64,000 nucleotides of DNA from NCBI GenBank assembly GCA_001662655.1, contig KV460209.1. One strand, 5' to 3'. This DNA is from Pseudogymnoascus verrucosus (taxonomy: Eukaryota). Both the position numbers and the translations under genes were made by a program. The notes beneath the pieces are model-generated. The model had not been told where the DNA came from, did no database searches, and saw only the letters and a list, made by a program, of their open reading frames with translations. Shown one piece after another: positions 1-64,000 of this stretch. How positions within the stretch are numbered: position 1 is the first letter of the stretch; every line of letters begins with the position of its first letter.

Positions 1-1780
1 GGGATACGGAGTAGTAGTCGGGGCTCTGCTGCCACAGGTGCCGAAGGAGATGGGAACGACCAGGAACAGAAGAGCCCCTTTCGCGGGGGGATTAGCGTCC
101 GCCAGTTCTGGCTTATATTTCTGGGCTTGATGGGCAATATGTTTATCGTTTGCTTCGACAGTACGATAATGGCGTCCAGTCATCCGGTTATAACGTCGCA
201 TTTCCACTCAGCGAATAGCGCCTCCTGGCTGTCGACAGCCTTCTTATTGACCTCAACGGCTTTCCAACCTCTGGCTGGGCGGTTGTCGGATACCATGGGG
301 AGGAAACCGCCGTTGATCTTTGGGATGATCCTGTTCACAGCCGGAACACTGTGGTGCGCGCTGGCGCAGAGCATGACTAGCTTTATTTTGGCTAGGGCCC
401 TCTGTGGTCTTGGAGCTGGTGCCTCAATGACTATAGGAAGCATCATTACATCGGATCTAGTGCCAATTGAGATCCGCGGGATCTACCAGTCCTATATTAA
501 TATTGTATATGGACTTGGATCGGCTATGGGGGTGGCCACTGGCGGTGCCATGGCTGATCACCTTGGTTGGCGGTGGGAATTTGGAATACAAGGTATGTCT
601 CATTTACGAGTTATCAGGGCAATTTGGGACTCTACTGACATGTTCCAGTTCCCGCGCTGGTACTTATCCTTGTTACTTCTTGTGTCTTCGTGCCACCCAA
701 TTTAGGCCTGAGTCACAACATGGAGAATGAGAGTTTCCTAACCGCAATGAAGACATTCGATTATAAAGGATCCCTCGTTCTTACAGCAGGCACCACATTC
801 CTAATCCTATCTTTAGTAAGCCCCCCCCCACCTATGTTTCCGAACCCCTCTAATCCCTACCAGAGTCTCGGAGGCAACATCTACCCCTGGACACACCCCC
901 TCGTCCTCACCGCCCTCTCCATCTTCGTCATCAGCACCCCCCTCCTCATTTACATTGAATCTCGTGCCCCCCGCCCCATCATGCCTCTCTACCTCTTCAC
1001 CCGCGCCCCCCGCAGCAACCTCATCTTCTCCAACTTCATCAGCGCAGCCACCATCAACGCCATCCTCTTCAACATGCCCATTTTCTTCCAAGCGGTCCGC
1101 CTCGAGACTGCAACTTCTTCCGGTCTCCGCCTTCTTGTCTCTGCGTTGGCTGGCACAATTTGCGGAGTTAGCACGGGATTCCTGATTACCTGGTCGAGGC
1201 GCCTGAAATGGCCTCTTGTTCTTGGAGCGGCGCTCGTGTTTCTTGGACCGGTCACGTTGACGACGATTACGAAGGATATGCCTATATTAATAATATTGAT
1301 ATTCCTGGCTCTGGGTAGTATGGGACAGGGCTTCCAGTTCCCAGGCACCTTCATGGCTATCTTGGCCGTTAGTGAACAGTCGGAGCAGGCGGTGGTGACG
1401 AGCACGCTTATGCTGTGGAGGAGTATAGGGACGGTGATTGGAGTTGCGTCAAGTAGTTTGGTGTTGCAGAATGCGCTGGTTAAATACTTGGACGCGTTTG
1501 TTAGTGGGCCGGATAAAGAAGAGGTTAGTTGCTACATTACGCCCCTTCTTCCCTAGGGAAGCTATTTGTATCCATTGCTAACTCGTTTGCACAGGTTATC
1601 CGAAAGGTGAGAGGAAGCATAGAAGCAATCGTCGACCTGGACCTATACTACAGGGACCAGGTCGTAGCAGCGTATTCTGCTAGTCTGCGCGCTACGTTTG
1701 TCGCGGCTGCGGGAGTGGGATTGATCACCCTCCTTCTCGTGCTTCCTATCCGGATGCCGAGGTTGGGGAAACGGAACTGA
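1..1780 (+). CDS. MFS transporter, DHA2/Vba-like 14-TM family (5' end lies upstream of window)
   Basis: Motifs SWLSTAFLL, GRLSDTMGRK and LGWRWEFGIQ. Three GT-AG introns (593-648, 816-863, 1524-1594) join ORFs 127..705, 690..1556 and 1529..1780 into one hydrophobic frame; stop TGA at 1780. Confidence 0.9.
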
Positions 1781-2358
1781 AAATGTGCCGTTTGGTTGGG
1801 GGGGGTTTGTGAGTAATGGTTTGGTTACGAAACAATGTGAAAGACATAATTTATAGATAAAATTGATACCAGGACTATTAAATATTTATGCAAGGCGTTA
1901 TCTAACGGGTTTTAAGGCCTGGTTCGCTACATGTCCTTTCGATTCGAGTGAGCTTGTCATCGCCACTATTCGCAAAGCATTCAACAGAACCCCCAAGCAA
2001 CAAGACCATTAATTACCCCTTTTTACTAGCACCAGAACAATTGACAGCACGCATTAAACGCCTAACCTCCCAAATCTCCAATCCAACATGCCCACACCCC
2101 CCGGACCCGCCTCCAACCACGCAAACCCCCACATGCATAACCCCGCCTCCACCCTCCACTGGGCGATCACGAGCAATATTTTCCCAGGTTTCTCTCAACC
2201 GTGTAGCAACTACAATTGCCCTTGTGGACACAAGATCCGAGACCCAACGTCGAGTCGCCCCACTTCACCAAGACCGCTAAATTCCCAGTCTCCTTACTAT
2301 CCTCGGGTGGATCATTAGCTTCAGACACATCTCTGCAATCTGGCGGGGAGAATAATAC

Positions 2359-3273
2359 TTACCCTCTGAACAACTTTACATAGGGCAGGCCGCCGCGGTA
2401 GTGCACTTCGTTGACCACCCAGACTGTTGTGAATGCAGCGACAGAGAGGAGGAGGAGGATGAGGAATTGCTTTGAGATGGTTTTCCAGAGGGGTGGTGGG
2501 CGGTTCTTCTCGTTGTCTTGGGCGGCTTTCTTTAGTTCTTGCACACGCAGCGCAACGAGACTTTCCTTTAATGACCTCGCTAGCACGGTTAAGGTGGAAT
2601 CATCCCTCGCGTGCCGACCCTTGGTACTCGCTCTCTTCGTTGGCCGCCCTCTTGTGGACATCTCATCTTCAGTCTCCTCGTCTTCAGACTCCTCATCCTC
2701 ATCCTCATCCTCCTCATCATCATCCTCATCCTCCTCATCCTCCTCACCATCCTCCTCCTCATCTTCCTCATCATCCGAGCAAACGCAGGAAGTATCATAC
2801 TCCAACCCCGGCTCCACTCTCTCACTCTGCGAAGGTGCATACTCCGTATTCTCCGCCTCAGTGTCCTCACCCTCAGAGAAAGGCTGATATTGGGCGCGAG
2901 GAACGTCTTCCAGGTCTGGCATGCTGGGGGAGGAGGGGGATGAGTAGGTTCTGCGGGAGGAGCAGGGGGAGTAGTGGCCTGGGCTGGACGTGGAGGGTCC
3001 TGTGGGGGTGTGGGTGGACTCCTGGGTGGGTTGCTGCGAGGGCTCCTGAGTGGACTCATTGTAGGGGGACGAAGAGAGAGTAGCGGAGGAGTAGCTCGAG
3101 GATGGTGTGTCTCTGTGCCGAGGAGGTGAGGGGAACATATCCCCCATGAACATAGACCGCGGGTATGCCATATCGACAGGCTCGCCGTAGGGACTGTTGC
3201 TAGGGGGTTCGTAGGGTAGTAGATCGGGTAGATCGTCGTAGTCCGTGCTGTTGGGCTGGTTGTAGTATGCCAT
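2359..3273 (-). CDS. Hypothetical protein: Ser/Pro-rich N-terminus, long Asp/Glu tract, single C-terminal TM helix
   Basis: 304-aa ORF with AAGATG start context and C-terminal hydrophobic stretch FLILLLLSVAAFTTVWVV. No recognised domain. Confidence 0.6.
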   Translation of the reverse strand: MAYYNQPNSTDYDDLPDLLPYEPPSNSPYGEPVDMAYPRSMFMGDMFPSPPRHRDTPSSSYSSATLSSSPYNESTQEPSQQPTQESTHTPTGPSTSSPGHYSPCSSRRTYSSPSSPSMPDLEDVPRAQYQPFSEGEDTEAENTEYAPSQSERVEPGLEYDTSCVCSDDEEDEEEDGEEDEEDEDDDEEDEDEDEESEDEETEDEMSTRGRPTKRASTKGRHARDDSTLTVLARSLKESLVALRVQELKKAAQDNEKNRPPPLWKTISKQFLILLLLSVAAFTTVWVVNEVHYRGGLPYVKLFRG

Positions 3274-4044
3274 CTTGGTTGGTTGGTCTTTGGGCCGTGC
3301 TAGTCTTTTGCGGGTTGAAGGTGGTGAGGAGAAGAGAGAAAGGGGGAGAGGAGGAGGGTGGGATGAGGATAGATATACTAGATTTTCATCGTGCCATGTT
3401 TTGTAGCCCTAATTACGCATTGAGGTTGTCTGATTAAACTTCGTTTGTGGGAACTAGGCTTTTGGTCTGGTCCCTGGATACGTAAATTTTCTAGGAAGAT
3501 GGGCTGGAACTATCACTTGTTGTTGGTAGGTTTGCAAAGCAAAGTGAAGTGTAGCAGATGGACGTCCCAATCTAGGACGATGAGAAGATATCCTATATAT
3601 CATCGTTTGCACAATATCCTCCCCAACTCCGCGCAGCTCTAATGACCTCGTAGATGATATCTCAAGATGTGCCCTCCCTTCTCCTTCTCACCTGTTCACC
3701 TCATGTTTGGCACCACTAGGGTCCAGCATATGCATACGCGCGTTCTGGGACGATATCAAACAACCGACTATAATATCATTCGAGAACGCGCACACCCACT
3801 CCATGCCAAACCCACCACTCCACGGTGGCATGTTATTGTCAAAGATTTTACTTATCTCTACGAACATGATGTGCAGTTCCGAGTCTAAGTTACACCGCAA
3901 CACTAAAAATGTGAATCCACATCCGTGTGCGCGCGTATAACCATTTATTTACTCAACAATGATATGATCTCGACCAGACGAGGTTTGATTAAGACTACAA
4001 GAGGCTAAGAAAGTGTATGATACTATAAATATATATTTACCAGT

Positions 4045-4300
4045 CTTATAAAAGGAAGGAATGACCGCCCATTCGCTCTTTCCTTTTTCAAAGGCTAATA
4101 AAATATATCAGAGGGAAAGAGCAGGCACTCGTTGGCTCCTTCTCTCCCCTCCCAACTTTGGTGTTAGGAGCCTTATAAAACGGAAGGAACGACCTTCCCA
4201 TTCGCTCCTTCCTTCACAAACACAACATAAATAAAATAGGGAAGGAACAGACACTCGTTCGCTCCTTCCTTCCCTCTCTCCGCCGACTTCGGGTGTAACA
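4045..4300. repeat. Diverged ~125-bp tandem duplication, each unit with two hairpins; possible LTR/transposon relic
   Basis: Unit 1 (4045-4167) and unit 2 (4172-4300) both read CTTATAAAA-(C)GGAAGGAAYGACC...CATTCGCTCYTTCC...CACTCGTT.GCTCCTTC...GGTGT. Confidence 0.8.
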
Positions 4301-6769
4301 TACCATATCCCCCTCTAGCCTTTCAACCAGGCACTAACCCTCTAGTCAAGGCACACACCACCCATAGCGTGCGCCTCTCTCTAAACCAAAAAAATCCCCG
4401 CTGGTGGCCTGTTTGTAGTACCATGGTTGCAATTGCAATGTCACTGATTGACTTTTCATCTCCGTAGCCCAAGCAACACTATAGGTTAAGCTAACACCCT
4501 TCTAACAACTAATAGCCCGACATCGCGATTGGGTTTTGTTTAGTATTGACACGATATAAACAGCACACGACGAGGCAACCGGAAGGCTACCACTCACTCA
4601 CTCACTCACTATACGCAAGGCTAGCCTCGCCTAGCCTCGCCAGCTCGCCTACCGCCCGAACGGCCCGCTGGCGGGGTACGGCACCGAACCGGGCCACTGG
4701 ACCAGCTCAGCACCGGGAAGCCCCGCCGGGAGCCTGGGAGCTTGGGAGCTTCGTGCAAGGCCCACGCTATGTATGGTATGGGCTTGAAATAGATACGGTG
4801 AGTAAGGCTGGGAAGCTTGGGGCGGCTGGCGGGTGAGTGAGGGAGGGAGCGGTGAAAGGAGGTGAGGTTTGTGGGATAGGAGTTGGGGGATAGAGATGTT
4901 GTTGGGCAGGTGTTTGTTTTGTGCTGTGCTGTACTGTACTTTGCTGTGTGGTACAACCACACAAGTTCATAGGGATTCCAAGATGGAAAAAAGACAACCT
5001 CCTCCCTTACCTTCCCATCCAGAATTGTCAAGTGACACCCGCCAACCCTCCCTCCTGCCGTGCCCGCCCAAAAAATGATGAAAGCCCTAGAGCTCTCTCT
5101 CTGCATACACCAAGCCAAACCAAGTCCACCACAGACACAGCCGCCAGATGCGCTGGCCATCCACCACACACGAATCGGAATACAAACCTGCACTCCACGA
5201 CACCACACTAGTGCAGCTACGCTTGAGTAAGGCATCCCGCCAGTAGGTCAGTGGACGGGTTACATACTTGCTCAACCTACCTCGCTCGAAGCAAGCTCGA
5301 TGCAGCTTCGATGGGGTCATGACACAGGCCTGATCGTCTGAGGAGGGGGTGGGGTGGCAAAGGGGATACAGCTTGTTTTGGAGAGTACAATCTACGGATG
5401 ATGGACAAACGATGCGTCGATCGCGGTGTTGGGAGCGCGAGGGCCCGGTCCTATCTAGGTGTTGGAGCTGGAGCTGGAACTGATCTTGACGGATGAAGGA
5501 AGGGAGGGGCGGGCGGTTGGATATTCTGCGACCAGCGGCCACCGCTCCTTCAGCTCCCTTTGATCCCGGATGAGTTCCCCTTTGGTCACCTCTCCCACGA
5601 CCCGGATAATCCTACTCGTTGCGTTCGCCCAGAATCCGAGAATCGGCTGGCTATACAATAACACACGCCCACACGCACATACACGGCGTACTTGGGGTAA
5701 GGGACATGTAAGGCGCACGCGCACGGGATACACATCGGTCGTCGAAGCGCTGGGAGTCGAAGGTGTGAGTGCACGCCCCGAGAGTACGGTTGGTCGACAT
5801 GCCTTTAGGGAAAGGCTGGTCTCACGCCTCACATAAACCTGTCGCGCGCAACTACGACCGCTACTACCACTGGCTTGATAGGAAGAAAGTGAGCATGGGG
5901 GGGGACGTGGCGGTCAAATTAGACTCTCCCACCCCACCCTCCATGTGCTGAGGGAAGAATGGTGGGAAGGCTCCTTCCTTTGGAGGGGAAGAAGGGGGGG
6001 GGGTGTTCTGGAAAAGGTGAGTGGCGGGGCGGGAAGATTGGAAGTGTGTGGCTGGTGGACAGAGGACTCGACTTGCTTGGGTGATGATGGGAGTGGGAAA
6101 GGACCAATCGCAGTGCAGAAGTGTGAGGCGTCTGGTGATTCGATCGGAGGATCTGGAGTGGTTTGGGAGGAGGAGGGAGGGATGAGGGTGGTGATGGATG
6201 GTGGTAGGCGGTTGGAACGATGGAAAGATGCATGGTGCCCATATTTTACATGCATGGGTACAGACAGGAGTACGTACTCCCGTACCCTCTCCCTCCCGTA
6301 CACCCCCAGCCAGCTATAACCGCATCACCACAATCGAGGCGCAGCACGCAAAAAACTCTGTGATCCAAGGAAAGCACGCACCAAGTCAGCGATTCGGAAG
6401 CTGATCATCCCATCCCATCGCCCCTTCCCTTCCACTTTCTGAGACGGAACCGAACCGAGGCAGCTAATGACGAGACGGGGAGGGCGAGACAATAGGGCAC
6501 ACGACGACGTACGCAACGACGCATGGACGGGGTGAGATGAAAGCGACGCATCGACGACGCTGCGACGAGACATTTTTTTGTATTATAGGGCGGGGCGGGG
6601 CGGTGGTGGCGAGGGGGCATGGGCTACGAGGACTTTTTCCGTATGCGATCGGTAGATGCATTCCGGCAACGTTACCGGAAACGTCGGTGTCTGAGCCCTA
6701 TACTGCCTATACTGTAACTTATACGGTCTGTGTCTGTTACCATTCCTGCGCGATGATGATGAGTGTGTC

Positions 6770-7020
6770 GTGCGTGCGTGCGTGCGTGCGTCCGTCTGTC
6801 CGTCCTCCGCGCTGTAGCTACTAATATTACCTGTTTTGTGGGTTATAGACGACGATGGATGGGCTGGTTAATATAGCGAGGTTGGGCTGTGTCTGGCGGT
6901 CTGGCGTGTCTGTTGGTCGGTCGGTGTCTGACTGAACATTAGTCCGTCGGCGGCGGCGGTGTCTGTCTGGTGTTCTGTCTGTCTGGTCTGTCTGGCTGGC
7001 TGCGCTGCACTGCACTGCGT
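6770..7020. repeat. Microsatellite-rich tract: (GCGT)n, (CTGT/CTGG)n, (CTGCA)n
   Basis: Direct reading, e.g. TGCGTGCGTGCGTGCGTGCGT at about 6771-6791. Confidence 0.8.
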
Positions 7021-7448
7021 CTCATCGTCGTGCGTGTGCACAGCATACGGGTAAGATGGATGCTCGTACTCTGTACACTTAGTCTGTACGCTCTTACTTG
7101 TTCCCTCCCGGACATCGCGCCGTAAAAAGAAACGACGACGACGGCGACAAATGAACGTTGGCAGAATAAATCATTTTCTACTTTCTGAGGCTGTCGGGGG
7201 GCTGGAGAAAGGCTGACTGACTGATTGACTGCTGTCGCTCTGCGGCGTTAATTAGTTTCTTGTTGGGTTTTTGATGATAGGTGAGGCAGGTGAGGCAGGT
7301 GAGTAAGATAGGCAGGCAGCATAGATTGATTGACATGACAGCAAGTGAGGCAGAGTTGGGGGTGTGTTATTATTAGAAATTAGAAGGGATGATTATGATA
7401 TCGCTGAGTCGATTAAGGGGAGTGAATGACTAGAATGACCGCGATGAT

Positions 7449-7484
7449 GACTCTGTATTATGGTCAGACTCTGTATTATGGTCA
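7449..7484. repeat. Perfect 18-bp tandem duplication GACTCTGTATTATGGTCA
   Basis: Copies at 7449-7466 and 7467-7484; partial third copy GACTCTGT at 7490. Confidence 0.9.
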
Positions 7485-8514
7485 TATTTGACTCTGTTTC
7501 GTGATGTTTGCGATGGGTGTTTGACACGGTGTCTCTCTGTCTGTACTGTACTGTTTTATTACCTGTTGACACTCTCTCTCTTGCGCATCTCTGTGCCCAT
7601 CTCTGTGTACCTAGATTCCCGTTTCCCTTGTACCTTTTCACCCTTCCTCCCTCAAATCGGGGAGTCCTACAAGCATCCTCCCACCCCCCTGTACCACCTG
7701 CCCAATCACCATACCACCATCACCAAAATCGCCCCGAGTCCTGCAGCCAAAACGCCCCTAAGGTCACAATTCATCACGATTTTATCCCCAATTATATCCA
7801 ACCGCCCCCCATGTCTGCATCCACACCCACACCCACACCCCCATGCTTGGGATACACGACGACGCACCCACTCACACATGTGCCAGGATATGGGTCAGGG
7901 TGGAGAACGGGGCGACGGAAGGGAAAAGGGAAAGGGAAGGGGGGGAACGAACGAAAGGCATCGAGGAGTACCCAGGCGGCCCAGCTACAGTCTTCATCAC
8001 GGACTACGCTGGTGTTGCTGCTTGTACATATTGTCGCCGCTCGCCACCATCCCCCGCCCCCCTCTTGAGGAGATCCAAGGAGAACAGGAATTATCAGAAG
8101 CAAAAGAAGAAGAATGAATTAAAAGGAATTATATATCCCACATATAATAATCGACACACACTGCTGCGTCTAGCCACACCACACCACACCGCACTACGAC
8201 TGCAATCAGCCATCGCGAGCAAAGCACGTCGCATGCTTCTATATCAACCACGAACATCACATATAACTTCCAATGGCGCTCAAAACAGGCAGGACGGGTT
8301 GCAACTAGATCACCATTCACACACAGATCGATACCAAACACCTGATTTTGGAATATTATAACACCACACACACAAACACACCACAATAAGCGCGCGCAAC
8401 AACCCCCACTCACCGCTTTACCACCATAACATATATCAACGACCTCAACCCCGACCCTCCAAACCAACTAACCTAATACCAACCGCCCACACCCAATGCA
8501 ATAGCACCCAAACA

Positions 8515-10035
8515 ATGTACACCCACAAAACCAGAACCGACACCGTCTCCAGCGCCCTCAGCCGCACCTCGCGCCGCAGCGATGAATCCTACACCTCCAC
8601 CACCAGCACCGCCGCGACCTCGGTATGCGACGACCACCAGCACCAGCCCAGCTTCGCGCCCCTGACGCGGCAGCAGCGCCTCCGCCACACCAGCACGCGC
8701 ATCTTCCACGACAGCCGCCGCGACAGCGCGAGGAGTTCGTGTTCATCGAGTCGTCGGTCTTCTGGGGCGGATTTCTATGCTGAGCCGGAGGAGTATGGGG
8801 AAGATGATGAGGATGAGGATTACACCTCTCCGGATTACACCACCAACGACGACGACATCCCCGCCCAACCCGCGTCCACGACGCCTGTCCCAACGACACC
8901 GCATGATTTCGCATCTTTCTTCCCCTCCCACCGCCGCTTGACGATCGCGCACGATACCTCGGCGGAGGATATGGCTATGAACCTCGTTATCTCCACTACA
9001 CCCGAGGGGGGCCTGAAGACGCCGATGCAGCTCTTTCATCTGCGCATGCATGATGTCCCCACGCGGGCGTTTAGTCTGCGCAGGTATTGTCGGGAGTCGG
9101 GGAGGGAGGTGTGTCATAGTGTTTTGCGCCAGGGAGGGGAGAAGGTGAAGCAGCAGAAGAAACCTACTAAACATCCTAAGCTGCAGAGGTCTATGTCTAC
9201 CGCCCTCGCGACCGTGACGAGGGGTGGTGTCAAGCGTGCTGACTCCTGGGGCGCTTCTTCCAACTATAACAAATCCTCCTTCCCGCCTCAATACCCCACC
9301 CCTCTCCTCACGATCCCCACACGCCACGACTCCGGCTACGCCACCAACTCAGATGACGACGACGATTTCTCCTCCTCCTCTTCTGACTCCGAGAACGACG
9401 AAGAGGAGATGCCAATCCCTTCATCTCTCCCCGGCAAAAATGGAAAAAAGGGGAAGACAAACACCACACACCTCGAATTCTCAAACTACGCACACGTAGA
9501 CCTCACCCGTCGCGGGTCGGCTGGAAAGGGGAAACGGTGGGATTTCGAGTACTGGGGTACACCCTACAGCTGGAAGCGAGAGGGGGAATCTTATCACCTC
9601 GTCCCCACGTCCAACTCCTCGGGGAACAACGCAGGGGCCGTGGCGCATATTGTGCCTGACGTGCTCACACCCTCCCAGATCCGCGAAGAAGAAAAGGAGG
9701 GGGGCTGGATCCCGAAATGTAGTTTTTGGATCTCGGACCCGAAAATACTTAGGGGGGGGGATGTGGCGGATGTGGTTGTTGCGACGGGGGTGTTGGCGTT
9801 GGTGGATGATAAGGCGCGCGCCGCGAGCCGGAGACCGGCCGCGAGGTATAGGAGGAGTATTAAAGTCCCGATGAGTCCTGTGAAGTTGGATCTTGAGGTT
9901 GTGACGCCGAGAGAGATGATGAGGAGTGTTTTTAGGAGGGGGAGTAGGGATGAGAGGCCTGGAACGGCAGGGGGGAGAGTGGGGAGGAGGGAGGAAAGCA
10001 AGTTGAGGTTTGGGAGGGCGGTGGAGGCTTGTTAG
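8515..10035 (+). CDS. Conserved fungal hypothetical protein (intronless, 506 aa)
   Basis: Long ORF with ACAATG start. Globular-looking blocks (LFHLRMHD, FSLRRYCRESGREVCHS, HLEFSNYAHVDL, WDFEYWG..YSW, GGWIPKC) lie between Ser/Asp-rich linkers. Confidence 0.8.
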   Translation: MYTHKTRTDTVSSALSRTSRRSDESYTSTTSTAATSVCDDHQHQPSFAPLTRQQRLRHTSTRIFHDSRRDSARSSCSSSRRSSGADFYAEPEEYGEDDEDEDYTSPDYTTNDDDIPAQPASTTPVPTTPHDFASFFPSHRRLTIAHDTSAEDMAMNLVISTTPEGGLKTPMQLFHLRMHDVPTRAFSLRRYCRESGREVCHSVLRQGGEKVKQQKKPTKHPKLQRSMSTALATVTRGGVKRADSWGASSNYNKSSFPPQYPTPLLTIPTRHDSGYATNSDDDDDFSSSSSDSENDEEEMPIPSSLPGKNGKKGKTNTTHLEFSNYAHVDLTRRGSAGKGKRWDFEYWGTPYSWKREGESYHLVPTSNSSGNNAGAVAHIVPDVLTPSQIREEEKEGGWIPKCSFWISDPKILRGGDVADVVVATGVLALVDDKARAASRRPAARYRRSIKVPMSPVKLDLEVVTPREMMRSVFRRGSRDERPGTAGGRVGRREESKLRFGRAVEAC

Positions 10036-10596
10036 GATGCAGTATATAAAAAGGGGAGGATTTGCACATATTACGGGAGGAATGGGGGGGTACGAGTTAG
10101 ATATTATACGAACGGTAGGTGGGTGGGAACGCTGCTTTTTGGGCGTTGCGGGGAAGGGATACTCCTATGCCCCTCACGGGGGTAGGATGGGTTTATGATT
10201 CTTACGATCCGATATGATAAGGTTTATGATAGATAATGATGATACTAGTATATTTCGCTACTCAAACAAGTCGTTTGACCTGACTATTTCGGTATTTTAA
10301 TGTGTGAGGAAAGGGGGAAAGGAAAGGGGGTAAGGGGTAAGTAAGGGGGGGGGAAAAGGTAAGGGAAGGGGGGGATGATGGGATGGTTGCTGGTAACTGG
10401 TGGGTTTTATAATCTCCCAAACCAACGCAAAAGAGAGACACCACCAAGAAAATCTGATGCGACTCCAAGACGCCGCTATCATCGCTCTATTACGGATATA
10501 ACACAGAATCAAGAACTCTTCGATGAGGATGAAATGCACCAGGCTCGTCAGGAGCTACTTGCTATGGTTGAAGGCTGTTGTCGTTGGGTGGTGGTG

Positions 10597-10757
10597 TCGT
10601 TGAAGCTGGTATCGTTGAAGCTGGTATCGTTGAAGCTGGTATCGTTGAAGCTGTCATCGTTGAAGCTGCTGTCGTTGAAGCTGTTGTCGCTGGGTTGAAG
10701 CTGTTGTCGTTGAAGCTGCTGTCGTTTTGCTGCTGCTGTCATTGAAGCTGCTGTCGT
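10597..10757. repeat. 15-bp minisatellite, consensus TCGTTGAAGCTGNTR, about 9-10 degenerate copies
   Basis: Direct reading; the minus strand translates as (D-T/S-S-F-N)n. Confidence 0.9.
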
Positions 10758-11563
10758 CGATACTGTCCTCGATGCTCCATCTATCATCCCCCATCTCCAC
10801 CGCAACATATAACCCCCCCCCCCAAACCGAACGACACTGACATAATTGCACGGTCCACAGCAGCCCAGCCACGACACAATCCGAGTAACGCTCTCTCTCG
10901 TATCTGATCCTTTTTATCAACTGTTGGGATCCGACTACCAACGTAATGTGTAACGCATAACATGATAAATATATCATCGTTTTGTTCTGGATGGATTTCC
11001 CACTACATCCGGACATGGCCGGGGATGATGGGATGCAACACGTCTTTACTTACTCGGATCGTTGCATTGGGATTGGAAGGGTGGGGGGGAGGGGTTGAAG
11101 AGATGGATTTGCATGTGGGTGAGAGGGTTTGAGCTTCGGATGGGGGGGGGGGGTGCTTTGGACTGTTTGGCGGCGCGTTTGGCCTTGGAAGTTGCAGTGG
11201 TGGGATCATGGCTGGGGGGTATCGGGGATAGGAGAAGGGTGGCACAAGGAAGCTTCATTCCCAGGGGTTCATGCAGCAACAGCGACGAGGGAGTCACACA
11301 AGAGTCATCTTCCACGTGCCATGCTTCAAGGCATACACGCGCATGTATATCATAGCCATCGACCACATCATATCACATACACATACACATCAAAAAACGG
11401 GTTCACTCCATCTTTATTTGCTCAACAGGCAAGACAGGCAGCACTCAGTCTAGCCGTGCTCTCACCCGGAACATCCGCACCGCACCGCGCACAAGCGAAT
11501 CTAACCCCCCTATGGATAGTAGTAGAGACAGTATTAACAATCCATCCTGCTCCGCTAGCTAGC

Positions 11564-12210
11564 TTAGTTGATAGCCTTCAACCAGACGTCGAAGATGAGG
11601 TCGGAGTTGGGGGGGATGGCGCCGGGGAAGCCACTGTGGGTGTGATGTCAGTACGTGCGCTTATCTCTATCTCTTTCTCGTTCTCTTTCTCTCAGGGTTG
11701 GGGAGGATGGGGGTTGAAGGGAGAGAAGAAGGGAAGTCTTACCGGTTGCCATAGGCGTAATCGGCGGAGATATCCAGAGTAGCCTTCTCACCAACCTTCA
11801 TGTTGATGACGCCCTCGTCCCAGCCGCGGATGACCTGGCCGACGCCGATCTTGGTGCGGAAATCGGACTTGCCGACTGAGGAGTCGAAGCTGGTTGTCAC
11901 AGCGAAGTTAGCTTTTGTGGTCTTTATCTTCTCGGAGGGGATTGATTGATGGCTAGATGCAGCTTGTAGAGGGACAGGAGAGGACATACACAGTTCCCTT
12001 GCTGCCATCAGCCTTCTTGAGGAAGCCAGTGTACTCAATAGTAACAGTCTGGTTCGCCTGGGGCTGCGCGCCGGTGCCCTCTTGGGTGGTAGTCTTGGTG
12101 ACGCCCATTATTGCTGCTGTTTGCGAGAAAGTTCTTGTGTATGAGTTTGTTCTGTTGATGGATCGAGCAGAGAAAGAGGAGACTCGGGGAGCGAGGCGGG
12201 TGAACAACAT
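11564..12210 (-). CDS. FPR1: FK506-binding protein FKBP12 (peptidyl-prolyl isomerase) with optional N-terminal mitochondrial presequence
   Basis: Exons 12210-11990, 11889-11743 and 11633-11564 give MGVTKTT...FDSS...IGVGQVIRGWDEG...[29 protein letters not shown]. A second in-frame ATG lies at 12108. Confidence 0.95.
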
Positions 12211-13167
12211 TGTATGCGTGTATGGAGGGGTAGGGCGGGTAAGCGAGGAGGGGTGTGGTGGTGTGTTTGAGCTGCTGTGGGTTTGGGGGTGCTGGTTGGG
12301 TGGGATGGAGGACAAAGGAGGGGTGCTGGAAGGGAGGGGAAGAGGGAAGAGCTTGTGTGTGAGGAGGAGCTTGTTGGGTGGACGGGCTCTGCGTGCGGTT
12401 AGTGGTAGGGTGACGGTGGTTGACCAATGGGAGGATGAGGTTGGGGAGGCGGGGCGGGACGGACTTGGCGGTGGATGATTGCGTCATGCACGTGATTTTG
12501 GGGGATGTTGTGGGAGCTCGCTTGTGTGAGGGGAGATCAATCTGATATCGGGGGACGGGTCAGGTATGTTTCTGAATTCAACTTTCCTACGTAATTATAT
12601 ACTGTTTTTGTGCTGTTTTCATCTGTATACGAGTCTGTATGTTTAATTGTATTGCTTCATTGTGAATATTGTCCGGTTACTGCCCTACCCCGAGAACAAA
12701 GAAAGAGCTCAACCGTCGTGAACCCCCTGGAAGCTTGCTTACTCACATACGTACGAGTCCTCCGCGTCCTCAAACACCCCGCAGGGTTGCCCTGGTACCT
12801 GTTCAGATGAGCCTGGGCAAGATACTCGCTGATTACCCCGCTGACTTCCTTTCTCCGTCAGCTTGTGCAATGATCATCCTGGATTCACAATTCCCACTAT
12901 CCCATATCCTATGGGAGAAGAGCACAGAAGCAGGCAGAGAGGTAACCTTACTCGCCGAAGCAGCTGTGGATATCTGTCGAGTGTCGAGTTGGGGATAACC
13001 CGTTGGTTTCCGCTCCCTGCTTGGGCGGAGGGAGTATTTGTCAATTGATTGACAGCACGGAGGTTTCTATCATTGCAAACTGGCTGGTTGGTCTGTTTGT
13101 CGGTGACTGTGTTCATGACTCTACCTACATACATACTTCACCGACTGTATGCTGTTGATGAGACCCC

Positions 13168-13929
13168 CTTGGCATCTATTCAACAAGCCAAGCTTCAAGT
13201 CTTACAGTCCAATATCCACACGTGACCAGAAGGTTCCCACTGGGGCAAAAAGAGCAAACAAGACAAACAAAAGTGACGTGGGGGATAATGCGTGGAGGCG
13301 TGGAGGCCTGGGATACACTTGGTACAGTACTGTTACGTGTATTGCCTCTTTGACTCTTCCTACACCTACAAAAGCCAAAGATATACCACTGCTAATACTT
13401 GTCGCACAGCCTCACTCTTTGTAGCGTGACATCCCACTCACCCACCCCCCACATGCACTCGCTTGTACCTGTCACTTACCAAGATACACTACCATACGTG
13501 TCAGTCAAATCAGAGGCTCACTGGGCACAACGTTCTCAGAATGTTCCCCGCTTCAAATGCAGGCTCTTGCGCTTACAGAAGTGTATGGTACCAGTGCAGC
13601 TCAGTACCGTACAGTAGCTTGACGCCACGACACCAAGGAGACGAATGAGACTCTGCGCCAATCCTGCTAAAATATTCCCAGACCTCAACTCCTCCACTCC
13701 GGACCTCCGTGACAATATCCACAGTGGTCGAGATGGTGGGAGGGAAACAGAACCAAGAGACGGATCTCGTCTCACCTCCGATGAATCCGCTGCGATTATC
13801 TGCTGTACTGAGTTGCACCACCGCCCCGGATCATCTGTCATTCCCATCTAGATAGGCATCGCGAATCCAGGCAAATACCCAGACTCCGCCTCATTTTTAA
13901 CCACAATCGGATCTTGGACGGCACTTGGC
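13168..13929. promoter_or_regulatory. Candidate PacC (GCCARG) and Crz1 (CDRE) sites upstream of the ENA ATPase
   Basis: CTTGGC at 13168, GCCAAG at 13187, CTTGGC at 13924; CAGCCTCA at 13407 (GAGGCTG on minus); GAGGCTCA at 13513. Confidence 0.45.
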
Positions 13930-14320
13930 ATTGTCATCGCGTCTCGCCAACTCTTGGAACTTTCCCACTTCTTTGTGCGGAGAGGGAGGCGAGAGTGTGT
14001 TACTAACATGTTTGTGTGTTTGGTATACTTACTTATTTTACCCTGCTGCATATCATCTGGTCACGATGATACTCTGCAGTGCGTGCGCCGCTGTTGAGAC
14101 TGTCGTCACCTCTGCCAATAATAGCTTGGTGAATGACGGGAGGCCGACTGACGCCGCCTTTATCAAGCCCCCGCATCCCCATCTTCCATCTCCTTTCCCT
14201 TTCAGTACTCTACTTCCTTTTTGAAGTACATTCCTCCTTCATTACATTTTCCATTTCGTCGTTGAACCATCTAGTAGTTCAACGCCCCCTTTCCTACTTC
14301 ACCTGTCCACCTCTTATTGA

Positions 14321-17300
14321 ATGGTTATTACTGATCCGGAATCCGCACTTGAGGAATGGCACAACCTTCCCTCACCACCACCTACCTTGCGCCCTGATCG
14401 GGTAGATAGCGCAAAGGAAAAGGTTGCTATAACCCATATTGGCAAGAACTGTTCTTCCGGATCTAGCCTAAGCAACACCCTTAACGAAGACGACCTCCCC
14501 GACTGGGAGACCACTACTCACACAGAAAGATACTGGGACGGCGGCGCAGAATCCGCTCACGCCATCGATGTCGATGCCATCGCAAGCAAGTTACAAGTTG
14601 ACCTTCAGTGAGTTCACAGCAACAGTCCTCTTCAGAGCTTACTAATCATGCCCAAAGACATGGACTCGAGGGCAAGGAGGCAGCGGCTCGACTTGAACGG
14701 GATGGCCCTAACAAGCTTGCGAGCGCTGGGGGAATATCGGCGTGGAAAATCCTCTTAAGACAGGTCTCCAATAGTTTAACCATCGTAAGAAGAGAAACCC
14801 TGACGCTACGTCTTTTTCGCAATACAATGCACACCCTGCCGTTCTCCATGCCTAATCAGACAACCCCCTCACTCGGGGCTCTGCTCTTGACCTGTGCATG
14901 ATGTTGTTGTACCCGACAATGGGATACTGACATGATGGCAAAAGGTCCTCCTCCTGGCTATGGCACTGTCGTATGGCACACTAGATTTCATTGAAGGTGC
15001 CGTCATCACAGCTGTCATCCTCTTGAATATCATTCTTGGGTAAGTGAGCAACGGAGACGTGCTTAGACCCCGCATTACCGTATTGGGATACTGACCACGT
15101 GCCTTTAGGTTCGTCCAGGATTATCAGGCGGAGAAGACTATGAAGTCCCTCCAGGGCCTCGCGGCCCCAACGTGCAAGGTCGTTCGTAACAAGGGAAAGG
15201 TTGACGCCGTCAAAGCTGAGGCTCTCGTCGTGGGAGACATCGTCCAGATCTCTGTGGGCGATGTTGTCCCGGCGGATCTTCGGATTTTTGACGGCGTCAA
15301 TTTGGAAATCAATGAGGCTCTTCTCACCGGAGAGTCATTACCAGTCATCAAAATGCCCAAGATTACCTTGAGCATGTTAGACCTTCCCCTCGGGGACCGC
15401 ACGAACTGCGCCTATTCGGCCACTACCGTGACTAAGGGTCGCGGAAGTGGCATTGTCATCGCTACCGGCATGAAGACCGAAGTTGGCCGCATCGCTGAGA
15501 TGCTCCAAGATCGTAAATCAACCAAGGAAACGAATCCTTTCAAGCGATTCTTCATTTCCCTCCGGGATGGTGCCAAGAACATCCTCGGTCTCGTCGGCAC
15601 GCCTCTACAGGTTACACTCAGCAAGTTCGCCATCATGTTATTCGGCTTGGCTCTCCTCCTCGCCATCATCGTTTTCTCTGTCAACAAGTGGCATCTCTCG
15701 GATGAGGTCGTCATCTATGGAATCTGTGTCGCTGTAGCTGTTATCCCTGAATCTCTCATCGCTGTCTTGACTATTACCCTTGCCATCGGCATTAAGGCCA
15801 TGGCGAAGGGCCATGTGATTGTAAGGAGAATGCAGGCTCTTGAGGCTATTGGCGGCATCACGCATATCTGCTCCGACAAGACTGGTACGCTCACTCAGGG
15901 CAAGATGATTGCTAGGAAGGTGTGGGTACCAGAGATTGGAACGCTTGGAATTTATGATACTACGGATACGTTCGACCCTACCAGCGGGCATGCAATGATT
16001 GATGAAGTGGCAATGGATAAGTCTATGGAGCTGAACGCAACACTTGAGAAACTGCTTCACGCAGTTGCCCTCTGCAACCTCTCTACAGTCTACCACAACA
16101 TCGATGAAAACAGCGAGAAAGCAACTCCATCATGGACTGCAGTGGGTGAGCCTACGGACATCGCCCTCCAAGTCCTTGCTACACGTTTCGGCCTCGGCAA
16201 ACCCGACATCCTGGATACTGAGGAAATGACATTCTTGGCCGAACATCCATTCAACTCCGCCATCAAGCGCATGTCAGTAGCCTACCAAAACGGCACTGAT
16301 ACCATCGACGTCTTTCTCAAGGGCGCCGGCGAGAGTGTCCTCCCCATGCTCACATCCTCGCCTGCTGAGAAAGCCGAGATCGAGAAGCGCATGCAAGAAC
16401 TGGCCCGTGAGGGTCTTCGAGTCTTGTGTATTGCCACCAAATCCGTTCCTTCGACTTCGAAGAAGGATATCGAGAGCAGAGAATGGACGGAGAGTAACCT
16501 GGAATTCCTAGGCCTTGTAGGCCTCTACGATCCGCCTCGTGTTGAGACGGCTGGTGCTATTACGGCCTGTACGAAAGCTGGGATTAGCATTCATATGTTA
16601 ACTGGTGACCACATCGACACCGCTACCGCGATCGCCAAAGAAATCGGCCTCATCACCGATCTCAGCTTCACCACATCCAACGCCAACACCATTGTCATGC
16701 AAGGCGGCCAATTCGACAAGCTCTCAGAAGACGAAATCGACGCCCTCCCCTCCCTCCCCCTCGTCCTCGCCAGATGTAGCCCCGCCACCAAAGTCCGCAT
16801 GGTCGACGCCCTCCACCGCCGGGAAGGCTTCTGCGTCATGACCGGCGACGGCGTTAACGACGCCCCGGCCCTCAAACGCGCCGACGTCGGTATCGCCATG
16901 GGCCTCAACGGCTCCGACGTCGCCAAAGACGCGGCCGACATGATCCTGACAAACGACGACTTCGCGTCCATCGTCAAAGCCGTCGAAGAAGGCCGGCGCC
17001 TCTTTGCCAACATCCAGAAATTCCTCATGCACCTCCTCATCTGCAACATCGCGCAGGTCCTCCTCCTCCTCATCGCTCTCGCCTTCCGCGACGCCTCGGG
17101 CGCATCCGTCTTCCCGCTGTCTCCCCTTGAAATCCTTTGGGTAAACATGATCACCTCCTCCTTCCTCGCCCTCGGCCTGGGCATGGAAGAGAAGACCTCA
17201 GACATCATGCTCCGCCCCCCGCACAGCCTGCGCATCGGCGTCTTCACCCGCGAACTCATCGTCGACAAAATGATCTACGGCACGCTAATGGGCTCCCTCT

Positions 17301-17788
17301 GCCTCGCCGCCTTCGCCATCGTCGCCTTCGGCGCTGGCGGCGGCGACCTAGGCGATGGCTGCAATGACGGCTACAACTCGTCCTGCGACGTCGTCTTCCG
17401 CGCCCGCGCAACCGTCTTCGCCGTCCTCTCCTTCCTCATCCTCGTCACCGCATGGGAGGTAAAGCACTTCTCGCGCTCTCTCTTCGCTCTCGACCCTGCC
17501 AAGTTCCGCGGTCCCCTCGGGGGTATCGGAGAGGCGCTCTGGTATAACCGCTTCTTGTTCTGGGCTGTGGCTGCGGGATTCCTAATCACGTTCCCCGTTG
17601 TTTATATCCCGACGGTTAATACGGCGGTGTTTAAGCACATGGGGATTACGTGGGAGTGGGGCGTCGTGGTGGGTGCGCTGGCGGTGTATGTGGCAGGTGT
17701 TGAGGCATGGAAGGCGGTCAAGCGCCGTTTGGGCTTGTTTGGGAGTAAGAGGTCGGCAGTTGATGGGGTTGGGGGGGGGTTAGCTTAG
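14321..17788 (+). CDS. ENA1: ENA-type (P2D) Na+/K+-exporting P-type ATPase
   Basis: Motifs LTGES, CSDKTGTLT (phosphorylation site), DPPR, MLTGDH, MTGDGVNDAP and EEGRRLFANIQKF. Three short 5' introns (first 14608-14657) join ORFs 14321, 14608 and 15140. Confidence 0.92.
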
Positions 17789-19090
17789 GTTTTTGATCTG
17801 TCAGCTCTGTAAGCGTTGGCGGCTGATAGGGCCGTAAGGCTTGTCAGGGCTGTGTGGAAGGTGAGCGAAGGGGGAGAATGCGAAGCAGGTTAAATTGACC
17901 TTGGTGGTTTAGGGTGGGGGGGATTACTGATCTATTTCGGGGATTGGAGATTGGGATCGGGGTTTAGGAGGGGTTTAAGAGGGGTTCACTGTCTTTACTG
18001 ATCTGCGGTTGTCTCTCTACTGTTCTTGGCTGTCTCTACCAGTCTCTTCCTTTCTTACGCCGTTGAATCCGGCGAGCATCGTTATTATCGAGTAGGTTGG
18101 GTTATGGTCGTGGTCAGAGCTTTTTTACGTCCTTTAGCGGCAGGTCATTCATTAGCCCCACCACGTACACCTTCACAATAAACCACTTATTATTTGTTGT
18201 GAGCTTCCTTCCGTCTCACTGCTGATGCCGTCTCACTCAGCTCTACTATTAGTATTTGTCAAACGAGATACGCCTTGACTCGTGGAGCGTTTCGTGTTGC
18301 TCGTATAGTTCACGGAGTTCCCGTATAGAATCCTGCCCTATGTCCGCCGTAGCCTAAATGATCGACAAGAAGTTGGAGATCAACAGATTTGGAGACAACG
18401 GGATTCGATTAGGACCCTATTCCACGTGATATAATCCAGATCCAACGCCCACCATCCCCTCACCGGGTCGTCTACCGTTGCCGTCTCCACAAAAACCCCC
18501 CCCCAACATGCAACGGTGAGACGCGGTGAAGGCGGCCGCAATCAAGTCCCACGCCAACCCGCATCAGGGCCCAAAACCGTCAGACTGCGGGGGGGTTCTC
18601 TAGGATCTTTTTTTGGAGCAACCAGGGGGCTCACGGCGCTACTCGCCGGTGTTTACATATCAGGCGGCTGCCCGATTCGCCAAGATGCATCCCTTCCTTC
18701 GGTGATAAGAAGCATAAGGCCATGCGTGTCTCCACTCTCCACCTGGAGGGGGAACGATCCGAGACTGGATGGGCACGTTGCGTAACTTGCTGCTACCTGT
18801 CGCGTACCACAGCGTGGATCTGATGTAAGCTTGGATGCAAGGGAGTATGGTAGGTCGCTCGGAGGGTGAGATATCTCCGCCGGGGGGATTGGTGCAGATG
18901 GATGTGTCTCAGTTGGAGTATATAGAGCTGCGTGGTCCCGCTGGTGAGGGTTTTTTTTGTCTCATAATTAAGTCAATTCCTCGTTGATCAATCTCACCTC
19001 GTCGTTTACCAAAAGCCTTGCTTGTTCCTCATTACCTACCTGTCATAAACCCCTCACCCTCACCCCTCACCCACCCCTCAATCCCCAAAA

Positions 19091-20109
19091 ATGGCCACCA
19101 ACGGCACCTCCGCCAACGGCAGCGCCAATGGCACCGCTCACGCCGCAGCAGCCCCAACAGACATGCGCGCCTACCGTGCCCCGTCCCTGCTCCAGCCTCA
19201 CCGCGCGCGCGACGCCCTTCGTGACGCCCACGAGGGCAAGATCCCTCCTCTCCAAGTCTACTTCCTCATGCTCTCCGCCCCCTCGATCATCAAGGTGATC
19301 GCCCAGGTCGGGTACGATGTGATCCTGATCGACCAGGAGCATTCGCCCATGGACATTGGCGAGATGACGAGAATGGCGCATGATATCCAGTTGGTTAGCG
19401 AGGGAAGGACAATGGCGTGGATCAGGTAAGGTTCCACCCCCTAGGAAGCAAGGGATGGCGCTAACAAGATGATAGAATCTGTGGCCACGACCACGCAAAC
19501 ATTGGGTACGCACTTGACACTGGAGCTAGCATCATGGTCCCGCAGGTCGAGACCGTGGAAGACGCAAAGCACATTGTCTCCGCCGCCAAGTTCGGAAAGA
19601 AGATCAACGGCACCCGCTCCGCGCCTCCTGGCCGCTGGCTCCCGGGCATCTCGGACGTAGGCACCAACTCCGAGCTCACCCTCTGGGAGAACCTCAACAA
19701 CCAGGCCGCCATCATCATCCAAGTTGAGTCCAAGGAGGCCGTCGACAACCTCGACGCCATCCTCACCGAGTGCGGGGAGCACATCGATGCCGTCTGGCTC
19801 GGTTCGCTGGACTGTAGAGTTTCCATGGGCCTTCCGGGCTTCTGGGGCGAGGAGCCGGAGTTCATGGAGGTCATTCAGACGATGAATAAGACGCTCAGGA
19901 AGCATGATATGCCGTATGCTGGGGCGGCGATGGGGACGCCAGAGCAGGTGAAGGCGATGGGAGCCGGGAAGGCGTTTACGGCTGTGCAGGGTGATGTTTT
20001 CTCGTTGCTGGCGTCGGCGGTGGAGAATTTGACGATGGCGAGGGAGGTGATGCCTGCGGTGAATACGTCGGCGGCGAATAAGAAGGCGAACGAGTTGGAT
20101 GCGAAGTGA
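19091..20109 (+). CDS. HpcH/HpaI-family class II (metal-dependent) pyruvate aldolase
   Basis: Motifs IDQEH, WIR (catalytic Arg), IMVPQVETVEDA, IQVES and WLGSLD. One intron, 19426-19475. Confidence 0.88.
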
Positions 20110-20961
20110 GTGCTTGAGAGTAAAAGAAAGTGTAATGATCATGGAAATATGAAGGGGGGATAGTCGTTCTCTGGGTGTGTGTTAGCTATAGACCGGTGCC
20201 CTGGGGGTCGGTAGATTATAGAAATTAGAACGTCATTCAGCTTCAAAATAAGTCTTGGGATCAAATGTGATAGTGCTCACTGGTTGCTATGAGGCAACAT
20301 TTCGAACTGCTTACAGGGAACGAAAGCCGATGGCCCCCAATGCTTTCTCGTATTTGTGCAGGGTGCCTGTTCTGTAGGGGCAGCATCAGAAGCGAGGTCT
20401 GGCGGCATGCTGAGGGAATTTGAAGAGATCATGGAGTGGCATAGAACCCGTATTAGTGCAACGGCTGGAAAGATCGTCTGTCTGGTGTAGAGGTCCCATT
20501 CAACAAAGAGTTTGGGCGCTCAAGGCATACATACCGCTGATTTGCCCGCTGTGGTGTGGTCGAGTTCGCAGTACCAGAGTCAAAAACGACCTTGTGAACA
20601 TTTAGTCGCGGAGTCAGTGACAGGTGGAGATGGTGACAAGACAGAGTAGGTGGTGGCAGCCCAGGGATGGTGACAGACAGGCGGTGACAGGCAGAGAGGT
20701 GGTGACAAAAAATCACGACAGTACGACACCCCCTTGATCGACGACGAGGCGCCTGTGTGGCTTTGGCTGAACTATCTCTTGTCGTGCAAGTCTTCCTAGA
20801 TGTTATACGGGGGTGTCTCTCCAATGGCTCGAATTGGTTGAGCTTCTACGAGTGGCTTGAGACCGGCGCCCTTCTTCGCTGGGAGGTTCTTCTTGTCTCC
20901 GCTGACAGACCACGATCTACTTTCAGGCTTTATTGAAATATCCTCATACTTCACATTACTT

Positions 20962-20993
20962 ATCACATCGCTCCATGATCACATCGCTCCATG
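20962..20993. repeat. Perfect 16-bp tandem duplication ATCACATCGCTCCATG
   Basis: Copies at 20962-20977 and 20978-20993. Confidence 0.9.
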
Positions 20994-21125
20994 AAGAATT
21001 TGGGCATTAAGTTAGATGACCAAAATGCCACACACATACTCCCAGCTCATCAAAGCCACTAAATATCGTAAATGCCACTTCACACTATCCCTATTCTATA
21101 TCCCAACCTTTCACCCTCTCAAGCC

Positions 21126-22775
21126 TCACCTCTTCTTCTCAACAGGTGTTTTCTTCCCGTTAACCGCCGCCGCGGACCCACCACCATAAGCTGGCGGGGT
21201 CGAATCTCCAAAGTCAATAAGATTCGGTGAGTCCTGTCCACCGGCCATCTTATAATCCTTTCCCTCCACATATCTCCCCTGCGCCGCCTCCGCCTCCTTC
21301 CAATTCTTCGGTGGAACCTCTTGCACCTTATCATCCGTAAGATCACCCCCATTCCCCCCTCCAACCACTAGATCCCCACCTCCCCTCACCTTCCCAACGA
21401 CCATCCCCTTCGCCACGCTCTTGATAATCGCGCGCCTCGACACTCCAGTGGCGTCGATATACACCAATCCCACATTCTTCATCCCACCCCCAAGGTGCTT
21501 AGTCAACTCCCCAGCCTCAGGCCCATACTTATGTCCCACGACCGTCGAAGCGGCCGTGCTGGTCCCGATCATCAGTCCCCGACCCGCCTGATCAATACCA
21601 TCAGCAATAGTACTGAACGCCATGAGACTCTTATTCAAGAATCCCGGCTTATACCCCGTAACCATCTTTCCGTCCGGCCCAACGCCCTTATGCGCCCTCT
21701 CCCCCTTACTCAACATCCCCGCACCGATGTTCTGCGCGAACTTGCTAACCTGTCCAACGGTCTTGGAAGAGAGGCCAGCTGCAGAGCCGGTAAAGGTGTT
21801 GATCTTGCGGACGCGCGCGTGTGTGGTGGGGGTGAAGGTCATGGGGGTGGTGTTGGGCTTGGTGCTCTTGGTGAAGCTGTCGGCGCCGGATTGGAGGGTC
21901 TGCGCGACGTAGGAGGAGGTTGTGACAATGAGGCGCGAGGCTTCGGCGGCGCGGGAGACGAGGCGAGAGCCTTTGTAGGCGGGGTGCATGGCCATCTCGA
22001 GGTATTCTTGTGAGGCGGGGGAGACGTTGATGTTGTGTGATCCGTCTTCGGGGAGGGAGAGGATGACGGGGTCTAGATGGCTGTGTTAGTATGTTCGTGG
22101 AAGCATAGGGGGTAGAGTATACGTACTTTTAGAGCCGGCTTGCATCTTGCTGTCCTCGACAACAGTAAATCCCTCTCCTAGTTCACCAACGACACTTCCA
22201 TTCTCCTCATCGATCAGGACAATTTGTCCGCCGTGGTGAGAGCTGGAACTGCCCTGAACGTACCCCTCTCCTGGCTTGAACTCCTGAGGGTTGTATGCTG
22301 GCAGAGCTTCGCCTTTTCCCTTGCTAGAGCTAGCGACGCCTTTTGCTGGAGCAGGGGCGCGCTCGAGGAAGGCAGTGCATTGCGCGAGTATAGTCTCGAA
22401 GGTATCGACATCCTCCTGTAGGCCCTTAGCGCTGCCAGGTGCTGGGAACTCGATGCGAGTGAAGGCGCCACTATCAGGGCCTAAGTCCCAGCGTGGGATG
22501 AGATAGCTGTTCGGTGGCTGATGGTATATTTGAGTGGTGGCTGGGAGAGGGAGATCGAGCTCCGGTGGGAGGTGAAGGTGAAGATAGAAGTCTTCCTGGG
22601 GAGCAGTGGCTGGGTCGGTATTCTCGATTCCGGAGAAATCAGAGGCGGTTGGCACCATCAACAGAGAAAGGGTCTGAGGACCTGAAGGAGTGAGAGATTC
22701 CTCAACTCCATTCTGGATATGGTATGCCTTTATGCCATTGACGGCATACAGCAGCTTGGGTTCAGAGTTCGACAT
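21126..22775 (-). CDS. Spartin / senescence-domain protein
   Basis: Start MSNSEPKLLYAV; intron 22126-22073. C-terminal block NKSLMAFSTIADGIDQAG...STVVGHKYGPEAG is typical of the senescence (spartin C-terminal) domain. Confidence 0.82.
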
Positions 22776-23614
22776 CGTAGTTTGTTTGAAGCAAATACTC
22801 GATAGCGGGGTAGTGGGGGTGTATAAAAGAGAGTCGTGTGAGTACACCCAAGCTTCAAAATATGCCCAGGTACGATTGAAGCAGCAAGTAAGAGATGGTG
22901 CAGTTGCAGCCAACGGTCGATGATGAGTGATTTATAAACTTCCGGGCCGCTGGCCAACCTTTCCAAGCGCCGGTACACTTGTGGAGGGGTACCAATTCCA
23001 ACATTCCCGACACCACCGTCTCACACCACTTGACACGGGAGGCCAATGACGTCGAGCCAGGCGCTTCTCGATTGTGGCGCAGCAGGCGATCGGAGCTTGT
23101 TGGTTGGTTCTGGATGCACCATTTCAAGTATCATCAACTCACTTCTAGACATTGGGCGTTTGACGCCGCTTTGAGCATTTCGTATGCTGCTGTCTTATCT
23201 ATATCTGTTGGTGCGCGGCTAAGACCCTTATCCTTTACCCTGAGTCCTGACATTTGCCGCTCTGGTGAGATCTCAAAATAAGATAAGATGCCAAAGATGA
23301 AACACAGAAACCCCATTATTGGCTGACATGAACGCTCTTGACATCGATATATATAGAGTGATAGACAGATATTTTCAATTTTTACATTCTCACCAACCCA
23401 ATAACTCTGTAATTCCCATCTTGCCGCCCTCATTTATTTATATCCACACGTGACGTCGAGGTGGGGTTTCCCCCGCGAGGCGGTGTGCAATATAAAACAC
23501 CCCTCGTCTCCTTATCGGGTAGCTCAGTGTCAACGACCCCGCGTTGTGCCATACCTTACCACGTCAACAAATCCATATTTCTCTCCCTTTCCAACTACAA
23601 CACAAAAATTCACC

Positions 23615-24647
23615 ATGGCTTCCCAAGACGACCATGACACTCTCCCCGAGGAGACCGCGGGCTTCAAGGTCGGCCAGAAGAAGACGCTGAATGAGATCCA
23701 GAACATGGGTAAGTGGTTCCACCTATGTTTCTAGTACATCCCTCGATATTTGGGGTCCTGCACAGAGCCCTGAATTGAACACGATTCTTCCTGTGTATTC
23801 CAAGAGCTATCAGCCCTTTTATATTCGCAGAATGTAGCTATTTTACCCTTGTACAAGTTGTCATCCGTCCTACTACTAAGCTGTCCGCACGTGGTCTCAG
23901 TTTCCATGCTCTCGGCCCGCTACTGGCAGCCTTCCCTCAATTCTTCTCTATTATGCCAAATGCGTATATATACATACTAATAGCCTCTCAGATGCCGAGG
24001 ATGAGTCCCTCCAACGCTACAAGGCCTCCCTTGGTCTCTCCACAGGCCCAACCATCTCCGATCCGTCCGACCCCCGCCAATGCATCATTCTCTCCTTGAC
24101 GATGGATTCCGAGGGCCGCCCACCGGTCACAATTGATCTTTCCCAGAAGGGTGCTGAGTCTACCCTGAAGGACAAGCCGTTCAAGATCAAGGAGGGCTCC
24201 AAGTTCACCATGATTGCCAAGTTCAAGGTGCAACACGAGGTCCTGTCGGGTCTGCAGTATGTGCAGATTGTGAAGAGGAAGGGCATCAGGGTCAGCAAAG
24301 ACCAAGAGATGATTGTGAGTAGACGCCAAGCAACCGATCAGACGACTCGACTCGAGTTCGCTCGCCAATACTGTGACGATTCTAATCGAGAAACAGGGAA
24401 GCTACCCACCTAATACCCAGGACAAGCAGTTCTACGAGAAGAGATGTGAGTACCCCTTACCATCGAGGGGTGATTTGTACGCCCATTATAACGCACAGGC
24501 TGACAATTGTGGATAGTTGCTGAGGAAGACGCACCATCCGGCATGCTTGCCAGAGGCCACTACACCGCCATTTCCACCTTTGTCGACGACGACAAGAACA
24601 AGCATCTGGAATTCGAGTGGAGCTTCGACATCGCTAAGGACTGGTGA
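23615..24647 (+). CDS. RDI1: Rho GDP-dissociation inhibitor
   Basis: Reads GFKVGQKKTL, DAEDESLQRYKASLGL, FKIKEGS, EEDAPSGMLARGHY and FVDDDKNKHLEFEWSFDIAKDW across three introns. Confidence 0.95.
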
Positions 24648-25067
24648 ACATAGCTTCAAACCTATCGTTCAATGACATGACAAAAAATAGGAAAGACAGA
24701 TTGAAAGACGGCGCATAGATTCCAGAGATACGGCGGTTTCAAAAGATATAAGCGGGTGGATTTGGCTTTTGAGCGCTGAAGAGCTGGCATTTACTGTGGC
24801 GAGGCCGATTGGCTGATGCCATCACACAATACTGAATAAACTTATAAGAGAGTATGGAAATGGCTTTCATATGATTTATGTGCATGTACTTGTAATTGTG
24901 CCCCACGACTACCATCTGCGTGTTGCTTCCTATCACCTCCAATATGTTCCAAGCTGGGGTATCCTTCTCTTCCACCTGGCTTTCCTCTGATTCTTAATCG
25001 AGCGTATATCAACGCTCCCCCACCACTCCCACTGTTCTCCTTTCAACCATCTAGCCCATATATCCCC

Positions 25068-26135
25068 CTATAAAAAGTATTCCGGCAGTGCCCCCGGATC
25101 AATCGCCTTCGTCTCCGTATTCTGCTGCAAATCGTTCTCCGGCGCCGCCGCAAAGACATTGAAGTACCTCTCCCCCGTATCGCTAACCTCCAGCACACTC
25201 GCCATATTCCCACAGCGATAACAGTAATTCGGCGCGCTCCACACCGTGCTCAGCCGGTCATCATACAGCACCTGGTACCCCTCCTGGCACAGCTGGTGCG
25301 CGCGCAGGATATGCGACATCCCGTTCACCTCGAGGAACTTCTTGACGACCTGCGCGCCAAAGGTGTATCCCGCGCCTCGCGGAGACAAGCTGAACTCGTC
25401 GCGCTCGGGGTCCGGGTCGCTCCAGACGAGGTCGGCCATGGGCCCTTCGTGCGGGATCTCGCGGAAGCGGTCGATGATCTTTATTTGGTCGATGCTGTGG
25501 ATGCTAGGGGAGAGGCCGCCGTGGACGCAGAAGATGTCGTTGTTGATTACGACGGAGAGGGTCAGGAAGTCGAACATGTCGGTGAAGTAGTGCCAGACGT
25601 TCGCGTTGCCGTATTTGCGTGAGCATTCGGTGTAGAAGCCGTAGGATTGCGTGACGCCGCGGGACTCGTGGTTGCCGCGGATGAGGTGGACGCGGGTGGG
25701 GTAGCGTAGCTTGAGGCAGACGAGGAGGGAGATGGTTTCGACGCTGAACATGCCGCGGTCTACATAGTCACCTGGGGGATGTTAGTATGGCTTTGATGGA
25801 AAGACGCCCGCGGAGCAGGGAGCATACCAAGAAATAGGTAGTTTGTATCGGGGCAATATCCTCCGATTTTGAAGATCTCTATCAGATCATAGAACTGGCC
25901 GTGTATATCGCCAACTACAGTAACTGGCGCCTGCACATGAACCACGTTACTCTCCTGCATAAGCAGCTCCTTCGTTTTGGCGCATATTGCCTCGATGACT
26001 GACTCCGCGAGGAGCTCCTTTTTGTATAGTCGTGATATGCATTCGTCTAAATCAACAGAAGCTGCAGGCAATAACACATTAGCCAGAGTCAAATTGAACC
26101 CACTTCCAAGGACCCTTACATGGAAGGCCGGGCAT
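25068..26135 (-). CDS. PPG1: PP2A-like Ser/Thr phosphatase catalytic subunit Ppg1 (STRIPAK-associated type)
   Basis: Exons 26135-26120, 26061-25828 and 25771-25068 give [48 protein letters not shown] and C-terminal YFL. Confidence 0.92.
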
Positions 26136-27114
26136 CTTCGCACCCCCCTCTGCTTAGGCGCTACGGCTGGAGGCGGTTATCTTCAGGAATTTATATGTGG
26201 AGGTTTCCGTTGCTGAGAACAACAACATCGTCGCATCAACTCCTAAATCATGTAGCAATGTATAGGCGGCTTGCAAAATAATTCATGACGCAAAGTCAAA
26301 GACCGACAGACTGGTGAGTGAACGGGTGTATGGTGCTCACAAATCAGTGGTGAAGACGTTGGCTGAAGCTCTGGTTGGTCGCGTTAGCCACTGAGATTGA
26401 AACAGGGCTCGGCGCCACATCTGACAATAAGGTGACCTATACGCACCCATCGCGCTGATACACGCACGCTGATTTTGTATGGGATGCACCGCCACATTTT
26501 GATAACGAGTTGGGGGCGAAGCTATCATTTAGTTTAGATCCACGCCCTGTTTGAAGCGAGTATACGCTAGATAGAAACAGGATTAGCGTCTATCGACTGT
26601 AGGAAAGTGACTGTCTCTCAACTTCTCCACAGTATATTGTTATTGACAACTTCACCCCCTTTCTTTGCTCCATTAGTCTTCACTTCAATCCGTTCATTTT
26701 CATCACAGATCCCTATGAGTTGACAATACCAAGCGTGCGGGATGGAAGAGATGCTTTTTTTGCTCGTCCTGGCTTGCTAGAACGACGACGGCTTATCACA
26801 AGTTTTTAACCCTTTTCTACTTCTGGAGAGCCTCGAGGATTTGATTTTCTCTTCTCAAAAACCTCCCACGGGCACATCTTGCCTGCATTACTTTGCTTTT
26901 CTACCTGTATCGATTGAAGTGTATTTATTGTGTTCTGGTGCTTTGTTTTGGTCGAATCAGGGTCATCACATGACAACGCTCATACGTTCGCCAAACCCTG
27001 AAGTTTTTGACATCGTCTGTCTTCGACATTGAGGCATTAAAGCCATTCTTCTTTTCTATCTCTTTGAGTCAGGCTGCTCATTGAAGCGCTGCATCATATC
27101 AGACTCGTATCAAA

Positions 27115-29507
27115 ATGGCGGCTGAAGGCCCCCCATCTACGGATATGGGTAGCCAACAGGCACCAGCGAAAGGAAATGCCCCTACGTGTTACAATTGTGG
27201 GGATTCGGGGCATTACTTTGATGCATGCCCAGAACCGGCTCGAAAGATTCCAGTGTAAGCTTTTTCTCTTGTCTCTCGCTTTCCGGTTCTTGCTTTCCAA
27301 GATACTGATGTCAATCAGTGGACTAGCTGCTGCTCAAGCTGCCAAGGCCAACGCAGGGCCACAAAGCCACCATGGAGGCTATGGAGGCCAAGATCATAGA
27401 TCTAAGCGCCAGAAAACTGGATCTGGCCCAGTGGTCACTAGATATCCAGTTCCAGGCCCAGTTGTGACCAAATTTGGTCCCCCACCAAACCAGCACCCAC
27501 CATATGGGGGACCTCAAGGTTACAACGGAATGCCTCCCCAGCAATTCCCCCAAGGCCAGTATGGTCACCCACAGCAACAATTTGCCCCGCAGAATGGTTA
27601 TCCCCCATACGGTTATCAGGGGCCTCCCATGCCTCAAGGATACAATCAATACGGCCATCATCCACCTGCGCCATACGGCCAAGGCTATGGACCAATGCCT
27701 CCACAAGGTCAAAGCTATAGCTATGGGCTACCAAGCGGCCCGTACTATGGGCAACCATACGGGTCACAAGTGCCATATGGGCCACCTGTTCCACAGCAGT
27801 ACCCTCACCAAGCGCCGGTGCCATATCCTCCACAGCACTCTCAGGTTCCCTACCAGCAGCAGAATATGCAGCAACCGGCCGGCTACGGTCCACCGCAGCA
27901 TGCGGGGCCTTATCAACCTGGACCATATCCTCAGGGTGGGCCCCACGCACCACCAAACCTTTATAATATGCCGCCACAACATCCACAAGCACATGCCCAA
28001 GGGCAGCCACCTGTGCCCTACCAGTCCTTCCAGGGACAGGGTACACAGGGATACAATGAGAACAATGGGCCTTACCCTAATCAACAATCCCAACAAGGGG
28101 TTCAAACTCCAGTTCCAATTCATGGCTCCCCGGCAGCGGGTGGCCCTTCAAACAATAGTGATCAAGGCAGTGCACAAGCAGGAAAATCTTCTGGGCAACC
28201 TGAGTCTGCCCACGATCGTCCCATCGATGATGGGGCTGCCATTAAAAACCAGCCTACGCATTCAACTAACTGTGCAGAGAGTACGGAAGGCAGCCTTAGC
28301 CACGATACGATAGATGAATTCGACATCGATTGGGAAGACTCGGTGTTCAACGACCTGCTTACGGTGGTTGCTATTGCGATTTTAACTCCTCTAAGCACAC
28401 AACTTGATGAGGAGCCTTTGACCTCTGATGCCAGCGATGCTCCGATAAAGAGCAAATATGTGCGCCCCGGAAACCTCGAGGTATTCATATTGCCTATACA
28501 GAAGTCGCTGCACTGGGCAATCCTGCACACAGATCCAGCTCTGGCAAAGATTGATGAAGCATACCCTGCAGTGCCCTTCGAGATGTGGGAAGAGTATCGC
28601 GAGGAGCGAAAGAAGCGGAAGATGCTTGAGGCCCGCCTGCGAGACAATACATGGGATAATCAATTGCACGAGGACGTCCAAGTAGCCGCAGATGATCAAT
28701 CGATGAGAGAAAGTTCCACTGAATCTATGGATCGCCAAGAGAGCAACCGCTCCGGAGTCAGACAGTTCTCTGCTGGTTCTCAGCGAGATTCAAGGTCCAG
28801 GTCCAGGACCCCGGGGTATAGCCGTCGAGGCACTCCGACTCTTGATGATGAGGATGAGCTGTGGGCTTCACGACCTGATGAAGCACCGGTTGAGACGGTT
28901 GCATACGTTGATCCAGCCGAGGCAGTGCTTGCGTCACTTGGTGTGACGGGCGCTCCAAAGCCAGTTTCTGTGAATACCGCAGTATATAATGATGGACAGA
29001 AGTAAGAACCACTGTCTCCCAAGAGATACTCTTGTACTGACTCTCTACAGGGAACCTTCCAGTCCACGGAGGCAGCAGATGAGACAGGATTCCGGGTATG
29101 CCAGTGCCCGACCGTCCATTGGCCGTCAAAGTTCATGGAACAATGGACCAGCCTTTCGACGACCATCCAAGCCGACACGCCATCGTTCGGGATATGACGG
29201 CTGCATCGATAGCCCAATATCTGAAGTTTCTATGCGAAGCCATAATTCCGAGCGTGATGTTAGCAAGCAAGGGTCAAAGAGCATGAGCCCCGTAGAAAGC
29301 CCGTTGTCGCCAACATCCGCGGCATTGGTTGGTGAAGCTCCTGCTTCTAATGAAGACCGTTATCGAAGCAGGGAGCCTTTACGACAAAACGACGATCAGT
29401 ATGTCAAGAAACGGCCACAGCCAAAGGTTGCTGAAGCATACAGGTGAGTTATTTACGTATTTCGTGTTAAACGGCATGCTTATTCCTTACATAGCCGCCG
29501 ATGGTAG
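27115..29507 (+). CDS. CCHC zinc-knuckle protein with long P/Q/G/Y low-complexity region
   Basis: Exon 1 encodes CYNCGDSGHYFDAC (CX2CX4HX4C). Introns ~27255-27318, 29002-29050 and 29444-29494; ends PQPKVAEAYSRRW*. Confidence 0.8.
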
Positions 29508-30974
29508 ATTCCTACCTTTTGCGCATCCGGCGAACGATCGCGCCATACTCGACTACACCTCCGTGGCTTATTCACTTCTCTAATTATAGGTTATTATTTA
29601 TCGACACGACCGGACGACACAGCATTGGGTTGGGACAATGGAGTATATATGTAGAACTTTTGGTGGTTTTTTCCTTTTCCTCAGGGCCCTTCGAACTTTT
29701 ACGTCTTGTCAGGCCCACTCAAAACATTCTCTTCTTTTTCCTCAATCTCTCTCCCAGACAAGTGCGAGGGTTAGAACAAACTTAACGTTTTAATGTGCAA
29801 CTACTTCTTGGTCATGGAAATATTTCTTCGTTCAAATGATATTTTACTCGTGGGGCGGCGTTCGTGGGTTTCATAGGGGCGGATTGGGTCGTTGGAGGTG
29901 CTGGGGCAAAATCAACGATACTGTCATGAGGATCCAATGGTCCGCATTGTTATTAGTGTAAGAACAGGGGTTTCGTTTTCGGTCTATCAAAACAAGATAA
30001 AACAAATAAAATTAGCACGTTTCCAGCTTCATTCCTATGTCCATATTGCCCATTGTCATATCCTCGTTAGTTTTATGGGCTATAACCAGCAACTAGTCGT
30101 CGGGTTAGTATCTCTTAACTTGAGGGACAATTATTTTATGTGCCTCGGTATTCCCATCTCGTACCTCGGTCGCGGTGCCGTCAAGACTGCCTTTATGGTG
30201 CAGCACTTCGTGAGAGTCATTCTCATGGTCAACCCTGTCTTGATATCCCATAGTACTACATATGTTGTATCGAGTTTCTCTAAGCCCACTCTCATACGAT
30301 AGCTCGTGACGGATGCTTCCATTTTCATTTCATTATATGTAGACCGATAAGCACCAATTCGAGCACGCCAAAAAACAAAAACTGTCGCACAAACTGTCAC
30401 AAGAGAGGGATCGGGTATATGGGTTGCGTGGAAAGGTTCAACAATGATACCTATGCCACGTAGCCACACCGACTTAATGCGTGCTTCGGTTTGGTTTTTT
30501 CTCGCCAGCTTTTTTCATCGCTGTGCCTCTTTCCTGTCATCGCCGGTCGTTCTCGCCGCCACCGCTACCCTCCTGCCACAGAGCCCTTCTCGTCACCGCC
30601 TGGTCTCGTCACCACGACGCCCGTTCGAATTATAAGATGGCCTTTATATAGATCATATTTAACCTCCTCAAAGATTACCGTGAACTAGATAACTTCTAAG
30701 TAGTTCAAAGTCGCGTAGAAGTCCTCGATCTCTCTCCGCATTGGATCCGGAGCGTATTGTAGATATTAATCGAGCTTCTTCAAGAAGATCTAGGTGGTCG
30801 TATTGTGAGCCGAGCAACCGTAACAATCAATACATGTATCCAACTTATTATAAGTTTGCCTCACTTTAATAAATACGATGGATCATCATGGCCGTTGCAC
30901 ATTGTTCACTCTATGGTTTTTTACCCTGTTCTATAATATTTGAAGATTTCGTTGGGTCTCATCTATTTCCAATA

Positions 30975-33587
30975 TCAACGCTTGATAAGCTGGTCACCCT
31001 CTGCCCCATCATCACTTTCTTCTTCACTTTCTCCATCATCTTCATCATCAGTCTCCTCTTCGCTCTCCTCTTCATCCTCCTCTTCGTCCGAACCCTCTTC
31101 CTCAGACCCCTCCTCCTCCTCCTCTTCTTCACTTTCCTCTTCCGCCAACCAATCATCCAGCGTCTTCGCCTTCTCCTTCCCCTTCCCTTCCCCCTCACTA
31201 ACTCCGCCCCCATCACCATTCACTCCACTCCTCCCCACAACCGTCTTCCCGCTCCCTGCCGCCCGATCCAGCATTTCCCCAGCCGGCACAGACTTTGCAC
31301 TGGCCTCACCATACGCCTTCTCCTCTTCCCATTCCCTGAGACTCGGATCCGGCTCCTGACCCGCCTTCACCCAATCCGGCAATCCTTCGTACCCCTTAAT
31401 CCCCATCCCGCCCAAGCTATCTCCAATTACCAAACTTGCTGAGCCTAGCATAAACCCTTTCCTGCTCTCGCTTGGGCTCGGTACTTGCGGTACCAGTTTC
31501 GGGGCCAGGAGCATCAAGGTAGCAAGCTGTGTAGAGGAGGGAGTGGAGAGGAGGGAGCGGTAGAGGCGGAGACGGTCGCGGAGATCGTAGGATGTGTCGT
31601 ATCGCGCGAGGAGGAATATGTAATTCCATAGTAAGACAATCGGATGCTCTTCGTCTGGGCTGGCAAAGTGTGGTTGCTTAAAGTCTTCTTGCTGGGAAGG
31701 CGACGCATCGTCACCTCCGTCAGGCCGAGACCCACTGTCGGTCGGCGCTGGTTCTGCGGAAGCTTGGAGTCGGTTGAGGTAGTGCAGGTATACCTTCGCA
31801 GCGAGCAATACAATCTGTAGCTTTGCAGGCTCAGCTTCGTCTGTGAAGTTCTTGGCTAGAATGCGTAACACATCAGGCGCAATGTTGTCTTCTTCACCTA
31901 TCCCCGAGAATTCCCCCACAAGCCAGATGATGGTGGCGCGAGCCTTTGGGCTCGTGGTGGTATCTAGGCTCTTTGCTAATCGTATAACCGTCTTTATATG
32001 GGAGTCTGGGTCTTGTTGGATAAGATGGCGGATCACAGTCAGCGATTCCGCAACCAGGTTTCCATCTGGGCTGCTAATTTGCTTCAGCAAAAGTCTCATG
32101 CAGCGTCCCGACGTTTGCGCGTCCGACTGTGCACAACGTCCAATAGCACGAACGCTCTCACGGACCAGTGCTCGATCAGACCCCGATGCAAAGTGTTCAA
32201 GTTCGTTGAGTATGAGGCTCTTAATGTGGGTATCGCAATGCGGGAATATCAGGGTAAGCATTTCCAACTTAAGCTCCCAGACTTGTGCTGGGTCGGTAGT
32301 GCGAACCAGGAAATGGGAGGCAAAGCGGACGAAAGACTGTGGCTGTGAGATTGCAACTGAGACAATATTGTACAACGCAATATGTTGGATATCTTGGGGC
32401 CCACGGAGGAGGGCAACGAGAGGCCCAATCGTGGACTCGATATAAGAGGGTGTTCCGAGGTTGACGTATGCACGTGCGACAGCCACGACGACTGCTGAAT
32501 TGCGGCTTTGTAGCAGAGGCTTGATACTCTTCAGAAGAAGTTCAAGGTCGGGATTTATCACAGCAACCTCCTCGGAGATTTCTTCTTCTGCTTGGTCTTC
32601 CTCGTCTTCATAAAACCCCTTAGTTCCATTCTTCTTCTTCACAGTTGTTGTCCTTCGCGGAAAGCATCGCCTTGCATAAATAGTCATCAGCTGCAATGTC
32701 GCCAGTTGACTCCATTCATCCATATCCACGAGTTTCTTCACAAGCCCTCTGTAATGCTTATGGATCAAATCGAGCCTCTCAGGGCAGATCTCCATAAAAG
32801 TCTTCACTGCCGCACCAGCCACGTAATATTGCTTGTCTCCCAACAAGGTCGACAGGTATCCTAGCAGCTGCGGCAACGTTCCCGGGTCCAGTCTGTAGCA
32901 TTTCGGGATTGCCAGCGCAGCTGCTCTCCGTACGTGGGGGCTCATATCACCCAGTCCCTTCCGAATCGCCAGGGAAACAATCTGGCTGATCACTGGGACG
33001 CGAATCCCCGACATCGTTTTGAGGGCCATGGCCCGAACTTGGGGATTCCCATCAGATAGAGATTTCTGGATTGTGTTTATGGAGAGGAGGGCGAGGTCGG
33101 GCTCAGCTTCGGCGTGGCTTAGGAGATATATGTAGACCAGCTTTTTTATTTCGAGGTTTGGGGAGGCGACGTTTTTGACGACTGAGGAGAAAAATGGGAG
33201 ACATGGTTGAGAGCGGTGCATCAACTAAATAGTATCAGTATATGCCATATTGTAGCTTCTTGGCTCAGAGAGCGGACGCGCTTGACCCAGTTGTTTTGGC
33301 GGCTGGGGGACAGCTATTATAAGGGACACATACAGTTATAACCTTCCTCAGTCCATCAAGGACCTCTCTTTCGTTCCTGCTATCAAGCAGCTTCCTAATC
33401 TGTGCCGTCGAGAGGCTCTTCTGAGTGGAGCGCGAGCTCCGTGCTGCCTGAGCCGCATCGATGGTTAGGTCTCGAGCTATTCCCTCGTCAGCATCATAGC
33501 CCGGAGGGTCATGGAATGGAAAAATGAAGAAAGACATTACTACATACCACTTTCCAGCAGGCTGGAGATCCGAGACAGCGACTCCAT
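30975..33587 (-). CDS. APL6: AP-3 adaptor complex beta subunit
   Basis: Start MESLSRISSLLES; adaptin N-terminal motifs VVKNVAS.NLEIKKLVYIYL, LLSINTIQKSLSD and ARYDTSYDLRDR; acidic C-terminal hinge; two 5' introns. Confidence 0.93.
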
Positions 33588-33982
33588 GCTTGGGACGGGG
33601 AGCACAAGGAAACGTGCAACTTGGAGCTGTAGTGGGGTTAAGCGACGGTGACGACAATGACGCTCGTGCACCGACGTTTGGGGGTCGGCAATTATTAATT
33701 CCTGAGAGCATGCGACACCGACGTCGAGTTCTGGGATTAATTAATATCTCCCATTGAGGTTCATGGTTACGACCATATATCTAAAGTCTGCTTTCCAAAC
33801 CAGACGACCAACTAACAGCAGCCACTAACAAACTAACGGCGCGTTGACCGGTAGCCAGGAACCCGCGTCTGCCGGGCTGCAGTGACAGAGACAATTCAGC
33901 AATAGCGACAGCCACGATGACGGCCCCAACCTCTAGTCCTTGAGTCACTGCTCCCGTCTGGTGATGGGATAACTATGATCAA

Positions 33983-34789
33983 ATGGCGCCGGCATCACCA
34001 ATCGCCGTTCCTCCAGTTACGCCACGCGTTCTACTCGATTATATCCTGACCTCGACCTCATACCCCACGACCCTCCTCGTCTGCTCTCCGCGAGCAGCCT
34101 TCCTTTCGTCTCTACAGAACTCAGCATCTACCTCTTCGACATTACAATCCTCGACATCGACGCTCCACCTTCTTTCTCTCTCTCCGCACATACAAACCAT
34201 ATTCACACCCACGCTCTCCCACCTCCGCGCCTGGCTCTCTGTCGCAGACAGCAGCTGCGCCGCACCGGCCCCAGCTTCGGATCCAGTAAGCAAGGATGCA
34301 ATAGATACCGTTAAGCATGGCAATGGGAGAAGCCAGCTGGTCGTTTTGGGTCTGGTGAATATGCACAAGGGAACAAGCGAATGGAGCGTGCAAGGCTTGA
34401 GTTCAACGGCAGCAGCATTGGTAGAAGCAGGACAACGGATGGGAAGGAAGGTTGTACTGGTTGAAGAAGCTGGGAGTGACGCGACCAGGGAGGGTGAAGA
34501 CGATGAAGGCGAGCCTGTAGGGATTGAAGGCGTTGAGGCTGAAGGGGATTTGGAAGAAATACATGGCTTGAATGATAATGGCGAGCTGGTGGACGACCGC
34601 CCGGTTGAGGTTGAGCAGGTAATAAAACGGCAGTGGGGTATCTATCACAAGCGGTTACCGATGCTAAATGGTAGCTCCAAGACGGATGCCAATGACTTAG
34701 AGGCAGCGACTTGGAGTGGAAGGACAGTGGAAGTCGGCATTGTGCTGAAGCGGTGGTTTAGGTTCACAGGCGAAGATATGATACCATGA
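33983..34789 (+). CDS. Conserved fungal hypothetical alpha/beta protein (possible divergent RecA-fold / Rad51-paralog-like)
   Basis: Intronless 268-aa ORF with CAAATG start; blocks PTTLLVCS, PTLSHLRAWLS, SEWSVQGL and WSGRTV..VLKRWF. The fold assignment is inference. Confidence 0.7.
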   Translation: MAPASPIAVPPVTPRVLLDYILTSTSYPTTLLVCSPRAAFLSSLQNSASTSSTLQSSTSTLHLLSLSPHIQTIFTPTLSHLRAWLSVADSSCAAPAPASDPVSKDAIDTVKHGNGRSQLVVLGLVNMHKGTSEWSVQGLSSTAAALVEAGQRMGRKVVLVEEAGSDATREGEDDEGEPVGIEGVEAEGDLEEIHGLNDNGELVDDRPVEVEQVIKRQWGIYHKRLPMLNGSSKTDANDLEAATWSGRTVEVGIVLKRWFRFTGEDMIP

Positions 34790-35287
34790 GGCCATGATTG
34801 CAAAGGATTTGGTGGCTTTGGCATGCACAGCTGGAGAGGCAGTACAGAGAATGGACGTGACATATTTGCTACACATACATCGAATACGTTGGAGGCCGAC
34901 ATATATTCACCGTCGGGCCGGAGTAGCAGCATAGCTAACCCGGTGTAATTTAGTCCTACGGGCCTGACAAATGCTACCAGTTGGCCCGGGGCATAGTTAG
35001 GACTATCATGCTGTGGACTCTGTCGAATGGGTGTCTACATTCCTCACTTGAATGTATGCTATGAACTCAATTTCATGTCCCAGTCTCCAATGAATGACAT
35101 AATTCGGATAATGATTTGAATGCACTCTTGATGATATTTTGTACAATCGGCAACTCTCGCTACCACCCATCTATCACTCTTCTCTATCACTATCAAGCCA
35201 TCATGATACACAAAATCCACCGCTCTTCCGCCTCTATTTATCTTGCTGGAACCCCGTTTATCAACTATTAACCAAAACCCGCTCAGC

Positions 35288-36281
35288 TTAACCAATGACC
35301 AGGTTGGTCTCGTCCGCGAAGTCGTACTCTGGAATCTCGAGGTTGAGTGGTGCAGGTCCCTTGCGAATACGGCCGGAGATATCGTAATGAGAACCGTGGC
35401 AAGGGCAGAACCATCCGCCGAAGTCACCAGCCTCACCAATGGGTACGCATCCCAAATGTGTGCAGACACCTAAACGCGTGCTGTTAGTATAGGTTCCTAC
35501 AAAAAGTTGTCCCGAAAACAGGAAATTTCGGCATGTTGCGTCGTTGTTTGTACGTACCAATCATGACCAACCACTCTGGCTTCTTGACACGGTCGGCATC
35601 CTTTTGGGGGTCACGTAGCGACTCAATCTTGATATCCTCGGCCTCCTTAATCTCGTCGGCAGTACGGTGACGGATGAAGACTGGCTTTCCACGCCATTTG
35701 ATGAGAACCTGGGTAGTATAGTCAGTCTCTGGGTCTCAATTCCGCTCATAAAGAAGGTACGTACGTTCTTGCCCTCTGGGATAGCAGCAAGGTCAACCTC
35801 GACCTTGGCCATGGCCAAGACATCGGCAGATGCGGACATGTTGACAAGGAAATCTGCAGCAACCTCAAGTCAGCAAATCATCCCAATTGGCTCCCATATT
35901 CCATATTCCGTCGTCCTTTAGCCTTCGCACAGCTTCTATATCCCCAATTGATCCCTTCCAACCCTCTTCAAAGATTCACGTACCCTGAACGGTAGACTTG
36001 GCACCCGCGGCGGTGATCGCGCCCATCGACCCAACCATGAAGTATTGGAACAGGAGGTTGCTGCTCTTGGCATTCTTGCTCCTGTATTTGCTGAAATCGG
36101 GGATCTGGCTGGTATTGGCCTTGCTGGCGCTGGCCTTGAAGGGGCTCTCGAAGGCCGGGGCGTTGACGCCGGACTCGCCCGAGGCATTTTTCTGCGTAGT
36201 CGTGCTGAGCGCGCGCACGCTGCCTACGGTGCGTGGGGCAGCACGCAACAGCGCCCGCGAGCTGTGGGTGAGAGATGCCAT
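35288..36281 (-). CDS. RIP1: Cytochrome bc1 Rieske iron-sulfur subunit, mitochondrial
   Basis: Arg/Ser-rich presequence; [32 protein letters not shown] and GPAPLNL; three introns. Confidence 0.97.
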
Positions 36282-36397
36282 GTCGTAGGTGGGAGGTTGT
36301 GCGTGGACAGAGGAGACAAAGAGCGACGAATTGGATGGATGGGTGTTGTCGGATTGATTTTGAGGTTCGGCAAAGTCAAGGTCGTATAAGCCGCTCC

Positions 36398-36523
36398 TGA
36401 TTGGCTCGTGCTATTTCTACTGGTACGCCACGTGACTCTCGGTCATTAATGGACCTCTCGTCATAAACATCTCGACAAACATGATTTGATCTGGGCTCAG
36501 GAACAGAAAATCTACGATTGGCC
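36398..36523 (-). promoter_or_regulatory. Two CCAAT boxes plus a CACGTG E-box in the RIP1 promoter
   Basis: TGATTGGCT at 36398, CGATTGGCC at 36515 and CACGTGA at 36429. Confidence 0.45.
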
Positions 36524-37295
36524 ACGAAATGAGCAATTATGTGCCATGTCTCGTATGTCTCATGTTTGGGAGCATAAATCTGTGTGTAACTTTACTCAAT
36601 ACTGTTTTTTTTCCTGTGTTTCTTCATTGAGTTTATCACGTGTATTTTGTCACAGTTTAAGGCGTAAAATTGTTATTGGATGAAGCAATGAAGTGAAAAG
36701 TTTAAAGCATAGCGTATCAATTATCAGTTTGAGCGTGTTAGTGAATCATTTATATTGTATAATACTGTTTATTCAGAAGCAAGACTTCCAGAAATTGTTA
36801 CTCCTTACGACCGCTTAAATTGGATTTGCACGTGATTTCACATTGCTGCTCAACTAGGATTAGCGTTATATACAGGTACATAAATTCCAATGTAGCCGGT
36901 GCGGGGTCGCCTAAAAATTGGGGAAAGCTCCCTGACAACTCTCATATTCCATGGTGCCGCTGTCCATAATTCTTCCTCGAATGACCCACCCCGTCACAGT
37001 GCTCTAAGGACGGCCTGAGAACGGCTTGTTGCTTTGGCTGCCGGAGAAACTATTCTATTAGAGCTTGTTACTGGGAATCTAACCTGCAGGCCACTAATTT
37101 TATTTCCCTTTAGATTAACAGCAAGGCTATTTTGTAGCTCTACCATCACCGCTGTTCCTAGCCGTATTTCTCCGCAAGTTAGAGCCGGAGATATTTACTA
37201 ACAATGCAAGTAGGATGGATAAGGTTATAAACCAAGCACTGTGGACACTATGAAGCTTCTGCCAAGCAGTTTGTGAGCTCTAAAGTCTTATCAAA

Positions 37296-38486
37296 ATGGT
37301 GAAACAAATAATTGGTTGCGTTGCTGCCTTCCTTGTCTCTGGATTCTTCTCCACAGCGACTGCCTCTGCTGTTCCTGATCCTCGTCATACGTGCCAGTAT
37401 CCGACTAAAAATGCTCTCGAGGGATGTCCCAAGAATAGCATCCTCGTTGGACAGGACTCCTCGGTCGCCAAGTTCACATCCATTCAGAAAGCTATTTCAT
37501 CGCTCCCAGATAATGACACCGCCTTCACTATTGTGGTTCTCTCAGGAAACTACACGGAGCAGTTGAATGTTACGCGCAAAGCTCCTATTACGATCATTGG
37601 GCAAACCCGTACTCCATTGGAACAATCAGAGAACACCGTGACTGTATACTGGTCATCCATCAATGGTGCTGGTTCGGGTCTCACCGACAATGCTTATACA
37701 TCGGTCTTGACAGTCGCGCCGAATCTGAACGCCAGTCTCACAGGGTCTGGACCTACTGGGTTCCCCGTCCCTGCGGACACGCCATTTGGCAACAGCGATT
37801 TCCGTGTCTACAACATCGACTTCCGCAATGTCGCCACCGAAATAGGTGCAGGGCCATCTCTAGCAGTCAGTGTGAGCAGGGCCAACGCTGGTTTCTACTC
37901 TTGTGGCTTCTACAGCTACCAGGATACCGTCTATGTTGGCAAGCTCGGTAACGCCTATTTTTACAAGAACGAAATTGCCGGCCAGACTGATTTCCTCTAT
38001 GGATTCGGAACGGCATGGCTTGAGCGCACGAATCTGGCACTGCGCAGATGTGGCGGTGGGATTATTGCGTGGAAAGGGACTAACACGACGTTTGCCAACC
38101 AGTACGGCTGTTACGTCTCGAACTCGTTTATCAACGCAGCAAATTCTTCCATTGCTCCGGCTATTGCTGGGAAATGCTCTCTCGGTAGGCCGTGGAATGC
38201 ACAGCATCGCAGTGTTTATTTGAATACTTTCATGGACGCTTCGGTCTTGCCAGCTGGGTACACGAAATGGTCGAGTAATCCTTTGACGAACAACTATAAC
38301 AATTATACCTTCATGGGGGAATATGGATCGTATGGTCCAGGCTTCAACTTGACTGCACGATTGGCTGGAAATGTCACCATTGTGCTGGATAAGAAGACGG
38401 CAAAGAAGTACCTCCATCCTCGGGATGTTTTTATCACTCACGAGGGCAAGCCTAATGTCAAATGGATTGACCCACGCTATCTATGA
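37296..38486 (+). CDS. Secreted pectin methylesterase, carbohydrate esterase family 8 (intronless)
   Basis: Signal peptide; FTSIQKAI, G.YTEQ, YSYQDT, GQTDFLYGFG and LGRPW are CE8 catalytic motifs. Confidence 0.92.
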   Translation: MVKQIIGCVAAFLVSGFFSTATASAVPDPRHTCQYPTKNALEGCPKNSILVGQDSSVAKFTSIQKAISSLPDNDTAFTIVVLSGNYTEQLNVTRKAPITIIGQTRTPLEQSENTVTVYWSSINGAGSGLTDNAYTSVLTVAPNLNASLTGSGPTGFPVPADTPFGNSDFRVYNIDFRNVATEIGAGPSLAVSVSRANAGFYSCGFYSYQDTVYVGKLGNAYFYKNEIAGQTDFLYGFGTAWLERTNLALRRCGGGIIAWKGTNTTFANQYGCYVSNSFINAANSSIAPAIAGKCSLGRPWNAQHRSVYLNTFMDASVLPAGYTKWSSNPLTNNYNNYTFMGEYGSYGPGFNLTARLAGNVTIVLDKKTAKKYLHPRDVFITHEGKPNVKWIDPRYL

Positions 38487-38993
38487 ATTCGGCGCCAAGA
38501 GGAGTTCTTGGGTGGTATTCTGAGTTAGATAAGCAGATCTTAAGTAGAATAGATAAAATCAATGAGAAAATGGTGTTGGATTTGAGCTATCTGAGAATAA
38601 TCCAAGTGTGCAATCGTGTAGTATCTAGCCATTCCAGTCACTGTGAATGGTACATTAATTATACTTTAACGAAGCTACCCTTTCTCATATCTCCCCGAAA
38701 GTCTTGGCCCTTTGAGTAAGTGGGCCAACTACTGTCCATAGTCTGACCCATCATATGCACAGCCAGCCTGCGGTTAAGTACGCTGATATTACAAGTAAGG
38801 CACGGCATTTTACTGGTTGTACACACTTGTACACTACAGAACTAAGCAATACACCCCTGAGACATGTCAAGCTGGACGAATTCCATAAATAGCTTTACAG
38901 TTTTGGCTAAATAGAGAAAATGACAACTCTAATATTCCACCCCCACCCAAATACCTACGGCAGAAATATTATCCTTCACTCTTTTCTATCTCA

Positions 38994-40417
38994 TTAAGCA
39001 GCAGCAGTGCAGTTCAAACCAAGCTCTGCCACGTTAATCTGTCATTTTAGTTAGCATAATTCTGTCATATCAGGGAACTGCAAAACTTACGTTAGAGCAT
39101 TTAGCCTGGCTCTTGCCACTGGGAGCCTTGACCTGGAAGTTCTCGGTGCGGATGTTCTCACACGCCTCTGGAGACGGGCAAGCAACAGTGGCGACATAGG
39201 GGTCGTACTTCTTGTTGGAGACGCCGGTGAAGTCCTTGAAAAGGACATCTGAGATGTGGAATTTCGGGGGGCGGGCAGCACAGGCCGCGGCATCCTTGAC
39301 GGTGTAGCAGCCCGTAACCTCAATCGGCCAGTCTACATTCTGCACGTCGTACTTGTCATAGACGACGTTCTTGACGTAGCCGCTGCCACCACCGGAGTTC
39401 ATGGTCACGTTGTCGGGGGCGCCGGGAAAGACCTTGATGCGGGCTCCGTCGCCGGCGTTGGACATGCTGGTGTTGTAGACGAGGACGTCCTCGACGATAT
39501 CAACGACGCCAACGTATTGACCCAGAGAGCCAACGGAGATGCCGTGAGATCCGTTGCAGCGGAGGTTCTGGACGAGGATCTGGGTGCTGTTTGGCTTGAA
39601 CGAAACACAATCATCGGTATTATCAATGATTGAGTTCTGGATAACGATGCTGGAAGAACGGTAGGTGTCCCAGCCGTCGGTGTTCTTGGCTGGGTTGCCG
39701 ACAGCGGCAACCTTCAGGTTCATGTTATCAATAACGATGTTGGTGGAGTTTGCGACCAGGTTGAACCAGTTGGGCGGGTTCACCATGTTGAGGTTGGACA
39801 TGGTGCCACCCTCCAGGCCGTCAATGACGAATAGGAGAGGCCTCTTGGCAGTTGGCTCCTTGACAAATAAATCATACCAGACCTGCCCTTTTCCATCGAT
39901 CACGCCGCCGCCAAAGATGTTGACATCCTTGCCGCCAACAGCGAAAAATGCGCTGGAGTCTTGGAACTTGTACTTCAACGAATTGGCTTGCCAGTAATTG
40001 GTATCCGTGGTAAACGTCAAAGTTCCTTGGATATCTGATAACAGTTAGAAGCTGACGCTATGATTTCAGAGAAGGATACGTACCCCAGTCGACATGCTTC
40101 AAAAATGTCAGGTCCATGACCGTGCCAATGGTGTAGGTAACGCCTTTATCAAGGACGACATGACCGCCATTGTTGCATTCATGGAATGACTTCAAGAGAG
40201 CCGCAGAGTCATCTGCAGTACCGCCCTTGACATGGCAAGTCTTGTGTCTCGGAGGCGAATTCCTGGGCAGCTTCGTCTTCAAAGTCTTAGGACCAACATG
40301 GATTTGAGGACGGGTTTTCGGGACGCCTGGGACGCCGGGGTGATTGGATGCCGGCACTGTCAACGCATCGACAGCGAGAAGCTGGAGGGCCAAAGTAAGA
40401 ACGTAAGAGAGCTGCAT
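38994..40417 (-). CDS. Secreted GH28 exo-polygalacturonase (PgaX-like)
   Basis: Signal peptide MQLSYVL; RHKTCHV, KNTDGWDTYRS, DDCVSFKPNST, GSHGISVGSLGQY and RIK; two introns (last 39090-39039). Confidence 0.92.
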
Positions 40418-41469
40418 GATTGACACGTGATTATCGAATTCGATGTGGATGCAGGCATATTGATTTGCGGAGCTCTTCTATATAAATATCTACGCCTCAA
40501 TTGAGGGGAACTGTGCAATCTCTCGTCCAGACTTGGCTCTATCCAACAATACAAGAATAGGAGAATATTTACTCCGTGAGAAGAACGCGCTTCTGCACCT
40601 CGTCCCGTTTGAGCAAAGATGTTCCGACGTCAATCATCAGATAGAAATGCTAGGACCCTGGTCTCGTTTACATTGGCGTCTGGGGTTTTCGGCTCGGGCA
40701 CGAGGTGATCGACCGCGAGCCGGTTCTGTTAGATCCAAGGGTATCCTTGGTTGGTGGGTTTAAATTTCCCCAACGCCTCCATATCAGCCATTTTTTTAGA
40801 GTAGCAAGGAGTCCACGAGCTTCGTATAAAAAATGTGTTTATGACGAGGTGTCGTTAAAATAGGTTGTAGGAGCTTCCATTTACCCGGATGTTCCCGTCC
40901 CCCAGTATGCATGGGGTCAATTTACCCAGAGGCGTCCGGCAGGCATGTTCATTTACCCAAAAGCCACCGGTATGCGTGTTCATTTATCCAAAGGTTTAGC
41001 CACGCTGGGTCGTCCGAGGTTCATTGCCCATTGGCTCGAAAATACATGTCAATCGCGACGAAATCAAACTCCCTTGCTGGTGCCGCGCCATACAAGCAGA
41101 TCAGAAGGAAGTGCCTCTCGCTCAAGCATTTTGTTCCCCCGCACATCAATGCATGGCTAGGGCTGAGTGGGGTACTGCAACCTTACCAAGCCACAGGTAC
41201 CGACGGGTGGGGAAGATTGCGGAGTAGCCGTGGTAGCCGTGGTAGCCGTAGAGCTGGGGTTCTCATCAGTTCTTACTTTACAACTCTTCGTATCTCGGTT
41301 AGCAGCAACATTACAGTGGCTTTCTCATTAGAGCAAGTTATGAAGTGTCAAAATATTTGATTCTCCGTCTGAATAAGGTTTTCCCGGCCTATTTACCCGC
41401 CTGTCACTTCCTTCCCGACTACAATCCACCAACCATGTGCTGTGGACCTTTGTTCGCATCTCATTCAGC

Positions 41470-42702
41470 TCATCCTGAAGCCCCTGAGCTACAGGTTATC
41501 CCAGCGCTGCTACTGACACCATTGCAGAGGTTCTTGGCCGTGCCGCTCGGTGGGTTCACGGCGTAGTTGGTGAAGTGAATATCACAGGATCCCGTGAGCT
41601 TGCAGTTAAGGTTTGACACCACTGGCGCATACTTGGAGTTGGTCGTGCCCTTGAAATTCTTGAAGTTGATCCCCGTCAAGCTTGCTGATGCCGGGTTCGC
41701 AGCGCAGTCCGCATCAGACGACGCGCCGTAGCAGGTTTGGATTTGAGCAGCATACTCGCATCCGTTGACAGTGACCCCGTCATACGTGACGTTGGAGACG
41801 GTGGAAGAACCGTGGCTGGATCCGCCGTTGTACAGCTTAATGCCTACTGCCTTGGTGCAGTCGTTCATTATGGCGTTTGTGACATATACGTTCTTGACAG
41901 TATCCGCGTTGGTTTTACCAAGAGATCCGACAGAGAGGCCGTGACTAGCACCAGAGCATGTGACGCCATCGACAGTCACGTAGTTGCAGCCGCCCTTGAA
42001 AGCAATGCAGTCATCGTAGTTGGTGATTTTCACATCTTTGATGGTGGTGTAGGTGCTCTCTCCAACGTCAAATCCGTCGGTGTTCTTGGGAAGGTTGGTG
42101 GACTTGGACGCGGCATCCATGGTCAGGCTTGCGTAGTTCATGTTGGTTGCGGCACCCTTCTGGTTGATGAAGACGTTAGGGGGGTTCTTGATTCTGAACC
42201 CCGAGGCGACGAGGTTGGAACCACCCAGAACATTTAGCACGGTTGGTCGTTTAAGTGATGAATCTACTGCGAAAATATCATAGGCGTTTTGGCCGTTCCC
42301 ATCAATGACGCCGGTACCAGTGAGTGAGCGGAATTTGGCTCCATTGATGTTTTTCATCAAGATAATTGCTTCCTGGGTGGCCCAGTACGTGGTATCACTG
42401 GATACTTTCAACAAAGCTTCAAACTGGAAATCGCAGTTTGTGCAACCAGTGAAATCCAGCATAGTCCGGATGCTGTAGGTCTTGCCAGCTGGAAGGACAA
42501 TTGTGCCTCCATTGCCACATGAAGTTATAGCTGCTTTGATGGCTGGAGTATCATCCTTCGAAGTGTCGTCAAGACTGGCTGGAGTGCATGTAGCCCGCTT
42601 TGCATGGGCCACGCGGTCTGGCACGAGCCCATCTGCGGGTGCAGCAAAGGTAGAAGTAGCCCCAAGGGCAACAAGAAGCAGATTGAGTGAGAGAGCCAAC
42701 AT
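41470..42702 (-). CDS. xghA: Secreted GH28 endo-xylogalacturonan hydrolase (XghA-like)
   Basis: Signal peptide and KR propeptide; SCGNGGTIV, RSLTG.GVIDGNGQ, KNPPNVF, KNTDGFD.GESTY, SHG.SVGSLGK, HG.STVSNVT and terminal C.SGASG match recalled Aspergillus XghA. Confidence 0.9.
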   Translation of the reverse strand: MLALSLNLLLVALGATSTFAAPADGLVPDRVAHAKRATCTPASLDDTSKDDTPAIKAAITSCGNGGTIVLPAGKTYSIRTMLDFTGCTNCDFQFEALLKVSSDTTYWATQEAIILMKNINGAKFRSLTGTGVIDGNGQNAYDIFAVDSSLKRPTVLNVLGGSNLVASGFRIKNPPNVFINQKGAATNMNYASLTMDAASKSTNLPKNTDGFDVGESTYTTIKDVKITNYDDCIAFKGGCNYVTVDGVTCSGASHGLSVGSLGKTNADTVKNVYVTNAIMNDCTKAVGIKLYNGGSSHGSSTVSNVTYDGVTVNGCEYAAQIQTCYGASSDADCAANPASASLTGINFKNFKGTTNSKYAPVVSNLNCKLTGSCDIHFTNYAVNPPSGTAKNLCNGVSSSAGITCSSGASG

Positions 42703-43063
42703 GATGAACAGTGGGGAGCAAAGAGTCTGGAACGAAAATCAGAGAAAGGGAGGTCGCCGGCAGCAGCTATATACACCCTTGTTATGCCATGCCGTACGGT
42801 AAAACTAACGTGCCAGTGAATTGATAGCCGTTGAAGACTGATCATGTGAAGATCGGCATATAGTGCTGTCAGTTCATTTAAGAAATTTTAGAGTTCCTCC
42901 TTGGTGGAATATCCCTGTATTTGAAACGTATCGGTGAAATATAACAACACTATAATAACTGGGTATATGATATTATCTTTTGTATGTATAATAAACATAG
43001 GTGCCCTCGAGAAAAAACTAGTCGAGCAACTCAACCATCTTAAAAATCTTGTCGTCTATCATC

Positions 43064-44219
43064 ATGAAGTTTACCCTCCTTGTTTCAGGAGCCTTGGCTC
43101 TTCTGGGGATCGGCGAGGCGATGGCCGCCCCGAGCCCTGCACTGGTCAAAAGAACGGCCCGCACAAGCACCCCTACCGGATGCTTGACGGTTCGGGGATC
43201 AGGGACTAAGAGTGGTGAGTATTCAACCATGACCGCTGCTCTTGCTGCCTTGGGTTCCGGATCTGCATCTGCATGCATCTTCGTGTACAGCGGTACATAT
43301 AACGAAGCATTCCGCATCGCATACAATGGTCCATTGATTCTGTATGGTTATACTGCCGAGTGAGTTATATCATCTATTCACCTTGCAGTTTCTAACCTTC
43401 TCATAGTACCGGCACATACAAGTCCAATGTAGTCACCTTCCAGCGTAGTATGAGTTCGACGGATGCTGGCAACCTTGATGCCTCTTCAGTGGCCAACATT
43501 GTAAGCGCCAACTTCAAGGCCTACAACATCAACTTCAAGAACACCTATGGCTCCGGGTCCCAAGCCGTTGCTGTAACAGCCAATGGCGACAAGCAGGGCT
43601 TCTACGGGTGCGGATTCTACGGTTATCAGGATACTCTCTATGCCAAAAATGGCAAGCAGTACTATTCCAATTGCTACATGGAGGGGGCCGTTGATTATAT
43701 CTTTGGAAACGCTGCTGCTTGGTTTGGCGAATGCACTATTGCAAGCAATGGCGGCGGCGCCATCACTGCTACTTCACGAGAAGATCCAGCTGATGCTTCC
43801 CGCTACGTCTTCGACCACAGCACTGTAGGTTCCTCAAGTCGCACAGTAACTGCGTCGGTCCAGTTTCTAACATATAACAGGTTACCGCTGCCTCTGGGGC
43901 TAGTGTCGTTGGGAAGGTGTACCTCGGCCGACCGTGGAGAGTTTTGTCTCGCGTCATGTTCCAAAACTCTGTGCTAACAAACGTCGTGAATGCAAAGGGC
44001 TGGACTACCATGGCGGACGGAGCGACCCCGTAAGTAGCTGTCCATCTTCATACCAAAATACAGAACTAACAAAAAGACAGGATCTATACCGAGTACAACA
44101 ACAGTGGTGCGGGAAGCGATACCTCGTCTAGACAATTTTTGACCGCGTCCTCGGCTGCGATTAGCAAAGAGACTGTGTGGGGCAGCGATTGGAAAACTTG
44201 GGTCGACACATCCTACTAG
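43064..44219 (+). CDS. Secreted pectin methylesterase, CE8 (PmeA-like)
   Basis: Signal peptide and KR; RTSTPTGCLTV, QAVA, GYQDTL, EGAVDYIFG and YLGRPW; three introns; ends DWKTWVDTSY*. Confidence 0.93.
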
Positions 44220-45230
44220 GAGCCTTGCTACCAGTTCGAAGTTTCCCCGCGGGGTGGAGTGGGATGTAGTGGGGATGATGATGGGGTAGGATATCTGAGG
44301 GTAAAAATGTGAAATAGTCCGTCCTTCGTTGGGATCCACTACCCCGGGTTTACGATTTTTTTACTTCTTGTCTATAGCCTACTTGTTTATAGTCTTGATC
44401 TTGAAATCAAATCAAATTCAGTGAAATAGGTCCCAGTTTCATTAATAAGGAAAGAGCTTCAAATTTTACTGATGTAGGCCAGAAGCCTCTAACATCGGCT
44501 GCACGGCGATACGGTCAGTCTATGCACAGCTAATATAAGAGGAGCACCTAGTCTTACCGCTCCCGAGAACCACGAGTTCCGTTCCACATCACGGCTACAC
44601 TTCCCCGCGACTTTTGATGACAGCACATGGTCCATAGATCCGTGTTCCTCATAGAGTAATTACTATGAAGTAGTAGGGAAGCGTCGTCAGATCCTCCACG
44701 GCCCTTGTTCGTTACGGATACTCTTTAGGATATGTCGGCGTTCGTCGGCTCCTCTCCGCCCGAGTATTGAACTGTAAGACCAATGGTACCCTAGGTATTT
44801 TAAGAATAAGGCCCACTTGGCACGCCGGGTAAAGGGAAATCAGACCAACGTTTAACCGGACCTGGGGTTTTCGACTTTATCCACTAACATGTGTTGAAAC
44901 TGTGGCGACAGTCTCCAGTCCCCACGATTACAGTCCGTTCGTATGGTGGATTATTCTCCAGGTTTTGAATCCCTATCACGCTTAAATTTCCCGTCATGGC
45001 ACAAGACCCAATGTCTTGGGCCAGTAATGTCGCGTGGAGAATGGATATGGAATTTAGTTTTTCCATCTGTAATCGCAGTTGGTGCTTTCGGTGGACGGGA
45101 TGTAGTAAAGGGGGCCCAGCGTATCAATGAGAGCTTCCTATAAGAATGTAGGCCCATGACATTTTATAGGAATCAGCTTGGCTCTTTCCAACAACTCCGC
45201 GGATACTGCTCATTAATACCGCCTTTGAAA

Positions 45231-47154
45231 ATGGTTTTCTTCAAGACTACAAAGAAGAGATGGTACAATTGGTAGGCAATTCTCACTCCACGAGCCGTGA
45301 CCACACACGCTAATCCTATCCGCTTCAGGTACATCTCGCTCGTTGCCGCAGCATGCATGGTGCTGTACGGTTATGATGCGTCGACCTATAATGGTAAGTT
45401 TGATATGTCAGGAACGTTATAAACTATAATTATGTTAACACGAATAGCCTGCCAGAACTCCCCTCATTGGGTGGATTACTTCGACAACCCCGTAAGTATA
45501 AATCTTGCCCCTATCTAGACTCATGCTGATCACGTGATTATACAGAATTCCTACACTCTCGGTCTCATTAATACGTCCTACAATATTGGCGGCATCGTTT
45601 CTGGTTTCTTTTTCGGCGGGCCAATTGTATGTTGACCTCCAGTCATTGTGATAAAGTGTGGCAACTGACAGCTCTAAAGGCCGATAGATTCGGGCGAAGA
45701 TGGGGAATGGGAATTGGTTGCTTCATGACCATCATCGCTACTTTCATGCAAACATTTGCACCTGAGCATAATGTTGGTGTCTTTATCGCCGGTCGTGTCA
45801 TTATTGGACTTGGCCAGGGTATTGCATTGAGTATGTGCTCCCATTTTTGCCTGCCCCAATCATGACAATCAAAGAGCTATAGCTGACCGGCATACCCATA
45901 GCTTCTGGACCAATTTACATCGGAGAGTTGGCCCCTACCGAGATTCGTGGCCAAATCATGGGCTTCTGGCAGTTGTTCTACTCTGTGGGATCCTTCATTG
46001 CATACTGGATTGCATACGCCACTGGACTTCATTCCGAGGCCTTGGGCCAATGGGACTGGAAGTTGGTCATCATCTTCCAGATTATGGTCCCTGCAATCAT
46101 CTGCGTTCTCTTGCCATTCATTCCAGAGACGCCCAGATGGTACATTCAAAAAGGCAGAATTGAAGAAGCAAGGGCATCGCTCATGAAGATTCGTGACACA
46201 CCTGAAGAAGTCGAAGAGGAGATCTTGATGATTCGCGAGGCAATGGCATACGAAAACGAAATGAACAGTGGCAACCAGGGTCTATCCCAGTACAAGGCTT
46301 TGCTTACGGACAGGTCTGTTCGTAAGCGTCTTTGGATTGCCTTCATTATCAACGGCGGGCAGCAGCTCACTGGCCAAGGCAGTCTCAACTCATACTCGTC
46401 GCAGATCTACAAGGGAATCTACAAGGATAAGCACACCATCGATTTGATCAATGCCATCAACGGAACTTGCGGTATTCTGTTCACATTGAACGCTGTCTGG
46501 ACTGTCGATCGATACGGCCGAAAGTTCCTCTTCATCGTAGGAGGAATCGGAATGGCAGTCTGCATGATCGCTTTTGCATCCGTCGGCATCGCCACCCCTG
46601 ACACCTTCTACCTGTCCAAAGGAAAGGAAGTTCTCACCAAAGAGCAGCCCGTCGGCATTGCCCTCACGTTCTTGCTCTTCCTCTTCATCTTCTTCTACAA
46701 GCCAACTTGGGGTGCAACCACCTGGATTTGGACCGCTGAAGTCTTCTCGATGAACGTCCGCGCCCAAGCTGTCGGCATGTGCTCGCAGTGGCAGAACGTC
46801 TCCAACCTGATCTTTAACCAGTTCTTCCCAGTCTTCCTAGCCAAGGCTAGTTTGTAAGTCTCTCAACCTCCTTGCTGATTTCCATAGCTAACTTGTCGCA
46901 GCTACACCTTCTACTTCTTTGGTGGGATCAACGTTATGCTTGCCATATTTGTCTTGTTCATCGTCCCAGAGACGAGGAACGTCATGCTGGAGGAGATGGA
47001 CACTCTCTTCGGTGGACCTAACCATATCGAGAAGGGAGGAGCCCAGCTCTTTGAAAATGGTGACGACAAGGTTGGTACTACTGCAAACACGGAGCTCAAG
47101 AACATCGCTGTGGAGGAAGAGCATGCGCCCGCTGTTGCTGGGTCAAAGGTTTAG
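45231..47154 (+). CDS. MFS sugar porter family transporter (lactose/oligosaccharide-permease-like)
   Basis: Six introns splice to give YGYDAS, DYFDNP, ADRFGRR, GELAPTEIRG, PETPRW, QQLTGQ, VDRYGRK, W.WTAEVF...VRA and VPETR..LEEMD.LF. Confidence 0.92.
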
Positions 47155-48091
47155 TGGTTGTCTGGTTGGAAACTCTGTGTCGTTTGACATGTGAGTGGTA
47201 CATCATGGCGAGGAAGAGGAGCCTTTCTAGAGGCCGGTTCTATACAGCAACATAAACCACAATATTAGCGAGCTAGTCTCTAATATATTTTAATTGATTG
47301 CTGGAACAATAACTGCGTACGCAATTTATATGGTTTATTTGTTTGAATGTGACTATGAGTGCATCGGGGTCTGGCGTCTCTGAGTATGAGTATTCAACGC
47401 CCAGAATATTCGGTTTTAAAGCTATGCTACCCACGCCCATCCCATCGTTGTGATATTGCCCCTGTAATAGTTCTCATGCTCCATCTAGGCTTGGAAATAC
47501 GATTGTGAAGAAAGGAATGTGCTAAAATCTGCTGCCGTTGTATAGATCTCCCAAATGACTTGCAACGCTTGTCGTCAACAATACAAGTAAATTAACACTA
47601 CTCATGCTTTCCAAGATATCAGAGAACAGATTATATACGTCTGGGGATCGATAACTGCAACTAAAGTCAATAGAACTTTTCCCCTGTTTAATTTTCCCGT
47701 AGCTAATCTTCTGGTTTTTTTTTATGTATAATAATATTTAATTATCAAGGTATTTTATTGATAGTTGCTATAATTTTCAACAACAATAATATAGTCTACA
47801 GACTACTTTTAGTCCCCTAGAAACTATTATAGATATTGTATATCTTAGGCTTTGAGGCAGCATTAATAATCTACAGTGTTTAAGTTTTTATATCCGTGTA
47901 GTATGCATTCAACTGTCGAGAGTACTCGAGCAACACTGGTGGCGTATAATACCGTGACAATTACCATCGGATCAGTCATCACTCACAGCTTCCGTAGAGG
48001 TTAAAGGCTTGCATGTCATTATTTTACGAGTCTTTGTTTATTTAACAATCAACAAGATAGTGGTCGGTGTCAATCATCCCCATTGTTGCTC

Positions 48092-48146
48092 CACTGCTCA
48101 GGGTCTAACTTAATCACTGCACTGCTCAGGGTCGAGCTTAATCACT
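48092..48146. repeat. 28-bp-period tandem duplication CACTGCTCAGGGTC.A.CTTAATCACT
   Basis: Copies at 48092-48118 and 48120-48146 with 2 mismatches. Confidence 0.85.
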
Positions 48147-48230
48147 CACGAATTCCATAATCTTGAAAACGCTTGCTTGATATTCATGTCCATTATTTTA
48201 CAAGCTTCGTCTATTTAACAATACACACGC

Positions 48231-50094
48231 CTAATGGCCGTGTCCATCATCGCCGTCGCCACGCTGTTCAGGATCCAATTTTATCATCGTATCTATGCGC
48301 ATGATCGATATGCACGCCTCGACCGCCGACTTCAATTGCCTGATCTTGCTCATGCTTGGCTCAAGCACGCCAGCCTTGATCTCATCGACCACCTTGCCCT
48401 TCGTCAGGTCCAACCCGTAGTTCTTGTAGTTCTTCTTCTTCGCAATGCTCTTCTCGTCCTCATTCGCATCTCCGTCCTTGATGCGCTGGGATAAGGCGTG
48501 GCGGGAACGGAGCTGTGCAACGAGTTCTGAGGAGTCCTTTGCAGCGTTGACAGCAAGGGTCTTGGGAATGATGAGGAGAGCCTGGGCGAATTCGCCAATG
48601 GCGAGCTGCTCGCGGGAACCAACGGTGCCGGCGAACTCCTCCAGGTAGATGTGGAGAGCTGTCTCGACGGCGCCGCCACCTGGGACGATGGAGCCACTTT
48701 CGAGGGTACGCTTGACAGCGCAGAGGGAGTCGTGGACGGATCTCTCCATCTCGTCCAGCTGGAAGTCGTTCGCACCGCGGAGAATGATGGACGCAGAGGT
48801 GTGGACCTTGGTGCCCTTGACCAAGATGCACTCGTCGTCTGAAATTCTCTCCTGGACAACCTCCTCGGCGTAACCCAACGACGAAGCCTCGAACTTCTCG
48901 TCACCGTTAAGGTCGGATAGCGAGGAGACGAGGGTAGCACCGGTGGCTTTGGCGATTCTGCGAAGATCCTCCTTCTTACAGCGGCGGACAGCCATGGCAC
49001 CCTTCTCGATGAAGAGCTTGAGGACCAAGTCATCAATTCCCTTGGTGGTGAAGATGACGTTTGCTCCGGACTTCAGGATCATCTCAACTCTGTCCATAAC
49101 GATACCTGACTCGCGCTGTCTGATTTGCTCAAGCTGTTGCGGGTCGTCGATTGTGATGTGAACTCCCAACTTCATTCTCTCCTTTTGTAGGTTCATGTCT
49201 AAAACGGCGATCTTGGCATCCTTGACATGGGTAGTCATTGCCTGCGAAGCGACAGTGCAGTTAAGCGCGTATCCCTTCACCAGAATAGACTCCAATGCCC
49301 CCTTTCCGTGAGCCTTGAGGATATTGACTGCCTTGACTGGGTATTTCGTCTCATTTCTGTTGTTTGTCGACTTGACTGCCTGCATAGCATCCACAACCAT
49401 GTTCGCAAAGAAGTCGGAGTCAGATCCGATAATTTTGCTGGACATCGAGGTTTTGGCGATGTTGATGAGCGATTCCCGTCCGAGGTTGTCGACCTTCACG
49501 CTGATGTTCTCGTGCATGTATTTGACGGCTTCGCGGAGGGCAAGGCGGTAACCTGTGATGATTGTGGTTGGGTGTATGCGGTTCTTCATAAGGTCGTTTC
49601 CTCGTCGGAGGAGCTCTGCTGCTATTATGACAACGGAAGTCGTTCCATCTCCAACCTCCTTATCTTGCTGTTGTGCCAGCTCCACCAAGATTTTTCCGGC
49701 CGGGTGTTCGACATCTAATAGAGACAGGATGGTAGCTCCGTCGTTTGTAACCGTAACGTCCTGTAGGAAAACGTCAATAGGGGAAATAGGGATAGATGTG
49801 GCATCGTGCGTACTCCTATGTCATCCACCATCATCTTGTCTAAGCCACTGGGGCCAAACGAACTCTTCACTACATTGGCAATGGCTTGAGTAGCGAGAAC
49901 TAAGAACTTGTCAGTATGTATGTCTGTTGCTGGGGTGTATAATCTGCCATACCATTCTGATCACGAATATCTGATCCGCTGATCTTTGTTCCTCCCAGGA
50001 CTAAACATTTATCAGTCCATATTGGTTAATATAAGCAGTTGGATTTCATACAAAGCGTTCCCGCATTCCTAGGCTGTTCGAATAATCCAGACAT
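48231..50094 (-). CDS. TCP1: T-complex protein 1 alpha subunit (CCT1)
   Basis: Start [42 protein letters not shown] and PGGGAVE; three short 5' introns. Confidence 0.96.
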
Positions 50095-50430
50095 GATGGC
50101 GTATATGGGTCTGTAGCAACACTTTACTGCAGCTATCTCAACCTCACACACCGTCGCGAAAATGTTCAGAGACGCGGCGAAGCTTGGACGCTAGCAACAA
50201 CAAGGTTAGCGCCAAAAGTGCTGGGGTGGTGTCGGCTAAACCGCGCTAATGGTGGGGGGACAGCGCGGGAGGTCACTCGGACTTCAGGGTTCACACACCG
50301 AATGAGTCGAGAACAATATTTTGTTGTCCACCTGACAACTCGACACTGATAAGAACTTCAACCCCCAAATTCAAGCCATATATACATCTACAGACGCCGA
50401 ATACAATATCTACTGTGATATACAGTGAGA

Positions 50431-52308
50431 ATGGCCTCGAAGGGCCCAGAAGCTCCTGCAGCGCAACAAATTATCGACAATGCGGCGAACAAGATTTCAG
50501 AGGCGGTAGGAGGGGTTCCAGCAGTGCAACAAGTTGTCGGCAATGGCACAAGCAAGCCTGCAGAGGGCGCAAGCGGAGCCCCATCAGAGACGTCCAAGAG
50601 CGCACTTAAAAAGGCAGAAAAGCAGGCGAAGATGGCCGCAGATAAGGCGGCGAAGGCTGCTAAGAACGCGCTTGTAGTTGGGCAGGGCAAGAAGACAGAC
50701 GATATCATTGGAATAACCGTATCCAAGGAGGAGGACTTTTCTGCATGGTATCAAGAGGTTGTTGTCAAGTCGGAGATGATTGAATACTATCAAGAGATTG
50801 CGGGGTTCTTTATTCTGCGCCCAAGGTCCATGTTCATTTGGAACACCATCAAGAAATGGTTTACTGCAGAGATTGAGGAGCTAGGCGTGGAGGAAGCCAG
50901 TTTCCCTATGTTCTTGTCGCAGAGGGCGATCGAGAGAGAGAAGAAGCACGTGGAGGGTTTCGCACCCGAACTTGCTTGGGTTACCAAAGCGTCAGTTACC
51001 CCGCTTCTCCCCCTTCACCCTCAAGCACATTTCGGCTGCTAACAGTTCAACAGAGGCGACAAAGACCTTGAGGCTCCAGTTGCTGTCCGTCCCACTTCCG
51101 AAGTTATCCTGTACCCATTCTACGCGAAGTGGATCCGAAGCCATCGCGACCTTCCCCTCCGCCTTAATCAATGGAATACCGTCGTCAGATGGGAGGCTAA
51201 GCAGACCACTCCATTCCTCCGAGCACGTGAGTTTGAATGGCAGGAAGGACACACCGCATCCGTGTCAGAGGAACTGGCTGGAAAGGAGGTTCTCCAGATA
51301 TTGGAGTTGTATGCCAAGGTTTATGAAGATCTGTTGGCTGTCCCGGTCGTTCGTGGGAGAAAGACGGAGAAAGAGAAGTTTGCTGGAGGATACTATACCA
51401 CGACTGTTGAAGGATATATCCCATCCAATGGCCGCGGAATTCAAGGCGCCACGTCCCATTGCCTGGGCCAGAATTTTAGCAAGATGTTCGACATTACGAT
51501 TGAAGATCCAAACCCAAAGGCTGGAGAGAAACCCGGCCATATGCACGTCTGGCAAAACTCCTGGGGCATGTCGACTCGTGTCATTGGTGTCATGGTTATG
51601 ATCCATGGTGATAACAAGGGCCTAGTCCTCCCACCAAGGATTGCGCGCGACCAGGTCGTCATTATCCCAGTCGGAATCAACAAGAGCACGACTGCAGAAG
51701 ATAAGGAGCGCCATTATGATCAATTGCAGGCCATGAAGGCTACGTTGAAGAAGGTTGGTGTTCGTGCTGATTACGATATCCGCGATGGTTATACCCCAGC
51801 TTGGAAGTTCAACGACCACGAGCTCAAGGGTGTCCCTCTGAGACTTGAGTATGGTCCAAAGGACGCAGCCAAGAATGTCGTGAGCTACGCTCGCCGTGAC
51901 ACTGGAGAAAAAGGAACTATTGCCATTGCCAACCTCGCGACTGAGGTCGCTGAGCTCCTTGAGACCATTCAGAAAGACATGTATACCAAAGCCGAAGCTA
52001 ATTTCCGGGCCCACCGTATCACTGTCACCAAGTGGGACGATGTTATCCCCGCCCTTGATGCCAAGAACGTTGTTTTAATCCCTTACTGTTTGGCCGAGAA
52101 GTGCGAAGATAAGATCAAGGAATTGACCACTGTCGATGACTCCGCCCACGAGGGTCCCCTTGAGAAGAAGGCCCCAAGTATGGGCATGAAGAGTCTCTGC
52201 ATTCCCTTCGAACAGCCAGAAGGTATCGTGAAGGGTGAAACCAAGTGCTTGAACCCTGAGTGCGGAGCATTCGCTGAGAAGTGGTGTATGTTCGGAAGAA
52301 GTTACTGA
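50431..52308 (+). CDS. Cytosolic prolyl-tRNA synthetase
   Basis: FSAWYQEV, HVEGFAPELAWVT, RPTSE, QGATSHCLGQNFSKMF, QNSWG.STR and terminal FGRSY; intron 50991-51053. Confidence 0.96.
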
Positions 52309-53653
52309 TGGGGCTCATTATAAATGATCACAAATGAAAACTTCAAAGCCTTGCCTCATTTATTAGTTATTCCCACATGCTTGGAGCCACCATCAGGCCT
52401 GTGAATTTGCATAACTGATCCCCAACCAGAGCTTGGCTCTTGCATTTCATGTTCTAGCTATTTGAAATGTACGAATGCCTCTCTATTACCGCTCGTACAT
52501 ATAACTCCATGGCATTGTGATCATCAAGTCCCATAGCATAACTAAAGTCGCCAACAACCAAGCATTATGGTAGATCCAGAATGCAATTGAACATGTGACC
52601 CCTGGGGCAATGATAGATATACGTTTTAGTTTTTTGCTTGGCAGTCTCTTATACTTCCAACGACAAGAGTCGGAAAACCAACCATAGCTTCCAATTGCTG
52701 AATCATGGCCTAACGTAGATAAGTTGGTAGCGCCATTTCAACAATACCAGAAAAATACCCATTGGCATAATAAAGGTTATTTCTACTCTTCAAGGGACGG
52801 AGCTTTGTCGTCTAAGATGCGACGATTACAAGGATCTAGTTTACCCCTGAAGGGGTATCGGATCCCAACCTGAACCTAACCGACAAACCCACAGCGACAA
52901 CAGTCGTCTCATCGCGGGCCAGAACCGCCCAAGCTCAAAACGCAGAATGTTCCAACAGGGTAAACTGCAAGTAACTTTCATCTGGTCTTGTAATTTTCCT
53001 CTTGCAATTGTCTGACCAAGCGCTTACCACAGAATGATCCAATCGCAATGGGCGCGCTCTATTTAGGCTACCATGCCACCCGCGCCGTAGACTTGAGACG
53101 TCTCCAACGTGAGACTGGAGATCCACTGCTGCGTCCGATGTCTGCACAACCCATGCCTGTGGATACCCTTGGGGCTCTGTTTGACTTTGCCATGTTACCT
53201 CGTCTACCCATGAGAATACGAACCCCCACGGGGCAGACATAGAAGCTGATTGGGTTGATCCTCCGGGGCATCTCCTACCGCTCTATCAAATCTAGTAAAG
53301 GTTCCATTCTGAAATTCCGGAGAGTTTCTGTTAAGTGTCCGGGATATCTAGAGCCGCCTATCCGTTCCCTGCTCAGTATCAGGGAAATGATAGTTGCGTA
53401 TGCTTGGCAACGCCTCCTGGAATTGTTCCATGAGGGCACACATATAAGACCTAGGTCTCCTCCGATGCTGTTTGCCTCTTCATTCGCATCTTCTTTTCAT
53501 TTTCTGTACTCATCGACAGTCGTTCTTTTCTACACTAGTTCTGTGAACTATTCTTTTCTATACACGTTCTTTACTCGCAGTAGTATTTGTTAACATTATC
53601 TTTTTGGGCCGGTCCTATTTACCTTCTACGACTATCTTTGAACAACCATCAAA

Positions 53654-55625
53654 ATGAAGTACGATACAGCACTTATTCTCATCGCCTTCTTTGGCTTGAG
53701 CCAAGCAGCTCCCATCGCGGACAAGCGTAGCCAATTGCTTCCTCGTTATGCAATCCGAGGTCGCGAGGTTCCCCAGGAGCACTCTCACAACAAGTTCCTG
53801 GATTCCGTCAGGACTAGTTTGAACTTGAACAACCCTGATCAGATTCAGGACCCTGTCTTTGGTCTGCTGGGAAATGCGGCCGCGGCAGCTGGACAGGTTT
53901 GTTTTTGCCATTTATTGCAAAAAAAAAATTGGGGTTGCTAACACACAGACAGGGGAAAGTTACCGATACCGATTGTCTGCACCAAGCAACGGCCGACCAG
54001 GCTTTCACAAATGCAAAAGCTGCTGGCGATGTCGTCGGACAGACCAATGCTCTTGTTTTCGCTGCCCTTGAGCGCAACACCGGAAGTGTTGGTCTCGAGA
54101 GTGTTCTATGCACTGCCATCAAGGCCGTTAACCCTGAGATTGCTGCTCTTAGCCAGCATCAGGATCCGGCTGCGACTGGCGCTGCTGCCAAAAACAAGGC
54201 CATTACATTGGAACTTGCGAGGCAGATCGCCTCCATTGGCGGCGACCCAACGGTTGCTCTTCAATCCGGCACGTTCGCTCCAGGAACCGTAAGTAATTCA
54301 ATGTTGTTTCTAAAACTGCCGCTAACATTGACAGATTGGCGACCCAACCGGAGCTGGAAACACCTGTGATACCGTGGATGATGTCGAGGGTTGCATTTTC
54401 AGCCAGAATCTTCTTGTCGAGGACGCCACAATCGACGAGATCAACGCCGCGGTAGCAGGTGTGACCGCTGGTGGAAACGCTGCCGCTGGTGGCAATGCTG
54501 CCGCTGATGTCGCTGCAGGATCAACATGCCCTGCTCAAGTCACTTCTACCGTCACAGTTGTTGCTGCCGCGGCTACCCAGGCAGCAGCAAACTGCCCAGT
54601 TCAAGTCACTTCCACCATCACCGTTAATGCAGCTGGGGCCACTCAGGCTCCAGCAACTGGGAACGCAGCAACGGGAGCTACTGCTGGTAAGTAACAAGAT
54701 CCAGCCTGCTTATAGAATAGACCTAACTTTACCAGGCACAAATATCCAAACCTTCACTGGTTCTCTTGGAGGCGCAGCACCAGCGATCACCAAGTCCGCG
54801 GGTGACCGCCCATTCACTGTCAACGGTAACACCTTCGTCAACATCGGCGCAGCATTCCAGCGTTCGTGTGATATCCAGAACAACGCCTGCTTCAACGCTG
54901 TCAACTCCGGCGCTCTCTCAGGAGGAACCGCTCAGTGCCAGCAACAACAACAAGCATGCAACGCCGCCGGCAACGCCAAGCGCGATAACATCCCATCCCT
55001 CTTCCAGCGCCAGAGTGCATTCGGCTCCTGCGCGGATCCCACCATCCTGTTCGCAGATGGCCTCGAGGGACGCGACACCGCTGCCTTCATCCCAGCAAAC
55101 CTCGGCGATTTCAACCACGGCTCAGCCCAGAAGATTGGCATCATTGCTCAGTTCATCTGCTCTCAGCTTGAAAGCTCTTGCAAGGCCGGCGCTGATGCTG
55201 TCGCTGCCTGCAATGCTGGAGAACAAGCTGCTGCTGCTCTAACTGGCCAAGCTGCCGCAGACGCCTTCAATGCGGCAGTCACTGGCGGGTCAGTAGTCGC
55301 TGCTGCACCTGCACAGGCTGCGACTGACAACGCCAATGCCAACGCCGATGCCAGTGCTAGCACCGATGCCACTGCTGCCACCGGCACCAACATCCAGGCT
55401 TTCACCGGAAACCTTGGTGGCGCCGCACCGCCCGTCATCCAGGGCACCGGCACCAAGCCCTTCTCCGTCAACGGCTCCACATTCGTGAACCAAGGCGGAG
55501 CTCTCCAGCGCTCTTGCTCAGTGCAGCACAACGCCTGCGCAGATGCCGCCAACAGCGGTGCCATCTCCGGAGGAGTTCAACAGTGTGAGGATCAGGAGAA
55601 GGCCTGCAATGCTGCCAACGCCTAA
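53654..55625 (+). CDS. Secreted modular cysteine-rich protein (probable cell-wall/surface protein)
   Basis: Signal peptide; REVPQEHSH N-terminal domain; Ala/Thr linkers; two copies of an ~80-aa four-Cys module; three introns join ORFs 53654, 53899, 54374 and 54471. Confidence 0.85.
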
Positions 55626-55954
55626 TAAGCGGGACATAGCGGGGGATTTAGTTTATTGTCGACGATAACGGGGTTTTGTACTAGCATGGAGTTGGTGTTT
55701 TTAAGATGTTGTATGAATTATATTTTTTTTGCGGATGAGCGCCTGTCTTCTTGTGATGCTTCTTCTATAGACCATTGCGCCTGAAATGCCAGATCAATGA
55801 CAATGAACATGTTTATGCCCATCTAAAACGTCCAATATTGTACATTTCCCAGCGCCGGCCTGCCTCGAGCATGATGACAATTCCCCAAAGCCACTATCAA
55901 AACATGATACAGCCATTCCATAGCCCACACCAGCTCCTGTCAAAATTTCTGATT

Positions 55955-56443
55955 TTATGACTCCTCTATCGCCCTCTCTTCCAGCGCAATCACCGCATGC
56001 TCCAACTCCTTAATCCTCTGTCCAAACGCCCTCCCCTTCAACTCCTGCTGCACCTCTCCCTCCCCCTCAATCGCCTCCGCCCACGCCTTCTTTAGCTTCT
56101 CCAGCTCCTCCCTCGTCACATCGCGATCATCTTGTGCATACGTAGCATTCGCCTCCGTGCTCTCACAGGCGATCTCGAATTCGTCCTTCGCTTCGGCATA
56201 CATCTCCTGCAGGCGCTCCGCGATCTCGTCGGCGGGCGAGCGGCCGGAGGACGACGCAAATGCGCGGTGCGTGTAGCTGGGGATTGGCACTGGGGCCGCT
56301 GGGGCGCGGATGGGAAAGTTGTGTTGCGGCGTAACGGACGCGAGGGCGCGGCGCTGGGATGCTGGGAGGAGAGGGCGGAGAGAGGTCGCGGTTCGGCGGG
56401 AGGCGAGGCGCAGGGCGCTGAGGAGTGGAGTTGGGGTCGACAT
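55955..56443 (-). CDS. Small hypothetical protein with probable mitochondrial presequence and helical C-terminal domain
   Basis: ACAATG start; MSTPTPLLSALRLASRR is Arg/Ser/Ala-rich with no acidic residues; conserved-looking YAEAKDEFEIA.ES..ATYA.DDR and GQRIKELE.A. Confidence 0.75.
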   Translation of the reverse strand: MSTPTPLLSALRLASRRTATSLRPLLPASQRRALASVTPQHNFPIRAPAAPVPIPSYTHRAFASSSGRSPADEIAERLQEMYAEAKDEFEIACESTEANATYAQDDRDVTREELEKLKKAWAEAIEGEGEVQQELKGRAFGQRIKELEHAVIALEERAIEES

Positions 56444-56702
56444 TGTTGATGTTGTTGGGACTGAAGGTATAAAATTCGAGACTTGTGCTCGGATGGTGGA
56501 AGTATGTCCTCGGAGTTTATTCGGGCATAGGTCCAGTAATCCCCTTGACACTTTAGTGGTGCTAAACCCCACCTGCATGCTGAGACGGGGCGGAACATCG
56601 CGGTTGCGGGCAGGGGTCCAACCTCGAGCTTCGCAATGCGCGGGACCATCTGCTGAAGACAAAGTCGCATTGAACGCGCTTTCGTAACTCTTCGAGGCCA
56701 CA

Positions 56703-58101
56703 ATGGTCACTATTGCGCAGATGTATGGCCGCGCCATTGATCTGGCTACTAACCCGGCGCATAGTCGCTGGCAGTCGCCAATCCTGCTTCTGGTTGACGC
56801 GGCGCTGTGCTTCGTGATAATCTGGAAAGTGCCTTGTAAGTAACCGCCCTCGCTCCCAAGCACGCTTTATTTGTATCAATGCTAATTACTGGAGAAATAG
56901 ATACCGAGATCGACTGGGAGGCATACATGCAGCAAGTTGCTCAATTCCTATCCGGCGAACACGACTATGTCAAGATTGCAGGTGGAACTGGGCCCCTGGT
57001 CTACCCAGCTGTGCATGTCTACATTTACTCGGGACTATACTGGCTTACGGATAAGGGGAGGGATATCAAACTCGCCCAGGGCATATTTGCAGCTTTGTAT
57101 CTACTCACATTGGGAGGGGTAATGGCATGCTATAGGAGAGCTAAGGTGACCTTCCACACGTCGAATCTGGGCTCATCGTTGAAGCGTTTCTAACATGAAA
57201 ATAGGCGCCACCTTATATATTCCCTATGCTGATTCTGTCGAAACGATTACATAGCATCTATATACTGAGATGTTTCAACGACTGCTTCGCCGTGCTGTTT
57301 TTGTGGATGGCCATTTACGCCTACCAAAGGAGAGCATACACCATGGGCACGATAATTTACAGTCTTGGTCTCGGAGTTAAGATGAGCTTGCTCCTTGTTC
57401 TTCCAGCTCTTGGGATCATATTCCTCCTTACAAACGGGGTATGGACGGGGTTACAGCAGGCTACTATAATGGCTCAGCTCCAGGTCCTCTTCTCAACCCC
57501 ATTTGCCTTGGAGAATGCCAGAGGGTATTACGGGAGAGCCTTCGAGTTCTCCAGGGTCTTTCTTTTCAAGTGGACAGTAAACTGGCGATTCATCGGCGAA
57601 GAAGTCTTCCTGAGCAAAGGGTTCTCAACCGCCCTACTCCTAGGGCATATAAACGTTCTAGCCATCTTCGCCATAACACGCTGGCTCAAAACAGCAGGTC
57701 GACCCATCGAAACAATGATAACACGAACGCTCCGTCTCCAAGAACCGCTAGGCAACGTACAAAACTTGGTCTCTCAGCGCGTAACACCACAATACGTGCT
57801 CACAACGATTCTGACTGCAAATGTCATTGGCATTCTGTTCGCTCGCTCGCTTCACTACCAGTTCTACGCCTACCTCGCCTGGTCGACGCCCTTCCTCCTC
57901 TGGCAAAGCGGCATGCATCCCATCCTGCAATACGTCCTCTGGGCCGCGCAGGAATGGGCCTGGAACGTATACCCCAGCACGGACCTCAGCTCCCAGGTCG
58001 TCATCGGCGTCCTGGCCCTCACCGTCGCCGGCGTATGGTGGGGCACAGGGCGCGAGGAGTACGCGGAGATCCAACCTGAGGTGCGCGACGACGTGAAGTA
58101 G
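56703..58101 (+). CDS. ALG3: Dol-P-Man:Man5GlcNAc2-PP-Dol alpha-1,3-mannosyltransferase
   Basis: [40 protein letters not shown] and ARSLHYQFY; two introns. Confidence 0.96.
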
Positions 58102-58123
58102 TCCATTATCCACAACTAGGGCT

Positions 58124-58598
58124 TTACTGCTCATCATCCTCCTCGTCGCTTGACGGCGGCATCTTCCCCACAGTCGACTCCTCATCACCTGAATCCGCAT
58201 ACGGATCCACCTTAACGAACTCCTTCGGCCTGCCCACCCGTCCGTTAGCCCTCCATCATAACCATTCGTCGCAGCAGGGTAACTCACCAATACGCCTCCT
58301 TCCTCCACTCCCTCTCATCACGCACGACATTCAAGATCTCCCCTCCCAGCTTGTTCTCCCGCACCTCCCCATCCTTGGTATCCACCAGCACGTACCCGCC
58401 GCGCTTGATCCAGATCGTGTTGCGGAAGCGCGAGGGCAGCTCGAAGAGCAGTTCCTTGGTGTTCGGGAGCGCGCAGAGGTACAGGTTGTTGCCTGCGGCT
58501 TTGACGACGCGGGCGATGGACTGGGTGGGGGTGAGTGCGGGGGGAGGAGTTGAGGTTTCGTCGGCGGCGGCTTGGAGGTTGCGCTTTGGGCGGCCCAT
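58124..58598 (-). CDS. eIF1A-domain (S1-like) RNA-binding protein, eIF1AD type
   Basis: ARVVKAAGNNLY, ELPSRFRNTIWIKRGGYVLVD; spliced YWPKEF followed by an acidic tail ending at TAA 58124. Confidence 0.88.
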
Positions 58599-59265
58599 CT
58601 TGGCGATGTGTGTGTATATTCTAGCGTTTTAGGAAAAGGAAAATGTAGTCGTATTGAAATTATAATTTGGGCTTGTGCTTTTGTAATGAGGGGTCGTTTC
58701 TTGGGTTGGGAATTGTTTTTGGCTTCTTTTCCCCGCGAAAGTTTTGTGAGCTGCCAGGCCGTAGTTTATCCGTTGGCGTTTCTCCGATAGGGACCGATAA
58801 GATAGTGGCTGGCAGAATAGTGAACCACCCGGGTGCCTGGATTGAGCCGAACCAAACATTCAACAAATTTTCACTTCATAACCTTTAGAGTTACCAAAGT
58901 ATATAATTTAGTTGTATAGAGTTAACTTGAGAATACTGCATCATTATTACAAAACTACACAAGATTATCTTCAGTGTTTGAGTAATCCAATGGGCATCAC
59001 AACGAGTTGAGAACCTGTTCTAGTATAATTTTTCAAACTCTTTCAGATTGACTAGAAAGAGATTGTGTATTTTCATAATAACATCAATCTATGACCATAT
59101 AATTAAACGTCGCCAAGCTAGGGTATTTGCCACATTCAATACAAGCAAAACTCCAGACGCTATTTACCGCCCCAGGCCCGAAAGCCAGACAAAAACTCCC
59201 ACCAACCAATGCGCCACAAACAGTATATAGAAGCATGAACAAAGAAGCGGTATCTAGCAAACATC

Positions 59266-60521
59266 TCAAGCATCCGGGTCGCTGATTTCCATGGCATCAT
59301 CCTCGAAGTGCTCTCGGATCGTCATCATGTAATTCCTGACGGAAACGACCAAGATGGCCACCGCGAACCCGTTCCATACATCCATAGTAGCCTGATCGAA
59401 ATCGAAGTGAGCAATTGTCCGCGGCTTGGAGTCCTCCTTGGCTGCATCAAAGGTGATGAAAATAACCTTTGCCCCAGCGATGACAATCCCGTACAGAAGC
59501 GGAGGTACGCGAGCATACAGCGTAGGCGCACCACCAGGGGTGCCTCCGTCCGAGCCCTCGAGAAGGAGATCCTCACGGTGCTCTGTGGCGAGCGACTCAA
59601 GACTGTCTGTCATGGCTTTGGAGATGGAGTCAATATCCTGACCGGGCGTGCTGGCGACGATGGCGATGATTGGAATGTAATCTTTGTTCTGGTAGCCGCC
59701 GTCGAACTCGGCCCATTTGATGTAATTCTCAACCTCCTTCTTGATGACCTCTTCGCGAGTGCGGGAACCGGCTATCATGCTGCGGACGCGGCTGCCGAGG
59801 GTGACGAGGGAGAGCAAGGCAGTTGAACCTGGGAGTTGTTAGTTTGATATGCATAAATGGGTGGGGAAGTCGACATACCTCTGAAATCGTGTCCGGAGGC
59901 AGAGTTGATAAAAGTTTCCTCGGGATCATACGAAAAGAGCGCTGGTGGGACGGTGCGAAAGTCTGATCTCCAGTGCGCTGGAAGCAAAGGCTGCAAGCCA
60001 CGCATTCTCAGCTCCTCGAACAAAGCATGTTCATCCTCGTGCCAATCATCTCCGCTGCCGATGCCTGCTTCAAGAGCCGCCTTCTGGTGTTCCAGGAACT
60101 GGCCAACCTTATCTTCCAGCGAAATGGTTTCAGTATCGTCGGTTTCGATGGATTCGACTATCTTCGGTGTTGGCGATGCTGGAGTTTGACCACCGGCTGA
60201 TGTGCGCGGGGTGCGAGTTGTAGCATCGTCTGGCTCAGTTGATTCGCCGCCAGCATCATCGACGTATGAGGATTGACTCCCTTTGGACTTGAATTTTTGA
60301 CGGTGCCTCTTGGTGTCAGTTGGTGAGAGGTATTTCTTGGAAATCCGACCGCCTAGGACCGCTCCAGTCTTTGCACCGTGAGATTCGGTGTGCCATTTGT
60401 TATTTGTTGAGGTATGGTTCGGGGTCGGTGAAGGAGTGACCGGGAGCACGGTGCTGCGACGGTACTTTGATGGGGTGATATACCCAAGGATCGAGTCTCG
60501 TAGGTGCATTAGTTGGTCCAT
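59266..60521 (-). CDS. Conserved fungal hypothetical protein
   Basis: Intron 59878-59829 joins a disordered N-terminal exon (RGLQPLLPAHW..DF.T.P..LF) to a globular exon (YIKWA..DGG, PPLLYGI, DVWNGFAVAI). Confidence 0.78.
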
Positions 60522-61276
60522 CTCGATATGATTTTTGATTCTTCTGATGCGGGGTGTATTTGAGAGCTGCGTATGCTTTGTGGGGGTTCTTTGTGGGATT
60601 TGATTGCTGCCGAACAAAGGTGTCGATGAAAGTGTCGCCGGGTTTGGAAGCTGTTGTATGGAAAGTTCGAGGGCGAAGGAAGCTTTATACTATGCAGCGG
60701 GGTTGTGCTAAGCGTATCTTCATTGACGAAGACAATAGGTCGTTCGCGACCATTCGCGTTGCCCGAGGTATTGTCCTCGAGGGCTCTTTGACAATCTGTG
60801 GTCTATAATAGAAGGCCTACTATTGTCGTTCATTGAGCCCAACCTCGTCAATAACCCCCCAGTCCCCCAATTTGGCTGACCGCCCTGGCTAGTCCCCTGT
60901 GACATGTGACGCTAAGGGAGTGGTGGGGCTATGGAAGAACAAGTGAATTCTTACAATACAGCAATGCTCAATACAGAAAACAATACAACGAACAGTAAGA
61001 GTCAAGTTGATCACCTGATACTGAACCTTGCTGCATTATAACAGCCTTGAAGTGTAATATAATAGCTCTTCCTAGAAGAGCTTATCAAGTTGGAAACTCC
61101 TACTTATATCCTACAACAACTTGCGGCCAAACTGGAAATTAACAGCATGTCTAGCTCATACAATGCAATATTTTCATAATAACCAACGGCTTGACACTAT
61201 TAGTAGGACACTAATAGTAACAATACCATAAACAATCATTCCAAAATGATATCAGCTCTCTCTGTAAACATCGCCG

Positions 61277-61318
61277 TTATCGCGATAAGCTGATTCGGAT
61301 TAGTGCGGGCAGAAATTT
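61277..61318 (+). promoter_or_regulatory. Palindrome TTATCGCGATAA (PAC-like GCGATAAG) with nearby GAAATTT upstream of BCP1
   Basis: Perfect 12-bp palindrome at 61277-61288, about 130 bp before the BCP1 ATG. Confidence 0.4.
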
Positions 61319-61416
61319 AGAGGTTGAAGGCGGTGTGTGGGACCTTTCGAGGGGAGCATCATAATACTTTTGCAACTCCAACCCAGACAAGCACAAGCTC
61401 GACAAAAGTGCACATC

Positions 61417-62358
61417 ATGGTCAGAAAGCGAGTCAGAGATGCGGAAGCCGCCCCGGAGGTGTCGATGACGGGAGTGGACAACGGCGAGGACAGCGGCAGC
61501 GAGGATGTATGGTCCATTTCCTACCCCGCCATTAGTGTGTGTATCCGTGTGTGCATTTTACTGACAGGTTCCCAGGATGTGGATATGATAAATGTCGAGT
61601 TCGAATGGTTCAACATGGCGCCTGAGGTTGATTTCCACGGCCTTAAGAGCCTGACACGCCAATTATTGGATGTTGATGCGCAGCTCTTCGACCTGTCGGC
61701 CCTCGCTGATTTGATCCTCTCGCAACCCACAATCGGATCGACCGTGAAGGTCGATGGCAAGGAGACGGATCCATACGCCTTCCTTACTATCCTCAACATG
61801 CACGAACACAGAGAGCACCCAGTGATTAAGGCTCTCACTGAGTACCTGATTGAGAAATCAAAGTCGGGTACTGGCTTAGAAGCTCTGGGCAGTGTTCTGT
61901 CCTCCCCTTCAAACCAAGTCGGCTTAATTCTTACCGAGCGCCTAATCAACGTCCCTTCGGAAATCGCACCTCCGATGTACTCCATGATCGTGGACGAGAT
62001 TGAGGCAGCTGTCGAGGACAAGGAGCCATACGAATTTACGCACTACTTAGTTCTCTCCAAGACATATTTAGAGGTCCAGTCCACACTGGATCAGGAGGAT
62101 GCACCTAGACAGAAGAAGAAGAAGCAGGTCGGAAAGGAGACCTTCTACTTCCACCCCGAGGATGAGGTTCTCCAGCGCCACGCTGCGGCACACGGAGGCT
62201 GGGATTACACGAAGGATGAGGGCGATTCTAAAGCAGACAGCAAGAGAGCCTTCCAGGAGCTGGGGATCAGGCCCCAGGGGCATGCTATTCTAATCGAAGC
62301 TGCCAAGTTCGATGGTGCAGTCAAGGCTGTGGGCGAGTACATAGGACTGCAGCAATAA
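61417..62358 (+). CDS. BCP1: BCP1/BCCIP family protein (60S biogenesis, Mss4 export)
   Basis: INVEFEWF, DFHGLKSL.RQL, IGSTVKVDG.E.DPY, TERLINVP.EI.PPMY and FYFHPEDE; intron 61507-61575. Confidence 0.93.
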   Translation: MVRKRVRDAEAAPEVSMTGVDNGEDSGSEDVWSISYPAISVCIRVCILLTGSQDVDMINVEFEWFNMAPEVDFHGLKSLTRQLLDVDAQLFDLSALADLILSQPTIGSTVKVDGKETDPYAFLTILNMHEHREHPVIKALTEYLIEKSKSGTGLEALGSVLSSPSNQVGLILTERLINVPSEIAPPMYSMIVDEIEAAVEDKEPYEFTHYLVLSKTYLEVQSTLDQEDAPRQKKKKQVGKETFYFHPEDEVLQRHAAAHGGWDYTKDEGDSKADSKRAFQELGIRPQGHAILIEAAKFDGAVKAVGEYIGLQQ

Positions 62359-62397
62359 ATCATGATCCATCTCTTCATTCTATTTTAAATCTGCCAT

Positions 62398-63263
62398 TTA
62401 GCTCTCAATGACATCCGGGCCCTCTAACCTCTGCATCAAGTACTCCACCTCCACGATCTTGGTCAAGGGGATGACGAACTTCTCGTAGATGCTGACGACG
62501 GCATCGATATTGATCTTACCCTGGCCTGGCTGTCCTGGGGATCCTAGGCTGGGATCCGTGCCGTATGTCTTCGCTTTCAATGCCAAGCGTGTCAGCACCT
62601 GGCGCTCCACGGCGCTGTTCGTGATAGCCTTATCAATTCCTTCTCTGTCCTCTGCCTTGATCAACGCCGTGAATTTCTCCCTCTCCGTCCTGAACTTGGA
62701 TTCTGCGACGAACTTCCCGAAGTGTATCCTGCGCGACAGGGATTGCAGGCACGCAATGTCACAGGTAGCCGATGATCCGTAGTTTTCTTGTGCCTCGCCG
62801 CGCTCGTCTCTACCAAAGTCTATGCATGCCGCAGGGAGACAGTGGTTGATGTAGCTGTCCTTGATCTTGTCGTTGACATTGACATCATTGGGGTGGAGGA
62901 TCTTTGGGTAGTGGAGTGGTGGAAGAATTGGCTCCTCGAGAGCGTCAGGGAAGTATGGGTATTCATCTGGCGACTGGAATCGTCGGATGCGGGACTGCAG
63001 GCGTTCTTGCTCGCGGAGAGTCCAATCGAGTAGGCTCAGATCGCAGTCGGGGATCTTGACCGCGCCAGGGACGTAGATGGTGTTGTTTAGGGGAAACTGG
63101 ACGCGCTCGATTAAATGAAATATGATCGTATCTTCCAGACGGCTGTGATTGTCGGTTAGCTTTGGTCATCAAAGGGGGCGTATGTGGCGTACATCAATTG
63201 GAAGCGGATGTTAGCCAAGTCCAATGCCTTTGAAACATCGGAGAGATCAATGGCGGCGTCCAT
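62398..63263 (-). CDS. ARO7: Chorismate mutase (eukaryotic AroQ type)
   Basis: [41 protein letters not shown] and [17 protein letters not shown]; intron 63192-63143. Confidence 0.96.
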
Positions 63264-63719
63264 TTTTCTATATGGTGGGACGGATGAATACAATCTATAT
63301 ATGTACCGTGAATTGAGAAGAGAGGGTAACGCAGAAAGGAAAAGGGCGCTGTCCAAATATCACCTTCGAATGGAATAGTAAGCTCACGATGAACAGAGTA
63401 ACAGCGGCAAACTCGCAAAATCACTGTGACTGAACTGAACCCCGCTGTCGGACAGCTGCCGAGTAACTTGGACGGTCTTGGGCGTACTACTGCACTAACT
63501 GTAACATCATAAGCTACCCTGGTTACGATGGCGTCCGGCAAATTCCGCACTACGCATTATCGACGGCCCGACCAAGGTCTCCCTCTGTCATAACAAGGCA
63601 CGTGGATAGACACCAATGTCAACAAATCCTTGCTACGTAACTCCCAGCATTCAAAGCCCGAGTTTGAATTGCTGCACCTGAAGCGCTGCGCGACCCAGGC
63701 AGGCCTGGGAGCAGAAACA

Positions 63720-64000
63720 ATGGCTCGCCCCGACAGCCGGGATAGCGGTGGCCCTTCGGACTTCTTCAGAGCAGGGCCAGCCGATGATGAATCCGCTCTA
63801 ATCTCGGTATGAATGTTGGAACAACTCGATATAAGTACGATTCTAACATATGTATAGACGCGAGGGCTCGAAGCCTTTGGGCGCAAAGTCACAACGACAG
63901 CAAGCCACATGATGGCGCCCTTGACGGACTCCTCGGGCGGCCACTATCAAACCGCAATGGCCGATTTGCACAAGCAGTTGCGCCAGCCGAGCCTGCAGCG
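63720..64000 (+). CDS. MDV1: Probable mitochondrial division protein Mdv1/Caf4 (5' end only)
   Basis: Intron 63807-63857 gives ...[19 protein letters not shown]...[16 protein letters not shown], matching my recollection of the filamentous-fungal Mdv1 N-terminus. The WD40 region would lie outside the window. Confidence 0.65.

Follow-up and report, generated by a model that had tools for sequence, protein, structure and literature searches.

In Aspergillus niger, the CE8 gene pmeB (An04g09690) and the xylogalacturonase gene xghA (An04g09700) bear consecutive identifiers, both are up-regulated when gaaR is overexpressed, and both fall into the same expression sub-cluster (PMC5847190, PMC5701360). 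The two genes are reported to be controlled by GaaR and AraR, and to be induced by galacturonate and by polygalacturonate (PMC5847190, PMC5701360); we found no mention of the physical adjacency of genes in the text of PMC5701360. Larger groups of CAZyme genes are also catalogued in fungi. Under the stricter of the rules in use, that for Trichoderma, there are 26-35 such clusters per genome, and the locus described below qualifies under the same rule. As for transporters, the branch of sugar porters labelled ‘quinate permease’ includes galacturonate transporters, according to the accessible part of PMC3933009. In the openly accessible literature we found neither a described Pseudogymnoascus pectin cluster nor a described pme-xgh gene pair.

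A preliminary description of the DNA studied here had held that fungal pectinase genes are usually scattered. We do not retain that statement, given the adjacency and co-regulation of pmeB and xghA in A. niger, and the occurrence of fungal CAZyme clusters by the dozen per genome.

In this paper we analyse five consecutive genes of Pseudogymnoascus verrucosus. To the following reading we assign a probability of roughly 0.6: the genes form a genuine five-gene CAZyme cluster, conserved in the genus among saprotrophic Pseudogymnoascus, which has grown around an older CE8b-XghA pair with a 361-bp shared promoter, and which provides enzymes and an importer for pectin under GaaR-type control.

Gene content of the locus

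The window, that is, the whole stretch of 64,000 nucleotides that was analysed, contains exactly five genes between positions 37296 (start codon, ATG, of CE8a) and 47154 (stop codon of the transporter). According to Pfam these are, in order, an esterase (CE8a), an exo-polygalacturonase-like GH28 (GH28a), an orthologue of XghA, a second esterase (CE8b), and a sugar porter; the block sits between the gene for the Rieske protein and CCT1 (Table 1). The preliminary description had given the same five families in the same order, with housekeeping flanks, with nothing unrelated between the genes and with no transcription factor gene among them, and all of this is borne out. At the left flank, Pfam detects Rieske and UCR_TM at 35288-36410 (minus strand), and three CT..AC joints, corresponding to minus-strand introns, appear in the spliced contigs of run X14; the RIP1 orthologue is annotated beside the cluster in relatives.

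Table 1. Positions of genes, promoter and GARE-type boxes in the window
Feature	Position	Strand	Description
RIP1, Rieske iron-sulfur protein	35150..36410	-	left flank, housekeeping, outside cluster
CE8a, atypical family-8 carbohydrate esterase	37296..38486	+	396 aa, one exon, N-terminal hydrophobic leader
GH28a, exo-polygalacturonase-like GH28	38994..40417	-	440 aa, 2 introns
CCACCAA (GARE-type box)	40751..40757	-	334 nt upstream of GH28a ATG, in the gene's orientation; single site
XghA orthologue, endo-xylogalacturonan hydrolase-like GH28	41470..42702	-	410 aa, one exon
Shared head-to-head XghA/CE8b promoter	42703..43063	.	361 bp
CCACCAA in shared promoter	42901-42907	-	XghA orientation; 5' end 205 nt from XghA ATG
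CE8b, canonical pectin methylesterase	43064..44219	+	333 aa, 3 introns
MFS sugar porter	45231..47154	+	528 aa, 7 exons, 6 introns
CCT1 (T-complex protein 1 alpha), main exon	48231..49820	-	right flank, housekeeping, outside cluster; Pfam Cpn60_TCP1 E 1.4e-148

The intergenic spaces contain six longer open reading frames, none of which has a Pfam family, and the published tables of relatives number the cluster genes consecutively. For two strains, CE8a and XghA carry locus tags that differ by 5 and not by 2, which indicates that some annotators have called extra small genes there. Across 30975-49820, the longer open reading frames yield only CE8, GH28, Sugar_tr and housekeeping families in Pfam, with no SusC/SusD. 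Likewise, neither Zn_clus, nor Fungal_trans, nor any other DNA-binding family was found by Pfam in the locus, in its flanks, or in the open reading frames of the window that are at least 140 aa long.

The gene model of GH28a, which we set against a 440-aa Pseudogymnoascus protein, has exons at 40084-40417, 39091-40034, and 38994-39038; a loose end of an X14 contig at 39091 fits a spliced-on last exon. Its open reading frame at 39070-40044 (minus strand) matches Glyco_hydro_28 (PF00295) with E 1.3e-47, and the protein carries the motifs NTDGWD, DDCVSFK, SHG, and RIK. The best named matches, at 54-59% identity, are called ‘exopolygalacturonase X’ or ‘galacturonan 1,4-alpha-galacturonidase’, names that are annotations and not assays; they agree with the PgaX-like label that the predicted protein had been given before. 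The other GH28 protein is 33% identical to GH28a, and its open reading frame at 41470-42738 (minus strand) matches PF00295 with E 6.8e-43. Its residues 27-410 match the solved A. tubingensis enzyme (4C2L) with E 5.3e-134 in phmmer, and NTDGFD, DDC, SHG, and GIK align with that enzyme, a likeness that supports its earlier assignment as a putative XghA.

The active site of pectin methylesterases, as known from the carrot and Erwinia enzymes, consists of two Gln, two Asp, and one Arg. In CE8b this set is complete (Q in SQAVAV, YQDT, VDYIFG, LGRPW). The CE8b model, with exons at 43064-43359, 43407-43824, 43881-44029, and 44081-44219, has the same 333 aa as the annotated orthologues in relatives, and its second exon lies in an open reading frame (43396-43977, plus strand) that matches Pectinesterase with E 2.5e-28. 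CE8a is 30% identical to CE8b. Its open reading frame at 37284-38486 (plus strand) matches Pectinesterase with E 9.7e-30, the nearest solved structures are pectin methylesterases (E 6.3e-19), and the exact protein belongs to a 30-member cluster of Pseudogymnoascus proteins at 90% identity. CE8a retains QDT, TDFLYG (with the second Asp), and LGRPW, and it has Ser in place of the first active-site Gln, together with an insertion; both the substitution and the insertion are common to the relative L016, whose CE8a is 55-58% identical. By its sequence CE8a is to be placed in a distinct CE8 subfamily, as a putative esterase.

The transporter gene gives Sugar_tr matches in three plus-strand open reading frames spanning 45572-47154 (best E 2.6e-67), and all six of its introns are seen as GT..AG joints in spliced X14 contigs. 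Homologues labelled ‘quinate permease’ are 60-65% identical, the Atlas names of its relatives are generic only, and quinate permeases are also members of its branch. It is by subfamily and position only that galacturonate is its putative cargo.

Pectin genes surrounded by housekeeping genes, and a G+C content at 44-48 kb (0.45-0.47) somewhat lower than that of most of the window, might suggest that the cluster arrived by horizontal transfer and was inserted between RIP1 and CCT1. Such an origin is very improbable, however, since the close homologues are all fungal, with the best in Leotiomycetes, the genes contain short fungal introns, a search for direct or inverted repeats at the flanks of the cluster gave none, and it is mainly intergenic and intron-rich DNA that has the low G+C.

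Conservation and decay in Pseudogymnoascus

For synteny we drew on the supplementary species tables of a paper, on locus tags, and on metagenome contigs; supplementary file 3 of PMC5750222 was set aside, since its ortho-group identifiers disagree with those of the annotation tables. Each of the five non-pathogenic species tables examined lists the four enzyme genes one after another in an unchanged order, and four of the five also show a second pair of adjacent CE8 and XghA-like genes. The transporter is adjacent to the enzymes in 24MN13 (from the table), where a 528-aa orthologue adjoins CE8b, and in VKM F-4515 (from locus tags), where the orthologue V496_03882 is 96% identical and lies two locus tags from XghA V496_03884. 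Run X6, which is DNA of a relative, has contigs that fill 30 of the 30 bins of 33000-51000 and bridge the gene boundaries. The five genes are a real cluster, kept across the Pseudogymnoascus genus. Linkage in relatives had been named beforehand as a test, and its outcome was positive: the linkage is kept across the genus, and that of the CE8b-XghA pair far beyond it. The relatives examined are so similar, with cluster members at least 90% identical and a P. destructans remnant 96% identical, that conserved order within the genus is weak evidence of selection.

In the bat pathogen P. destructans, the syntenic interval contains gene fragments only. The remnants cover 224 of 396 aa of CE8a, 96 of 410 aa of XghA, 118+70 of 333 aa of CE8b, and 200 of 528 aa of the transporter, and no exo-polygalacturonase was found in the interval. 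Growth on pectin (0.12-0.48) and on D-galacturonate (0.10-0.54) is recorded for six non-pathogenic species, and the growth score of P. destructans is 0 on both. Since about two thirds of all CAZymes have been lost in P. destructans, the breakdown of the cluster does not count as specific evidence.

The CE8b-XghA pair and its control

Beyond the genus, 10 of the 13 distinct environmental lineages that were informative have a CE8b-type gene adjoining XghA, with unrelated genes as the other neighbours, and in two of those 10 lineages CE8b and XghA are fused into one reading frame. Among 13 long GH28 representatives, we found fusions of GH28 with GH28 or with other beta-helix models, and no fusion with CE8. 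Four environmental loci extend for 10 kb to either side of the pair, and none of them has a transporter of this kind, an exo-polygalacturonase, or a CE8a near it, which implies that only CE8b-XghA is widely constrained. The pair is best regarded as the older, widely kept two-gene core of the cluster.

It is important to weigh the five-gene reading against a narrower one, in which only the CE8b-XghA pair is selected and co-regulated. CE8a, GH28a, and the transporter would in that case have become adjacent by local history, through duplication and rearrangement in the ancestor of the genus, and would have been kept as the genus is young and not as the linkage is useful; the cargo of the transporter may then differ from galacturonate. 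Although this agrees with the recurrence of the pair outside the genus, among unrelated genes and apart from the other three, with the closeness of the relatives, and with the promoters of CE8a and the transporter, which are without an exact GARE, we consider it unlikely. In the more distant L016, whose XghA is 42% identical to that of the locus, a transporter of the same branch is again linked to CE8a, CE8b, and XghA, in another order, which argues for repeated or retained linkage. In addition, all five genes suit one substrate. The genomes of relatives contain 4-6 CE8 and 8-13 GH28 genes among roughly 10^4 genes (a total that we estimated from identifiers up to VE04_09591), and the chance expectation for a run of four such genes is, as an arithmetic estimate, about 10^-7 per genome.

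To locate GARE boxes we searched for CCNCCAA within 1 kb upstream, as in PMC5847190. Among the cluster promoters, an exact box is present only at GH28a and in the XghA/CE8b promoter; the roughly 0.9-1 kb upstream of CE8a and of the transporter contain no exact CCNCCAA. In 4 of 9 loci, XghA is preceded at a distance of 176-274 nt by a CCACCAA in its own orientation, a count reached by 1 of 20000 shuffles, for a distance window that was chosen post hoc. With 3 boxes in 3.3 kb, the four cluster promoters are no richer in them than the whole window, which has 69 boxes versus 40.5 expected, and GARE density in the intergenic regions of the compared loci is equal to background. No 8-mer is common to at least three of the four promoters. 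A GaaR-type, galacturonate-responsive activator probably acts in trans on the CCACCAA boxes, driving the expression of at least XghA, CE8b, and GH28a, and all five genes may be co-regulated.

Contigs of X14, which are RNA judging by their splicing, are found on the transporter, GH28a, and CE8b, with a trace on CE8a and none on XghA; such blanks are not informative on silence. We rejected runs X6, X21, and X22 as RNA of one organism with the cluster on and off, X6 being DNA, as noted above, X21 having four partial contigs, and X22 none.

Under the five-gene reading, the four enzymes would be secreted. CE8b, and perhaps the atypical CE8a, would take methyl esters off homogalacturonan and xylogalacturonan, XghA would make internal cuts in the xylose-substituted backbone, and the exo-polygalacturonase-like GH28a would free galacturonate from the chain ends, to be taken up by the neighbouring sugar porter.

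A broader account, which we put forward tentatively and hold at somewhat less than even odds, treats the head-to-head CE8b-XghA arrangement as an ancient Pezizomycotina unit kept by selection, de-esterifying and then cutting xylogalacturonan. The unit would have persisted in lineages from Aspergillus to Leotiomycetes, undergone duplication of both genes together in Pseudogymnoascus, carried a GaaR box at a constant position in the shared promoter, and fused in some lineages into a bifunctional CE8-GH28. The five-gene locus would then be its most elaborate form, to which an exo-enzyme, an importer, and a second esterase belonging to a new subfamily had been added. In P. destructans, with the move from plant litter to bat skin, the entire block would have decayed at its original site.

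Significance and relation to known systems

The locus offers a compact, testable set of cold-adapted pectin/xylogalacturonan enzymes together with a candidate galacturonate importer, and the way it decayed as a block in P. destructans illustrates concretely the CAZyme loss that went with the passage from saprotroph to animal pathogen. More generally, one pectinase gene pair in fungi keeps its linkage over long evolutionary distances, up to the point of fusion. This pair lends itself as a simple model of how GaaR may control two genes through one promoter, and it aids the prediction of function, in that a CE8 adjoining an XghA-like GH28 probably shares its substrate. The general picture of fungal polysaccharide use is unchanged by the locus.

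The locus is a CAZyme gene cluster, of a kind already catalogued in fungi, and not a PUL. With the criteria of CGC-Finder applied to our gene models, four CAZyme genes and one sugar porter stand consecutively, as the default definition asks; under the original three-class definition the locus is not a CGC, because it contains no transcription factor gene. Like other fungal CAZyme clusters (CGC, dbCAN; CAZ-GC, Trichoderma), it has at least three CAZyme genes and a transporter within two genes; it differs from them in that all its members point to one polysaccharide.

The preliminary description had drawn an analogy with bacterial PULs, which holds loosely. What the locus shares with the pectin PULs of Bacteroidetes is an esterase, endo- and exo-hydrolases, and an importer for one glycan side by side. 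The host is a fungus, however, and the Bacteroidetes-type pair of a SusC-like TonB-dependent transporter and a SusD-like protein is absent, as are a sensor, a regulator, and an operon; the locus also lacks a xylosidase that would act on the xylose side chains, and the genes of galacturonate catabolism lie elsewhere. Its genes are monocistronic, on both strands, with promoters of their own, and the enzymes are predicted to be secreted, as opposed to surface-bound in PULs.

The transporter resembles GAT-1 of N. crassa and GatA/BcHXT15 in branch membership, a likeness at the subfamily level only; unlike the transporter of the locus, GAT-1 and GatA have no reported linkage to pectinase genes in the accessible part of PMC3933009. 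The nearest parallel to the core of the cluster is A. niger pmeB/xghA, in which, as in the locus, a CE8 pectin methylesterase gene neighbours a xylogalacturonase gene, an adjacency that we read from the consecutive identifiers. The likeness between pmeB and CE8b is drawn here at the level of the CE8 family. Beyond what the A. niger pair contains, the Pseudogymnoascus locus has a second, atypical CE8, an exo-polygalacturonase-like GH28, and a sugar porter.

The five genes and their products

The window has a G+C content of about 50% and is fungal DNA. We ran Pfam on the stop-to-stop open reading frames (ORFs) of the locus and its flanks, and we modelled the genes manually, using GT..AG introns, one model being corrected by comparison with a relative's protein (see table). 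The preliminary description had reported a compact locus of five pectin-related genes between the genes for the Rieske protein and CCT1, and as an observation this is confirmed: Pfam returns the order Pectinesterase, GH28, GH28, Pectinesterase, Sugar_tr, and the limits proposed for the locus are the first ATG (37296) and the last stop (47154) of the cluster. Published models of relatives agree with ours in length (396, 435-441, 410, 333 and 528 aa; supplementary tables). The six longer intergenic ORFs of the cluster match no Pfam family, a flanking-repeat search found no repeats bracketing it, and an adaptin gene lies beyond the Rieske gene, farther to the left. It had also been stated that the cluster holds no transcription factor gene; Pfam finds none there, and none among window ORFs of at least 140 aa. 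Elsewhere in the window, ORFs of that size encode housekeeping or unrelated proteins, with no further CAZyme and no fungal transcription factor. Two 28-nt repeats that are 89% alike stand in tandem directly downstream of the main CCT1 exon, and a third, weaker copy lies at 48259.

Features of the locus and of related pairs, with the corresponding models in published table rows for P. destructans
Feature	Position	Strand	Basis or size	P. destructans
Rieske and UCR_TM	35288-36410	-	Pfam; left flank	
Pectinesterase	37284-38486	+	Pfam, stop-to-stop ORF	
CE8a model	37296-38486	+	396 aa, no introns	CE8, 224 aa
GH28a model	38994-40417	-	440 aa, 2 introns	
Glyco_hydro_28	39070-40044	-	Pfam, stop-to-stop ORF	
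Glyco_hydro_28	41470-42738	-	Pfam, stop-to-stop ORF	
XghA-like model	41470-42702	-	410 aa, no introns	GH28 piece, 96 aa
CE8b model	43064-44219	+	333 aa, 3 introns	Pectinesterase pieces, 118 and 70 aa
Pectinesterase	43396-43977	+	Pfam, stop-to-stop ORF	
Sugar porter model	45231-47154	+	528 aa, 6 introns	MFS piece, 200 aa
Sugar_tr, three ORFs	between 45572 and 47154	+	Pfam, stop-to-stop ORFs	
28-nt repeats, tandem pair	48089-48144			
Cpn60_TCP1	48231-49820	-	Pfam, stop-to-stop ORF; right flank	
CE8-GH28 fusion gene	L018:1187-3435; L019:80-2328; L020:4669-6914		open frame + short intron	
Second CE8/XghA-like pairs	VE00_02882/3, VE01_07190/1, VE03_06146/7, VF21_06875/6	opposite	PMC5750222 tables	

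Over nearly its full length the XghA-like protein aligns with 4C2L, the solved structure of the Aspergillus tubingensis endo-xylogalacturonan hydrolase (E 5.3e-134), and the GH28 motifs of the two line up, including GIK. Endo-polygalacturonases commonly carry RIK at that place. GH28a is only 33% identical to the XghA-like protein. Its search gave 1506 matches at E<=1e-30; among the best 120, from which names were taken, most that carry a name are called 'exopolygalacturonase X' or 'galacturonan 1,4-alpha-galacturonidase' (54-59% identity), and a closer group at 68-94% comprises Pseudogymnoascus, Leptodontidium and environmental sequences. By its sequence, CE8b is a canonical pectin methylesterase. 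CE8a shares 30% identity with CE8b, carries an insertion of about 20 aa, and has Ser where the first active-site Gln would stand. Because the insertion and the replacement recur in a 55%-identical relative at L016:1518-2738 (an environmental locus), this divergence places CE8a in what by its residues is a distinct CE8 subfamily, whose substrate may be other than the usual methyl ester. Judged by eye, all four predicted enzymes have a short hydrophobic N-terminal leader; in the published table rows consulted, the 'Secreted' column is blank throughout and hence uninformative.

The transporter has orthologues of 74-96% identity in Pseudogymnoascus, Sclerotinia, Botrytis, Cadophora and Rutstroemia, and the next group, at 63-69%, contains proteins named quinate permease in their sources. 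The galacturonate transporter GAT-1 is itself annotated 'quinate transporter', and its homologues, among them A. niger GatA and B. cinerea BcHXT15, fall into clades adjoining the quinate permeases (PMC3933009).

Contigs of sequencing run X14 map to the transporter, GH28a and CE8b. All six transporter introns appear in them as spliced GT..AG joints, the three introns of the Rieske gene are seen too, and a loose contig end at 39091 continues into the last exon of GH28a. From this splicing we take X14 to be RNA of a close relative.

Conservation and decay within Pseudogymnoascus

The CE8a and XghA proteins have exactly identical entries in the protein collection, and the 90% clusters to which they belong, with 30 and 33 members respectively, contain only Pseudogymnoascus or environmental proteins. 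In the supplementary annotation tables of PMC5750222, from which we compared the genus, the synteny proposed as a check is borne out: the four enzyme genes follow directly upon one another in unchanged order in all five tables searched, out of six for non-pathogenic species (24MN13, WSF3629, P. verrucosus, 23342-1-I1 and 05NY08). The table for 24MN13 also places the transporter and the Rieske gene on either side of the four, as in the window; it lists an additional hypothetical gene of 1030 aa, VE04_00034, between transporter and CCT1, where the window has a spacer of about 1.1 kb. The locus tags of CE8a and XghA differ by two in three strains and by five in two, and one strain has the genes on separate contigs; in VKM F-4515 the tags of the transporter and XghA differ by two. 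DNA contigs of run X6, from a relative, cover 30/30 bins of 33000-51000 and bridge the gene boundaries. At least half of the sampled words are present in 6 of the 24 listed runs, one of which may be the window's source.

In P. destructans, published table rows, rather than DNA, give five short models between VC83_06874 (Rieske) and VC83_06880 (CCT1), and no exo-polygalacturonase is found in that interval of the table. The 96-aa piece aligns at 96% identity with XghA of the window, spanning its residues 188-281, and since this remnant is still so similar, the decay is recent. P. destructans is listed with 179 CAZymes versus a mean of 493 in relatives, one CE8 gene versus 4-6, and 4 GH28 genes versus 8-13; on pectin and on D-galacturonate its growth is zero, whereas six of six relatives grow on both (PMC5750222). 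The decay is compatible with a functional cluster that came under relaxed selection, but because it belongs to a general loss of CAZymes, it is not specific proof of one.

A probably older CE8b-XghA pair and its putative GaaR boxes

Four of the five tables list a second CE8 (330-332 aa) and XghA-like (384-407 aa) pair, unlinked to the cluster, with the two genes adjacent and head to head. Within Pseudogymnoascus the two genes were apparently duplicated together, as one unit.

The pair also occurs outside the genus. A. niger has a CE8 pectin methylesterase and a xylogalacturonase with consecutive identifiers, NRRL3_07470 (An04g09690) and NRRL3_07469 (An04g09700), both up on overexpression of gaaR, the gene of the galacturonate-responsive activator (PMC5847190, Table 1 for the identifiers). 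As pmeB and xghA, respectively, they belong to one expression sub-cluster and are both reported to be controlled by GaaR and AraR (PMC5701360); the terms 'adjacent', 'genomic location' and 'physically' are absent from that paper.

We built an alignment of XghA relatives and scanned metagenome contigs, which gave 304 pattern-matching stretches, 91 confirmed and 80 kept. The environmental loci L001-L025 are XghA-like at 36-65% identity and, after merging four near-identical pairs, represent 21 distinct sequences, whose neighbours we sorted by tblastn with the five cluster proteins. A CE8b-type gene directly adjoins XghA in 10 of the 21, head to head in L006/7, L009, L010, L012, L013/14, L015, L016 and L017, and with both genes on one strand in L018 and L019/20. 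By tblastn no CE8 lies beside XghA in three (L002, L004, L023/25) despite 7.9-10 kb of upstream sequence; eight have only 52-700 nt upstream and are uninformative on this point. Among 100 flanking ORFs, Pfam finds unrelated genes beside the pair (copper amine oxidase, NmrA, dehydrogenases, HET, STT3), and from the HET, Fungal_trans and SUR7 domains we conclude that the contigs are fungal.

In L018-L020 the two genes are fused: a single open frame of 549-550 aa encodes a complete CE8 domain joined by a Ser/Thr-rich linker to the first half of GH28, and the rest of the XghA-like domain follows a short intron. The DNA of L018 is 8% different from that of L019, so the fusion has been retained between diverged copies and is no sequencing slip. 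L016 carries, in another order, the N-terminal end of a transporter at the contig end (65% identity, same branch as the window's), CE8a (58%), CE8b and XghA (42%). Enoyl-CoA hydratase and HAD genes, both unrelated, come next; tblastn found no GH28a on L016:1-8199.

We searched for the GaaR box as CCNCCAA (PMC5847190). The window holds 69 against 40.5 expected, a number reached in 0 of 100 shuffles; the excess is spread over the 64 kb, mostly outside the cluster, and given this background single sites mean little. Three fall in the cluster's four promoter regions. One site is 334 nt upstream of GH28a in the gene's own orientation, one, at 41426, is 44 nt beyond the XghA stop, and one is inside the shared XghA/CE8b promoter; the promoter regions of CE8a and the transporter have none. 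In four of nine distinct head-to-head loci (the window, L007, L016 and L017), three of which share the longer word TTCCACCAA-R-GA, a same-orientation CCACCAA lies upstream of XghA, 176-274 nt from its start. Four loci with a box so positioned arose in 1 of 20000 shuffles, with the distance band picked post hoc and five start codons estimated. These positions lend fair support to a putative GaaR-type control of the CE8b-XghA pair, in line with A. niger; for the other cluster genes, box positions give no evidence of such control.

Class of the locus

The cluster genes are already in public annotations, where eggNOG text names the xylogalacturonan function, and cold-active pectinolytic activity is reported for Geomyces/Pseudogymnoascus isolates. 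The literature searched yielded no description of the cluster, or of the pme-xgh pair as a conserved unit. The interpretation as a co-regulated degrade-and-import module is supported in part. Of greater interest are the deep conservation of CE8b-XghA, the duplication of this pair and its fusion in some lineages, and the decay of the whole block in situ in P. destructans.

The proposed analogy to bacterial polysaccharide utilisation loci (PULs) holds in that enzymes and transporter are clustered; there is, however, no SusC/D, regulator or operon, and so the locus is not a strict PUL. Under the original CAZyme gene cluster (CGC) rule, which also calls for a transcription factor, it does not qualify, whereas its gene content does under the default CGC-Finder rule (a CAZyme and a transporter separated by no more than two genes). 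Published counts give 26-35 clusters of this kind per Trichoderma genome under a stricter rule.
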